In this document: positions 1 through 64,000 of the stretch, piece by piece
Position numbering within the stretch: position 1 is the stretch's first letter
How the letters are laid out: each line of letters begins with the position of its first letter
Source: Lepidodermella squamata
Taxonomy: Eukaryota > Animalia > Gastrotricha
NCBI GenBank assembly: GCA_047495785.1
Contig: JBLDXI010000004.1
Coordinates: 1,116,001 to 1,180,000, forward strand
DNA: 64,000 nucleotides
Direction: 5' to 3'
Notes under the pieces: generated by a model
The model's database searches: none
The model's input: only the letters and a program-made list of their open reading frames with translations
Told to the model about the DNA's origin: nothing
Translations under genes and position numbers: made by a program

Positions 1-1128
1 CGGTTTTTTTCAAGTTCAATAAAAACCGCGGTTTTACGTAAACAGACAAATCCGACGGTTAGACAGTAAGACATCACCAGGAATGTGTCGTCCTAGCTGA
101 AATTGTTAGCGCAAAGATCAGGAGTTGCGTTGGTTATGATAATCAGCTTTGATTCTAAGCGTGAAGGATCATTTGCCAAGTAAGATTCGGCAAAATTCGA
201 ACAAAATCAATCATTCACTGTATAATCGATAATCGATAACCGATACTCCCAGTGTGAAAACAGATGCGCTCAGTGTGTTCAGCGCCTCAGATTACCCCTA
301 GTATTCAACTATCTCCAAATAATTCACAAAACTAACGAAAATATCGCAAAATCAAAATTCACTTCCGCTTTCTTAATTGTTGAGCGGATAATTGGAAAAA
401 AATTTTTCAAAGGAATCGGCAAAACCGCGTCTTTTGATCGCAAAATCCCCTTAGAAATCGATGATTTTGCGCTTAAGCCGACCAACGAGAAATAAATTCC
501 TATACAGAGTACTACGCACTATAAACAGCACTACGCGCGCATAATATTATAAGATATATACTTATTTGAAATATCTGTATAAACCCCAACCCTGTTGAAA
601 ATGCATATTTACTACGCAGGTCAACGGACACCAGCGACTGAAATCGGATTACTCCTTACCTCAACCGTCTTGTTACCGCGGTCTGGGACCGATTGGATAG
701 CGCAAATCATGGTAGCACCCGCATATTTGCTATTTTATAAGAAGTATGCGCTTCATTCAACTTGTTACAGGTGAAATAAGGGCTCTGCCGCGTAAGGTAA
801 GGTGAATAGCCCAGTTTTGAAGCTCGATTTTGAGCTTAAAATATGATTATCCATCAAGGCGAAAAATTCGTAGATAAGTTGTCGTGGTTCATGCTGTTTT
901 CTTTTTTGAAACCTTCTTCTCAATCTTCTCTCCTGTTTGAATACAAAAACTTATGGTGCAGCCATGGGTTTTTTCAAGATAAGTGCCATGAAAGATGAAA
1001 AATCCTCACTTTCTCTTCGATTCGGACTTGAATCGGATGTGGAGGGAAAATACCTTTAAACCGTTTTCAGAATTGTCATAGCTATCACAGATCTTGAGAA
1101 AATTAGCTGTTTTTCTTTTTTTTAATGC

Positions 1129-1161
1129 TTTATTTATTTATTTATTATTTATTTATTTATT
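1129..1161. repeat. (TTTA)n microsatellite
   Basis: Tandem ttta units read directly. Confidence 0.9.
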
Positions 1162-1372
1162 TGAAAGCTCATACGCCCAAGAGAGGGCAGCTTGACAATG
1201 TTAAGGAAAACAACATATAATTGCAGGACAAGTTCAGATTATAGGACAGGAAAGGTGTAGTAGGAGAAAACAAAGTTATAGATCAGACACTCGATCAATT
1301 CTGTTCTGATGTAACTGAGCAACAAAATCGCAACAAGAATCGTTAAGTATATCTTGTGTAAAAAATCAATGT

Positions 1373-1525
1373 CAGCATGTTTGCGAAGTTCGGAGTCCAA
1401 GCTGCTTTCAGGCCCGAATGTATACCTAACGGTCCCACTATGGGTCTAAGGGTCCCACCTGCGGTTTTCTTGTGGTTTTCAGGTCTGAACCTCTTGAGGA
1501 CCCTCACTGGCCTTGGCCCCACCTC
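1373..1525. repeat. Dispersed repeat, second copy at ~18633-18785
   Basis: Shared text atgtttgcgaagttcgg...gtccaagctgctttcaggcccgaatgtat...gggtcccacctgcggttttcttgtg...ctcactggccttggcccca. Confidence 0.85.
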
Positions 1526-1887
1526 CCGGACAAAAAAGTTTGAGTAAATTAACATTGTAAATTCCTGTATTTTGGTGTGAATTGCAGTTTATTCTGGTAT
1601 TTTCATGTCAGCAAATCAGGAACCAGCTCAGCGATCCGGAATTCAGCGTTGTAAAACAGGGTTTTTCGTTTTTCGGCCGAGAAACTTCATGTAAATTCGT
1701 GTAAACCCTGAAATTCGGTCATGTAAACTCATGGATCTTCGTCCTTCAGTTATTTCTTCGATGTATTTCAATGGAAGCTGTACGATTTCTCGTCTGAAAC
1801 ATCCTCACATGATTTTACATCCTGAAAACGACGTTGTATTCTCATGTAGGAAGATCGATCGAATAAAAAGTAAATAAATTTTTAAAA

Positions 1888-2600
1888 CTAGCAAAACAGG
1901 CGGGCGCAAGCGCCCGCCAATGTATTTATACTTCCTATTGAAAGCGTAATACTGCCTGAAACCCCTCAATGAATGTTAACGACCGTGTTTCTCATTCTTA
2001 ATATCACTCTTGAGTAAGTAACTTGAAGCATTGCGTTAAATTTCCCTAAGGCTGCGGAATAAGACTCCAGCTATTGAGTATCCCCTTATATCTGGAAGTG
2101 AGCGCGAGCATCTTTCGATGATCAACTCAAGATCAACTCGAAATCAAGAAAAATATGCATACCTTATACTTCCTAATCTCTAATTTATTGACATGGCACA
2201 TGTTCAGAGAATTAGCAATCAATAACGAAATGGAGAGTTCACGTAAGTATCTTCATCCATGTTCATTCATTCAAGTCCATGTTTCTTTTTTCTTTACTTC
2301 CGTCCGTCTCTTGGTTGACGACTTGATAGAACATTTGAGAGATCTTGAGCGGACTTTTTCGAGAAAATAAGCACAGCCGTAGGTGCAATTCCTTGACGAT
2401 TCATTGAGATGACTGAAACATGATGTACAATCTTGCCTCGTAGAATGGATCAATCAATCTGATTTCTTTCATCAGAGTAGTCTACACTACTTGAGATGAA
2501 ATTTCGGTTCTCCGTAGCAAACAGCATTTGATAGACAGTTGCCAGTGTTCCAAGCGAATTGCGCCATTATGGCCATTATGACACGTTGGTTTTAGAGCCA
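1888..2600 (-). mobile_element. Helitron 3' end and decayed body; the other boundary is uncertain
   Basis: On the minus strand a GC hairpin ggcgggcgc-tt-gcgcccgcc (1899-1918) is followed after 7 nt by CTAG then T, the canonical Helitron 3' terminus. A broken OTU-like peptide TGNCLSNAVCYGEPKFHLK* lies at ~2490-2546. Confidence 0.5.
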
Positions 2601-3432
2601 TAGTCATTGCATCTTTAATCACAATCCTGAGAACTGAGTAGAGAAGGTGATGCATTGACTCATGTTATTTCAATGCTATTTACCTCATATCCTCTAAAGT
2701 TTTCAGAAGAACTTCATCGTCACCTTCTTTCTTCCTTTCAGATGTTAAAGGTAAAATGATGCTCTCAACTCTCTAAGATAGATCAAATGTTAAACAACAG
2801 CTCATGCAATCATAGCTTAGTCAACTATTGAAAGATACTACTCTGCGGCTTAGATCATAACAGCAGTTCAAGATTCATTCCGTCTCACATGATAATCAAT
2901 CCAAGAAAGTATCAGACATAAGATCTATGATAGAAAGAACGAAGAACACAACTTTAACGATAGTGACAACGACTGCCCTGGTCAAGGCTTGTAACAGCTC
3001 CTCCTAAGGTTGATGAATCAAGACTCAATGATTTAGGTAGCCAATGCTTACTGGCAACACCGAACCGGAAGCTAAGCATTCTTATACTGATAATAATGAT
3101 AAAGAAGTTCGCAGTGCAAAATGTGCAGAACGCAGAACGCAGACCATGGCCCGCGCGTCCTCGTCGCTTAGGGCGCGCAACCTGAAAACCTGTGATTTGC
3201 TCGCGTTATTTAATTTTCACACGAATTAAATATTTTAATTTTGTCATCGACAATTAATATTTTAATAAAAGAAAAAATATAAATTAATGCGTTTGATAAT
3301 TTTATAAGAGAGAATACTCTGACATTAGGTTTTTAAATTTTGGCGCGAAACCCGGACCCTTACGTTTTTTATGTTGTTGATTCAGTCGATATTCAGTTTC
3401 GCACCCTTTTTCTTGTGCGTAAGCGTCTATCC

Positions 3433-3835
3433 TTAATTATGTCTAAGGTAAACAAGCAAGGCGGCGTAATCGCTGAGAGATTTGAATTCGTTTCCAACTG
3501 AGCTGTCCCCGTTTCCAGGACAACCTGGCTGCTTGACGTCTGTCTGAAGCAGAGCTGTTGACCCTAGGGCCAGACAAAGCAAAGCCGAACGATAATACGG
3601 CTCTCCTATCAGCACGTTGGCAGGTGTTTCAATCGCCATGGTAATACAGCAGTTAGCAATAACTGGGAGTAAGCTCTACAGTAATTATCGTAGAATCCGA
3701 AAATCGATACGCAGATATCAATACAGCTTAGATTTTGGTTAAATAAATAAACTTTTTTAAGCTCAGTTCTCAGCCACAACAGCAGCTATAGCTAGAAGCC
3801 AGGCTAACAGGAAATCCTTGAGAAGAGAAAATCAT
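3433..3835 (-). pseudogene. Possible heavily decayed member of the Cys-module family, head-to-head with gene 1
   Basis: Broken signal-like stretch (LKDFLLAWLLAIAAVVAEN*) and frameshifted module-like pieces GQQLCFRQ / PGCPGNGDSSVGNEFKSL. Confidence 0.3.
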
Positions 3836-4559
3836 TTGATTGGACACCATTTGCGAAAAACGGTGGAAAATAAATAATTGTAACTAGTTATTCATTGAAA
3901 CGAACGGCGATTTAATTTTACGAGCTCGCCGTCGTCTGTTTTTCACTGCGCACACCGGCACGCGACTTTTCAAGTGTGGCTGTCCACTGTCCAGTTCCAG
4001 GAAAACAGCTGCGCAACTCATTTGGGCGAGTGGTATATAGGTCATTTGGGGTGATGGTGTTTTTAAAGCTGGTTTCAGCACATTTCTCCTGTTTTTCCAG
4101 TAGACCCGAAAAATCGGACAAGAAAAGGTTCGATATTTACCGAAGTGAATCTATGGATTTCTGCTTACCGTACTGCCCGGAAAAAAAACATATATGACAT
4201 ATATTTTTTCAAACGTTGATGAACCGTAACGTTGATTTGAAACGTAAATGTTAGATATTTCTTGTGTAGTCCGTGCCTAATTGCGTCCATTTTGTGTTCA
4301 TTTTTTCCTTCAAATCATAATAAAATGGAATATGCTTCAAAACTGCACTCAATCGAGACAAAACACGGACTTGAACTCTTCAACACGCGCCGAAAAAAAC
4401 ACGTGGCACGTGACACGGTCCATCGCACCACAAAGAATGACGCCGTAAAAATTATCAAAAACAACAACAACACCGTCATTGACGATTCATTCGATTTACA
4501 TTTTTCAGAATTCATATCGTGAATTTTTAATTTATTTTTTCCAAGGCTCATTCGATCAG

Positions 4560-7500
4560 ATGGTTTCGTATCACTTTGCTGTGCTGCTAACCCTATTACT
4601 GGCGTCAAGTGAACCGGCTTCCGGTAAAGAATTGAACTGGGTTCGCTGCTTCTCGCAGTTCAGCAACCGATTCACCAACTGCGTACCAGCTGCCAATGGC
4701 TGTAATCCACTCACCGAATACCAGGTTTTCAAGGATTTACTTACATGCCGTAACATGATGATTGTTGAATTTTTCACCAACTAGTGGGGCGGCATTTTTC
4801 GAACAACTGGCGTCTGCAACACTGGGGTTAGTTTTATTCTTCAGTTTTTTCTTTTTAATCAATGCCATGTTTTGTCTAAAGAATGCCCGAATGTGCTACA
4901 AATACGAGGCTCTCACTCCGTTTTGCGTACCTGGTAACATTGGCTGTAACAACCCGGGTGATATGAATGTTTCCCTTTTTCCATTTTTTCAAGTTTTTAA
5001 ATCTTATTTTTCTGTTTTTTTTTACGTCGTTGATCTAATACGATTCTTGTATTTCAGACGTTCTGGTTCAACGATCAGAATGCGACGTTGAGTTTAAAAT
5101 ACAACCTCAACGAATGCGAGAAAAAGAAAGCTGCATTCGACGTAAGATTTCAGGAAACTTGATCATTGCGGCGATATGATGCTTTCAATTTGTATCATTC
5201 AAGAATTTAAAATTCAGGCGCTGTACGTCGAACAACGTCATCAAGACTTGTGTTCCGGATCCGTATTCCTGCCCAAACAACTGGGTGTGCAATTTGCGCC
5301 GTTGTGGATATCGTATTTTTGATTATCGGTTTCGTTTCGCCTACAGGTTACTGAATCAACTGTGTATCTCGGTCTCGTCTTATGCACCGATGGATCAGGT
5401 TTGTGAAATTGATGTATTTTATCCATAGACAACTCCATACAGATCGGAAACTAGCGATCTTCCTATAGTAAATAAATTCACACCAAAACGTGAAAACGTA
5501 GGCACGCGACCTTTATTTTTATTCACCCATCGCTCTATCCACCCATTGTAATTTTTTCGATTTTTAATTAGTTCCTAAAATTACCAGAGGAAATCTTTCA
5601 TTTCCCACAGATTTCAAAAAAATATTCCGGAATACTAGAAGCACTACTCTATCGAATGAGTCCCGTCTCACTAGACGGTTCTTCTTTCTAACTTTTTTAA
5701 ACTTTTCTTGAAGTTGGTCACTTTTACATCGCCATCGCCATTTATCGCCATTTTAAAAGTCTTTCATGACGGTAAACTTCTTTATACAATTTTTTGAAAA
5801 TTTCAGAAAAATCATTTTATCCACGATTAGAATTTTCTCTATCCGGCAATATAAAACTTCTCCAACTTTCCGATTTTTTTCAACTTGGTAAAATTCTCAT
5901 GTAGCTAGTTCTCCTTCAGATAACGAAAAGTGACCAATGGGTCCAAAGTCCATTCCAAAGGTCCAAAAAAAAATTGAATACCAAGTTGAAAAAAATCGGA
6001 AAATCGGTAAATAAAATTATTGGAGAAGTTTTATATTGCCGGATAGAGAAAATTCTAATCGTGGATAAAATGATTTTTCTAAAATTTTCGCACATTTCCC
6101 CACCCGCCGGTGTTTCCTCCGCGCGCGCGCTCCTATTGGCTGGGCCTTGTTGCGCAACAACTAAGATAATTACAGCCTTCGTGCGCGCGCGCACGGATGA
6201 GAGCAAAGACGGCTGCGCCCGCCCCCTCAGATTCGGTGATTTAAAGAAGGAGCTGAGCTCAAAAAGGAGCTGAGCTCTAACGAAGCTGAGCTCCCTGAAT
6301 ACCGCGCGCGGTCAAGTCAAAGGCCAAGTTCATGGAACAATGTCGGTTTTAATACCAAAATATAGATCGTTCAATTCTCTATCGACTGAATATAGGTTTG
6401 TCGCTCGAAAACTAAACAGAAAAAAGTTAAGTTGGTAAATAAATTAATGCCATTTGCGCGCACTCTCAAGCGATATGCACACTTAAATACGCAATCTAGC
6501 ATGGGCGTAAAACCTTTTCTGATTGATTTTTTCCATCGAGAAATCTACATTCGATCGATAGAGAATTGAACGATCTATATTTTGGTAGTAAAACCGACAT
6601 TGTTCCATGAACTTGGCCTTTGACTTGACCGTGCGCGGTATTCAGGGAGCTCAGCTCCGTTAGAGCTCAGCTCCATTGAGCTCAGCTCCTTTTTGAGCTC
6701 AGCTCCTTCTTTAAATCACCAAGTACGGAGCGCTGAGTCAGCGAAATGGTTTCTTGACAACATTTTGGATTATCATGTATTTTGTTCTTATTTGCCTATC
6801 GATTGAATAGAAAATAAAAAATGGGGCGCGCGCTAAATTCAAATTTTACCTAACAAATTGCAAAAGCGCGCACCGATGGCACGAGCTATTTTTTGTGAAT
6901 TTGGGGTAATTTCATCAAAATATAGCTTGAGACTCTAGCCATTTGATTATTTTCGCGCTACATCGAATTGATTGAAAAATGTTGATTGAAAAAAGTTTGT
7001 GCGTTTGAAAAGTTACCGCTCATCACCGGAGCCGATTATAATATGAAGTGGATGTAAAATTCCTTAGAATGATCAAAACTCAAGCGTTTCTAAAAATGTA
7101 GAAAAATTGCGATTTCATAAAAGCGACATAATATCATGATGAACCATGGTTGCGCGATTTTATTTTGCTTGGATAAATTTTTGAGCACCCTGTCGATTGT
7201 AAGGCATCATCATTTCTTGCATATCTTCATGATTTGCAATTTCTTGAAACTTGGTACTAATTGAAAATGTAGGTACTCTCGATGCGTGCGCTTCACATGA
7301 AATACTGGACTTGTTCAATTCGGGCTAGCTGACTTGTGGTTTTCTTGTGATTTTGCAGCGCGCGCGTAGAAAGCTGCAATCATTTGTTGCGCAATAAATG
7401 CGCGCAACGTGCGGTTACGCGTAAATTTAACCAGCCAATAGGAATGCGCGCGCGGAGGAAACACCGGCGGATGGGGAAATGTGCAAAATTTTCAAAAAAT

Positions 7501-10500
7501 TGTATAAAGAAGTTTACCGTCATGAAAGACTTTTAAAATGGCGATTGAAACCATAGCTTCTAAGTTCGGGAAATCAGGAAATACCGTATTTCATCCAATA
7601 GTAGCCATGGCTATCATGTTTTTCTAACTCAAAAATAGTCAAATGAAATTGGGCAATTATTCGAGGGGATTATTATTGGAGCTAGGTTGCTATTACAATT
7701 GGTCGAGGCTATGTGCATCCCCTAAAAAAGGTACAACTAAGTTGCTATGTCTACCCGGTGGGTACAAGTAAATTGCTATGTGTACCCACCTCAGAATATG
7801 CTGAAATAATATCAAAAACGATGGGAAAACATGTGAAATCGGCTATTAGAACATATCAGATTTATAGTGCGTTCACAAACTACTTCGGAGACTGACCGCT
7901 TCGGAGAGCGAAGTACAAACTTCGGAGAGAAATAGCGAAACTTAGGCGGCCTTGTCATTGATCAGTGGCATTTTCTACGCGCGCGCGCAGCGTGACGACG
8001 GAAGTTTCTATTGTTCCCTGCCGATGTTTGGCCGCGCGCTCACATGCAACGCTCGGGTATGGCTCCTACTCAGGGTCAATGCAATTTTTTTCCATTTAAC
8101 CTTAATTCTCCAAATTGTTTGCATAACGAGACGCGCCTTCTGATGAGGATAAAAACAAGCTGAATTTCAGCGCTAAGTTCACCAGATTGTGTGCGCGCCT
8201 ATTGTTCAAACTTCGGCCGCTTTGGCCGAAGTGCGCGCGTTTGTGAACGAAAATCTAAACTTCGGGCAGCGATTGCGCAACTTCGGGGCCTGTTACGAAA
8301 TTCGGAGGCCGAAAACTTCGGACGCCTCTTCGAAGTAGTTAGTGAACTAATAGTGCATTAGGCTGCGATCTTGGTAGCGCCTTATGCCATCTTTAATCAT
8401 CGCGTCTAATTGCTGAACACGTGATCAAGCAATGATAATTGCAGCGAGAATAGAAAAGAAATCCACACCACGACGCCATTTCACTGTTAGGGCCCGAGCC
8501 CGATTTCGGCCCGTACGCGCTCCGGCCGGCCCATACGCAGACGGGTAGCATTGATTTGCCACTCCGCGCTCGGGCCGGTTTAAAACATGCCCGTATGCGA
8601 CGTTTACTGTAAATTTAATAAATTCGAGAGAATCACGCTTCACCGCACACGGGCCGGCCAAGGTGCCAGCCCGAGCACGGCGGAGAACAATGGGATCCAG
8701 TGCTATTGTTCAGCGCCGTACTCGGGCCGCCGGGCTCGGGCCGGGTCTTGGTTAAATTTTCGGGGTGGGCGTTGGTTGTAGGATGGCCCGAGCCCGGCGA
8801 CCCAATCCCGACGACCCGATTTCAGAGGCCCGAGCCCGGCGGCCCGAGTACGGCGCTGAACAATAGCACTGGATCCCATTGTTCTCCGCCGTGCTCGGGC
8901 TGGCACCTTGGCCGGCCCGTGTGCGGTGAAGCGTGATTCTCTCGAATTTATTAAATTTACAGTAAACGTCGCATACGGGCATGTTTTAAACCGGCCCGAG
9001 CGCGGAGTGGTAAAGTGCCATTACCCGACCGCGTACGGGCTGACCCGAACGCGTTCGGGCCGAATTCGGGCTCGGGCCCCAACATCACTATTTCAAATTG
9101 AAATATGGTAGCTTTTTCCAAATAAACTTGCTTCAAAAACCGCGCCGATTTTGGAGAGGCGCTCAAACAGTTTCGTAAGGAAACTTACCAACGTAACAGG
9201 CATCCGAAGTTGCGCAATCGCTGCCCGAAGTTTAATTTAAACAGCCCGACGTCATTTTCAATAATAATATAATAATAATAGTTTTATTTAGCCTCTCCTA
9301 GACTGCACGTCATTATACCGTTTCCGGTTTTGAAGAGGGCGAAGGCAGGCAAAGATTGATAATTAATCCTTACCCACCCCCACAGTTGAAGATTCTGCTT
9401 TTTCCGAAAAATTCATAATTATCAATCGAGTTAACAATCATGCGCCATTCATCTTTTTCAAAGGATGCGAGTTCAGCTAATTGTAAATCAGGAATAATTT
9501 TAGTTTCAAATTTATTTTCGCCGGGTTTTTTCTTATCACCTTTTTTCTTTGTGACCTTATCCTTTTTGTCTTTCTTAATGTTAGATTTCTTTTTCCGGCG
9601 TATTTCCTTAGTGAGTCCTACTTTAATCAAACTCCTATGCACTCCGTTTATCCACCTGGTCCGGGGTCTTCCTCTGGGTGCAAACCACCCGAACGGGGGC
9701 ATCCAGGTATAAATTTTATTTATTAGACCTTTTTCATCGTAATCACGTGATCTAACAATGTGTCCTAAATATCTTAAGCGTTGTTTTTCGACTATGCGAC
9801 TCACTTCAATGAGCCCTCCGCATAGAGCCAGCCTAATATCGATATTTGGAATGTAGTCCATTAGGTGGACACCTACTATTGATCGAAGCCATCGATACTC
9901 TATTGTATTCAGCCTATTTTCTTGGGCTATCGAGATGTTCCATGATTCACAGGCGTAAATGATGGTAGGTATTATCACGCAAGTTAGGACCTTTAATTTT
10001 GTCGATATGGAATCCTGATTCTTATTGCACATAAACTTATTCATAGCCCCGAATACACTACCAGCCTTAGAGATCCTATAATTTAATTCCTCGTCAATTT
10101 TGCCATCGCTGGTGATAATACTGCCTAGATATTTGAATTTGGTAACTTTTTCAAGTTTTTTACCATTTAGTTCTAATTCGTATTTGCAGGTTGCTGTCTC
10201 GTCCTTAGCGATAATCATATATTGGGTTTTAGCAACGTTAATTTTAAGTCCTAATTCGGTGCATTCTAAGTCAAATATTTTTAGCAACCGTGAGATTTCG
10301 TCATGATTCATGCCCAATAGAGTTCCATCGTCCGCGAATGCAAGTAAATTCAGAAAATCCTCGTCACTAATTGGAAAACCGACTTTTTCCTCCGATAATT
10401 GTTCGCAGATTTTGTTAAAAGTTGCAATAAATAATAAAGGTGACAGCGGACATCCTTGCCTAAGACCCCTAGTTACATAGAAAAAATCTGAAAGTTCAGA

Positions 10501-13500
10501 GTCAACCTTAACTGCTACTTTGTTCACCTTATAAAGACTTTGTATAGCTTCAATTAGACTGGAATCCACACCCATGTTTTTGAGGGCTGTCCAGACCTTT
10601 TCTCTGTCGACCAGATCATAGGCTTTTTCGAGGTCGATAAAAACTAAATGCAATTCTTTTTTGAAGAATATTATTTTTTCTATAATTTGTCGAAGTACAA
10701 ATATGCAGTCTCTAGTGCCCTTTAGAGGTTGAAAACCGAATTGTAGTTTCGAGATTTTTGATCCTATCAATGCTCTCAATTTTCTTTCCAGAATAATGGC
10801 ATAAAGTTTACCTACTACACTTAGTAGACTAATACCTCGGTAATTTTGACACTTACATTTTTCGCCCTTATTTTTGTAAATTGGGGTAATTATGGCAGTT
10901 GACCATTCCTCAGGGACCATTTTTTCGCTCCAGGCTTGGTTCAGAATTTTGCTGAGCCATTTAATATTGGTTTCACTTAGGGCTTTAATCATTTCAGGTC
11001 GGATTTCGTCGATCCCCGGGGCCTTCCCATTTTTCATGTGGTCAATAGCGTTCTTAATTTCGGTTAGCGTAATTTCAGTCAAGCTCGGGTTTTCAGGGGG
11101 AATATTTGGTTCAGGGTTATCAGGCTCATTTTCAAGCCCTTGTAAAAGTTCCATAAAATAGTTTTTCATTACGTCCAAAATTTCGTCGATACCGTTGGTA
11201 AGGGAGCCGTCCTCTTTTTCAAGCGGGTGGGCTTCACTTTTTTCCTTATTTTCTCCCCTCAGCCTTTTGATTTCCAACCAGAATTTTTTGATATTTTCAT
11301 AGTCCAACGGATTTTCTATCATTTTGTCTAATTCAGAAAATTCAGATTGATCCTTCAGTACCTTTAAACGTTCAAGGGCATGATTTTTTTCATTTCTAGC
11401 AATGGTATAATGTTCTCGGTCTATGCGGCCCTTGGTATAATTTTTGAAATTTTCTTTACCTTTTTGGATGATTTGGTTTGCTAATGGGGTCCGCCAGGCG
11501 GGTTTTTCACTTACGGTACCAATTTTTCGTTCCCCACAGGTGGTTCTAGCGGCATCTAGCAGGTTAGATTTAGTGTTTACCCAGGTATCATCTATTGATT
11601 TGGGCTTATTTTCACTGCTCGAGGCTATCGTTGTCAAATTATTGTTAAACTTTTCACTGAATTCCTCTTTCCTCAGCAGTTGATGTTTTATAGATTTTTT
11701 TATTTCAACTCGTTTTCTATTTAGATTTGGGCAATTTATAACACCTCGAACGAGCCTATGATCTGAGTCTAGGATGGAATTTTCTTGTATGTCACAATTC
11801 AGAAACTTGTTTTTATCCTCTTTATCTACCAAAATGTAGTCTAAAAAAGACCTACGCTCTGTCTTGCCGCTGCCCCTTTGCCAGGTGTAACCAATATTTG
11901 GAAAAAATGTGTTGACAAAGCATAGATTATTGCTATTTGCAAATTCCAGCCATAAATTGCCTTTATCGTTTCCGATAATGTCGCTGTAAGGGCCTACAGA
12001 TTTGGAATTTTTCGCGCTCAAAATTCGGCCGTTCAAATCACCCATTATAATAGTAGTTCCTTTTTTCGAGTTTAAACGCGAGTATTCTTGTTGCAGGACT
12101 TGGAGGAAAGCGTCTAGAGATTTAGTACAACTATTTGCTGGTGCGTAAACAGATATTATATTATACATATCGCGATTTACTTTTAGTCGAGCCGATATAA
12201 TGCGTTCATTGATGTTTTTAACCTCGATTACAAGTACGTGTTTACGCCGACGCACATAAATGCCTGTTCCTGATTGAGCCCTACCATCATTTACGCCGCT
12301 ATAGTAAAGTGTACCATGTCTAAGATTTATATGGCCTTGGCCTTTTAAGCAGAGCTCTTGCACAGCCACTGCGTCATATAAACAAAATTCGTGATTCGCC
12401 TCTTCTTGTTTCTTATTTAAGGTGGTTGTATTTATAGTGCAAATTTTAAAATGAATATTTTGACTAGAATTTTCATCCGAAATTTTTGACTGGCGCAGGA
12501 TTGTTTTACTCTTACTTTTTTGCCGATTCTTTAGTATTTTTTTGCCCTTCTTCGCGTTGCCTTCGTCCTCTTCATGAGTTTCATCACAGCTAGTAGAAAG
12601 CACAAGTAGATCGTCATCATTTAGGTCTGTCAGCAGTTCGTATCGGTTTTTGCATGAGGGTGGGTTCCGGTCCTACCAACGCCTGCCGCCTTGGCCGCCG
12701 CCTTGCCCGGCGTATCCCCATCCGCCACGGCCTTGATTGTTGTAGATGCCGTTGTAGCCATTGTTGTTGTTCCGGTAACTGCCGTTACCGGAGTAATTGC
12801 GGTTGTTCGGTCGGTACTGCTGTTGGTGGTGGTTCCGTTGGTGGAGATACTCGCCGTCTTCGTCAGGGTTCGGGCAGTGGTACTGAAGATGACCAAAGCC
12901 CCCGCATTTGTAACACTGTGGTTGCCCCGTTCGTTCCGGTTCAGGTTTGTAGTCTTCGTTTGGCTGATGTACCTGCACGAGTTCTTTTGCGAGCGAACAA
13001 TAACTAGTGAGCAGCGTTTTTCCTTGAGTGATGTTTGCGCCTCTGATTTTGATGCCCTGGTATCCTTGGTCCTCAAGCGCCTTCTTCTCTACCTGAAGGA
13101 TTTCTTCGACGTCACGCATGTGCCCCGTCTTTACCGTACTCACTTTGAGCTCTGCCTTCCACGATTTCGCCTCTCGGAAGATCATTTCTCTCGACCTACG
13201 GGTGTCTTCGATAAGCTCGATGATCACCGTGCCGTTGGCCTTTCGTTCCTGAGGTCGCCATCTTGGTAGATTTTTTGGCAGTAGCTTTCGTACTTCTTCC
13301 TCCCAGTTTGCTTCAGGTAAACCGGTGATTTCGAGCCGGTCTTGATTCGCAATTTTTTCCACCAGGTGCTGTTTTCTCTCGGCCTCTGCCTCTCTTTGGT
13401 TCGTTGCGATACCAACCAGGACGTCGGTCTGGATGATGGAGACTGAGCGTCTCATCTTGTCTCGCAGTTCCACATTGTCTACCTCGTCGATGAGGGAGTT

Positions 13501-15027
13501 GAGCATAGCGAATTCTTCCGCCGTAGTCACCTTGACCGTCATCGTCGGTTGCCAATAATTATTATATTTAAGAAACCTCAGAAAATTTAATATTCAATCG
13601 CAGATATTTCAAGTCTTTCAAGTCTTTCAAGTCATTTTCAAGTCTTTCATAATTATGATTAAGCGTTATGTTTTCGTGTGTTTTCAGTCACGGTCCCTGT
13701 GAGCGAGAAGCCGCACATCCGCTGTTTCGACTCGACAACTGGCAAATTCAACGGCTGCCGGCCCCAAATCCCTGGCTGCCTGGCTAACACTGAAACTCAG
13801 CAATATTCGTCTAATGTGTTCATCAACTATGAATGTTGCCTGCTCGGAGTAAGTCTTTCCCAATTTACTCGCATGTGATGTCTATAATTTTATGTTTGAA
13901 CAGAACGCGGTTTCGTGCAAAGATTCGTCTAACCGAAGTTCATGCTACGCAGCCTGCCCTGGAGACCTATCACAGGTGAAACCTGGTTCGAAACTTGCGC
14001 ATCTATTGTTCTGTGTGTGTTTCTAAAACAGGTTAAGCTCTTCTCGGACTCGCAATCTTTTCAGCTGAACCACGGCAAGTGCATCAATGAGACAACGCCC
14101 AAGGTGAGTTGGCATTAACTCGAAATCACGAATGTCGACAGCTATTCACAATTATATTTTATGGCTCAGAGCCTAGTTTAAGCATGTGGCTTGATGGTAG
14201 CGCAACAAGGCGATCAGTTTAGTTTCAAAATTTTCCGGCTTCATTCGGACATCCCAAGCTTTTACATAGAAACTAAAAGATTTCCAGAAAGAATGGGGTT
14301 GTACCCTCGGACATTTACATATTGTCAACGTATAGAGATTTGTTTGATTAATTGAATATCAGCAACAGAAACTTATGATCCATTTTTCGAGTCTAACGGG
14401 AGGGGGGGGGGGGTGGTGTGACGGGCGTCACCTTGCTTCATTACTATCACTTTAAAAAAATCGGAAGAACATATAATTTTATTTACTGTCCTATGTAAAT
14501 TTTAGCCGGATGGGTATTTCCGCTGCGTCGACAACAGCGATGGCGCTGTTCATTGTGTCACCGAGTCGGCAGGCTGCAATGCGGCAACTCAGCTTCGAAT
14601 TCCGGCTAATGTGGTCTATCCAGACGAGAGCGCTTGCAAGACTGCGACCAAGAAGTACAAGGTTGTGAGTTATCCGGGTATTCTCAGAGATGTCTCCGCG
14701 GCACAATGCGGCGCAGTCAATGCTACTTTGGCGACGATTAGGTCAGACGCTGAGCTAGCCGCAGCAAAGGAAGTGCTACAGCAGGCTGGCTCTGCGTTTT
14801 ATTCTGCATGGGTCGCTCTCACCCAGCAAAGCGGCATACTCACATGGGATGACGGATCTAGATTCACTGTCGTCGCAACACAATGGATTGACGTTAGATC
14901 TGATGATGGGTGTGTAACCTTACATTACTTCACTAAAGATGAAGATTACGCGCCATCAGACGGTTATTACTATATGATGAATTCTTGTGATAACTATGTC
15001 ACCGGTGTTTTATGTGAGCATTTTTAG
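4560..15027 (+). CDS. Lectin gene 1: secreted protein with 6 four-Cys modules + CTLD, 10 exons
   Basis: Exons 4560-4724, 4785-4826, 4882-4968, 5058-5141, 5204-5284, 5347-5398, 13688-13848, 13904-13975, 14032-14103, 14506-15027, all GT-AG and in frame. Signal MVSYHFAVLLTLLLASS; CTLD motifs C..NATLATI, AWVAL, WDDGS, CV, C...GVLCE. Confidence 0.85.
5804..6081. mobile_element. Palindromic MITE inserted in the left TIR of the 5744-7545 element
   Basis: 5804-5890 is inverted at ~5978-6081; flanked by aaaatttc / aaaattttc. Confidence 0.75.
6235..6720. mobile_element. Foldback element with ~170-bp arms and GAGCTGAGCTC subrepeats
   Basis: ggtgatttaaagaaggagctgagctc... is mirrored by ...gagctcagctccttctttaaatcacc. 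Confidence 0.85.
7871..8347. mobile_element. MULE-like MITE
   Basis: TIR gttcacaaactacttcgga / tcgaagtagttagtgaac; near-perfect 9-bp TSD ttatagtgc / taatagtgc; internal cttcgg repeats; an inverted fragment recurs at 9204-9233. Confidence 0.65.
8485..9084. mobile_element. 600-bp GC-rich foldback element with TGT...ACA ends and 4-bp TSD (Ginger-like, non-autonomous)
   Basis: Ends tgttagggcccgagcccg / cgggctcgggccccaaca; TSD tcac at 8481-8484 and 9085-9088; inner ~180 bp of the arms look perfectly complementary. Confidence 0.8.
9370..12672 (-). CDS. LINE ORF2: AP-endonuclease + reverse transcriptase
   Basis: APE motifs TIN, VQE, SVYAP, GDLN, LDYIL, SDH; RT motifs YRGISLL, QFGF, FIDLEKAYD, GLRQGCPLSP, FADD, YLG; RTE-type C-terminus LRYLGHIVR and RGRPRTRW. 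Open from the ORF1 stop with no early ATG. Confidence 0.95.
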   Translation of the reverse strand, partial: DRNPPSCKNRYELLTDLNDDDLLVLSTSCDETHEEDEGNAKKGKKILKNRQKSKSKTILRQSKISDENSSQNIHFKICTINTTTLNKKQEEANHEFCLYDAVAVQELCLKGQGHINLRHGTLYYSGVNDGRAQSGTGIYVRRRKHVLVIEVKNINERIISARLKVNRDMYNIISVYAPANSCTKSLDAFLQVLQQEYSRLNSKKGTTIIMGDLNGRILSAKNSKSVGPYSDIIGNDKGNLWLEFANSNNLCFVNTFFPNIGYTWQRGSGKTERRSFLDYILVDKEDKNKFLNCDIQENSILDSDHRLVRGVINCPNLNRKRVEIKKSIKHQLLRKEEFSEKFNNNLTTIASSSENKPKSIDDTWVNTKSNLLDAARTTCGERKIGTVSEKPAWRTPLANQIIQKGKENFKNYTKGRIDREHYTIARNEKNHALERLKVLKDQSEFSELDKMIENPLDYENIKKFWLEIKRLRGENKEKSEAHPLEKEDGSLTNGIDEILDVMKNYFMELLQGLENEPDNPEPNIPPENPSLTEITLTEIKNAIDHMKNGKAPGIDEIRPEMIKALSETNIKWLSKILNQAWSEKMVPEEWSTAIITPIYKNKGEKCKCQNYRGISLLSVVGKLYAIILERKLRALIGSKISKLQFGFQPLKGTRDCIFVLRQIIEKIIFFKKELHLVFIDLEKAYDLVDREKVWTALKNMGVDSSLIEAIQSLYKVNKVAVKVDSELSDFFYVTRGLRQGCPLSPLLFIATFNKICEQLSEEKVGFPISDEDFLNLLAFADDGTLLGMNHDEISRLLKIFDLECTELGLKINVAKTQYMIIAKDETATCKYELELNGKKLEKVTKFKYLGSIITSDGKIDEELNYRISKAGSVFGAMNKFMCNKNQDSISTKLKVLTCVIIPTIIYACESWNISIAQENRLNTIEYRWLRSIVGVHLMDYIPNIDIRLALCGGLIEVSRIVEKQRLRYLGHIVRSRDYDEKGLINKIYTWMPPFGWFAPRGRPRTRWINGVHRSLIKVGLTKEIRRKKKSNIKKDKKDKVTKKKGDKKKPGENKFETKIIPDLQLAELASFEKDEWRMIVNSIDNYEFFGKSRIFNCGGG
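12673..13542 (-). CDS. LINE ORF1: gag-like nucleic-acid-binding protein
   Basis: 289 aa; CCHC knuckle CYKCGGFGHLQYHC; charged, coiled-coil-like N-terminus; N/G/R-rich tail. Confidence 0.85.
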   Translation of the reverse strand: MTVKVTTAEEFAMLNSLIDEVDNVELRDKMRRSVSIIQTDVLVGIATNQREAEAERKQHLVEKIANQDRLEITGLPEANWEEEVRKLLPKNLPRWRPQERKANGTVIIELIEDTRRSREMIFREAKSWKAELKVSTVKTGHMRDVEEILQVEKKALEDQGYQGIKIRGANITQGKTLLTSYCSLAKELVQVHQPNEDYKPEPERTGQPQCYKCGGFGHLQYHCPNPDEDGEYLHQRNHHQQQYRPNNRNYSGNGSYRNNNNGYNGIYNNQGRGGWGYAGQGGGQGGRRW

Positions 15028-16220
15028 CGAAGCTATTGAGCCTTTTTCTGATAATTTTTCGTGAGACGTTTGGCGAGCCGAAGGTATAGAATTGTCATAA
15101 AAAAGAGAGATAATTGATCTGACAAAGAGATAATTTCGCCGTGCGTTTAGAAATAAAGTGTGTATGAAGTAATAGTGAAAAATGTATGCTCTTCTACGGG
15201 GCGCTCTGATGACTCTACATATGAAAACCACCGTAATCCGGTACAACCTTGACCACCTACGCCCATGCAAACTTCAATGTGCTACGTAAATTCAACACAT
15301 GCGATTTTAGTCGGGTTTTCAACGTAGTTCGACTGGGGCCGCCCTCCGTAACATCCTGATATTTTTTACTCTCGGAAATTCGCAAGCGTAATGATTTGGC
15401 AAATGGCACACTAAAAGTACAAGTTTGAACACGGGTTAATCCACGAGTGACGTAGTCAGAAAAATCCAGCACGTCAATATGCTTTTATGCGAGCTAGCAT
15501 CAGCATAGACGATTTATGTCCGATTCCCCGAAATAACTTCCCCGGAACTATTAGTGATTAGTCGTTGTAGTAGCGAAGAGAAAGACGCCTGTCATGCTCA
15601 ATGAATTTCCCCGAAAACACACACATGCATAAACTGCTAGAAGATGAATATAAACAAGCATTAATATCAAAAATTAATGCACAGGCGGACGCACACAACC
15701 ACTTCCATGAGCTGTCGGCATAAACACAGAGAATCGACGTGAATTGACATAAGAAGACACCCGTCCCAAGGAGGTTAATCCCGCATAGAAAACGCATAGC
15801 TATAGCTGCATAGAAAACGCGCGTAAATCAACATCAATGTATATTGCAGCGAGGAAAGTAGCATCAGGGACGCCGGGGACGATGAGGATAGTACCAGGGA
15901 CGCGTACCTGGTAGGTTGGAGGGTCAAGGCGTCCCCGCCAGCCGCCAGGGACGCTGAAATCTCCGGTAGGTTGGCTGGCAGATCGTAGTTGTATCGCAAA
16001 ATGAGTGTGGCAAAGGCTATTTTAGCCTTATTTACGGCAAAATATGTTTATCTAAGCTCGCTCCTCGCTTCGCTCGCTATGATCATAGCGCATGCTAATT
16101 TGAAATTTGCGCTCGACTTTCAGAACAGAAGTATTAATTTGAGTTGAAAACTTCATGCGTTACCAACTTGGATAAATATATTGTATTCATCTAAAGGTGA
16201 TAAGTTTCAAGTCCTTCAGA

Positions 16221-16375
16221 CTTGGGGATTCGACTCCAGGGAGTCGCGATTCCCGACTCTGACTCTTTGTGAGTTTGTGAGTTTTGAGTCGCCAGGTTGT
16301 GAGTCGGAATCGGCAGGAGGGAGTCGAGCTGAATCGACCCGGGAGTCTAGGAGTCGCGACTCTTTCTCGACTCTA
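16221..16375. repeat. Small element with clustered GAGTC/GACTC motifs (MITE-like)
   Basis: Many gagtc/gactc motifs in both orientations within ~150 bp. Confidence 0.5.
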
Positions 16376-16843
16376 AGAGATGGTGCGTAATCCGCGATTA
16401 CTAGCGCACCTTCCGCTCTCTAATTCTTGTCAAATACAAATTAGGGTCACCTTAATTCCTAATCCACCTTAATCACTAATCACACCTCGGCTAGATGTAT
16501 CACCCTGATGACCCTGATGAGCTGAAGTAATTAATTAACGAGTACCGGTCGCTAATCTTCTCGCGCCTCGCCGAATTCTTACTATATAAACGGGGAAATT
16601 TTATTCCAAATCTCATCGCTAATCAAAATATAATCATGGCTATTAATTGGAGCGAATTTGAGGCCGCTATTGCCGCGGTTGTTGATCGGGTAAACGTCCT
16701 TACTCCACCCGAACCAGTCGAGCCTAATGTTATATTGTCGATCGACGGAAAAACACCCGACGTTGTCGCCCATTTTTTCGCAAACTTATGTTTGCTTTAA
16801 TTACAGGGTGAAACTGAATAATTTATTATTTTTAATCAATTAG

Positions 16844-17183
16844 GTTTCTTATTCGAACAAGACTTGGGCTGGTACTTGCAACGTTTTACTCGCTGGCAAG
16901 AAGAAGCGCTGCTCAGCGGTGATTCACCGCAAAACTACGTCGAATTTTTGCCGCCACCTGTCGTCGAAACACAAGCCCGAATTTGACGCCTACAAAGCCG
17001 CCGCGCCTACGCCGCGAGTCGAACCGGGCCAGAGCAAGATCTCAACATCGCTCAGCAACGTGCCATTGGTTGTTCCGTACCCGCGTGATCATCCTCGCAA
17101 AACCAAACTCGACACTACAGTCATTTTCTGGGTCATCAGCCGCGACGTGCCGTTTAACGAAGTCGATGCGGAGTCCTTATTAG
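16844..17183 (+). pseudogene. hAT transposase N-terminal fragment (BED zinc finger)
   Basis: Exon reads VSYSNKTWAGTCNVLLAGKKKRCSAVIHRKTTSNFCRHLSSKH...PYPRDHPRKTKLDTTVIFWVISRDVPFNEVD. No catalytic domain follows. Possible left end tagggtcacc near 16442. Confidence 0.75.
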
Positions 17184-19334
17184 GTGAATTAAGGTTGATT
17201 CTGTTTTTATTTGTGAATTTTTGCAAAATTTTGACCATTTTCAGGCCATTCTTGCGGCAAAATATCTAAAAATAGCGTCAACTAAAGCTCCCTTCGCTCT
17301 CAAAACACAGTTAAGAAACAAAGTTAATTCGAATTAGAAAGATTGTGAAAAGGTTGGAAACTGGAGCACTGATGAATCATAGCGGTGAATAAGCATGTTA
17401 CAAACGTATCGGATAGTTCTTCACACCTTCCGCTACGTGCGTCATTGCTGTTATCAATAATCGTCAGAGGTGTTACAGCCTGCGTCAAATTGACGTCAAA
17501 CGGAAACGATGTGCGTCAATGATAAAAGTGATTCATGTAACAGTGTAGTACACTGAGTGTACATAAACCCACCCTGAAATCTGTATAATCAGCACATTTA
17601 CGGATCCGCGGTGGTTTCCTCCGGCCACTAAAAAGCCGTGAAATGCCAGTTTTCTCTAACAATTGATTGCTTGCACGCTGCACGCTATTGGTCAATTCAA
17701 AAATATGCGCATTAATGCTGCTGCGAAACAAAATAACCCTCGACTTCACATATTGATGCTTATTTGCAGATCCCCCTAGAAAAGTGAACGACGAGAAATT
17801 CAAATTTCGCGTTTTTCTGCATGTTTTTCACTGCAAATTAAATTTGCATTCGAAAAAAATTTAAAAATTAAAAGAAGAAAGAAATTAGTGTTGTAAGCAT
17901 TGAGTGAGAAGAAGAGTTGAAGAGAGAGAAGAGTTCAACCATTTCCTAATAAGTCGAAAATAATCATTTTTGGCATTTTTCGATCGATATTTTGACTTAG
18001 AGATATTTCTCAGGCTGACAAGCTGCATCGCGAGTTACGGAACAATTTATTTACCCGTATATAATCTATATTATGCAAATCACTTGATTATTGCAAATCG
18101 CACTGTCTTCAGTGTTAAATAATACATCTTCGATTAAAAATGATATTCTGAAGTCAAGAAAATGTGTGTCAACAGGGGTTACAAATAAACTTAGTTTTCG
18201 ATGTTGCCGATATTCTTTAAATCAAAATAAATCGAAGTTTTGCTCTGCTTGAATTTGCCTGAATTCAGCCAAAAAATAATTTCAACGTGAAATTCGTTGC
18301 CAAATTGCTTTTCAAATTCAAATAGAAATGTGGAATTATTGAATCAACAGACTCGGCTTTTCGAAAGACTGGCCTGGCTTTACCCGAACTTGCGCAACAG
18401 CGCAACGAATTACGAACCCTGCGCAACGGAAGAATGATTCACCAAGAGCGGTACTTGAGCGGCGAGGCGCTTTACCAATTGCTAAATGTTGAAAAACAAA
18501 ATGCAACAATAAATACAGTAGCGGCAAAATTTGATATTGCTAACCACAGCCGGCATTTGTCAATCATAGCCAGCGTTGGACGAAATGCCCTTATGAGAAA
18601 ATATTATATCTTGCGTAAAAATCAATGTCAACATGTTTGCGAAGTTCGGTGGTTACGGGGTACCTTTTCAAAGTCCAAGCTGCTTTCAGGCCCGAATGTA
18701 TTTCTAACAAAAGGGTCCCACCTGCGGTTTTCTTGTGATTTCAGGTCTGAACCACTTGAGGATCCTCACTGGCCTTGGCCCCATCTCAAGAGGTCCAGGT
18801 CTGAAAAATAAGTAAAACGCATGTGGGGCCGTTGTTTAGGTAAAATTTTGACAAGCCCTGAAGAAAATACCCAAAAATACCCCAACCCGAGCCAACAAAG
18901 TGAAGAACAACCATTTGTTAAAAACAACTTTCAAAGAATCAGCTGAAAAACGCGTGAAAATGATCTCTGCATGCTAAGTGATTCTTGGTTTAGGCACGCT
19001 TTCTATGAAACCGCCAATTCGCTGCAAGCTCCAAGCCATTCGATTATTCGAAACATAAAATACAAGGGATTTATGTATTCTCTCCAGCCTTTGTTTTATT
19101 TCAGGTCAACCGTCGATAGCTATGATAACTGATAATAGTACTCGCTGCCGTAGTTATCGATTTACTTTTTTTAGGGGAAACATGTTTTAAATAGCTTTAC
19201 TAGGATATATAACGGGGGGCGCGTTGTTTTCGTAGAAAATCGAATCTGCGGTCTAATTTATTGTACCAAAAAAGAATAACTTGAATTGAGGCTTGAATAA
19301 AAACGAACGTAACCCGCTGCAGTTTGCCGGGGCG

Positions 19335-19489
19335 TAGTGCGCGTAGTAGGATCCTCGAACTGGGGTATTTCGGGCCCCAATTATATAACCAAAGGGTCCC
19401 TCCCCCTGTGGTTTCTTGGAGGTTTTTCTACTTTGGCCTGCCGAACTGGGGGTACGATACCCCTCATTCCCCTCGTACTTCGCGACCAG
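19335..19489. mobile_element. hAT-type MITE, same family as 56330-56495
   Basis: Imperfect TIR tagtgcgcgtagta / tacttcgcgaccag; 8-bp TSD ccggggcg / tcggggcg. Confidence 0.7.
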
Positions 19490-19754
19490 TCGGGGCGGGT
19501 TTTACAGCCGGAAAATTCTGGCTTCCACTAGTCAAAACATTGTTAATGTGGGTTCTATAAGCCGAAGTTCATGTATGAATTAAAAAGAACGTCAAAAACT
19601 TTGAAAATTCTGAATCTTTACCAGAGTTGCAATCACTTGTAAGTAGCCCCTGCGATACTACCGATAGGACAAGATTTTTTACGCAGACACACATTTTACT
19701 AGCGTGTAAGATGCCTGATCTATGCAAATCGGATGAGGCTTCTGTTATGAAATA

Positions 19755-21486
19755 CAGTGCTCCCTCGATAAAAGCACTGGGTCGGGAGCCAGACCCGGTC
19801 TTTAAACAAGGGAAAGCTATAACGAGGGCTGTAATTGAATGCAGAAGCTAAAAATAGACCGTTTCTACGCCTTAAGACAGTTACCATGCCAATGCGCAGA
19901 AAGAGACGGACACGGATTACGTGTCATTACAAATTTCGCTCGCTGAAGGCTGTGAAACAATAACACTATGAATCATAAGTTCGTCGCCAAGTTTTTATTC
20001 TTATTTGCCAAGGCGGTTTTGATTTGACTAGTTGGCCTTGTGTTTTTACTCTGATTTTAAGTCCTGCCTGGGGTTAACGAACTCAGAATAAAAAAAAACC
20101 TGGAATCTCATTATTTCAATTTACTTCAAAAATGCCCAGCTCGTCCGATTTCGCAAACAAATTTAATTTGAAATCACAGCTTAAAAAATCAATCACCTTC
20201 AAGATTTACCGGAATACTTCTGAATTAATCACCAGCAACTTCAGCCAAACATTCTCAAGATAATGCAGTGTTCAATTCAGAACTCACGCTTCGCCTAAAA
20301 TTCGTGGAATTATTTAAAAAATAATATTAAATTTGAAACAATTAGAATGAAAAATGTATTTTCGTTAATTTTTTCGCGGTTAATTGCATTGAGCAATCAC
20401 AGACCGATTTCCAGGCATAAGACGTGCGGTTCCGTCAAGAGGGAAGAGGGAACAAGAGGGGGTTTAGATTGAATGGAATAAATTTGTATCTTCTCAGGCG
20501 TGATCTCGTTTTCATTCTAATAAGAATGGCCTATCAAGATCAGAGCAAGGTAAAAAATCGGGCAGAAGCTCCCGCCGCCCCTCCTCGGGATGTTGCGATT
20601 TTCAAAGTCAAAATCGAATGATTAAAAGTTGTAAAAATACCCGTAAAATTGCCAAGGCGGTGAGAAATCGTAGAGTAGTGGCAGCCAGTTTCATGTTAGA
20701 TCAGGCCTATCGACTATCGAAAATCGGCTAATAATTCCAATAACTCAGGACAACTGGAACGAATGAAATCGGTCTAATTATATGAGAATCAATCCATGTA
20801 TCGGAATTAAAATAAATCTTAAAACAAGGACGTGATTCTTCATGATTACGCAACACAGCCGGGAACAAAATTGGGAAAAACTGAAGTTTCAGTTTCCTTA
20901 AAAAAACACGATTTTTATCCTAATTTGATCATGCTGGTAAATTTCAAGAGATTTTCTGGCCGGGATAAAGCTAAAAATGAGAAATCAGGGCAATTCAGAT
21001 GAGTCTTTTAGTTGATCAGCAATTGACCTGAGGAAAAATCTGCAAATCAAAGAGATGAAAGATTGACGGGCATTTTTATAGTTATTGAAATGAATTGCTG
21101 ATTTTGTCTAATAAATTGGCGTAATTTCTGATAGAAAAGTTTAACAAAAAACAAGACGACTCGCAGCACGACTTGAGTGGCAGCTTATCCTCACACTCTG
21201 TTGCATAATCACAGCCATTTCAAAGCCACAAGAACAGCTTAATGCACTGATGATCTTTCAACTCGTTTGAACTAAACTTGAAATAACTGGATCTCTCAAA
21301 ACCACGACAACGCGCCGCTAGGTTTCTAGGAACGCTAATTTTTCACGCTTAATTTTTTTAATCTTTCAAACAATTATTATTTGTTTAATTAAAAATTTAC
21401 AACTAATTTATTTAGCAGGGTCCAAAATTACGGTCTACAAACGAGGGAGTTCTTTTAAGGAGGGTGCCACTAACGAGGGAGCACTG
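19755..21486. mobile_element. Tc1/mariner-pogo type non-autonomous element, 1.7 kb
   Basis: TIR cagtgctccctcg / cgagggagcactg with TA TSD. The joined flanks match an uninterrupted repeat copy at ~40320-40650. No transposase ORF. Confidence 0.85.
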
Positions 21487-22248
21487 TACACAAAATGAGC
21501 TACTTAAAAATAGCCACTTTCTGGGACCCTACAAATTCGCTATTTTTCTCTTCGAAATAAAAAGCCTATTAAACTCATCTTCAAATATGGATGGTCAAAT
21601 TGTTCAAAAATCGCCGTAATTTCCCCCAATTTTCCGGGCGTCCGTCTGTCGGCGGAAACCCGGAAATTTAATCCCGCGTTGTCTAAAAATTATACTTAAT
21701 CATTCAAAATTGTTTGTTAAATCATTTTCATTTAATTTGAAAGTCAATTGAAGACACATAATGAAAAGAACACGAAACGTCAGTGCATCGATTAATAAAA
21801 ACACCGGCGCGATGGTAAAAATAGAGCGTTCAAAAACACTGTATAGGCTGTACAAAATAATGAAAACACTTTTCATTCCCGATATGCATTCGCAATTCAC
21901 ATTTTTGAAATCGAGGTGCGTTACTCTTAAGCAAATTTAGGTCGATTTCTCATGTTTTTTTTCTCTTGTTACTCTTATTCCGAGTCAAGCCTCAAGCCCA
22001 GGCAATTCCAGCTCTCAACGTCTGCGCAACTATTTGGCCTATAAGCGACGAGTGTTTCGCAGGTATCCACAACGTTGCATGATGTTTCATTACGCAATGA
22101 CAAATGACACCATCTAATGTCAAACCATAGAGAAAAATGACCTTTCTTCTCTATGTGTCAAACATGATACGTGATCAAATTTCTCTGTACGCCAACCCAC
22201 AGCCCAAAACTTGTCGTATTTTCGTATTTTAGTGCCGAATTGCCGATA

Positions 22249-22539
22249 CAGTGGCGTAACCAGCTGGTTGTTTTGGTTGTTCAAACAACTACCAAAATGA
22301 AAACTACAATCCCCTCTTGCGCCCATTTTCTCTAGAAAATCTCTCAAATTGCTTATGATGTGAAAGAATTTGTTGCAAAATTGCCAAAATGTTTCTCGCC
22401 TAGCTCGAAAACCCGATAGCACCGATATTTCCTATTGAAAATCGGCACTATTCGACCTTGGATTCTCCTGAGAAAAAAATGAAACTTTAACTTTCAGATT
22501 CACAACAACTACCAAAACAATTTCCTGGTTACGCCTCTG
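22249..22539. mobile_element. hAT-type MITE
   Basis: TIR cagtggcgtaaccag / ctggttacgcctctg; perfect 8-bp TSD tgccgata. Confidence 0.9.
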
Positions 22540-22568
22540 TGCCGATAACCGAAATTCATCATTAGTTA

Positions 22569-22680
22569 CCGTATTTGTTCCTATAATAGCCCGGGCCACT
22601 AAAATTTCAACCTCAAAATTTTAAAATTTTGAAATTGAACTTGACCCCTCAACCCTGGGCTACTATTGGAACAAATTCGG
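22569..22680. mobile_element. Tc1/mariner-type MITE
   Basis: TIR ccgtatttgttcc..taatagccc / gggctactattggaacaaattcgg; TA TSD. Confidence 0.8.
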
Positions 22681-23170
22681 TATCATTTGTTTTCCTATTT
22701 ACCTATAAAAAAAAACCTTACTCCCCTGGGATAGCATCGAAGACACTATAGGCTTTAAGTTTTACGGAAATTCTTACATTTTTCGATAAAGCATAAGCCC
22801 TCACGTTATCAAAATTGTGGTTTGGGAAATGCTATCAACAACCCCCTTTAGAGCTGGGTCTAGTCGGATCACTGACCGATCCGCAACTGCTAAACGAATC
22901 GACAAAATAGAAAAATCTTATTATTTCAGATTTGCGTACACTATTTTGGAATTTATTTCTATTGGCAGACACTTTCTAGTCAAGAAGAAATACCGGAGGA
23001 CAGGAGCTCTGCTGTTGCAATGATCGCAGATTCGCCTAATCTTCTTCACCGATGCGATTAAATTTGATCGGAACTCATTCAATCATTTCAATTTATTATG
23101 TAAGCGTTCTCTTCAAACACATCACACGAATACTTTTCGACGGAAAATATCACAACACATTTTAGCAATG

Positions 23171-26100
23171 TTAGAACCTTTCGCATAACACGCCATCTCC
23201 TTGCGCATCACACGGCATTGATATAAAGTAAACACCACTCTCCCTACGTATCATGACAACACACAGCAGATCCAGAGATTTTATATCCCAACGGCTTTCA
23301 ACGTCAATGAAAGTTGAACCGTCGTCCCATGTTAGCACGTTGTTTAGCACGGAAAGAGCGACCCAGAATGAATATCTGATCTGCCCACTGATCAATTGAC
23401 TTGCTCTGGTCCACTCATCGTTTGTTCGAATTGTTGCCAACGTTGCATTTCGCTCGACGCATATCGGTGAAGCGTCACTCTTAAAACTCCCAGCCGGTGT
23501 TGAAATGATAAAGTAACTCTTTACCGCGGCCTTGCAACTGTTCTCGTCGGCATACTTGACATTGGCCGGAATTCGAACGTCAGCAGCCGCATTGCAGCCA
23601 GTTGTTTCCAGCACGCATTTAACTGACGCGTCACTTTTAGCGACGCAGCGGACGTAGGACACCTGCAAGAGAGAATCCTTAGGGGAAATTCTTACGTCGG
23701 TACCAAATTTCATTTAATGCAGTACCTTCTTAGGTTTTAACTGGTTAGGGTCAGGTTAGGGTTAGAGTTGAAGGCTTGGTGTTAAAATTGAGGATTTGAA
23801 ACTGATTGGAATGCTTTTGTACAGAATTCAATGATGTTTGGTACTGAATTCAAAAATTTGGTAATGAAATTAAATCGAGTAAGAGTAGTAATGATAAAGC
23901 AAATTGATAGATTATGATATATCGAGCGGAGCAAGCAACATTTTTGTGAAATCAACGAATAACGAATAACACGCTTGTCCGACTGAGAGGAGAGATTCTC
24001 AATTGCAAAGCTTGACAACCGAATAAAGGCCCAGAAATATTTATAAAAACCGAAAATTTCACCAATTAATGGTGGGCCCTTTTTGACTGACGGCCCCAGG
24101 GCACGTGGCCTCTGTGCCCGTGCATTAATACGGCCCTGCTGAAAATACTTATTCGCCAATTATGATCATTTTCGCAGTGTTTTTTTAAGGGGTTTACAGG
24201 GTTTACAATGTAAACACCGGAAATAGGCGATGTAAACACCGAAATCCAAAACCTGCCAGTGCCTGTAAAGCCTCTTGGTCTGGAAACTTGCTAACTCTCT
24301 CATCTCATGCATTTTCAACGTTAAAATTATCCAAAAATACCTGTAAAATGCTAAATTTTTCTGCTCGCTTCGCTCGCACATGTGTTTACTGCATAAGTGG
24401 ATTCGTTTCTCGCGTCTTTGACTGTGGTCTCCGCCTCACACAATTGATACTACACCGCTACTTCAAATTGGTAAGGCGAATTTTTCGAATTTGATGGTGA
24501 AGATTACTGAGCAATCATTCCTGCGGAGTATCATCGCTCATGAAGTATAAACTGCGATGTTTTCATTAACTTATTTTGAAATATCTTCGTTATTTTCAAG
24601 CAATTTTAGGCTATTCTCAGCCCAAATTCCTGCATAAAATCGAAATTTAAGCTCGCTTCGCTCGCAAATTCTGAAATTTTGTTCTGAAATTTCAGCCGCT
24701 GCTTCTAATAGTTGTAGATAGAAGGCAATGCTGTTTTCGGTATACATTTCCCTCAATTTTATACCGAAAAATTCCGGTACATATAAGGCGGATAGGTGTA
24801 AACACCGAACTGTTTTGGGTAAACACCGAACTTTTTTTTAAAAAAAACACTGATTTTCGATAGTTTCACATCGTATTCGATATTTTTAAAACGATTTCTG
24901 AAGTGGGTACACATGCACGTAGCCTTGACCTTTTCCAAACGTTCTGTGAAATTATATTCACACCCCCATGCCATAATTCACGGAATTTTGAAACTAAGCA
25001 TAAGCCGAGTTCGTCTTACGAATTGAAGGGACTTTTTACCCGTACGATTTATCGACCTACCTTTGGAGCTGCGCGACAGGCTGCGTAATTTTGGCTGAAA
25101 TTTCCACTCGTATAGGAAACAGTCTGCAAAAGAGATGCGTCATACGCAATCTGGAAGACTCGAAATTTATCTAACCGGGGACAGTCCTTGGGAGCAAGTT
25201 GGCGAGTCCTGGCACGGTTCTCCTGCCGCACATCCATAGGCGCTCTAATTTGCAACAAGGGTGAATATCGATTTTACATTATTACATGTTATTACCGCTG
25301 TATTGCATGAAATTTCTGTTGGGTAGGTCACGTTTCCAATCTACATCGCCAAAATGTAAAATATCAGCTCAATTTTGCCGATTAAACGCATAGACTTACT
25401 TTGATTAAAGGATTGGGACAGGTAAGTCCAATGAAGCAGCCTTGGTACGATTTGTCGCTGCCGTAACAATGTACGACATCGACGACTAATTGTAAACCGG
25501 ATACTCGTCAATGAGCAAAACAACAAAATAGATTAAACCAACTTTTGCATAATGCGAACGAGTTATAGGTGGTTCCACCGGGTCCAGCCACCTAAAAATC
25601 AACAAAATAGTGGTGAGTTGAATATAATTTAAATATAGACTTAATAAAGCTGGACATTCCAGTACAACTTCACCTTTCTTGCGAACATCTAGACTTTTTT
25701 AATTTTTATGCAAATATTACGTGAATTTTAATGCTATTGAGGCGACAAAATTCAGCCATGCCTCCAGCTATTTTTATAAAAGGCAGACGCTAAAAATTTC
25801 AGAAATTTTCTCAGCTTTCGGGAATCGACATCCCCTGATTTTTTGAAAATTTTATTTTATTTTCCCCTCAAATTACTAGACCTGGAAAGCTTGTTCTTGT
25901 CCATAATGGGAGCTTTTCGCAGCTTGAGAAAATTTCGTGAACAAACTCACAGTCGAGTTCGGGCAATTCGAGTTGATCGGTATGCAGACAGCAAGCTTAT
26001 TTGTCGTAGGATCAACGCAGCGTTTGTGTGTCCCCTGTAAACAAGTGGAGTGAGCTGACAAAAATGGCAAACAAGAGCTTCAAGCATCAATACCTGAATG

Positions 26101-28715
26101 GCAGCAACACAGGTTTGAAAATTGCTTGCGAAAGAACTTGATCCAATACTTCCAAGCTGAAGAATTGAAAAACTGAGAATTATGGATGAAGGCAGATAGG
26201 AAATGATCATTACATCGTATTTCCCAGTTCCGCTCGGGCATGAATCAAGGCAGCTACCACCCGTAGAAGTGTCATAACACATTTTGATTGACTAATAATG
26301 GAACAATACTTCAAATCCCAGAACGTTTGTTGGAATAAAACTCAACCCCTGCTTCGCAAATTGTTTTCGTCGGAAAGATGGTTTGACTTGATACCTAGGC
26401 GGAGAAACCGAATAAGATGTTAAAATTGCTGATTGATAGGTCTCACATCAGTTCCATCGCAGGAAACTGAAGCTGGCGTGCATCCGGAGAACGAAGACCC
26501 AGCCGAGCTAAAACAGCGTCGATGAGGGAAATAAGACTGAGGGGCTGATAAAACACGAATTAAGACTGAAAAATGCGATTGAAAACATTTTGAACGAACC
26601 AGATTCGCATTCACCAAGGTTTGGAAACGTGACGCCAGTCGAAAATTCGCTTGTTGTACCACCCGAGCAGTTTTTAGTGCCATCAGTAGGGATGCATTTC
26701 ACGAGAGCATACGTTTGCGAATTCAGGCAAAACCTGTGCGGTTTCTATGAAATTCCAAATACATAGAAAAGTAATGAGACAGCAAATTAGTACTGTGTAT
26801 TCCGCAAGAAAACTGAGGCATTGAGCATAATTAGTCTTGAAATCGTTAAGGCTGTTGAAAGTTGCCACCTGAGAGTAAAAGAAAATTGGCGTAATTGGCG
26901 AAAATTAAGAGAAGGAAAGATGGCCAACCAGACTCATGGGCGATCTGCAAATGCCGCGGCAAGCAAATGTCGAGCCAGATTTGCATAGAGCTGCGGGCTT
27001 AGAAAAGATTGAACGAGGTAGATACAGCGGCGTAACTAGGTCTACCAAACTGGTGGGGCCAGCCTTGGGGCCAGCACATCTTTTCCACGTATTTGCGCCC
27101 CCGAATTTTTCAGACCAAAGGGTCCCCCCTGTGGTACCCTGAGTGGATTTTTCCAGCTGGTGGGGCCGGTGCCCCCCCTGCCCCCCCCCCCCCCTCCTTA
27201 GTTACGCCCCTGGGTAGATAAGGCCAAAAAACAGGAAAGCAGGTCTCACCCCAGCAGAACAATGCTTCTTGTCAACATAGACTCCACCGCTGAAAGCCTG
27301 AATTTCAAATGACAATATCTAGGCTATTATCTTCGAATGAAAATGTTATTAACCTGTGATTGAGTGGCATTACAGCCTGGCACAGCCAACATGCAGCCAG
27401 CGAATGAGCGATCCGACGTCGAAAAGCAGCGAACATGAGGCGAAAAGTCTTGGCTTCTGGCGCCTGGGAATACATAATAATAGCTGAATTGATGATGCTG
27501 ATTGAATGACGCAAACCTCCAATTTGTAATAGGCACTCGTTCATACTAAATATCGGGATCACTTCACGCTGAAAATAATATTAAAAAATTAAAAAATAAT
27601 TCATGAAATTAAAAAGGTAAATTAAAGAGCCATGTGATCGAAGTAAATGTTTTTACTGAAAGCCGAAATCAAATTAATTATGTCGTTTTGAGCTAATAAA
27701 TATTTAGATTTCACGGTTTTTCGGTACATTTTTAATTAATATTTAAGATTCCATAATTTATGAACCAAATTATCCAATTTATCAAAATTTATTTCAATTT
27801 CCTGTTTGACCTCATTTAGGACAACTCTTTGTCAAATTTGAATAAACTTTGGCGTTTGGCTGAAAACGACAAAATCTGGCAAAGATTTAAGATAAAATCG
27901 ATGTCCTGCTCGGGGCATAATTTAAAATTGTTTATAATTGATGAAATAACATAAAATTATAAACAAACTTGTAACAAATTGTAACAAAATTGTAAAAATT
28001 CAAACATTTTATCAGTGATACAATTTTTAAATTGTTGATGAAAATAAAAATATAATGGACATAATGATCCCAATCTCACCCAGCCAGTAGGACAAGTGCT
28101 TTCATAAGGCACGCAGGTCTGAGCTGAATTATTGGCGCATTTCCTTGCCGGGTTTTCCTATGAGAATAACATGGAAGCAATTCGAATTTAGTGAACATCA
28201 TATTGGGAAATACCATGTAAGGCCGAGTTTTATTGAAGCATTCATCGTAACGCAGCTTGAAAGCCAAACCAGTAAAATTGAGGTGCTGTAACAAAAAATT
28301 GAAATAGAATCCAGCCATGATTGAAAACTTATCAATAATCAACCGGAATTTCGTCCTTGGAACAAGATACGATTTGAGGCAGGCATTTCAACGTGAAAAG
28401 CTTCGGGTTGAAGCAGCTGCGGGCTGACTGAAATACATTTATTGAATAAATTTGGAATCGAATATGTTTAATCAACCTACGCCTTGTTTACAACCGGCAA
28501 AATCCGGAAATGATGGGCCCAACTATTGGTGAAAAATTGATTAAAACATGGATAAAACACCGCAGGCTCAGTACCTGGACTTCTTCGAATAGATAGCAGT
28601 CCTCTTTACAGTCGATAAATGCGTCGTTCCATCGCGAGATGCATCGCTTATAATAGCAGTCAACGCTGCTAAAAGCGATGGTGACAAACAGAAAAGCTTT
28701 GAAAAGTCGCTCCAT
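23171..28715 (-). CDS. Lectin gene 2: secreted protein with 12 four-Cys modules + CTLD, ~22 exons
   Basis: Signal MERLFKAFLFVTIAFSSVDC; successive GT-AG exons give 12 modules (e.g. KRCISRWNDAFIDCKEDC..., HVRCFSTSDRSFAGC..., HRRCFSSAGSSFSGC..., VVHCYGSDKSYQGC...); last exon VSYVRC...FWVAL...WDDGS...GVLCERF. Confidence 0.8.
27025..27212. mobile_element. hAT-type MITE in an intron of gene 2
   Basis: TIR cagcggcgtaact / agttacgcccctg; perfect 8-bp TSD ggtagata. Confidence 0.9.
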
Positions 28716-29179
28716 TATTTTATCAATGGCTGAAAAATGGATGAATGATAGGTAAAACTTTTTTTAAAGTAGTGGTGCTACGGTCACACAAGTATGGGGA
28801 GCGGCGCTCATTTTCTGGAAACGCGTGTGAACCCGTGTCCTTGAACCAGAAAATGTACCCAATTTGATACGGCTCCTACAAGGTTAAAATGATTCAAAAG
28901 CGTAACGAATATTGGTTCGTATTTGCAATCGGCGGGGTCTAAAGTTCATCTATTTTTAGCAAGGTGCGTCCAGACGGATTTTTTGTAGTTACATTTGTAA
29001 ACGTTTAGATTGAACCTGGAAAAAGCATTTTTGTCTTGTTCCGGATTATTTCCATTCAAAATGAATCAAGATGTTTTTTTATTTCGAGCGTCTTTTACAG
29101 ATAATTTCTTGGGAAACTTTTCGCTGCGAACTGGCTACGTCTTTTTTGGCTTGCTAACATATTTCCCATTTCACAAACA

Positions 29180-29550
29180 TTTCAACCTGGAATTTCATTC
29201 CTGCCGTTAAACAATATTGGCTGGGTAATGTGACAGGTCGCCGATAAAAGCTCGAAAGACATAAAGACGGCCGACCACTCCATCATGTTACAAGGGTGAA
29301 AATGATAGATTAGGAGGATCAGCGATGGGACGTCTCAAGCATATCAAGGAAATTTTGATTTTCCACATGAAGGCGCCGGAATCGAGAGCGAAAAGGAAAA
29401 AGAACGCTGGACATAAGAGCGAAAGACCGAAGGGCGCAGACAGGAGTGCGACATGTGATTTTCGAGATATGGGTACTTGAATGTATTTTTCGGTCCCGAA
29501 TCTCGAATTTAGACCAAGGGGTCCCTCGGAGAGGGTTCTATATAATTTTT
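29180..29550. repeat. Dispersed repeat, copy at ~38577-38830
   Basis: Shared aacctggaatttcattc...ggccgaccactccatcatgttacaagggtgaaaatgatagatt and ttagaccaaggggtccctcg.agagggttctata. Confidence 0.8.
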
Positions 29551-29552
29551 TT

Positions 29553-29798
29553 ATGGAAATTTTGCCGAAAGGGGGATATATCGTTAGCGACGTTGAATAA
29601 CTCGGATTTAGGCTTGTTTACTTCCATTTCAAGGTGATAGGTGACAAGTAAAAAGTCTTTTGTTTTTGCCTCTTCATTCACATTTTAAAAAACCGCTCAT
29701 TACTTGTCACCCGTGACTTTGAAACGGATGTAAACAAGCCTAAATCCGAGTTATTCAACGTCGCTAGCGATATATCCCCCTTTCGGCAAAATTTCCAT
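29553..29798. mobile_element. Palindromic MITE with ~70-bp arms; partial relative at ~34095-34220
   Basis: atggaaattttgccgaaagggggatatatcg...cttgtttac is mirrored at 29730-29798. Confidence 0.85.
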
Positions 29799-30523
29799 CT
29801 TCTACACTGTATTCAATATCAAGGTCATTCAAGATGTTGCCATGTTGACGAAAACCGCCTTGATTGCCTACAGTGTAGTGGGTAACGATTGCATCAGATC
29901 GATGAATCATCAGTGATTTATCGATTTTGAATTGTGAAAAATCCGCCGATTATCCAAATCGATTGAAAAATAGTTTACGTTTTATTGAAGCGACACCTCA
30001 TGTAACTTTATACCTGTTACAGGTGTTTCCCTAGAGGTGAAGCAGCCCTGAAATCCATCATACTACGAGTTATGAGCATCGTGTTCATACTGGCGTATTG
30101 TTAGCTTTTAATTTGGCACAGTTCGTGCCGGAAATTAGTCGCGCCACGCATCAAGACTTTTCATCTCTCCGATGCCAACAGGTATTGCAGGTGTTGCCCT
30201 TTACCTATTGTTGCCTGTTAAGGCTGGTAAAATGATGTGATAAAAAATGATGAAAAAATGGACACAGGCCAAGTGGCGCGTTAGGAATACCGCGCATCAA
30301 ATCAAATTTGACAGCGCCTCACTTTGTTGCATCATAAAGGACGAGACGCCGCGCGCACACAAAGGCGCCGCTTTTAGGCGCGCGTCAGTTACAAAGGCTG
30401 TGCGCAGCCAACAATTGAAATTTTGAACTTGTAGTGCATTCATGTTTTATTTCAGTTTTATTTTCATCGTGTTTGAATCTCGTTACCAGATTCATTTTTA
30501 AATGAATATCTTTATTATTTCAT

Positions 30524-30556
30524 ATCATCATCATCATCATCATCATCGCCATCATC
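30524..30556. repeat. (CAT)n microsatellite
   Basis: Read directly. Confidence 0.9.
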
Positions 30557-30634
30557 GGACGGTTGGTTATTTTGTTGCCCCATTTTATTTCATTGCGACG
30601 TATTCGGCTATATTTCTGAAAAATTCAGCGTTGC

Positions 30635-31937
30635 TCAAACATGACAGCAAGTGCTACTATTTTTCCCTTCATGATAAACAATTTCTTTGTCATGCCATAA
30701 TAGAGCATCAGCCCAACGAGTATCGTTTATCACGGGGACTAGGCGAAACGGTTTCTGATTAATATTAGCAGGGTCTCGATCATGAGACCAAGAAACAAGC
30801 ATGACTTTCATTACTAATCTGATAAAATCGGGGATGGGCAACCGGTGGCGAAACGTGGAGTCGCGTTTTATGACCTCATTTATGGCTTCAATTGCATTGT
30901 TTGTTGATGGTAGACCACTCGCCAAGCCTTCTTAGAAAGGCCTCGACAACAGGTCGTTAACTGTAGCCTGGAACCAATTAAGGAAAGCAGCCGTTTCCGG
31001 GTAAACACGCCACTTGTTGACAAACAGCTCGACCGCTCGTTCAAACATCGCGCCGGACACCTGCAGGGTGCACAAATCCAGACGCACCTTGTCGCGCAGC
31101 TCTATCTTGATTGACGAGAGCTTCTTGTCAGCAGTTCGCACCACATGTGCCCAGCAGTTCGCCTGTAGCACCTGGCCAAAGACGGTAATAATCGCATCCG
31201 AAATAGCGGCGGCGCCGTCGCGCACAGCAACGGACGGCGGTGGCATAGCATTTCTTGTTAATTAACCGGGGTTTGATACAAAATTTGCAAAAAAAGTCAA
31301 AATAAAATACCAAACATTTTGTCTTAGCTCGATTCGACTATCCTGAAAAGGTCAGCGTAGTCATCGCTAGTTTCGCCTGATACAACCGCGAGGGCAATAG
31401 GGTGGAACGTGTTGTCCTTCCTAATGTTGCGAAGATCACGAAGTTCTCGGATTTTGTTCAAAACAACGGTCGGCAAACCGCGAGTTGACCAAGCTTGATG
31501 AGTATGCGGCTTCATATTTGTGTAAATTGATACTCGAACGCTGCCATGGTGACGGACTTCTCGAACCCTCGCGTGGCACGTGACATCCTTGTCGCGACCC
31601 CTACCCCCGCATGGGCAGTAGTAGTCATGACACTCGCCCTCATAGTTGTCGGACGGCTGTCGTTCGCGGGGCCACTTTTTTTGCAGTAATTTGCAGGTTT
31701 ACTTCCAGCAAAATTTGCAAAATATCAGCTATCAGCGGCTTCTTCTTGAGATCGACACACTTTTTCCAGGCACCAAGTTTCTTGCTTCGGAGCCTGCGAC
31801 TCATCTCGGTTATCTTGGTCGTTGTCATTTTGATCATAATTGCTGCTTGAATCTTCCTCCTGCTCATCGGTTTCTTCCTCTTCACCCTCGTTCTTATCAA
31901 GGGCTTCTTCCTCATACGAGTAAAAACTTTCATCCAT
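30635..31937 (-). pseudogene. Decayed Mutator-like (MULE) transposase
   Basis: Fragments DNTFHPIALAVVSGETSDDYADLF, VRDGAAAISDAIITVF...CWAHVVR and TNNAIEAINEVIK carry the MULE D..CxxH..E signature; acidic N-terminal piece at 31725-31937; the first catalytic region appears deleted. Confidence 0.85.
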
Positions 31938-32818
31938 GGTTAGCGAACGATTTTATTAGCGCGAATAAAACTTAATGAAAGTGCGACAATCACTTTAGTT
32001 ATTGCTACTGCCACACCACCTGCTGCGGCGCAACTCACACTTGCGCGGCGGATTAGGCGATCGTGCTACTGTTCACCGTCCATTGCTACTTGACACGCGC
32101 ATCTGCTACAGTTTATTATTTACTGCTACGCTCACTCTGCTACGCTTCTCATTTTTCTGCTACGCTCGCTCAGCTACCCATATAAATTACGTCAGCGATA
32201 ATAATGACCTCGAATAATTAAGCGTAAAACGAATGATAATTAGACCCACATTTTCTGCGTAAAATTTGCCGAGTAAAATTGAAACGAATTTTAAGCTTAA
32301 ATAATTTATCTTTTACGCTTAGACAAACAATTTACAAACAATTTAAGCTTAAACATTTTCGCGCAATTTTAGGGGTAAAATCACGCACCTACGATTTTAA
32401 GCGTAAAAGCAAGACAATTTAGGGGTAAATTATTCGAAATTCGCTTACGCTTAAAATTATGCGCATTTACGCCTATCTCTCAGTGAGGCTCTTATTGTTT
32501 TTGTTGCGTCACTCAATTGAGGTGACTACGAGGTGAGGTCTAATAAAATAACTCTCACAATTCCCCTCTGTCAGATTCTTAAAAGACTGTAATTAGGGCC
32601 CTTTCTATACGGCACGTCTCAATTTTTGTAGCAATCAAATTGATACTTGCTCGAGGTTATACTTCTTATGTTCTGTGTTTTATGTTAAAGTAAGAGTCCG
32701 CCACGCATGAGAGCAAGCTGTTTGATTTATTCATCCGACTCAGAGTGGCGATCAACTTGAATTAAGAAAACTGATTATCGCATATTTATTCATACTTTCA
32801 CAGTTGTCGACAATATCC

Positions 32819-35800
32819 TCAATGTTGCTCAATGTTGAGGTTTCTGTTTGATCCGGACGAGCAGAATAATAAACGTTTGATCCGAACGTTTGCCCTTTCG
32901 AGAATTTCGAGTGTTTTCCGCTTGTCGTCAGGTGTAACACCGTTTTTTACATTGTTAGCGTAGTACAGAGCAGTTTGATTATATTTGTTTACGGCGTTGA
33001 TATCAGTTCGAGAATTCTTTATCAGCACATCGACCACAGCAGGATGGCCATGATATGCGGCTATCATCAAAGGGGTCCAGCGATCACCTTTGGTCTTGAC
33101 ATACTCGTAGCCAGCTATGCGTTGAATTACGGATACGAAGGAAGATGTCGCCACACTATTATCCTCGGCAGCGTTAACATCTGCCTTGAACTCGCCAGCC
33201 AGTGTCTTCACCACTTCGACGTGGCCTTTCTGGGCGGCGATGTACAATGGCGTTGTTCCATTCTTGTTGGCAGCGTTAACATTTGCTCTGAACTGGCCTG
33301 CCAGTGTCTTCACCACTTCGACGTGGCCTTTCTCGGCGGCGATGTGCAATGGCGTCCAGCCAATATTCTCGGCAGCGTTAACATCTGCCTTGAACTCGCC
33401 AGCCAGTGTCTTCACCACTTCGACGTGGCCATTCTCAGCAGCGATGTACAATGGCGTTGCTCCATTCTTGTTGGCAGCGTTAACATCTGCTCTGAACTGG
33501 CCAGCCAGTGTCTTCACCACTTCGACGTGGCCATTCCGGGCGGCCATGTACAATGGCGTTGCTCCATTCTTGTTGGCAGCGTTAACATCTGCTCTGAACT
33601 GGCCTGCAAGTGTTTCAACAACGTCATTGCAGCCTTTGCAAGCAGCAAGCCACAACAGATGATCACCGTCCTTGTCTTTGCAGTTCACGCTCAACCCAAG
33701 CTCTTTGTTATTCAGTAGCTTCACTAATTTAGGCAGATCTTTCTTCGCCCACACGCAGTCGATAAGCTCCTAGTTATTTCAGCAGAGTTTCCTTCCACGT
33801 CACTAAAATTCTCGAAATTAGACAATACCTGAACATGACGCGGGTCTGGTTCAATGATCTGCGTTTGTGGCAATAAAACAGAATAATGAATTATAGAGCA
33901 AATCATCGACTAGGGTAGTTTCTCTTCCCAACTGCTAACTCTAAGCTTTGCTAATGAAACGTAGCACCTCGGCTTTTGGCTCCGACATTTGAATTGTCTG
34001 ACTCGAGGAAACATGTCCATACCTCCAAAAACACAGAATCGGTTCTTCCCATCTCACGCTTGTGCTTCTGTTTTTCCACTAGCACTCAGCAATAAGTACA
34101 AGTAAAAAAATCATTTGTGTTTGCCTCTTCATTCACGTAAAATACACCGCTTTTCACGTGTCACCTTGAAACTGAAGTAAACAAGCTTATATCCGAGTTA
34201 TTCAACGACGCTAACGATATGATAGCCCGATCTACTATTTCAGAGTATATGCCGGGTCTGCATTTAGCTTGGCAACTAAATGACGTGGGCTTAGTGAGGG
34301 TGGACTTCTATTTTAGGCGATACGGTATACTTACTTTTTCCGCGAAAGTCTAGATGGGAAAACGACGGAAACAACTATTATCTTGCTTAAATATATGCCT
34401 AAATGCTATAGTATACGCAATCATATTCAATTTTTTCGCTCGCAAATGTTGTTTGCGTAAAGCTGGATTCCTTAATGTGCGACAGAGCGGCGACAGAGCG
34501 CGAAGTTTTTTGTCGCATGGCAATTTCAAAAATCCGCAAAGCGACAGTCCCGTGATTGTCACAGTCGCGCGCGCACACAACAACAGCAGCGCATACAGAG
34601 TATTAAAAAAAACATCGCCGGTAACTTAGGGCGGCAGTATTCTTCGGATGAAATTAATTGTATGTTTTATAATAATCTACCACAGATGAGGTAAAACGAG
34701 CGGTTTTTTCAATTGTGATTTATTGAACAATCCTCATCATTAGTAATTTTTGCATTTCCATCTTTAAAATTACGCGCGTGTGCGCGCGGAGATATTTGTC
34801 GCTACTTGCGTTTTCAAAGGTCGCAAAATATTCATAAAGGTAATTGTAATAAAATGTATTGACTTCAATAAGTATCACACACCTATCACCGCAATTCGTA
34901 TGAATTTTAATCGGATAATTCGAAATTGCAGACAGAACTGTGGCTTATGTTTGACGTGGAATAAGAAGCACCGCTTTTGTCGTATTCGCGATCCAAGTAT
35001 CTTTTCAACATACCGCAAATGTCACCTGGCGCGGCTTGATTTCAAGAGTAACTCGTGACGTCTTCTGCCTGTCGCGCGGCTGGAATAGTCGCGCCGCGTG
35101 GACGAAATTCCACTAAAACGGGGCCTGCGACACGTCGAACCGTGCGCTCGCGACAATTTCTATTGTTTATGTGCAACGCGCGCATTGTTTGGAGTTCGAC
35201 TTTGTGAATAGTAGCAACTAGCAACGACAGCCGCGCGCGACACTGATTCGACGCCCTCGACTTTTTTGGGAGTTAGTGAACTCAGGCGCGATTGGCGATT
35301 GTAGCGTGCAATAGCGTACTAAAGTTAGTCATGAGTTGCAGTCGCGCATTAGTGAATCCAGCTAAAGCTTAGGTTGGGATAAGGAAAATCGACCTCCCCC
35401 TTTGGTCTCTGGTGCAGTTCACCTTGCGGAGCGATTGAACTTGTAGGGAGGATCCTTACCCTTCCTAGCGGTACTTCGCTCTTTGCAACAACTTAGCTAC
35501 GCACTTATGATTAACAGCCTTTTCCAACCCTAATGTAAATACAAACACGTGTCTCCCGAACCTGTGCAAATATATTGCGGGTACGCTGTACGATTTTACG
35601 ATAAGATTTTCACCAAATCATTGCAGTCTGATTCTTCCTTCTCATTTTCAAGGGCTTACGATGGTTTTTAGCAAAAATTGGCTGTTGCTGAGCTGGGAAC
35701 CAGTTTCTCGGCGGCTGACATTCTTTTGAATCATCGACATTACGAAATCGCTAAGATCTTGCGAATAGCCACGCGATGCATCAAATTGTTTCGGAGGTTT

Positions 35801-36782
35801 TCTTGATTGAGAATGAGAATTATTTTAAATTTCAAATTACTTGACTCCCTTACTGAATGATATCGAGTTGATTGTCAAACTGGTACAATGTTCAATGTAG
35901 AACTGATATTTTTTCAGAATTTCGGAAAAAACCCACCGGTTTAGCAAAATTAGCAAGTTCGAACAAGGTGACACCCAGTGACCACCAATCACTAGCCGGG
36001 GCGTATTTTTTACCGCCTAGAATCTCCGGCGATGCATACAGCAAAGTTGCAACACCAGTGAATTTCGTTTCGGAATTTCTAAGGGTGGACAAGTTATATT
36101 TAAATTCTAACCATATATGCGCGGATTATACGGGTCATATGTCTTAGCTATTCCGAAATCGCCAAGCTTAACAGTGTTCGAATCGCCGCTCAACAAAATG
36201 TTTTCTGGCTTGATGTCCCGATGAACTATAGAATTTGCATGCAGGCAGTTGACGGCTGAAACAAGTTGTCGCGACCAATTTTGAATTTGGATTTCATGTA
36301 TCGGGCGTTCAGCTTTCCGATAGTACTTTGACAAATCGCCTCCTTCGCAAAACTCCATTACCAGGTAATACATCGAATCGCCAATTCCGGCTGCATTTGC
36401 ATCTGTATTCACCCCTGGAACAGAATTCTATCCGGATCATCGGACATGGATTCAATGGAATTTACCTTACGAAAGCTCCGTAGACTCTAACAATGTTCGT
36501 ATGGTTTACCTTAATCATTTTGATATGCTGGAAAATCGAAATGGGACTCTTTTTACCGAAATAATTATAATCCTAAGTTACCTCTTCTCTGGTCATATGA
36601 ACAATTTTCTTGGCCAATTCTGCGTTTGCCACTCTTCGGCAGATTTCAGTTAAACTAGCCCCTTTTACAACATAATTTGAATCCTCCATTCGCTGGCATT
36701 GCCACGCCGATCCGAAGCCACCGCGGCCCAGAAACTTTATTATCTTGAACTCCGACATTGATTTGTAAGGCGAATCAGACAT
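32819..36782 (-). CDS. Ser/Thr protein kinase, probably spliced to C-terminal ankyrin repeats
   Basis: Kinase motifs GRGGFG, VVK, LVMEFCEGGDL, HRDIKPENILL, KLGDFG, YASPE, DWWSLG. The ankyrin exon starts at an acceptor near 33769 (ELIDCVWAKK) with no ATG of its own. Small linker exons at ~33828-34080. The join is inferred. Confidence 0.7.
33168..33615 (-). repeat. Near-identical 102-bp ankyrin tandem repeats (~4.3 copies)
   Basis: 34-aa unit G(A/W/T)TPL(Y/H)xAAx(N/K)GHVEVVKTLAG(Q/E)F(R/K)A(D/N)VNAA, conserved at DNA level. Confidence 0.95.
34461..35363. mobile_element. Non-autonomous TIR element (PIF/Harbinger-like) in a kinase-ankyrin intron
   Basis: TIR agctggattccttaatgtgcgac / gtcgcgcattagtgaatccagct; taa(a) flanks. 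Confidence 0.7.
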
Positions 36783-38908
36783 TTTTCAGCGGAAATTATC
36801 AACGAATCTCAGTAAAATCTGTCGCAATTTTTACGGTTGAAGACTTCAAAATGTATTCTGCATTGATAGGACAAAATGTTAACCGAGAGTGCTCCTTTTC
36901 TATGTACGAAGTATTTTTTAGCTTTATCAAGTTGACGTGATCCCACCCGCGCTTGCTATTCTAGCAATTCCCGAGAAAAGTCACCGGAGATAACAAGCGA
37001 AGGACCGCATTTCCTCCCTTTCCTCTCTTGTAACTAACAAGAATCCTGTTTACTTTAGTGTATTCTGGGTTGCCGTTGGCTTTATCTGCCGCTAAGGCCG
37101 ACGCTTAAATTGCTGATAGTAAAACTTGATAAATGCACAAGCCATTCTGGAAATTATGACACTAATGATAAGTTCATGAAGAAAGAGTAAAGAGTTCATT
37201 ATTAGCACAGTGGCAGGTGAAATGCTGGAAAATGTTTTCATTTCAAGCAGAGACCCCGAATCAAAGCATGCCTCAAATGATAGCCATACAGCGGAAAAAA
37301 CAAGTTGGAGCCTGGAAAATTATGTGGCCTGAAATTACTAGGAATAGCTTTTCCTACTGCGGAATCACTACTGCATGAAAGCTTTAGGAGGCAGTCCTAC
37401 CCGGAAAGGCTTTTCGAGGCTGATTATCAACTCAGGGGCTTGATCAAAGTTTTGATGTGACGTTTTGGGTTAAATGCCTCCCTCGAATAATTGCCTGCTT
37501 TTTCACTAGTTTTCGAGTTCGGAAAAAGTTGATGAAATACAGCTGATTCCCAAAGTATCCAAGACTCCCTGGACTCCCCTTTCTACAGCGTCATTTCATT
37601 CATCATTATTCCATCATTATTCATATTCCCTCTTTTCTGCAGCTAGGGCTGCAACACTGTATTTCTTCCCACCACAGGCTATGCAATTTCTCACAAACAA
37701 AATGTATGACATGCTACTTGTTATAAGGCAGTAAAATGTAATTTTTGTAATTTTGCGCTACAAATTTGAAATTCAGAATTGGCATGAAAATTTAGACTAG
37801 TAATTTTTAAATTAAAAAAAATAGGGAAATAATGTGATGGTAATTTTTAGGAAATTCGCGCGCGTCATTGATCGCTAGTATTGATCCATGTAGCAAAAGC
37901 GTTGGCAGCTAGTTGGACTATTCTTTACAGCTCGTTCGTCGCCATTTCGAATTTCGAAGCAATTGTACATTCCAAATTGTACATTTTCGTTCGTTTTATC
38001 TGGAAAAAAGGACAAAATAAAAAGCTTTTCGTTTCGTTTCGAAGCAGGGCTGCAAAACATGCAGAAATGGCGCAGTGGCTGCGCAGGAAATTTTGGCGAA
38101 TTTAGGAAATTTTCGGCAATAAATGCATGAAAACAACATGAGAATTCTTCCAAACTGCTCCGTCAAATTTGAGAGGGTTTGTAGCGTGTTTAAAGGGAAA
38201 TTCTTCTTCATTTTCTCTCTTCCTTGTCAGTTGAAATCGCTAGTCATTTTGGCAAATACAGCAAACGAATTTTTCCATTAAAGGAAACTCCGGGATGTAA
38301 GATCGCACATTGGAATGAACCTCGAGAAATGGCAAATCACCCTAATAAGACCATTGTTTGCGAACCCCTTGAGAGAAAACATTGCTCTGCTTTTCCTGAG
38401 GGCGGTCTAATTTATATTAATCTAGGGTCCGAATGCATTCAGGTTGGTGACAAACTTCGAAACTCCAAATTTCACACAAGACAGAGCGAGAAAGAAGTGT
38501 TTGATAGGATATCTCACGATCAGCCGATTGGCAACCATTGCTGACGAAGCAGACCGGCAAGGTGTCTACACGGCAACATTTTAACCTGGAATTTCATTCA
38601 TGCGATCAAATAAATGCTGCTGATAAAAGCTCGAATTACATAAAGATGGCCGACCACTCCATCATGTTACAAGGGTGAAAATGATAGATTTATCGGAAAG
38701 AACGAAGGGCGCTCTTCGACGACATATGACATATGATTCTCGAGATAGGGGTACTTGCATGTATTTTCGGTTTTGAATCCCGAACTTTTAGACCAAGGGG
38801 TCCCTCGCAGAGGGTTCTATATAAACTTTTATCGGGATTTCTTGCCCGATTATCTCGAGTTTGGGGGACGGTACCCCCTTTTGCCCCCTGTAATTCGTAA
38901 AGTCTGTT

Positions 38909-39056
38909 CAGAGAGCGAAGTGGGACCGCGGAACTGGTAGGGACAACGAAAATCGATATAAGGGTCCCCCCTTAGGTGCTAGATTGAGCTCACCATACGG
39001 ATCCATGGAACTGGTAGGGATGATCACTACCATCCCTGGCGGCACTTCGCTCTCTG
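38909..39056. mobile_element. hAT-type MITE
   Basis: Perfect TIR cagagagcgaagtg / cacttcgctctctg; perfect 8-bp TSD agtctgtt. Confidence 0.9.
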
Positions 39057-41646
39057 AGTCTGTTTTTACCTTATCTATGTACTTCATAAACGCAAAACAT
39101 GTTGATGATTCATTTCGGCACGCACACTACAAATGTGTCTTTTGTAGAAAACGTGGTTTTGCAGAAGACGTGGCCTGGCACGTCACAGATTTAACGGCAT
39201 TAAATAGAGATGAATGGCAAACAACGGTTTCAGAATTGGAAAATTACGAATTTCATGGTGAAAGCAAATTGCTAACTGCGGGGTGGGCGATCTTTCTTAA
39301 ATTTGGCCTTCCTTCGCCTTCCACAAAACCCGAAAGGGTATAGACGCCTTAGTCGAGTGGAAGTTAAATAAAATCATTCATATTCATATTCGAATTCATA
39401 TTCGAATTGAGCCTCGTAATTTTATTTTTCAAGCTGCAAGATTCTAAGAATATTAATGGGGAAAATAGTGAACGCGTCTTCTCGTCTGCCGGCGTGCTCT
39501 GATCTACGTCACCTGGCTTCTCTATAGGTTATAGAACAAGTGGCGCGTTCTTTTCGTTGAATATGGGGATATATGTTTCGCAGATTCCGGAAACTGCATA
39601 ATCTTCCCAAGGAATCGACAGCAGACCATATCTGCCGGGAGTGTCTGTCGCAGCAATTACACAATCATATTTAAGATTCGGGCCACCATCTTCCCAAGAG
39701 AGATCCTCAGAGTTGGAATTTGAAAGGCCGATCCATGTCCTAGAAGCACTCAACATCTGCTGGGCCATTAACGTCTCGTAGGTTGTTATTATAGTGGCGA
39801 GTCGACCGGAACCATTAGCGCAACCAGCAGTTGCTTGAGTTCTAGTCGTTGGACTGCCTGGGCTCGGTGTCATGAAAAACGATTTCCTAGCGCTAACGCA
39901 GCTGCTTTCAGTCGGATAAGCAATGATAGGTGGAGGGCGAGTTTCTGTGGCCAAGCAGCAGCCGCCATTACTATTCGATCGGCAAGTGCGCGTTCCATTA
40001 GACGTCTCGCATTGATAAAAGCTTGGAGAAAATAAAATTGACCTTTTGAGCTAAGAGCTAAGGAAAAGTCACGAAAAACTCACTTGATTTTACAGGTCAG
40101 AAAGTTGTTGAAAAGCAGACCGTTACCCCACGAATACTAAATACATAGAACAATTTCGAATCTTATCTTATTCGAAATGAGCGAGAAGATTACTGTAAAC
40201 TCTGGGCAGTTTATTGTTTTCGGAATTTAGCTAGGCATCCATGCATTTGATGTGTTGACCCTGTGATAAGATGCAGTTTTTTTTAGAAGAATAAGATGAA
40301 CTGTTCAAGCCATTACTTGGGGCAGGTTTACAGCCGGAAAATTCTGGTTTTGACCAGTCAAAACATCGCTGATGTGGGTTCATGTAAGCCGGAGCTAGGT
40401 AGAATTGAAAAGCTTCATAAATCTTCAAACTTCAACGAACACTTTACCGGATTTGCAATCGTCGGAGGAGTTGTAAGTAGCCCCTGTGATACTACCGATA
40501 GGACAAGAAGCATATTTCGACGCAGGCACGCATTCAACTAGCGTGTAAGATGTCTCATCCAAGCAAATTGTATGAGGCTTCTGTTAGTGAATACACATAA
40601 AATGAGGTACTTGAAAATAGCAACTTCCCGGGACTCTACAAAATCGAAATAATCTGATAGCCTGCTAAATCTATTTTCAAATATTAATCGTCCTAGTTTA
40701 TAGAAACCTGTGACAAAAGGCAATCGGCGTAATTGCTCGCAAACTCAGCCTGAGATCTCAATGTCGATAGCTGCAAAAACATACGTCTGCATATCCATTC
40801 GAGAATAAGGGAGGAATAATTTACGACTGCCGTGGGAGATGGGCAAGTGCTACGGCATATAGGACGAGTGGCAGTTGAACAAAGTCCAGCTGGCTGCAAA
40901 AAAAACCGTGATAATTCTGTGAGAATAAGAAAATATCAGGGAAGACGTACGCCTGTAGTGCAGTGAAATCTGTCCACGTAAGCTCTGCTAATAGATGCCT
41001 GTAAATAAGCTATGAAGCACGTTTTCAATTTTCGGGGCGTTTCAAGCCTGTTGAAAGCTTGTACTCCATGGCGTTGATTGGCAGCCAAGAAAAGATGCGT
41101 CTCTTGGGTTGAAGCATCGATAGAACGGCTCAAAGTCAGTATCATTTCGAATAACTGGCATTGAGAGAAGATTGAAAAAGAAAGGCATTTTACCTTTAAT
41201 GCGCTCATTACTTACTGTTTTGTTCTGTGATACATGCGCGCAGCGTGCTTCGAAAGCCAATCAGCGTCTAGATATCACGATAAATCATGTTCTGAATCTC
41301 GGTTTCTTCTGGCAAACTGACCGCTTTAGGAGGACACGGGCCATTTTCAGGAATACACGTATGCCGGCCTTTATTGTCGCAAAGCCGAGCTTCGAAGTTC
41401 TGTTTGACACCGAATGATTCATAATTCAGTGAAAATGAAATTCCACCAACCAGGAAATCTTTGATTGCTGACCTGCACAGATTATGTTGAGACTGGAAAT
41501 TGAGCCCGATGAATTCAGATATCTAAAAAATTAATTTAGCTAACACATTCATTTTTTTAACTCATTCAAATCCAAAGTTTTGCTGGAAATTGAGAAAATA
41601 ATTATTGCTGAATTCCTTTTCATTTTAGACGGATTAAATCAGGAAT

Positions 41647-41828
41647 AATTTGACCTCGGAGGGCGGGGACTACTCCAAAACAAATGACACCAAAATAAAA
41701 GCTACCATAACAGCAAAACCTTTCGATTGTTGCGCAACGAGAACCATTGGATTTTTTTTAACTGTTTTGGTCTCTTTCGTTTTGTCTTGGCTGTTTTGGA
41801 GTAGTCCCCGGAGGGCAATGTCAAATTA
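41647..41828. mobile_element. Intronic palindromic MITE in gene 3
   Basis: aatttgac...ggggactactccaaaaca / tgttttggagtagtcccc...gtcaaatt. Confidence 0.7.
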
Positions 41829-41990
41829 AATAATATTCCAAGGATCTGACTAAATTCTGTAAACAAATTTGGATTCAGTAACAAACCATGACTTCGTCAT
41901 TTTTATCGCAGCCGAGATTACGAGGAATGCATCGCATGTTGATTGTTTTGTAGTTGAAGCAGCTTCGAGCGGACTAGTAAGGAAGTGAAT

Positions 41991-42213
41991 TATCTACTAA
42001 TTTTCAGTGGTCATTAATTTTCGGTTTGATCTTTCAATTCAGTGTTTTCGCAAAAAAACCGAAATTAAAATCACCGAATATTAATCCTAAATAAAATCAA
42101 TCGATTGTTTCCTCAGCAGCCAGCCTAAAACCGAATTCAAATCCATCAAAATTTGATGTGCAGGCTCCAAAACCGAAGATTAATGACCACCGACCACCGA
42201 GAATTAGTAGATA
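41991..42213. mobile_element. Intronic palindromic MITE in gene 3
   Basis: tatctactaatt..gtggtcattaattttcggttt / aaaccgaagattaatgaccac..aattagtagata. Confidence 0.7.
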
Positions 42214-42962
42214 TACAGTAATGCTCGAGTTCTGTTTATCGAAGTTAGCGAGAAACTCACGCCTTCCGAACACGAGTCGAGAGACGGCAAAGCATAGCCG
42301 AGCTAAATTTAAGGCAATGAAACTGGCAGGCTGTGAAGGATGAGACTCAACGAGGAGCTCACCGGAATTTCATCTAAGAGCGAACAGTTCATTTTACAGC
42401 CTATGAAGACATCATTCAAGCGTGAAAAGCAACGCTTGTATTCGGCTTCGACTAAACCTTGAGAAATGATCAAGGCGAGTATAATTCGAAGAAAAAAGGT
42501 CATAGCTCTAATATTCAAATTGTTGAAAATGAAAAAATTAATGTCGAAGAAATAGGCCGATAAATTGTCAACCAAGCGAATAATGGTCAATCTCATTAAA
42601 TTTTCAGCAACACGCGTTCGAATCGAGAACAATTTTTCGATCTCGTTCTCCTTTTTAGCTAACTAGACAAAAATTGATTGTCCACGTCTCAGTTACGTTG
42701 AAGCCCATTTTATAATTGGCCAATTTAGGTCATTTTTTGTCCTAATTGTACTATTGCGCAACTCTACTAAGCGGACGAGGTCAAATTCCGAATCCAAGCA
42801 AACAGTCAAATTATTGTCGTGCGACTAATTTTTCACGATTGAAGTTCCAATTCCACGTCATTCTGAAATTTTCCAGCGATTTATTCACCTCATTTTTAAT
42901 GAATTTCCAAGGTTGTGTTAGAAAGCTTGACTAAAACATTTCGTAGCGCAGTTATGTTAAGC

Positions 42963-44619
42963 ATGATGAATCTTGTTCTCTCAATGATTCTATGGCAACT
43001 GATAGCCTCATCGCCATCGTTAGCAGCGAAGTCGCGTTGCTTCTCAGTTTTCAATAGCGAATTTAACGGCTGTAAAAACAATTGCTCACAACAGTTAGAG
43101 TACCAGGTGATCATCGAATATTATTTGGATTCATCTAAACAATTTGGTTTAAATTGTATTTTATTGTAGACTGGGACTCCGTTTTCTTCATCCGAGAACT
43201 GCAAAAACGGGGTGAGTTAAAACTTATCATTAATTTCTTAAATTTGTCACATTTCTGTCGGTGCAGGACGCTATACTTTGCTACAACTACAAGACTTACA
43301 GCGTTAGATGCATTCAAGACCGTTTCAAATGCAACAGAACCAACGAGCGCCAAGTTTGTCTAACCTTTCGCTCTTAATCCGCTCTTATCAATTCCATTCA
43401 GGCGGGAGTTTTCGAAAGACACGCATTATTCGGGGACAACTGGTCGGATTGCAGAAACACGTCAGCGCGCTTCGCTGTTAGTGAAAATCTTACCAAATCT
43501 ATCTCATTTTTTTCGAATTCAGTCACAGCGATTCGAACGCTGCATGAGAGGCGAATCTTTCATAACCTGTTCTCCTGATTCTCTCGCCTGTCCATTCAAT
43601 TTGGTACTTGGGCAATGTCTTAACCTCTGAATCAAAACTGTTCCACTTTCGTAGGATCCAGGCGACGAAGCAACTTCGTTTCGCAATCTCGAAGCATGCT
43701 TGAAGGGTGAAGGTAAATTTTCATAGTTTCCTCGATGAATCTAAGCTATGAATCTGTTGAAAAGTTGACCTTGCGATTCTCGAGGACCAAAAGCCGCACA
43801 TTCGCTGTGTTGACGTAAAGACTCGACATTTCTTGGGTTGCCGTCGGCGGAATACAGCCTGCTCACCAGATGCCGAACTGTACGCGCCTCGGCCTTTTGC
43901 CAACAAGGACTTGTGCCTTAAAGGGGTGAGTCATTAAGCTCTGAATTGACAAAGGTTCCCTCTAACGTTTGTTACATTCCAGACTGCCGTGCTTTGCAAC
44001 ACCACGTCAGGCAAAGTTTGCAGCGCGTTCTGTGAAGAGGATTTGCAAACGGTATTGTTTGGTTTTTTGTGCATGACTCATTTTCATAATGGGGTTTTAC
44101 ATAGGAAATTATTTACTCAGCTTCACAAGACTTCCCCACAAACTATGCTCAATGTGAACAGAGCCGAGTCGCTTCTGGGAACCATACAGTTCGTTTTGCT
44201 TATTGAATTCGTGAAATCCTATTTAAACTTGGCCCAAACAGCTTGTGAAGAATTTTACGGTTGCGGTAACGGATGCTGGGACATTCACTCAAGATGACGC
44301 GAAACGAGCCTGTTCGAACTTCACAAACTCTCGTTTAGCTTTGATCAAAACTGAAGCTCAACGGCAAGCTGTCTACGCCGTGATGACGAACGCATCGATC
44401 ACCACTGCTTACATCGGCTTGTCGAAAACCAAGGACCAGTGGTTGTGGGATGATGGTTCAGCTTATGACAACATGCCACCCTGGGCGCCTGGCTACCCGT
44501 CCGGGGCGAAGATGAACCGATGTGTTGGGCTGGCGAGCATTCTCGATGTAGCTGTTCAGTTGACGGATGGGTCTTGCGATTCGCCTTCAGCTAGCGCTTA
44601 CATTTGTGAGACTCTGTGA
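42963..44619 (+). CDS. Lectin gene 4: signal + 5 four-Cys modules + CTLD, 10 exons, intact
   Basis: MMNLVLSMILWQLIASSPSLAAKSRCFSVFNSEFNGC...; all exons splice in frame; CTLD with AYIGL, WLWDDGS, WAPGYP, RCV, YICE. Confidence 0.85.
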
Positions 44620-45222
44620 TACTGCTCATTTACTCCTCTCTGAAATTGGTAAACTCGTATTTTGCCCATTCGAAGCAGTAAGTGAACTAGTTAGGTCTAC
44701 TTTTTAGAAAATTAGTACTTGGTTCAGTATCCCAAGTTTCGACCTGTTCCGACAAATTTGAACGAGTGCCAGAAAAGCCTGCAGTTGATATAGTAATTTA
44801 TATCAAGGCCCATTTTGAAATTCTAAAAAACGATCGAAACTGTTTCTTTATCCTGTCCGCGATTTAAATCCGCGATTTAAAAAAAACAATTTGATCTAGT
44901 TCTCCCGTTTGCCAATGAGACAAAAAACTATTGTCAAATCGAAAAGTGTTCAGAATTATTTTTTTCGATTGCTTTTTCCAGTTCAGTTTTTAGCTGATCA
45001 AGGACAATAGACAATATATTTGTCTGGTCTGGAAAAGCAAACGACGTCAATCACAGAAAATAAATTTATCCTTTACGAATTATCGGCCTAGGCCTAGTTT
45101 TTTGGTGATTAGCTTCATGATAGAGATCTGATTTCTCCGTAGCTTTTTTCACTAAAACCAGGCTCTAGTGAATATTGAAATTGTTTTCATAAATTTCCCC
45201 TACTTTTAGACATTTTTTGAAA

Positions 45223-46903
45223 ATGTTTTTTCGCATCTGCCTAACGCTTATTGTATTAAACGGCCCGTTGTTCACATATGCGAAATGGTTCCGTTGCTTC
45301 TCAGTTTTTGATAACGAATTCAAGGGCTGCCAGAATAACACTTCTTGCGGGCAATACGCGTACAAGGTTACTCTAGGCATTTATTTTGTTCAACCCAGAC
45401 TATCAACATCTTCTGTTTTTCTAGTCAGACATCACTTTCCCTGAATCGGCCGATTGCGAAAAAGGGGTGGGTTGGAAAACATTTTTCCCGAATTTTCTCA
45501 ATTTCTTCATTGTGAAGAGAGCTCGGCTTTGCTACAACTATGTGGAAGTCAGCTATAGGTGCATTCGGGGCCGATTGCAATGCAACAGAGTCAACGAGAG
45601 CCAGGTTCTGCTTTTCTGAACTCATTTCAATTTACTTCTTTATTTTCAATCGACTCGCAGGCTGGATTTTACGATCGAAATGAAAAATTTAGCGACAATT
45701 GGGCAGAGTGTATGAATGCCGCAGAACGCTTACCCGTGAGTTTTATTTGAAAATAAAATGAATTAAAATTACAATTACCTTTCGTTTTTTCAGTTGCAGC
45801 CATCTGAACGCTGCTTCTCAGGCGGCAATTTCGTTGCATGTTTCCCTTTCTCCCTCGGCTGTCCACTAAATTTGGTGATTTTGCAACGTACGTGTATTTT
45901 TACAGCAATTAATTCGATTATCAATTTTCAAGGAATTTGACTTTGATTCACCTTTATACGACAATCTGGCCTTGTGTTTGAGGGGTGTAGGTAAGGTTCA
46001 GGCTTTGCTGTGATAATCAGAAAATAAGAAATTGATTTTTTCAGCGCCTCCCTCTGTTATCGATGACCAGAAGCCGCACGTTCGATGCATGAACCGCAAC
46101 ACTGAAGCTTTTGTAGCTTGCCGGCGCAAAAATACAGGCTGCTCACCGGATGTTCAGATGTTCGCGCTACAACCTTTTGCCAACAAAAACATGTGCCTGA
46201 ACGGGGTGAGTACGACCCATTCCAATAGTTTAAACATTAAATTGCAACATTGCTGAGATTATACTTTGATTTTCTCGCTTTTCAGGATGCTGTGTTGTGC
46301 AACACTCCCACCGGCGTTAAATGCCGTCCCTTCTGCCTGAGAGAAACGCAACTAGTTTAGTTTCAAATCGCTGTTTTTCGACTTATTCATGCCACGTCCC
46401 CGATAGGTAACCGTTTATTCAAAATCGAAAGACTTCGCGACTAATTATGCACAATGTTTCCGAAGCCGACCCAATGTGAGCGAATTTGTTTCCTTCCCGT
46501 CCTCTAAATAAAATCATTTTTATAGCCTGGGACAATTTACACTGTTATGCTTGGGAATGCTGAAATTTTCACGCAAGATGACGCGAAACGAGCCTGTTCA
46601 AACTTCACAAACTCTCGGTTAGCTTTAATCAAAACAGAAGCTCAACGGCAAGCTGTCTACGCCGCAATGACGAACGCCTCGATCACCACTGCTTACATCG
46701 GCTTGTCGAAGACCAAGGACCAGTGGCTGTGGGGTGACAGTTCAGCGTATGACAACATGCCACCCTGGGCGCCTGGCTACCCGTCCGAGGCGAAGATGAA
46801 CCGATGTGTTGGCCTGGCGAGTATCAGCGATGCAGCTGTTCAGTTGACTGATGGGTCTTGCGTTTTGCCTTCAGCAAATGCTTACATTTGTGAGACTCTG
46901 TGA
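45223..46903 (+). CDS. Lectin gene 5: signal + 5 modules + CTLD, 10 exons, intact
   Basis: MFFRICLTLIVLNGPLFTYAKWFRCFSVFDNEFKGC...; same exon and phase pattern as gene 4. Confidence 0.85.
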
Positions 46904-47115
46904 TGCGCTCCAATAGTACCATCAGGAACTGATTGACCGCAATTTCCTCCTCTGCTTATCTTTGACTGAAACCTGGAACTTCTATTCTCAAGCACTATTA
47001 CAACTGAAGAAGTTGAGCTAGATGATCTTGAAATATGTACCTGCGAGCATTTTCCGCCAATGCAATATCTTTTTCCCGCTCGTATATTTTTCATGTTCAT
47101 CATGTTTTAGGCTCA

Positions 47116-48927
47116 ATGAATCTTTTTATTCGCATTTGCCTGTTGCTCCTTGTCGCAGAGGCTCAGGTTTCGCGTTGCTTCTCCGTTTTTAATAACAAAT
47201 TTATCGGCTGTTCCAAGGACTGCGACCAGCACGAGTATCAGGTTAACGCCATCACTAATTGTTTCAACCTTAAATCAACACAATTTTCTAATTTTTAGTC
47301 CGACCTTTTGTACAGATCTCCCATAGATTGCCTTCAAGGGGTGCGTTTCAAATTAGTTTCATATGTTAGAAGGGTATCCGTGCCCCCGGAGACGGCCACC
47401 TCCCACGCCGCATACGGGCACAATTCCTTTCCTTCGGGTCCGCCTGCTGCTGCTGCCGCCAATTATTTCATATGTTTTCTTTTGGTTTGAAGTACGCTCG
47501 ACTATGTTACAACCATGCGGACTACAGCTATACGTGCATTCGGGGCCGATTGAACTGCAAGAAAACCAACAACGAGATCCAGGTTTGTTTTGAATTCAAT
47601 AAAATGCGACAAGCCTTCCTGACTTTGTTTTTCTCGTCATTTTCCCGATCGAATCTGCAGGCCGGAATCTTCGATTCGAAAGTTGCTAATGACGCTACTG
47701 TTTTCAGGCTGAATTGGGCTGACTGTCTTAATGCCAGAAAAATTGCGCCGGTAAGTTCATAATGATAAACCGTCCCAATCGTGTGCCTGAACCTTTCAAG
47801 CTCAGCCAAGAGTCATTTTCCGTCATCTCCATTAGAAATCAGAATCGAGATTACTCAATCCAAATCGTATCTTTCAATTTCAGTTGCAGCCTTTCAAGCG
47901 CTGCTTTTCGGGCGGCAATTTCGTTTCCTGTTATCCTACTTCTCTCGGCTGTCCGAAAAATTTGGTAATTTGACTGCGCTGAAAGTTTCCGCCATGACTG
48001 CTTTTCTTTCTATTTTTCCTAATTTCTAGGATGCTAACAACGAGCTACCTATCTACATCAATTTGGAATCTTGCTTGACCGGTGTAGGTGAACTTTTTTC
48101 TCATTTAACCTTTTTCTCTAATTTCTTTTTGTTTCGGCATGCTACTGTTTTGAAAAACGTCGATCTCTTAACCAGAGATGGTCCGGTTCCAAATAACCGC
48201 CGGTTCTAACCGGGTTGAACCCGGTTCTTCCGAACCGAAACCGCCCGGTTCCATTTTTTTCCAGCATCAAAAACCGCCGGTTCGCGTTTTGGCTATACAC
48301 AGCTGAACCAGCTAAAATTAGAGTTTTCCACCGTAGATATCCCAAGTTTTCACTGTATGTGTTGCACCTGCATGATTCAGTCGATTATCGGTTATTAATT
48401 ATGAATGATCGATCCCATCTCAAATAGTGGCACCCGCGGTTAACCGCCGGTTAAACCGAAAAAACCAGGTCACACCTCAAAAAGTCCGGAACCAAACCGA
48501 ACCGAACCGAACCGGACAGATAAAAATGGAACCGGAATATCTCTACTCTTAACACTAGCACTTTTAATTTTTCAACAGTTCCACAATCTGTAATCGATAG
48601 CCTAAAGCCGCATGTCCGCTGCAAGGATAGGAAGAATGGCGATTTTGTAGGTTGCCGCCTCAGGAGTGCAGGCTGCTCACCAGATGCAAAGATCTACGCA
48701 CCGCAGCCTTTTGTCAACAAGAAAATGTGTCCGAAAGGGGTGAGTGCTTTTAACGTGTAACAATAGATTTGTGTTGTTTGATTTCTTGATTTTTTATAAT
48801 GCTGTACTATGCAAAACCCCATCCGCCGAAACTTGCAATGCTTATTGTCGGAGCGAATTATTCATAGTTTGATTACAGGAAAATATTTAAAGCTTTCTCA
48901 CGCCGAGTTTTTCCTAGGCATCGGTCT
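47116..48927 (+). pseudogene. Lectin gene 6: 3'-truncated, no CTLD; close paralog of gene 8
   Basis: Exons 1-7 intact; the exon 8 acceptor lacks AG (ttttat|aat versus ttcag|aat in gene 8); exon 9 breaks after gcatcggtct into the upstream region of the next gene. Confidence 0.8.
48173..48545. mobile_element. hAT-type MITE with GAACC/GGTTC subterminal repeats
   Basis: TIR cagagatggtccggttcc / ggaaccggaatatctcta; 8-bp TSD ctcttaac; empty site in the paralogous gene 8 intron at ~55373. Confidence 0.95.
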
Positions 48928-49027
48928 GTGTTCGTAAGTCTGTTCCTTCATTCTTTAACTCCATTGCTCGTTATTCTAAGAATATTTTCCGCTCTTATAT
49001 TTTTCGATTTAACATTTGTTAGGCTCG

Positions 49028-50451
49028 AAGAAATTGCTTATTTACATCAGCCCATGGCTCCTTGTCGCCGACGCTGAGGGTGACCAATCTGAGCTATTGT
49101 GGCATTGCTTCTCGATTTTCGACAACAATCACAGCGATTTTCATGACGGAAAAACTTGATCGTGTAAAAAAACATGAACCTTAATTCAGTCCGTAAAGTG
49201 GTATGCTGGAATGATCAACTGCATTATTTGGGTGAGTGCGAACTTATCATTTTTGCATATTGTTGCGAGTTTCTCTACTTTGTAGTACGCTCGACTTTGC
49301 TAGTACAACTGTGTGGAATGTTGAATTCAGCTTCAGGTGCACTCCCCACACAATGCTGGGCAACGAAACCGAAGAAAGCGTCTTGGTTTTCTCAACTTTC
49401 CTCAGCATCATATCGACTCTCAGGCTGCATCTTTCGATCTTCGATGAATTCAACCGATTTTCGAGCAATTAGGCAGAATCCTTGCACGCCGCACAATTCT
49501 TGCCGGTGAGTTGCGAGTATTATACCCATGTTCGTATAAAGACCCCGACGAAAGGGCGTTTCAACTTAAAGGCTCATTGGGAGTATTTCACAGCCTACTT
49601 AAAACTTAAAATCTTTTATTTCGTCCCCGTTAGTAACGCACATAGTTGGATTGAAATGGCCTTTGTTCGTCCTTTTCATTAAAGATCAACCATAGGTAAA
49701 GGTGTATGAAATTTAGCATTATCAGTTTATTTCTTGTTTATAAATAAGGTTTATAAATAAACTGACACCATATATTCACCAAAAAACCAGTGCTCCGAGT
49801 ACGGGGGGAAGGGGGGTAAACAAACCCCCTTGGCGTTCGAAAATTTCTGAAAAACGTAAGGGTCCCCCCTGTTTTGCTAATTTTGGGCTCAAAATGGCTC
49901 TATTTACACCCTCAGAGCTGGACCTAGTCGGATCACTGCAAAAAACTGGTTATCAAATAGGCAAAGGTTTATTTAAATTCTAAATCGGAAGACTTCGCAA
50001 AGAACTACGCTCGACGTCAACAAAGCCTACCCACTGTGAGCGAATTTGTATCTTTCCTTGCATCCTTTTACATTTCGTTTCTTTAGCCTGGACCAACCTA
50101 AACTGTTATGCGAGGGAAATCTGAATTATTCCCGCGAGTTGAGGCAAGATTCCAACAAGACAAAGCCGTGATCGAAACCGAAGCTGAGCGACAAGCTGCC
50201 TACGCCGCGATGACAAGCGCTCGATCACCACCGCTTACATCGGCTTGTCGGAAACTAACGACCAGTGGTTGTGGGGTGACGGTACGAGGTACGGCCTACA
50301 ACAACATGCCTCCCTGGGCGCCTGGCTACCCGTCCGAGGCTAAGATGAACCGATGTGTTGGCCTGGCGAGCATTCTCGATGCAGCTGTTCAGTTGACGGA
50401 TGGATCTTGCGATTCGCCTTCCGCCAGCGCTTATATCTGTGAGACATGTGA
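49028..50451 (+). pseudogene. Lectin gene 7 pseudogene
   Basis: ATG replaced by AAG, stop codons in exons 1 and 3, middle exons missing, frameshifted CTLD exon. Confidence 0.85.
49788..49938. mobile_element. hAT-type MITE; inverted copy at ~58761-58911, fragment at ~22843-22875
   Basis: TIR cagtgctccgagta / tagtcggatcactg; 8-bp TSD caaaaaac. Confidence 0.9.
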
Positions 50452-50894
50452 TGCGCTCAATTGTTTTTGTCAGCAATTGAGGTTTTTACCTCAATTTCAT
50501 CTTCTTTCTCTATTCTCTATGCAACTTCTTTCCTCAAAACCAATCACAGCCTAATCGATTTAAGTGAATTCAGCTCAGGCATTATGCTTCCGGATTGCAG
50601 GATCAAAGGTCAGCCTCAGAAAAAAATAGCAGCTGCGACGCGGCCATGCTTTTGATTTTTTTGCCAGACCGTGATTTCTTCGCTCCGTCATTTCGTCATT
50701 TCGTCGTTCCGTGATATTTATCCTGCGAGGATTTAATACCATTCAGAAATAGTAAGAAATAATAAAATAATCAAGCCATCGAAACACCATCGATGCACTG
50801 CGGTTGCAAAAAGTCACCAAATTACTCCATAATCATATAATAGCATATGATATATTTCATCATTTTACAAATAATCAGATTATGCTCTTTACAA

Positions 50895-53016
50895 ATGCCA
50901 TTTACTTATACTGAACCAGTAGACAAAGAAGAGTTGGCCAAAACGATCAGTCGATCTCGCCCTAAATCAGATTCGGTCGCCGAGCTGAAACCGCGAAGTG
51001 TAATAGCGAGAGCCGAAAAAGGGCAACTCATTCATCTCCAGCAGATGCCAGAGTCATACCTGGGTGCTGTGATGAATGGCGCTGTTGTCACTAAGGCTAC
51101 TTTGAAAATGGATTATCAAGGGATCGGAAGTGTTGAAGTTTCCTGGCCGCGCAAAGCAGAACCTTCGCCGGAGTCTAAAGCTCTCGAGTAAAATTATTTA
51201 GCTTAAATTTCCAATGCGATAAAAAATACTGCATGTGCTTTATCATCGAAGATTGATCAGAAAAGGCCTGCGGCATAATCTGGGTGCTCGGCAAACCTAT
51301 AGCATGCGGGTAGACTTAGGTTTACCTGATGTCAAGCGAGAGGTTTTTTACGAAATTCGAAAAAGGATTGGAAACATTCTACCAATTCACTCGGTTGAAG
51401 GTGATGTTTTTAGCGCTCGTAAAAACGCCAGAAAAATAATATTTTGAAAATATATTAAAAACGAAATTTTAAAATAGTATTTATAAAAATATTTAATTAT
51501 TTGTGAAATTTCATTAATTTAAAATTTAAATATTTAAATATATTTTAGATTTAAATACTTAAATAATATTTTATTATTTTATTTATATATTTGAAATATA
51601 TTTGAAATATTTGAATTCTAGATGACGGCGCCTGGAGGTCGCTATCGGATCTAGCTAATGCATGGATTCGAGACAAGATTATGTCATCTTCCTCCGTCAA
51701 TGACATTCGTCTTCAGATAGATGGCTCTGCCAACCGTACTAATCAAATACCTGGCAACGTTATCGCGAACCTTTGTAGTGTTGCAACTAAAAAAACTATC
51801 GGTTTGAGCGGCGAGCATATAATGGCGGCTTTTCGCGGGAAAGAAACCAGCGAAAATCTGGAAACATACATGGCTCCTTTCTTCAAAGATTTGTGTTCAA
51901 CCATTAATAACGGAATAATTGTTGAAAATGCTATGTATTCATTCCGCCTCATCGCAATATGTGACTACGCGCTTATGACGAAGCTCTTCGCCTGCGGTCA
52001 CCCCAACACCGACTACAGGTGCGTTGATTGCGAGTTTTTCGAATCATCTGTTACGAAGCCACCTCTTCGAACTTCGAGACACGCTTCTTCAACGCAAACT
52101 GCACATCTCTATCAAACTCGACTACGGCGGCAAAACAGCTTTTCGTCGAAAAAACGGTTATTCAAGAAAAGAAAATTTAATCTGTTTAAAAATCAGTGGA
52201 AAGGAACGAAAGGCTGGTCGAAAACCTTCTCGCCATTGATAAGACTGTCAAGAAGAAAATTAGTAATAATTCCAGACGTTTTTCATATGCAAGTTAATGT
52301 ACCTAAGCTTCTCTTTCGTGCCGTAATTTTAACCCACTAAATTAATGATTTTTGCAACTGTTTGATTTCAGGTTTTCCGATTTTACCACTTGGCAAATTT
52401 GAAATGCAGCGCTTTGAAATTAGCCGTTTTTCTGGAGAGCGCCGATCTGCGGAAACGAAAACGAATACAGGTGGTTTTTGACAAGTGGTGTTCCTCAGTC
52501 ACTCCTGCCATAAAAAATTCGAATCACTACGGCTTGGCTAAGGCAATTTATTGAAAAATTTACTTCTCGGCATTAGTTACCACATTGCTTTAGGTCTTCA
52601 AACAGTTTGCTGGGAATCTCGCGAAAACATCTTTGAAAACTGGCTTTTTCATTCCGGAAGAAATAGCTTTAACCCCTGCTTCCGAGCACCGCCTCACCTT
52701 GCTGAAAAAACTGATCCTAATGTCGCAGGTCGTATTCGATGACGTCAGAGCACGGTCAAAGGATAAAACAGTCAAAATAATGATCAACAAATACCCTGAG
52801 ATGTGGAAAGAAGCTGTAGGAAAGGTGACTTCATACGCACATATGCTCAGCGATCATGTTTACGAGCACCTGGACGAATTCGACCTACATGCTTTATCTG
52901 CTGAGAACGCTGAGCTGGAATTGAAGAAAGTATTGAAATTCGCTTTGAAATCGTCAACGAATGCAAGACCTTTGGAGAATGAAAACCGCCTTTTTTATGC
53001 GAAAATGGCTGATTAA
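50895..53016 (+). CDS. RAG1-core/Transib-like DDE transposase, 5 exons, ~560-580 aa, apparently intact
   Basis: Exons ~50895-51188, 51252-51400, 51622-52322, 52372-52470 (or 52542 with a GC donor), 52594-53016. Motifs RLQIDGS, AICDYAL...YRCVDC, PDVFH and TSYAHMLSDHVYE...ALSAENAEL are colinear with RAG1 SCDG, GYDEK...CTLC, DALH and YFHKTLAH...WASEGNES. Confidence 0.75.
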
Positions 53017-53138
53017 TTTGATTATACGGTTGAATGTTTTACAAAATTTGAGCAAGACATTACACCTTTATTTGGCTTCGACATCGGAGTGCTTCAATTA
53101 CTTCTATTTGATCACAAATTTGAAAATAAAAATTGAGT

Positions 53139-53702
53139 TCAAGCATCTTTCTCGATCACTCGCCATTTGCTCGGATTAAGGCTGGTGTCCCAGACCATTT
53201 CGTAGTCATCCTTAGAAAAGTCGAATTTGAAGAAGCCTTTCTTTATGTCAGCGTCCAGCTCAGCTATCTTTCGCAAAATCGGGGTTTGTTTTTTGCCCAC
53301 CATTCGCTCGAACGCCCCGTTTGCGTCTTCGGGATTTTCCACCATCCACGCGTCCCACGCAGACTTGGGAGCGGTGGATGATTTGCCGATTAGTGCAAAC
53401 GCTGCATGCATATGTCGCAATCGATTTTCCATTTCAAAGGACCATTTCGAGTAACCCCCTGAATAAAAAAATCATTATCGTTGACTGCTTTAAAAATTAA
53501 AAAAATGAGTACCTCGATAGCTATTGACTGCGAGTAAAACGTTTCGCAGTTTCACTCGGCGTTCGGCTGGGAGTTGCGGAGAAATGACCGTTTGCGACAA
53601 CTCAGTCATGAGTTGCTCGTCGGTCATCGCGGCAGCCGCCCCGGCATCAACTTTACGCTTCTTACCGGGGTGACTGGGACCGGGTGCGCTATTCGAAGCC
53701 AT
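53139..53702 (-). CDS. Transposon partner protein of unknown function, ~169 aa, 2 exons
   Basis: Exons 53702-53513 and 53458-53139 (54-nt GT-AG phase-1 intron) join in frame: MASNSAPGPSHPGKKRKVD...NSYR/GGYSKWSFEMENRLRHMH...WRVIEKDA; NLS-like KKRKV. Confidence 0.75.
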
Positions 53703-53957
53703 GGATAGGAACAGAAAAATCGGAAAAATCAAAATAATATTTTTGCCGGAAACGAAGAAACCACGAAGTGACGAAGCGACGAAAAATATGCACGCAGAGA
53801 TATACAAAAAACGCAATAACAATTTTTTTCGGGAGTTGACCTTTGATCCTGCAATACGGAAGCATAATGCCAAATTATCTCCCTGTAAACATTTGTCGCT
53901 ATATTTATCCGGCTGGTTTGTTTTTCATTTTCGATTTTCGTTATAATTTAGGCTGAT

Positions 53958-56233
53958 ATGAATCTGTTTATTCGCATCTGCCTGTGGCTACTTGTCGCAG
54001 ACGCTCAAATAATTATCGCAGAGTTGAACAGGTGGCGTTGCTTCTCAGTTTTTGATAACAAATTCACCGGTTGTGAAGTCAAATGCGACCAACACGAGTA
54101 TCAGGTTAACAACATGAATATTTATTGTTTCAACTCTAAATTAACGACATTTTCCAATTTTTAGTCCGACATTTCGTTCAATACTCTTCCATCTTGCCGT
54201 GACGGGGTGTGTTTGAAATTACTTTATCTATAGCGGCGGAAGAGTGTTTTACGGACGGAACGTGTATGTGTGACTAGCGCTCAGTCTGTTGCCCCCTGGT
54301 ATGAAAAAATGATGGGAGAAACCTACTTTGCTTACTGCATGGGCAGCGTCGAGAGTAGGATTTTTTCATGTAAGATTGATAAGAGGGTCCACCATTTCAA
54401 GGTCTAAGATAAAAACCGCTCGAAGACACTCACCTTACTCCACATTGTAGCGGGCAAAAATGTGGGGCTGGTTTCGATTTTCGACTCAATTTTAGCTTAA
54501 TTCGGCTTGGAGACTGCGAGCAAACCGTACTTAAGCGATTCTCCTGATATTTGGACCAGGAATAGTCTAGAATTTGTCATTTCTTGGCAGAAAGCCCCTT
54601 ATACCAGTATCAAACCCGGTCATCTTACAGCCCCGGCCAACCGCCCCGCCTTATTAGGACGCGGCACACTGCTGCCAATTCTTAGATTTGTTTGTATTTG
54701 CTTTGAAAGGCCGCTCGACTATGCTACAACCATGCGGATTACAGCTATACGTGCATTCGGGGCCCATTGAAATGCAACAAAACCAGCAACGAGATCGAGG
54801 TTCGTGCTGAAAGTCCAGACAATGCGTCCTGCCTTCCTCAGTTTTTTTATTTCATTTTTCCGATCGATTTTGCAGGCTGGACTCTTCAATGAACCAGCTG
54901 ATTTCAGGATCAATTGGGCAGACTGTCTCAATGCCACAAAAATTGCGCCTGTAAGTTTGAAATAATATATCGAGTCGATCGTGCGCCTCAACATTCTTTA
55001 GCCCAGCCAGCGAGTCATTTTTTTCGTTGGTTCCATTAAAAAAATAAAACTTGACATTAATGAAATCAGAATGGAGATTACTCAATCGAAATCGTGCCTT
55101 TTAAATTCAGTTGCAGCCATTTAAACGATGCTTTTCTGGCGGCAATTTTGTTTCCTGTTATCCTACGTCTCTCGGCTGTCCGAGAAATTTGGTAAGTTGA
55201 CGGTGCTGAAAGTTCCGTCACCACTGCTATTCTTTCTATTTTCTAGGATGTCAACAATGAACTACCCACCTACAACAATTTGCAATCTTGCTTGACCGGT
55301 GCAGGTGAGCATTTAACCTTTTTCTCTAATTTCTTTTTGTTTCGGCATGCTACTGTTTTGAAAAACGTCGACCTCTTAACACTAGCACTTTTAATGTTTC
55401 AACAGTTCCACAATCTGTAATTGATGGACTAAAGCCGCATGTCCGCTGCAAGGATAGGAAGAATGGCGATTTTGTAGGTTGCCGCCTCAAAAGCGCAGGC
55501 TGCAGCCCAGATGCAAAGATCTACGCACCGCAGCCGTTTGTCGACAAGAAAATGTGTCTGAAAGGGGTAAGTGCGCAGTAATTTTTCAGCAGCTTCTTAT
55601 TTTATTATTTCTTTCAGAATGCTGTGCTATGCAAAAGCCCATCCAGCGAAACTTGCAATGCCTTTTGCAGGAGACAAATATTTATAGTTTGGTTTCAAGT
55701 AATTATTTACCCTTTTTCACGCGAGTTTTCCACAGGCATCGGTCTATTCGAGGTCAGCAGACTTCGCGACTAACTATGCGCAATGTAAACGTAACCAAAC
55801 CACGGTGAGTGAATTTGCTACACCTCTTTTTATCAAATTCAATTCACTTAATCAGCCTGGGAAGAGCTACACTGCTGTGCGTGCAAATGCTGAACTATTC
55901 ACGCCAGGCGACGCAAGATCGGCTTGTTCGGAAAACACGAACTCGCGACTGGCTGTGATCGAAACCGAAGCAGACCGACAAGCTGTCTACGCCGCAATGA
56001 CGAACGCCTCGATCACCATCGCTTACATCGGCTTGTCGAAAACTAACGACCTGTGGCTGTTGGATGATGGTTCAGCTTATGACAACATGCCACCCTGGGC
56101 GCCGGGCTACCCGTCAGAGGTTAAGATGAACCGATGTGTTGGACTGGCGAGTATCAGTGATGCAGCTGTTCAGTTGACGGATGGATCTTGCGATTCGCCT
56201 TCAGCTAGCGCTTACATTTGTGAGACGCTGTGA
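53958..56233 (+). CDS. Lectin gene 8: signal + 5 modules + CTLD, 10 exons, intact
   Basis: MNLFIRICLWLLVADAQIIIAELNRWRCFSVFDNKFTGC...; all exons in frame; ~450-bp insertion in intron 2. Confidence 0.85.
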
Positions 56234-56329
56234 TAAACTGTATTTTTCTGCCAATTTCTCTATCTTAATTATTCGCATAATTCTCTAAATATCGCATATG
56301 ACCGAAAGTAAGGGTAAAATGTCGTTGGC

Positions 56330-56495
56330 CAGTGTGCGAAGTAGGATCCGGGAGCTGAGGTGTTTTCTACTTGTTTTCGAGGACCCAGCCGAATATACCA
56401 AAGGGTCCACCCTGTGGTTTTTTCAGTCTTCCTCTGTTTGGATTCCTGGAGCTGGGGTGTCGCGACACCCCAACACCCCTGTACTTCGCACCCTG
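56330..56495. mobile_element. hAT-type MITE
   Basis: TIR cagtgtgcgaagta / tacttcgcaccctg; perfect 8-bp TSD tcgttggc. Confidence 0.9.
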
Positions 56496-56662
56496 TCGTT
56501 GGCAGTATTTCTGCTCTGAAAATTTAATGTCAAGTCAAAATCGAATTTTTCTGGTGAACGTTCCCACTTGTATAGTATGCTATTGTGTTCGTAAATCTGT
56601 TCCTTCATTCTTTGACTATATAGCACGTTATTCTAAGAATATTTTCAGCTCTTATAATTCAG

Positions 56663-58571
56663 GCTGCATTCTTGCATTCTTCATTCTTCGATGAATTGGA
56701 CTCATTTTCGGGCTATTGGGCGGAGTGCTTGCACGCCGGACAATTCTTGCGTGTTAGTTGCGAGTGTTATACCCATGTTCCTAATACAATATTCTGAATA
56801 TTTCGCAGCCGTAAAAAATTGCGGAGCCTCATTCGAATCTGTTTAACGCTTAATTGTAATTTAAATTTGGAATTTTTTTATTTTAAGGCGCAAACAATTA
56901 CGATTTTTAGCCCGTCCTCCCTAAGCATGAGGATCCCTCATGGTTAGGTAAAATATTCAATGTACATGAATTCTAATAATACATAAAATGTGTCGCATAT
57001 AGACGGCGGGTTGAAATTGGTGAAGTTAAGGCTAATTCTCGATATTTCTCATAAGTATCGGAATTCAATGAAATAAGGGCATCCACTGCTTGGATCTGTA
57101 ATCCTTAACAAAAATCGGCGAAAACCATGGGACAAATCCTCCATCTTTTCTGAGTCTGAGTAAAAATGATTAAGCAACAGGCGCATTGATAATTGCGCAG
57201 TAGCTCGTGTCTCGTGTGCAACTTTCAGGGGGGGATGGGGGGATCACCAGCTCGGGAATCTAAGATCGCACCCTGCTCGTGTGAATGCAGCGAGAAATAG
57301 CACAATTAATACTGGGGTAGAAGATAAAATAATCATCTCATCATCTAAATAAGGAACCGTTAACCTTGCTGCTTAGTAGTATGTAGTCTGAATCCTTGTC
57401 CGGAAACCTGTGTGGGTCCCATCTACCTAGCCGCAGCCTTTTACCAACAAGGAAATGTGCCTGAAAGGGGTGAGTTGTGAGTTCTCCCAGCAGTTATAGC
57501 GAATTCCCTCTGTTTTTGTTCGAAGAATGCTGAGCTCTGTCACGAACCATCTGGCGCAATTTGTCGGGTCTTCTGTAATAGGAAATTAGAAAGAGTTTGC
57601 TTCAAAATAAGTCATTCTTCCACTTTAATGCCGTTTCTTAACAGCCATTCGTCTGCTCCAAGTCGGCAGACTTTGCGGCCAATTTTGAGAATTGCCAACG
57701 TAGCAAATACACGGTGAGCGATTTGATTCTTCTGAATCTGAATACCGATACTGAAACAGAACCGAAATAAATGGTCTCGTACAAATGGTAAGGAGCCTCA
57801 GAGTCAACCATACAGGCAATAATGGGGCTATTGAGTTGAGCTAGGAGCTGGGAGAATATCTACACAGCTTACTCAATTTGGCTCAGATTTTAAATACTGA
57901 ATTCAGACCACTCCTACTGTTGATTTGTTGTTCGCATGGCCAAAGTGAAAAATCTGAGAAAAAAACAATAGGGGGACCCTTCGGTGATGAAATTGGTGGT
58001 TGGAATTCCACGACCCTACTACGCACATGGATGACGCAAAACTTCTAAACATAGCGCATGAATCACGGGGAGACATAGAATTTCTATTTTCCACCTAATC
58101 AGTTGATTGCCTACGAATTCAACTTACTAATTTGTATTCTGATATGCCGGCTGATTTTAATAAATAAATATTGTCTTGGTTATTTATGTACAGGGTGCGA
58201 AAGATTTTACTGTTGTGGCAACGGATGCTGAAACATTGACGCAAGACGACGCAAGGAGGGCGTGTTCGAACAAGACAAACTCTCGCTTAGCTGTGATCGA
58301 AACCGAAGCTCAACGACAAGCTGTTTACGCCGCAATGTTAGACGCCTCGGTCACCACCGCTTACATCGGCTTGTCGAAAACTAAAGACCAGTGGTTGTGG
58401 GATGACGGTTCAGCCTATGCTGACATGCCACCCTGGGCGCCTGGCTACCTATCCTAGGCGAAGATGAACCGATGTGTTGGGCTGGCGAGTATCAGCGATG
58501 CAGCTGTGAATTTGCCCTTAGGGTCTTGCGTTTCGCCTTCAGCCGACGCTTACATTTGTGAGACTCGGTGA
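56663..58571 (+). pseudogene. Lectin gene 9 pseudogene, paralog of gene 7
   Basis: Exons 1-3 deleted; remnants of exons 4, 7, 8 and 9; the CTLD exon has GAG to TAG at 58455-58457. Confidence 0.85.
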
Positions 58572-59356
58572 TTTTCAAATGATGAAATTGATTGAGTTCA
58601 GCTGTATATTTGATTATGATAACTGAGTATGTGAGTTATGTTTGAGTAAAATAGAGGAGAAAATTAAAATCGATTCACTGGTCCTTTCTTGCCTCTTCAA
58701 TATCCAAACAGTAGCTCCAGATTGCGCGAATTTGGAAATTTGTTTGAGACCGGCAGGGGGTAGGGTTCCGACTAGGTCCAGCTCTGAGGGGGGTAAATCG
58801 AGCATTTTGAGCCCTAAATTTGAAAATCAGCAGTTTTTCAGAAAATTTCGAACGCCAGGGGGGTTTGTTTACCCCCCTTACCCCCCCCCCCCCCCCCCAT
58901 ACTCGGACCACTCGGACCGGTATCATTCGTGTCGTGGAAGAAAAAACCTTAGCACAATATCTTTTGCTTGCTGGTGCGAGCTGGTTGTTCCGCGCAACCA
59001 TCCGCGTTCATCAAACAGTTCTTCCCATTCAGACGGGCAATATTTTATCGAATTAGCGCCCGAATTTGGAATATTAAATTTTTTACGAGGTGAGTTGTCA
59101 GTTGCACTGAAGATTAGTCAATTAACCGAGCGGAATGAAATCTGAACTGATTCCGCTTATTTGTCTAGAAAGTGTTGCGTAATTGAAGTCGCGTGTCGAA
59201 CAGCATGACGTCATTAAATTTGAAAAAATCGCCGAGAAAGAATTCATTTGAAATTATGCTGAGCTAGATATTTCACTATTGGACTATTATATCCCGATTT
59301 ATAGAGGACACTGATAAGTACAATTTATCAACGTTTTTTGAATGCTCTAGTTACGA

Positions 59357-61198
59357 ATGAATCTGCCAGTTCACATTGTCATCTGGTTTCTAATCGGCTA
59401 CTTTCCCTGTTTTTCATCAGCCCAATGGAAGCGTTGCTTCTCAGTTTTCGATAACAGCTATTCCGGCTGTCGAACAAATTGCTCAATCACGCAGCAATAC
59501 CAGGTCATTTTTCTCATTTTCTAAGTTTTTAATTCAGATATTAATATATTTCGCTCTACTACAGGTTGGGAAATCTTTTGCCGACTCCGCGAAATGCAAA
59601 ATAGGCGTGAGTTAATCGACTTATCTCATTTGTTGAAGTTGAAAAATGACTTTTACCCAAGAACGCAAGGCTTTGCTTCGACCACGTCTCGATAACCCTA
59701 CGATGCGTTCCAGGCAATGTCAAATGTGACACCATTAGCGAGCTCGATGTGAGTTTAGTTTCCGAACCTCACATATCTAAATTTTAATTACGACTATCGA
59801 AATACAGGTTGGAACGTTCAATCGCAAACAATTCGGATTAAATTGGAAAGATTGCAGGGCAGCCCTAGCTGTATTTCCGGTTGGTTTTTTTTATACCTAA
59901 TTCGTATAATTAAAGTTTTCAACGTCAGCTAACTGTTCTCAGAATAAGGATTTTTTTTTACTTTGATTATTTCAGTCTCGCAAGTTCATTCGTTGCACCA
60001 TAGGTGACTCAATCGTTACGTGTGTTCCTTTTCCCAACAAATGCCCGCTTAACATGGTGAGTCTGCGACTACCTCTTCGCTCAATCTTTTGTACATAATG
60101 GACAGAAAATGAGCTTAACTCCGATTCACAAGTACCGAGGACTAAAATCTTGCCTGAATGGCACAGGTTTTTTTGAAAGCATTTTTCATTTCACTCATAG
60201 TATTTCCAACTTTCGAAACAGGCGATTACCCTATGAGCAATAAGCCACACATTCGCTGTTTCAACGCTAAGAACAAGCAGTTCGAAGGGTGCCGCCCGAA
60301 AACCACAGGCTGCTCGCCTGATATCGAACTGCTTTCACCGCAGCCCTTCGCAGATAAGTTCAACTGCCTTACTGGCGTAAGGTTCAAAGTTCGATTCGAT
60401 CATGAGCTTAATTTAAATGTTTTCAAGGTAGCTGTTCGCTGTAAAACGCCGTCTCGCAAGATTTGCAATGGATTCTGCCAACAGGACTCACAAATCGTAA
60501 TGCTTCGGCCTAATTATGAAACTTGTTGTGATTTCTCTAGCTTTCTACAGGAAGCCGTGTTTTCAGATTCGAGGGACTTTGCAGATAACTACGCGCAATG
60601 TCTGCATTCCAGTGGCCAAATTCCCATCTTGGGGTCAGGACGGGTTCGCAAATTTCAGCCATCAATAGTTCCCAAGCCCTAAGCCTTAGCATTTGGACAT
60701 ATAACCATCAGTGACTGAATTTAAAATGGATTAACACGAAATTGACCGCGTAAAATACAGGAAACTATAGAAAAATTGCCCCTCACTTTTTTGATTTTGC
60801 AAATATTTTAAATTTTCTAGCGGATCAAAACGTTTGCTGTCCATGTCCCATCGTACGAATTCGAGTCGGATCGCATGCAATTGGACGCGATACTAGCTTG
60901 TTCTGAGTGGGAGAACACATCTCTGGCGATGATAAAGAATGAAGATGAGCGGCAGGCTGTCTATGAAGCCATGGTCAACGCCGAAGTTACGAGTGCCTAC
61001 TTGGATTTGTCGAAAGGACTAGGCGGATGGACGTGGGGCGATGGCAGCGTGTATGATTCGATGCCACCATGGGCGCCAAATTACCCGAGGCCGAGGACAT
61101 GCGTCGGGATTGCCAGAATTATCGACAAAGCATTATACCTTGTCGATGGATCTTGCAATCTTCCTTCGGCCTTCGCTTTTATCTGTGAAACGTTTTGA
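59357..61198 (+). CDS. Lectin gene 10: signal + 5 modules + more divergent CTLD, 10 exons, intact
   Basis: MNLPVHIVIWFLIGYFPCFSSAQWKRCFSVFDNSYSGC...; last exon from 60821 RIKTFAVH...WAPNYP...FICETF. Confidence 0.85.
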
Positions 61199-62062
61199 AC
61201 ACAATTTCATGTTGTCGGAAAAATTATGCTGATGTAATTTACGATGAGCTTGGGCAAAATAAAGCAGAGGATCTATATGTGGTTAATTCCTAATTCCAAG
61301 ATTTGAGAAGCAATGACAATCCGAGAGTTACGTTTCCTCTGGCATTTTAGTTCATCATTTTATCACCGCCAATTTGAAATATTGGCCAGAATCGGTCGCG
61401 TTCTATTCCCGTTCTATATTCGATTTCAAAAGACAATTCTCTAGTGAAACAATTCACAGAGCTAATTCTTGTAGACATGTTGCTAGCAAAAAAAATACGC
61501 GAGATTTTTCCAGATAATAATAAATCACAAATCATGACCCATGATTTTACAGATTGTCGCTATAAACTCGTTCAAAGTTAGATAATTGGTTGATAATTTT
61601 GTTGTTTTAAAGTCCCATTTATTGTCCTTGCAAAAAGTCCACGTTCTATTTCCGTTATCAATCGAGTTCACACGGAAATTCTCAGGAACCCAATCTCCGA
61701 TAGCAATATTCTAGGAGCCAATTTTCCAAGCTCATGATCACCAAAACGAAGACGTATGGATTTCGCCATGTTTTAAAATGCCAACCTACTATCTCTAATA
61801 AATCTGAACTTTTAAAATTGCGTGTCCAGTGACTTGATTGTCAGTAAGTAGGCCACGTTCTATTTCCGTTTTTTCTCGAGTTCACAAGACAATTTAAATG
61901 AAACGAACTTTTGATATCACAATGCTGGTAGACAATTGTTAAGCTCGTGCTCACACACAAAAGATGATGCGTGGTTTTTCTAATGAGGCATGAAGATTTC
62001 ATTCGATGGAATTTTCCAAACATTTTCTTATTTTCTTCTATTTGTGAAATAGTTTTCATTTT

Positions 62063-62469
62063 ATGATGGCTTGCCATTATTTTACTATGCTGTCAGTTCT
62101 CATGATAGCGCTGATGGGCCAGGGAGTGTTAGCAGCGCGATCGCATGTGCGATGCTACTCACAGCTGAACAACCGATTCAAATCCTGCAACGAAGCTTCA
62201 CAAGGCTGCGATGCACTCCGCGAGTATCAAGTGAGCTTCATTTTATAATGATATCAGTCCTAAATACTGATTTCCCCAAACAGGATAATCGGGACTTCGC
62301 GAACGCGAGTGACTGCAATAAAGGCGTAAGATTTAATTACACATGATCACTGCTGATTCCTTACAACGATTTTTGGGAACAGAGCGTTGTTATGTGCTAC
62401 AAATTCGAGGTTCTTACTCCGTGGTGCGTGCCTGGAAACATCGGATGCGACGAGGTGAACGAAATGACG
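62063..62469 (+). CDS. Lectin gene 11, first three exons (most like gene 1); remainder not found in the window
   Basis: MMACHYFTMLSVLMIALMGQGVLAARSHVRCYSQLNNRFKSC...YQ / DNRDFANASDCNKG / SVVMCYKFEVLTPWCVPGNIGCDEVNEMT. Confidence 0.8.
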
Positions 62470-64000
62470 GTATGTTGTTATGAACATTTTTCTGCGAGAT
62501 TTTTCGCCTCACCTCCGTTCACGCAAATTTCAGGGCCCTGGAATTTTATGAAGTTCATAGACTCAAATTAAATAAAATCAATCGTTGTCCCATTTTCGGG
62601 TTCGATTCGTCGTGAGTTGAGGAGTCCATCCAAGTCCCATAGTCATAGCACTCACACCTGAGAAGCAGTTGAGTCCTTAAGAGTCGGGTCAACCTTAACA
62701 AAATGAATCTAACACAAGGAAAAAATCACCCTATTTCGGGCAATAGGTGATGAAAAATCAGCTTGTTAAATCCTCTCAATTAAGGCCTCAATTAGGTGCG
62801 AGCATCCTCATTCCCCATTTTTCAAAATTTATCGGAATTCATGCTCAGAAAGTCATTCCATGCTCATGATTTCATTGTGTATTAATTACGAAATTGTTTA
62901 GCATAGTGAACTCAGTGATTAATCACATCCATGTTTTTTCTTGGATTGTTATGTGGTGATGGTGTTGCGGTCGAGCGGTCGGTTATTTTTTTAGCTGATT
63001 AATTAGATGGAGATGAATAAAAAATATTCGAAAAAGCTACTACCACAACAAAATTCACCACCTCACCACCACACTATCGACGCAGCAATATAAATGGACT
63101 TCGACCCTGCAAACCCGGCCTACAATATAATATGGCGCTCACTCAAGTCTAACGCATCCCATTTTCACTTGATCAGTGATACTTATTTTAGTTCATTTTG
63201 ACTACATCGTATTGCTATCGATTCAATTTGATTTTCTATTATAAGTGAAAAGTTACACAAGAACCAACAACAATGGGATTTCAGAATTATTTCTAAATTT
63301 TTGGCTCCTTCAGGTGTATACTTTTTGTTCTTGTATTATTGCTCGGAAATTGCGCCCGGGAATAAGAGTAATTTCGAGTTTTGAAATTAAATTACATCGT
63401 TCGAGAAAATAAATTTCAGGCCCGAAATAAATGTCAGATGGCGACAGTACTGACGATCACTAGTAAGATCATTAAGCACTTAAAAAGGTCAGGGACCAAT
63501 TTGTTCGATCAACACACGTAGAATCCCAGGGAAATGTATGACATTTTGGTTACCCAGGCAGTTACTTGTTAGTTCGGATTTCGGATAAATACACCTTTTT
63601 TCTATTGCAATTTCATTATTTTTATTTAAGAAACACGTGTTTATTTTTTCATGATTCTCAGCTTCTTCATTTTATTCATTTTCTTACTTCTGTCTACCTA
63701 AGGATTTACTCGATCTTCGAAGGTTCGCCGTAAGCGATTGCAAGACCTGAATTGGATGAATTTGATATCAAATTGAAGCTAGAGATCTGATCTATCCAAA
63801 TATGCGATCAGATCGACAAAATCATGTGTTTCGCAGAAACTAAGCAGTAAGTAGAATGAACTGCAAATATGTTTTCCTTGTGTAGTTTTTTTATTTTATA
63901 GGTATAAGGCCCCTACCTTCTCCCCAAAAATGAGTAGAACAATCAGGCGAAGGTGATATCTCGAGTAGAAGCGATAGAACCTCGAAAAATTGAGCTTTAG

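Follow-up and report, generated by a model that had tools for sequence, protein, structure and literature searches.

In a tandem array of secreted-protein genes in the gastrotrich Lepidodermella squamata, we judge it likely that the core of the C-terminal C-type lectin-like domain (CTLD) is patched by interlocus (non-allelic) gene conversion between neighbours, and that the upstream exons evolve separately. The original prediction, recurrent conversion of the CTLD exon, is supported for the CTLD only, by synonymous divergence (dS), by tree comparison with an AU test, by the mosaic core of one gene, by runs of shared sites and by the PHI test, but it does not hold for the exon as a whole. Homogenisation is partial, patchy and episodic, the converted region starting at codon 15 and extending to the stop; lineages A, D, E and X can still be told apart in the CTLD tree, and copies stand 8-18% apart. 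Mosaic tracts, tree discordance and the dS contrast are all directly visible. The process is a known one and involves no new mechanism; the family itself is undescribed. What becomes of the intuitive reading, in which variable modules are joined to a constant domain? It is reversed: the 'constant' domain would be the one actively exchanged, and the 'variable' modules the stable lineage markers.

The array lies at positions 42954-61198 of the window, the 64,000-nucleotide stretch that was analysed, and holds six CTLD copies within 42-62 kb (genes A-F, all on the + strand). Its gene structure is more complex than three parts: nine exons encode a signal peptide, four small modules (M1-M4) of ~45 residues with four cysteines each, and a CTLD whose exon is preceded by a short, Cys-rich one (pre-CTLD). 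Diverged introns separate the upstream exons, whose lengths range from 42 to 160 bp, and introns in nine-exon genes measure 48-65 nt. Gene A (gene 4 of the original prediction; 42954..44619) is intact, with open frames, AG/GT boundaries and consistent phases; its exons lie at 42954-43106 (signal and M1a), 43170-43211 (M1b), 43267-43353 (M2a), 43402-43476 (M2b), 43523-43603 (M3a), 43655-~43712 (M3b), ~43765-43925 (M4), 43983-44051 (pre-CTLD) and 44242-44619 (CTLD and stop). Gene B (formerly gene 5; 45223..46903, CTLD exon 46526-46903) is likewise intact on the same nine-exon plan. Pseudogene C (47116..50451, CTLD exon 50087-50451) is followed directly after its CTLD by a transposon from outside the lectin family (50578..53871, no strand assigned), at whose boundary the C64 counterpart of the gene C flank ceases to match the window (up to 50577 only). 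Gene D (53958..56233, CTLD exon 55856-56233) shares the nine-exon plan, with GC in place of GT after the M3b exon, and its introns are 77-83% identical to those of C. Gene E (formerly gene 9; 57431..58571, CTLD exon 58194-58571) is a pseudogene, and the interval first singled out, 42963-58571, runs from an ATG of gene A to the gene E stop. Gene F (59357..61198, CTLD exon 60821-61198) belongs to the family, but its CTLD is only ~56% identical at the protein level and falls outside the exchanging group.

The assignment to the CTLD fold rests on Pfam PF00059 (Lectin_C), which matched A at 39.1 bits, B at 36.2 and the first part of E at 32.1 (cut-off 22.6); the longer open frames of D and C gave no match at E <= 0.01, though at sequence level both share 80-90% identity with A. 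Translations of all copies carry the four core cysteines and a WIGL-type motif (RAC..., YIGL, NRCVGL, DGSC, YICE). The EPN/QPD and WND motifs of Ca2+-dependent sugar binding are absent, with G-Y-P-S at the EPN/QPD site and L-T-D-G-S-C at the WND site, and the sequence alone therefore gives no ground for the term sugar-binding lectin. Among solved structures, the best matches (E 3.5e-4 to 1e-3) are CTLDs that do not bind sugar, such as lithostathine/Reg and certain CTLDs of the mannose receptor. Within the matched stretch, W-x-x-G-x-PS stands where the EPN motif would be, but the similarity is weak and these structures contain nothing corresponding to the array's four upstream modules. A word-based protein search with the CTLD exon of D returned 51 candidates, none at E <= 0.001, among proteins of ~69-219 aa; because full-length relatives (~350 aa) would lie outside that range, this says little about the distribution of the family. 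The protein atlas held generic Lectin_C clusters only, without taxonomy. No Pfam family matched the module exons, and an AlphaFold model of M4 (12 paralogues, pLDDT 89.5) found nothing below E = 1 in the PDB, its MbtH-like top matches looking like chance topology. Searches and folding used single exons. We came across no account of this gene family, and the array apparently represents a lineage-specific family of secreted proteins. It documents, in a poorly known phylum, a compact set of genes that pair four undescribed Cys modules with a CTLD lacking the sugar motifs.

The contrast along the genes on which the original prediction was built is real. Exactly nine differences separate the translations of A and B over the last 111 residues, and the CTLD DNA of genes A-E is highly similar up to the stop (82-91% identical: A-B 91.1%, A-D 85.3%, A-E 82.8%, B-E 84.5%, D-E 82.8%, A-C 85.5%), the similarity breaking off at most a few bases from the stop codon and, at the other end, ~45 nt inside the 5' end of the exon. 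The modules do differ at about half of their residues (amino-acid identity 45-61%), the introns of A and B do not align (blastn of A against B matches only the M4 and CTLD exons), and pseudogenes C and E have kept a similar CTLD, at 74-91% DNA identity to the intact ones depending on the block.

Gene conversion and selection can be separated here because three segmental copies of the array provide internal counterparts; those used as positional counterparts lie on C64 and at C4:733-870 kb. Roughly 25 members of the family are spread over the window, C64:19-100 kb, C4:733-870 kb and C4:1.18-1.2 Mb. In gene B, the CTLD core (46575..46900, + strand; from exon position ~50 through the last codon) is A-type between B-type flanks. 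This core shares 91.9% identity with A and A2 but 84.7% with B's counterparts, Bl, whereas the flanks match Bl best (intron 8, 78.5%; first 42 nt, 87%; 3' flank, 76%). A comparison of module and CTLD trees had been proposed, and the trees are discordant: in the CTLD core B groups with the A clade (support 99/98), and the AU test rejects B+Bl (delta lnL 24.8, p 0.012), whereas in the upstream exons B joins Bl (99/99). The core thus has a phylogeny unlike that of both flanks, the criterion for non-crossover conversion, and the B-type 3' flank rules out unequal crossing-over as the source of the A-type core.

Shorter tracts occur in other copies. Gene A carries a D/C-type patch (44538..44598, + strand; exon positions 297-357) that is unlike its counterparts A1 and A2: at all 11 informative sites it agrees with D2/D/C rather than A2 (run 11/0), with a run probability <= 1.9e-6 and a corrected p <= 0.003 after Bonferroni correction for 1320 triplets. 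Positive selection in the C-terminal patch of the CTLD was considered and ruled out (omega 0.33). Runs of shared sites in A2 (227-302, 7/0) and E2 (316-330, 9/0) have corrected p <= 0.02 and <= 0.03. Across the CTLD the PHI test gives p <= 0.0005, versus 0.34 in the upstream exons, and 19/336 triplets fall at p < 0.01 in the CTLD core versus 1/322 in the upstream exons taken as control (~3 expected), though along-sequence rate variation can inflate both kinds of test. A1 and A2 are young duplicates (dS 0.06) whose CTLD differences come in clustered blocks, with states present in other copies. Only parsimony indicates which way each transfer went.

Truncated and broken copies participate in this exchange. 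The CTLD exon of pseudogene C bears five frame-breaking indels (four deletions, of 8, 10, 1 and 1 nt, and one 7-nt insertion), its exon 8 acceptor is lost (tat in place of cag) and its last intron contains ~1 kb of extra DNA (48927-49976). In exons 1-8 its sister is D, and its CTLD is a mosaic, with flanks nearest B (66-70%) and a 3' end nearest A (77/84). Gene E is interrupted by an in-frame TAG (58455) and has lost its 5' exons, leaving the end of M4 and the pre-CTLD and CTLD exons. A truncated fragment beside A2 joins A1/A2-type sequence to a C-type 3' end, and block 217-225 of A2 is found elsewhere only in pseudogene C.

Could the contrast arise chiefly from diversifying (positive) selection on the modules, as the original prediction had also suggested? 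We regard this as unlikely. Modules do differ at around half of their residues between paralogues, and their omega (0.25-0.4 between lineages) exceeds that of the CTLD core, but omega stays below 1 in every pooled comparison and ranges from 0.03 to 0.8 per exon, the one exception being the short M2a exon in the B-C pair (1.49, a noisy estimate from 28 codons). Between counterparts the modules are strongly conserved (omega 0.15-0.45), with module dN of 0.00-0.02 among A, A1 and A2 and M4 100% identical in all three, and in the young pair C-D omega is 0.03-0.33 per exon. Because module dS is high as well, age, and not amino-acid change alone, lies behind the divergence of the modules.

Purifying selection alone would require a CTLD that is simply more constrained, with neutral divergence even along the genes and introns saturated. 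Omega is indeed ~0.17 in the CTLD core versus ~0.3 in the modules, about twice stronger purifying selection, which explains part of the protein-level contrast, and most lineages are kept in the CTLD tree. Synonymous sites tell against it as the whole explanation. The original prediction had staked itself on dS varying among exons, and it does: among the window genes, four estimators place dS at 0.9-1.5 in the upstream exons and at 0.2-0.5 in the CTLD, 2.5-5x lower, with a similar omega of 0.2-0.4 in both parts of this comparison, and for A-B the synonymous counts differ between CTLD and upstream exons at Fisher p 2e-5. Between counterparts, in contrast, divergence is faster in the CTLD than in the modules: for A against A1/A2, dS is 0.09-0.11 upstream and 0.18-0.26 in the CTLD, and in the pairs B-Bl, D-Dl and E2-X the CTLD dS is no lower than the upstream value. 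Paralogues are accordingly ~10 times as diverged as counterparts upstream, but only ~1.5 times in the CTLD. CTLD synonymous sites are therefore not constrained, and the counterpart dS rules out synonymous constraint or codon bias, with GC3 only slightly raised in the core (0.57-0.58 versus 0.48-0.53). Four-fold-site divergence is more favourable to this alternative, since in many cross-cluster pairs it is alike in CTLD (0.33-0.45) and upstream exons (0.35-0.55, from only 19-28 upstream sites), and the synonymous deficit in many such pairs is modest and individually not significant, which weakens the case for a general deficit across clusters. The A-type core of B between B-type flanks, with the AU rejection, the mosaic runs and PHI signal significant only in the CTLD, and the patches common to pseudogenes and a truncated fragment nonetheless make purifying selection on its own a very unlikely account.

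Multiple-displacement amplification supplied the DNA for the published L. squamata assembly (PMC11660948). It is scarcely credible that chimeric reads or collapsed copies made the mosaic CTLDs: such amplification does make chimeric reads, the assembly analysed here probably derives from amplified DNA, and the near-identical copies lying 70-79 kb from one another on C4 might be duplicates left uncollapsed, but no two window CTLDs are identical, converted tracts 8% diverged from their donors must be old, patches of 15-330 bp are far below the ~13-kb read length, and the lineage structure recurs in three separate clusters.

Under the conversion reading, the core of the last exon, ~330 bp, would be repeatedly patched between neighbouring copies by non-allelic gene conversion, in tracts ranging from ~15 bp up to the whole core and with broken or truncated copies acting as partners. 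In the upstream exons exchange would have ended, leaving purifying selection to act along separate lineages. We infer that tracts may end where homology ends, and that the CTLD core may be the sole stretch both long and similar enough for pairing, its similarity maintained by selection on the fold; conversion would then be self-sustaining in the core and impossible elsewhere. More speculatively, the array might be a germline patch-shuffling repertoire in which conversion carries short variant blocks from one paralogue to another and draws on pseudogenes and fragments as a store. The blocks sit mostly in the loop that provides the ligand site of canonical CTLDs (codons 72-77 and 99-116), and every copy would retain a fixed set of four recognition modules of its own, yielding combinatorial secreted binding proteins for innate defence. 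We think this quite improbable; if true, it would constitute an innate defence system in a phylum whose immunity is unstudied.

Gene conversion of this kind has precedents. Interlocus conversion together with purifying selection is described for tandem mammalian Hsp70 paralogues (PMC5865164), mosaic divergence has been modelled for HMA4 (bioRxiv 10.1101/2025.10.29.685298), and human segmental duplications provide a further example of interlocus conversion (PMC3790853). The array resembles these systems in its short one-way transfers among neighbours, in mosaic divergence along the gene, in low paralogue dS confined to the still-similar region and in the joint action of selection and conversion. 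It differs in that exchange involves one 3' domain core of a nine-exon gene, to the exclusion of eight upstream exons, and in that homogenisation is only partial (82-92% identity).

A second comparison is with the vertebrate NK-cell CTLD receptor clusters Ly49/KLRA and NKG2/KLRC, where there are reports of gene conversion and exon exchange and whose products are type II membrane receptors. Both settings combine tandem CTLD genes, pseudogenes within the array and exchange between copies, but the proteins here are predicted to be secreted and carry N-terminal Cys modules, and we imply no homology beyond the CTLD fold. In templated diversification of the chicken immunoglobulin type, pseudogene donors act somatically on an expressed gene, whereas the mosaics visible here are germline only, with a truncated fragment and pseudogene C sharing patches with A2 and A.

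Six related genes (A-F) lie head to tail on the plus strand at 42.9-61.2 kb, and A, B, C and D have one common nine-exon plan in their open frames, AG/GT boundaries and intron phases. Exon 1 encodes a signal peptide and the first half of Cys module 1, exon 2 its second half; modules 2 and 3 are likewise each split over two exons, module 4 occupies one undivided exon, and a Cys-rich pre-CTLD exon of 23 codons is followed by the last exon, 125 codons for the C-type lectin-like domain (CTLD). Introns in A-D are 48-65 nt long, apart from sites of inserted extra DNA. Exons 1-8 are common to C and D, as are their introns (77-83% identical), and the CTLD flanks of C resemble those of B, a pattern that fits a tandem duplication with a unit beginning in the last intron of one gene and ending in that of the following gene. 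A transposon (50578-53871) is inserted 3' of C and is missing from the copy on contig C64 of the same assembly. After the exon for the second half of module 3, D reads GCAGGT (55301-55306) and C reads GTAGGT; D, intact in other respects, has here either a splice defect or an intron of the GC-AG type.

The CTLD scores 39 and 36 bits with Pfam Lectin_C, above the cut-off of 22.6. It has G-Y-P-S and L-T-D at the places of EPN/QPD and WND in sugar-binding C-type lectins, and the solved structures closest to it are of CTLDs that do not bind sugar, such as lithostathine. Protein searches and folding used single exons, and on that basis the modules matched no Pfam family. Module 4 has a confident AlphaFold model (pLDDT 89.5) of three strands and two short helices, with no significant match or solved fold found in the PDB. 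This four-Cys module (43767-43925) and its paralogues follow the pattern K-P-H-x-R-C ... F-x-x-C-R ... G-C-S-P-D ... P-F-x-x-K-x-x-C-L-x-G.

Much of the remaining window, on both strands, holds distant module-plus-CTLD relatives (4560-4727, 13690-14865, 23171-23713 and 26460-28718 on the minus strand, 38441-42503), one of them in head-to-head orientation with A (signal exon on the minus strand, 42503-42381); these CTLDs share only ~28-45% identity with that of A and appear to lie outside the exchanging group. The minus strand also carries a LINE-type retrotransposon (9370-13542), with a 1077-aa frame containing endonuclease and reverse-transcriptase domains and a 289-aa second frame whose zinc-knuckle match is weak and falls below the Pfam cut-off, and a 311-aa ankyrin-repeat open frame (32819-33754) whose DNA includes ~100-bp tandem repeats, 87-93% identical, at 33160-33620. 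At least three segmental copies of the whole array are present, with 3-25% divergence and differences in gene content: C64 has A in duplicate and, at 22.5-27 kb, a B-type 5' end followed by an X-type 3' part (X being a further CTLD lineage), and the D counterpart lacks module 4 and the pre-CTLD exon. At 733-870 kb of C4, the contig that carries the window, nearly identical copy pairs 70-79 kb apart are either very recent duplications or uncollapsed haplotypes.

The contrast that the original prediction drew between variable modules and a near-constant CTLD is borne out. The last 111 residues of A and B differ at 9 positions, and the CTLD DNA of A-E is 82-91% identical up to the stop codon, the likeness starting ~45 nt into the exon. 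Protein identity in the module exons is 45-61%, and A and B can be aligned only in their module-4 and CTLD exons. F, with a CTLD only ~56% identical, falls outside the A-E group. Pseudogenes C and E both retain a similar CTLD; in C five indels break the frame of that exon, a splice acceptor is lost and the last intron contains 1 kb of additional DNA, and E lacks its 5' exons and carries a TAG at 58455. The extra DNA in C (48927-49976) has two further matches, C64:39966-40533 and 43144-43706 (71-72% identical), and probably represents either a repeat or an ancient segment of the array.

Why should only the end of these genes be so alike? Synonymous divergence (dS) is not uniform along them, at 0.9-1.5 in six upstream exons versus 0.2-0.5 in the CTLD (NG86, LWL85, YN00 and ML), with omega alike in both (0.2-0.4). 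Low dS could also reflect constraint on synonymous sites. As a control we used two other segmental copies of the array (C64:19-100 kb and C4:733-870 kb), in which A, B, D and E have recognisable positional counterparts. Those of A, named A1 and A2, differ from it by 8-12% in the introns and have an upstream-exon dS of 0.09-0.11 to it, and the module 4 protein is identical in all three; CTLD dS is 0.18-0.26 and dN 0.05. In the further counterpart pairs B-Bl, D-Dl and E2-X, CTLD dS equals or exceeds upstream dS. Measured between counterparts, the CTLD thus changes at least as fast as the rest of the gene, yet paralogues are far more alike in it than elsewhere, which is the signature of exchange between them. 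Across 11 copies mean dS falls stepwise, from ~0.8-1.2 upstream to 0.65-0.70 in the first 45 CTLD-exon codons and ~0.4 in codons 46-120; four-fold sites show only a modest deficit for many cross-cluster pairs. Constraint does contribute: omega is ~0.17 in the CTLD core (codon ~15 to stop) vs ~0.3 in the modules, a roughly twofold difference by which selection adds to the protein-level contrast.

Individual tracts can be recognised. PHI is significant in the CTLD (p <= 0.0005) and not in the upstream exons of the same genes (p 0.34), and mosaic triplets at p < 0.01 number 19/336 in the core vs 1/322 upstream. At CTLD positions 297-357, A is D/C-type at all 11 informative sites, unlike A1/A2 (chance <= 2e-6; <= 0.003 corrected for all 1320 triplets), and a block of 9 sites at 316-330 is common to E2 and Dl (corrected p 0.03). 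A1 and A2 are young duplicates (dS 0.06) whose CTLD differences fall in clustered blocks with states present in other copies. The only other carrier of the A2 block at 217-225 is pseudogene C, and a truncated CTLD fragment adjoining A2 passes from A1/A2-type sequence to a C-type 3' end; dead copies therefore belong to the exchange pool, and this accounts for the CTLD that pseudogenes 'keep'. An artefact of amplified-DNA assembly is unlikely, since the tracts are far shorter than the reads and, at 8% divergence from their donors, old.

Gene B offers a tract with both ends visible. It groups with Bl in the upstream-exon tree (support 99/99) and falls within the A clade when the tree is built from CTLD positions 43-375 (99/98); there, constraining B+Bl lowers the log-likelihood by 24.8 (AU p 0.012). 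Bl is the best match for intron 8, the first 42 nt of the CTLD exon and the 3' flank of B, and the core of B is 91.9% identical to A vs 84.7% to Bl. This ~330-bp A-type tract marks a non-crossover conversion; unequal crossing-over is ruled out by the B-type flanks on both sides.

Exchange between paralogues, as originally proposed, is thus upheld, but its unit is the conserved core rather than the whole exon. Homogenisation is partial: copies are still 9-18% apart in the CTLD, and the CTLD tree keeps the A, D, E and X lineages separate. Tract ends would coincide with the ends of homology, the core being presumably the sole stretch with enough length and similarity for pairing, a state that selection would maintain. 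The suggested diversifying selection on the modules finds no support, with omega below 1 in every pooled comparison (0.03-0.33 per exon in the young C-D pair; 0.33 in a C-terminal CTLD patch). Module protein differs by 0-2% between counterparts, and we read the modules as old, stable lineage markers.

Conversion limited to the conserved part of tandem paralogues, alongside purifying selection, is well described (PMC5865164, PMC3790853, bioRxiv 10.1101/2025.10.29.685298). The process itself is therefore already known; what is new here is the gene family and a clean internal control.

Follow-up and report, generated by a model that had tools for sequence, protein, structure and literature searches.

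An Intact-Looking Two-Gene Transposon of Lepidodermella squamata with a Predicted RAG1-Like Transposase Core and a Convergent Orphan Partner

Architecture of the Element and Its Ends

The window analyzed here is a 64-kb stretch of the genome of Lepidodermella squamata. Its ends and both gene models define, at positions 50578-53871, a 3.3-kb intact-looking transposon with two genes enclosed between terminal inverted repeats (TIRs), with the following features (window coordinates):

50578..50627, plus strand: left TIR, GGCATTATGC..., with a heptamer-like CATTATG at TIR positions 3-9
50668..50712, plus strand: left subterminal block, YTTCGTCR-like repeats with an 8-bp period (TRF core 50686-50705, unit CGTCATTT x2.5)
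50895..53016, plus strand: transposase gene, 5 exons, 551 aa, pI 9.8
51622..52322, plus strand: exon 3 of the transposase, predicted RNase H-like core with D178, D259, C278xxC281, and D363xxH366; the part modeled
52594..53016, plus strand: exon 5 of the transposase, with H494xxxxH499 and E515xxE518 (SAENAE), kept in the metagenome relative L009
53017..53138, no strand: tail-to-tail spacer, 122 bp between the two stop codons, with one AATAAA per strand
53139..53702, minus strand: partner gene, 2 exons (53702-53513 and 53458-53139), 169 aa
53747..53791, minus strand: right subterminal block, the same 8-bp repeats as on the left in mirror orientation (TRF core 53763-53783)
53822..53871, minus strand: right TIR, complementary to the left arm

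A preliminary description of this locus had reported a two-gene transposon with 35-bp TIRs carrying one mismatch and with GGC...GCC ends lacking a visible target site duplication (TSD), all of which we could confirm. The outer 35 nt of the two arms differ at a single position (0 expected by chance, based on 100 shuffles), and 90% complementarity extends across the full 50 nt, with 5 mismatches in 50. The tip of the element is GGCATTATG, with GGC/GCC as the outermost paired bases and CA..TG at positions 3-4. The junctions read tca/GGC...GCC/aaa (5-nt flanks gctca and aaatt; 2-bp flanks ca and aa), and no direct repeat of 2-5 bp is seen around this single copy. We found no second copy of the TIR within the window; a tandem paralog of the flanking region, at 46.9-47.1 kb, is present without the 3.3-kb insert, although its sequence at the junction is too diverged to reveal a TSD. 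Recent activity of this candidate transposon is plausible.

The Transposase Gene and Its Predicted Catalytic Core

The five transposase exons (50895-51187, 51261-51400, 51622-52322, 52372-52470, and 52594-53016) have GT..AG at every border, and joining them gives a predicted spliced open reading frame of 1656 nt, that is, 551 aa plus stop, with zero internal stops, as had been claimed. We infer this splicing from sequence and homology only, with every exon backed by similarity to the metagenome contig L009 (query residues 9-89, 100-379, and 379-523). We also considered an additional intron within the low-complexity loop that separates CxxC from DxxH, and rejected it, as the alternative splice breaks the frame and the C-terminal part of the loop aligns to relatives.

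Along the predicted protein, the motifs run in the order D178 (QIDG), D259 (ICDY), C278xxC281, D363xxH366, H494xxxxH499, and E515xxE518. In the alignment of the transposase with its relatives, RLQIDG, CxDY, CGHxxxxxRCxxC, and PDxFHMxxN are conserved, as are HxxxxH and SAENxE between the transposase and its L009 homolog. No cysteine occurs before residue 196, leaving the N-terminal 195 aa cysteine-free.

In the AF2 model of exon 3, residues 1-124 mostly have good pLDDT, and strands and helices succeed one another as in an RNase H core; D178 closes strand 1, and D259 directly follows strand 4. At the level of this model, the core of the transposase is of the RNase H-like DDE type. The corresponding residues of RAG1 include D708, C727, C730, H937, and H942. 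The C278/C281 and H494/H499 pairs are spaced as the zinc-binding C727/C730 and H937/H942 pairs of RAG1, and E515 comes next, within the conserved SAENxE. Exon 3 alone was modeled, and the putative zinc site and the placement of E515 are thus suggested by motif spacing.

Fold and Sequence Comparisons

When the exon-3 model was submitted to Foldseek, the top 22 PDB matches were all HzTransib, RAG1, or BbRAGL, and VIA-align gave Z scores of 9.3 for RAG1 (170 residues aligned), 7.8 for HzTransib, and 6.9 for BbRAGL, compared to 5.5 or less for unrelated chains (4.8 for the P-element transposase). The RAG1-like core proposed in the preliminary description, including its C2H2 spacing, is thus borne out at the level of a predicted fold. 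To our knowledge, however, RAG1, BbRAGL, and HzTransib are the only solved structures in the broad group, and because no CMC-type structure has been solved, the PDB can return only RAG1/Transib. Predicted CACTA, Chapaev, and Mirage-type structures fit the exon-3 model as well as RAG1 does, or slightly better. The Atlas fold search with exon 3 gave TM scores of 0.54-0.61 to clusters with DUF1280, Transposase_21 plus DUF4218, DUF1258, and RAG1, and the language-model neighbors belong to these same families (0.94-0.96), those of exon 5 being DUF4218 and RAG1_ZnH2. Of these domains, DUF1258 corresponds to Mirage, DUF1280 to Chapaev, and Transposase_21 to CACTA (PMC3985635). Moreover, the C(2)C and H(3-4)H signature is common to the whole CACTA/EnSpm-Mirage-Chapaev-Transib (CMCT) clade (PMC12730594), such that the motif order, originally taken to parallel RAG1/Transib in particular, does not single out that branch.

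At the sequence level, Pfam searches with all exon pieces gave no match at E <= 1, including to the RAG1 (RAG1_RNase_H, ZnC2, and ZnH2), CACTA, Mirage, and Chapaev models; the 233-aa piece that carries both aspartates and CxxC likewise gave no DUF1258, DUF1280, or Transposase_21 match at this threshold. When PDB sequences were searched with profiles from the exon-3 and exon-5 alignments, no RAG1 or Transib was retrieved at E <= 10. In Pfam searches with the relatives, too, nothing rose above noise; the only faint, sub-threshold matches, in one relative, are to DUF1280 (E 0.037) and Transposase_21 (E 0.17), and neither the transposase nor its relatives match DUF1258.

An exhaustive HMMER search of 1.84 billion protein representatives returned seven metagenome fragments of at most 42% identity, and no annotated full-length relative. 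Further word-indexed protein searches, run with the exon-3 profile, with the partner itself, and with a profile of the partner, added nothing, and scans of metagenome contigs with the transposase and partner profiles, together with a scan of viral contigs, gave no loci. This near-absence from protein databases, along with the lack of any Pfam match, agrees with the earlier suggestion of an unclassified lineage.

The Convergent Partner Gene

The second gene, described previously as lying tail-to-tail with the transposase at a distance of 122 bp, was recovered at exactly this spacing, and is transcribed inward from the opposite end of the element. The spacer holds an AATAAA at 53125 (plus strand) and another at 53067 (minus-strand reading). 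The predicted 169-aa protein has a nuclear-localization-like KKRK motif at its N-terminus and is predicted to form four helices and one hairpin, with a helical C-terminal domain that ends in a beta-hairpin, albeit in a poor model (pLDDT 48.8). It has no Pfam match, all of its scores in the language-model feature search (Atlas) were below 0.9 with only gag-like, meaningless neighbors, and its detectable similarity is restricted to its ortholog in L009. A Myb/SANT-like identity was considered and dropped, as just two of its tryptophans are conserved and it matched no model. The partner is, as far as prediction goes, an orphan, mostly helical protein that is not kelch/RAG2-like, as had been stated.

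The 7-kb metagenome contig L009 carries a full transposase homolog (~31% identity) together with a homolog of the partner in convergent orientation (~33%; 31-34% for the pair). The convergent partner is also conserved in a further contig, L010; both contigs end inside the partner gene, and the databases list no longer one. Because the convergent arrangement is retained in a relative of ~31% identity, the partner belongs to the transposon family, and by this measure of sequence conservation it is an old, conserved component of the lineage.

Assignment of the Element

Taking these data into account, we consider it probable, although by no means certain, that this is an autonomous-looking cut-and-paste CMCT transposon from a lineage recognized by no Pfam model of CACTA/EnSpm, Mirage, Chapaev, or Transib/RAG1. 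The most fitting description is a rare and seemingly undescribed offshoot of an established type, accompanied by a small conserved helper gene of its own. The signature residues D178, D259, C278xxC281, H494xxxxH499, and E515 are all present and conserved across relatives; the apparent separateness of the lineage rests on failed HMM matches. The predicted ends fit this assignment less well, in that the outermost bases are GGC and no TSD is visible in the one copy at hand, whereas CMCT elements mostly have 5'-CA..TG-3' termini and a TSD of 2-5 bp (PMC12730594).

A placement on the Transib/RAG1 branch specifically, as a RAG1-related transposon in which a different convergent gene took the place of the RAG2-like cofactor, would account for RAG1 and HzTransib being the best solved-structure matches, for spacings equal to those of RAG1 (a D-to-C distance of 19, CxxC, and HxxxxH), and for the ProtoRAG-like tail-to-tail layout. 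It would also fit the SAENAE motif, which resembles the RAG1 segment around E962, and the CATTATG of the TIR, one base off the CACTATG of ProtoRAG. We nevertheless regard this placement as quite improbable, as the structural matches could hardly have fallen elsewhere in the PDB and the predicted CMC-type models fit at least equally well, no RAG1 model of Pfam (E <= 1) and no RAG1 or Transib sequence of the PDB (E <= 10) was matched, and the faint Pfam matches in the relative are to DUF1280 and Transposase_21 only. The element also lacks a 5-bp TSD, and its end does not start with CAC. Furthermore, the preliminary proposal that the element "acquired a different cofactor" implies a RAG2-bearing ancestor, which nothing in the present data supports, and the conservation of the partner in so distant a relative gives no sign of its having replaced a RAG2-like gene.

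It is also unlikely, in our assessment, that the element is simply a divergent member of a nematode or animal family (Mirage, Chapaev/Chapaev3, or animal EnSpm) already described in Repbase or Dfam, too far from the Pfam seeds to be recognized. DUF1280 (Chapaev) and DUF1258 (Mirage) clusters are indeed among its nearest language-model and fold neighbors, CACTA elements classically carry subterminal repeats together with a second gene, and both Chapaev and Mirage are known in Caenorhabditis (PMC4411706, PMC3985635). However, no match to their domains was obtained at E <= 1 from the 233-aa piece, the exhaustive HMMER search gave no annotated full-length relative, and the cysteine-free N-terminus leaves no room for a RING domain or for the Chapa zinc finger (PMC4411706); likewise, the termini lack CAC, and no 3-bp TWA or 4-bp TSD is seen (for Chapaev3 traits, see PMC3014272). 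Finally, the lack of a visible TSD and the single copy in the window would suit an immobile relic or domesticated gene pair with leftover TIRs, in which the second gene is an adjacent host gene. This we consider highly implausible, given that near-perfect TIRs precisely enclose both genes, that the catalytic and zinc-ligand residues are all intact, that the two genes are found together, again convergent, on an unrelated metagenome contig, and that the paralog of the flanking region exists without the insert.

More speculatively, this element could, together with its handful of metagenome relatives, represent an undescribed superfamily-level CMCT lineage. Such a lineage would have an N-terminal DNA-binding region free of cysteine, a small convergent accessory protein that is obligatory and belongs to a new fold family, and an atypical insertion chemistry (either no TSD, or a 2-bp GC duplication in a palindromic GGCC target). 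We put this forward tentatively, and on balance find it doubtful.

Proposed Mechanism and Significance

By analogy to RAG1/Transib, the transposase would nick at each inverted end and release the element, probably via hairpins on the flanking DNA, after which the 3'-OH ends would be joined into a new target. The partner may act as a nuclear accessory protein that recognizes the mirrored 8-bp subterminal repeats or aids assembly of the transposition complex, as in the case of TnpA of En/Spm. Each gene would presumably be driven from its own end, with both terminating within the 122-bp spacer.

RAG1 arose from this broad transposase group, the animal CMCT diversity of which is thinly covered in protein family databases. 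An element that combines the C2H2 zinc architecture with its own co-evolving partner and unusual ends, and that is compact and apparently intact (a 551-aa enzyme with a 169-aa helper), would be a tractable system for asking how accessory proteins became coupled to RAG1-fold transposases, whether the ProtoRAG-type tail-to-tail layout is a solution reached more than once and not a unique ancestral state, and how end recognition and target choice vary across the CMCT clade. The account of RAG origin is unchanged by this element alone.

Comparison with Known Systems

Among the solved structures, HzTransib (6pqn), mouse RAG1, and BbRAGL (6b40) are the closest matches (Z 6.9-9.3), and the D-x18-CxxC and HxxxxH spacings are identical to those of RAG1. 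The element also shares with ProtoRAG the tail-to-tail two-gene layout and has a heptamer-like CATTATG near its tip. Unlike Transib and ProtoRAG, it has no 5-bp TSD, CAC tip, or sequence-level match, its transposase lacks RING or Chapa N-terminal domains, and its 169-aa helical partner is not the kelch/PHD RAG2-like protein of ProtoRAG.

CACTA/EnSpm elements combine Transposase_21 and DUF4218 with CACTA termini, a 3-bp TSD, and subterminal repeats. In the present element subterminal repeats occur and the fold neighbors carry Transposase_21 and DUF4218; a CACTA tip, a 3-bp TSD, and a Pfam match above noise are not seen. It resembles CMC elements more generally in its fold neighbors (Transposase_21 plus DUF4218, DUF1280, and DUF1258) and in its multi-intron animal host gene structure, and differs in a tip that reads GGC rather than CAC(TA), in the lack of a visible 2-4 bp TSD, and in the absence of a Chapa zinc finger. 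The En/Spm TnpA-TnpD system offers an analogy, as it too pairs a transposase and a small second protein with inverted subterminal repeat arrays at both ends, which here may serve as accessory-protein binding sites; however, En/Spm produces the two proteins from one alternatively spliced transcript, whereas the present element has two separate convergent genes.

The TSD is 4 bp in Chapaev and 2 bp in Mirage. The 2-bp flanks ca and aa do not match each other as Mirage would have them, and DUF1258 clusters are found solely among the fold and feature neighbors. Chapaev carries an N-terminal Chapa zinc-finger domain (PMC4411706), and Chapaev3 has CAC termini with a 3-bp TWA TSD (PMC3014272); against these, the present transposase has no cysteine before residue 196, its ends and flanks do not fit, and DUF1280 is found only below threshold in a relative.

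PIF/Harbinger elements likewise have two genes, encoding a DDE_Tnp_4-type transposase and a Myb/SANT partner, with a 3-bp TWA TSD. We rejected this assignment, as no such Pfam matches were found, the predicted fold is of RAG1/Transib type, and only two tryptophans of the partner are conserved.

Precedents are ESTA, Plavaka, and Lanisha (PMC12730594) and CNEST (PMC12810828), recently named CMCT offshoots of superfamily level that were missed by Repbase and Pfam and that keep the DDE, C(2)C, and H(3-4)H residues. These are fungal or plant elements whose TSDs are defined (TA or 3 bp) and whose cargo is different, whereas the element described here comes from an animal, has introns of a nematode-like type, and carries an orphan partner of its own.

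Structure of the Element and of Its Transposase Gene

The inverted-repeat search yielded a single outstanding pair, the terminal inverted repeats (TIRs) of the two-gene transposon at 50578-53871, whose outer 35 nt carry one mismatch, as stated in the preliminary description, and are matched equally well in 0 of 100 shuffles. No further copies or solo ends were found in the 64-kb window, searching with 15 nt and allowing up to two mismatches.

Features of the element and its surroundings (window coordinates)
50578-50627 and 53822-53871: left and right TIRs, 50 nt, 90% complementary, 3194 nt between arms
50686-50705: left subterminal repeat, unit CGTCATTT, 2.5 copies
50895-51187, 51261-51400, 51622-52322, 52372-52470, 52594-53016, + strand: predicted transposase exons, canonical GT..AG joins
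53702-53513, 53458-53139, - strand: predicted partner gene, two exons, 169 aa
53763-53783: right subterminal repeat, unit ACGAAGCG, 2.6 copies
44342-44631, 46417-47652, 49977-54871, 55746-56234, 58289-58564: pieces of the tandem gene array

Reading the three forward frames and joining them at GT..AG sites gives a predicted transposase of 551 aa with no internal stops, reproducing the five-exon splicing proposed earlier, with introns of 73, 221, 49 and 123 nt that have TTTCAG-type acceptors in several cases and look nematode-like in style. The one public sequencing run that covers this part of the genome is a DNA-type data set, and the gene model is supported by homology: in a tblastn comparison with L009, a 7.1-kb metagenome contig carrying a related element, residues 9-89, 100-379 and 379-523 of the spliced protein align at 30-34% identity, and the introns of the homolog are placed elsewhere, so that all five exons are likely to be coding. 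Relatives align in one frame between the CxxC and DxxH motifs, so an unrecognised intron in that region is ruled out. The element's ~30 extra residues here form a low-complexity loop of low pLDDT. If translation began at the in-frame ATG 16 codons before 50895 (50847-50894), the N-terminus would be longer; 50895 is a candidate start, and the homology to L009 sets in only at residue 9 of the protein read from it. Intron 2 is extremely AT-rich at 51447-51616, with many short overlapping palindromes.

Catalytic Core and Placement of the Transposase

The motif order described previously is exact in the spliced protein, running from D178 (QIDG) through D259 (ICDY), C278xxC281, D363xxH366 and H494xxxxH499 to E515xxE518. 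In the alignment, fragments of relatives keep RLQIDG, CxDY, CGHxxxxxRCxxC and PDxFHMxxN, and L009 additionally keeps TSYAHxLxxH and LSAENxE. In the AlphaFold model of exon 3 (mean pLDDT 67, residues 1-124 predicted well for the most part), the predicted order of strands and helices matches an RNase H core, with D178 closing the first long strand and D259 directly after the fourth. The best 22 rows of a Foldseek search of the PDB with this model are exclusively HzTransib, RAG1 and BbRAGL, and VIA-align gives Z scores of 9.3 for RAG1 (170 residues aligned, RAG1 553-807), 7.8 for HzTransib and 6.9 for BbRAGL, compared with 4.8 for the P-element transposase and at most 5.5 for unrelated chains. 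Because these matches single out the three proteins, the earlier label "RAG1-like" is correct at the level of the predicted fold.

RAG1, BbRAGL and HzTransib are the only PDB matches from the broad group, and we know of no solved structure of the CMC type (CACTA/EnSpm, Mirage, Chapaev). Among ESM Atlas predicted structures, the exon-3 model matches DUF1280, Transposase_21+DUF4218, Transposase_21/DUF1258 and RAG1 clusters at TM 0.54-0.61, the longest alignments being CACTA-type rows. Those same four family sets also make up the language-model neighbourhood of exon 3, all at 0.94-0.96, and exon 5 has DUF4218 and RAG1_ZnH2 as its neighbours. DUF1258, DUF1280 and Transposase_21 have been equated with Mirage, Chapaev and CACTA, respectively, by Majorek et al. 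(PMC3985635). At the sequence level, no transposase exon matches Pfam at E ≤ 1, and profile searches of PDB sequences found neither RAG1 nor Transib. The only Pfam signals in one relative, both faint, are DUF1280 at E 0.037 and Transposase_21 at E 0.17; RAG1 is not among them. The specific kinship with RAG1 proposed earlier is thus not borne out. Since CACTA-, Chapaev- and Mirage-type predictions match as RAG1 does, and the sequence searches recover neither RAG1 nor Transib, we assign the element to the CMCT clade as a whole (CACTA/EnSpm, Mirage, Chapaev, Transib/RAG1), not to a particular branch of it. Published work credits this whole clade with the C(2)C and H(3-4)H signature and, in most cases, with CA..TG ends and target-site duplications of 2-5 bp (PMC12730594), and Kapitonov and Koonin put Chapaev within the Transib superfamily (PMC4411706). 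Membership in Chapaev fails because a defining feature is lacking: the transposase has no cysteine before residue 196 and hence neither a Chapa zinc finger nor a RING domain.

Judged from its sequence, the lineage escapes the Pfam models for each of the four classical groups. Exhaustive HMMER comparison of exon 3 with 1.84 billion cluster representatives gave seven true relatives, all short ORF fragments (27-42% identity) found in a small number of ENA/Logan metagenome assemblies, and a profile search of a 5.8-billion collection added no transposase relatives. The related contigs (L001-L012) all come from a few ENA assemblies (ERZ27332993, ERZ23486764, ERZ23486787, ERZ27333047, ERZ28573522). 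Several distinct subfamilies (P0001, P0004/P0005, P0007) share the same samples, which suggests one unsequenced eukaryote with a diversified set of such elements. This newness is judged from Pfam models and protein collections, and the lineage may already have an entry in Repbase or Dfam.

The Convergent Partner Gene

The tail-to-tail second gene noted earlier was recovered as a predicted two-exon model whose stop codon lies 122 bp from that of the transposase, in a spacer with one AATAAA per strand. The partner has no Pfam match; word-indexed searches recovered no relative of it, and none of its Atlas neighbours is meaningful. Its poor model (pLDDT 48.8) has four helices followed by a hairpin; at 169 aa it is far too small, and in this model too helical, for a RAG2-like kelch propeller, in line with the earlier description of it as not kelch-like. 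The N-terminal exon is basic (pI ~10) and contains PGKKRKVD, which looks like a nuclear-localisation signal.

A partner homolog (~32-34% identity over ~90 residues; conserved blocks TAPKS, GKxxTxI, IKxGxxxFDFSxDxY and WD) is encoded on L009 and on a second contig, L010, directly downstream of the transposase homolog and convergent with it, as in the element. The pair has thus moved together across ~70% protein sequence divergence. On these comparisons the partner is an integral, co-evolving component of the transposon family, neither a host gene that happens to lie next to it nor one captured recently. On L009, a 644-aa ORF without a Pfam match lies upstream (1233-3167, - strand).

Ends and Insertion Site

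As reported previously, the element lies between tca and aaa (tca|GGC...GCC|aaa), and these flanks share no 2-5 bp direct repeat. Three readings fit this single copy: the element begins at GGC, the duplication never having been made or having been lost; a 2-bp GC duplication arose at a palindromic GGCC target, with ATTATG tips; or CATTATG tips were inserted bluntly into GG|CC. The insertion lies within a tandem gene array, one paralogous unit of which (46.4-47.4 kb) lacks the 3.3-kb insert; this unit, only ~72% identical at the junction and with indels, would if anything leave no space for GGCC in the ancestral site. The transposon sits in the intergenic spacer of these tandem paralogous units (72-86% identical in pieces), starting 24 bp past the end (50554) of a 148-aa ORF and ending ~87 bp short of an ORF at 53958 with a signal-peptide-like start; Pfam gave no match for two pieces of the flanking ORFs.

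Both ends carry an 8-bp periodic YTTCGTCR-type block in mirror orientation, ~90-130 bp from the tip, each with two TTCGTC hexamers, compared with 35 in the entire 64-kb window when both strands are counted. On L009, consecutive short repeats of the CCGGCACA type, together with CGTCAT-containing motifs, immediately precede the transposase homolog (4590-4650) and may represent that element's own subterminal repeats.

Proposed Mechanism and Comparison with Known Systems

Catalytic and zinc-ligand residues are intact in the transposase, which has a RAG1/Transib-type core, and the element also has near-perfect TIRs and a conserved partner. In the mechanism we propose, each gene would be transcribed inward from its own end, DDE catalysis would nick the tips, excision would follow, probably via hairpins by likeness to RAG and Transib, and the 3'-OH ends would carry out integration, with the partner as a putative nuclear accessory protein for end recognition or complex assembly. 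In En/Spm, subterminal repeat arrays are the classical binding sites of accessory proteins, and the element has comparable mirrored arrays at both ends; by this analogy, the partner or the transposase N-terminus may bind the 8-bp repeats. Superfamily-level branches of the group are still being named, such as ESTA and Plavaka (PMC12730594) and CNEST (PMC12810828), and to this group the element adds ends at odds with the usual CA..TG/target-site duplication rule, mirrored subterminal repeats and direct evidence that the orphan partner and the transposase are retained together in a distantly related element.
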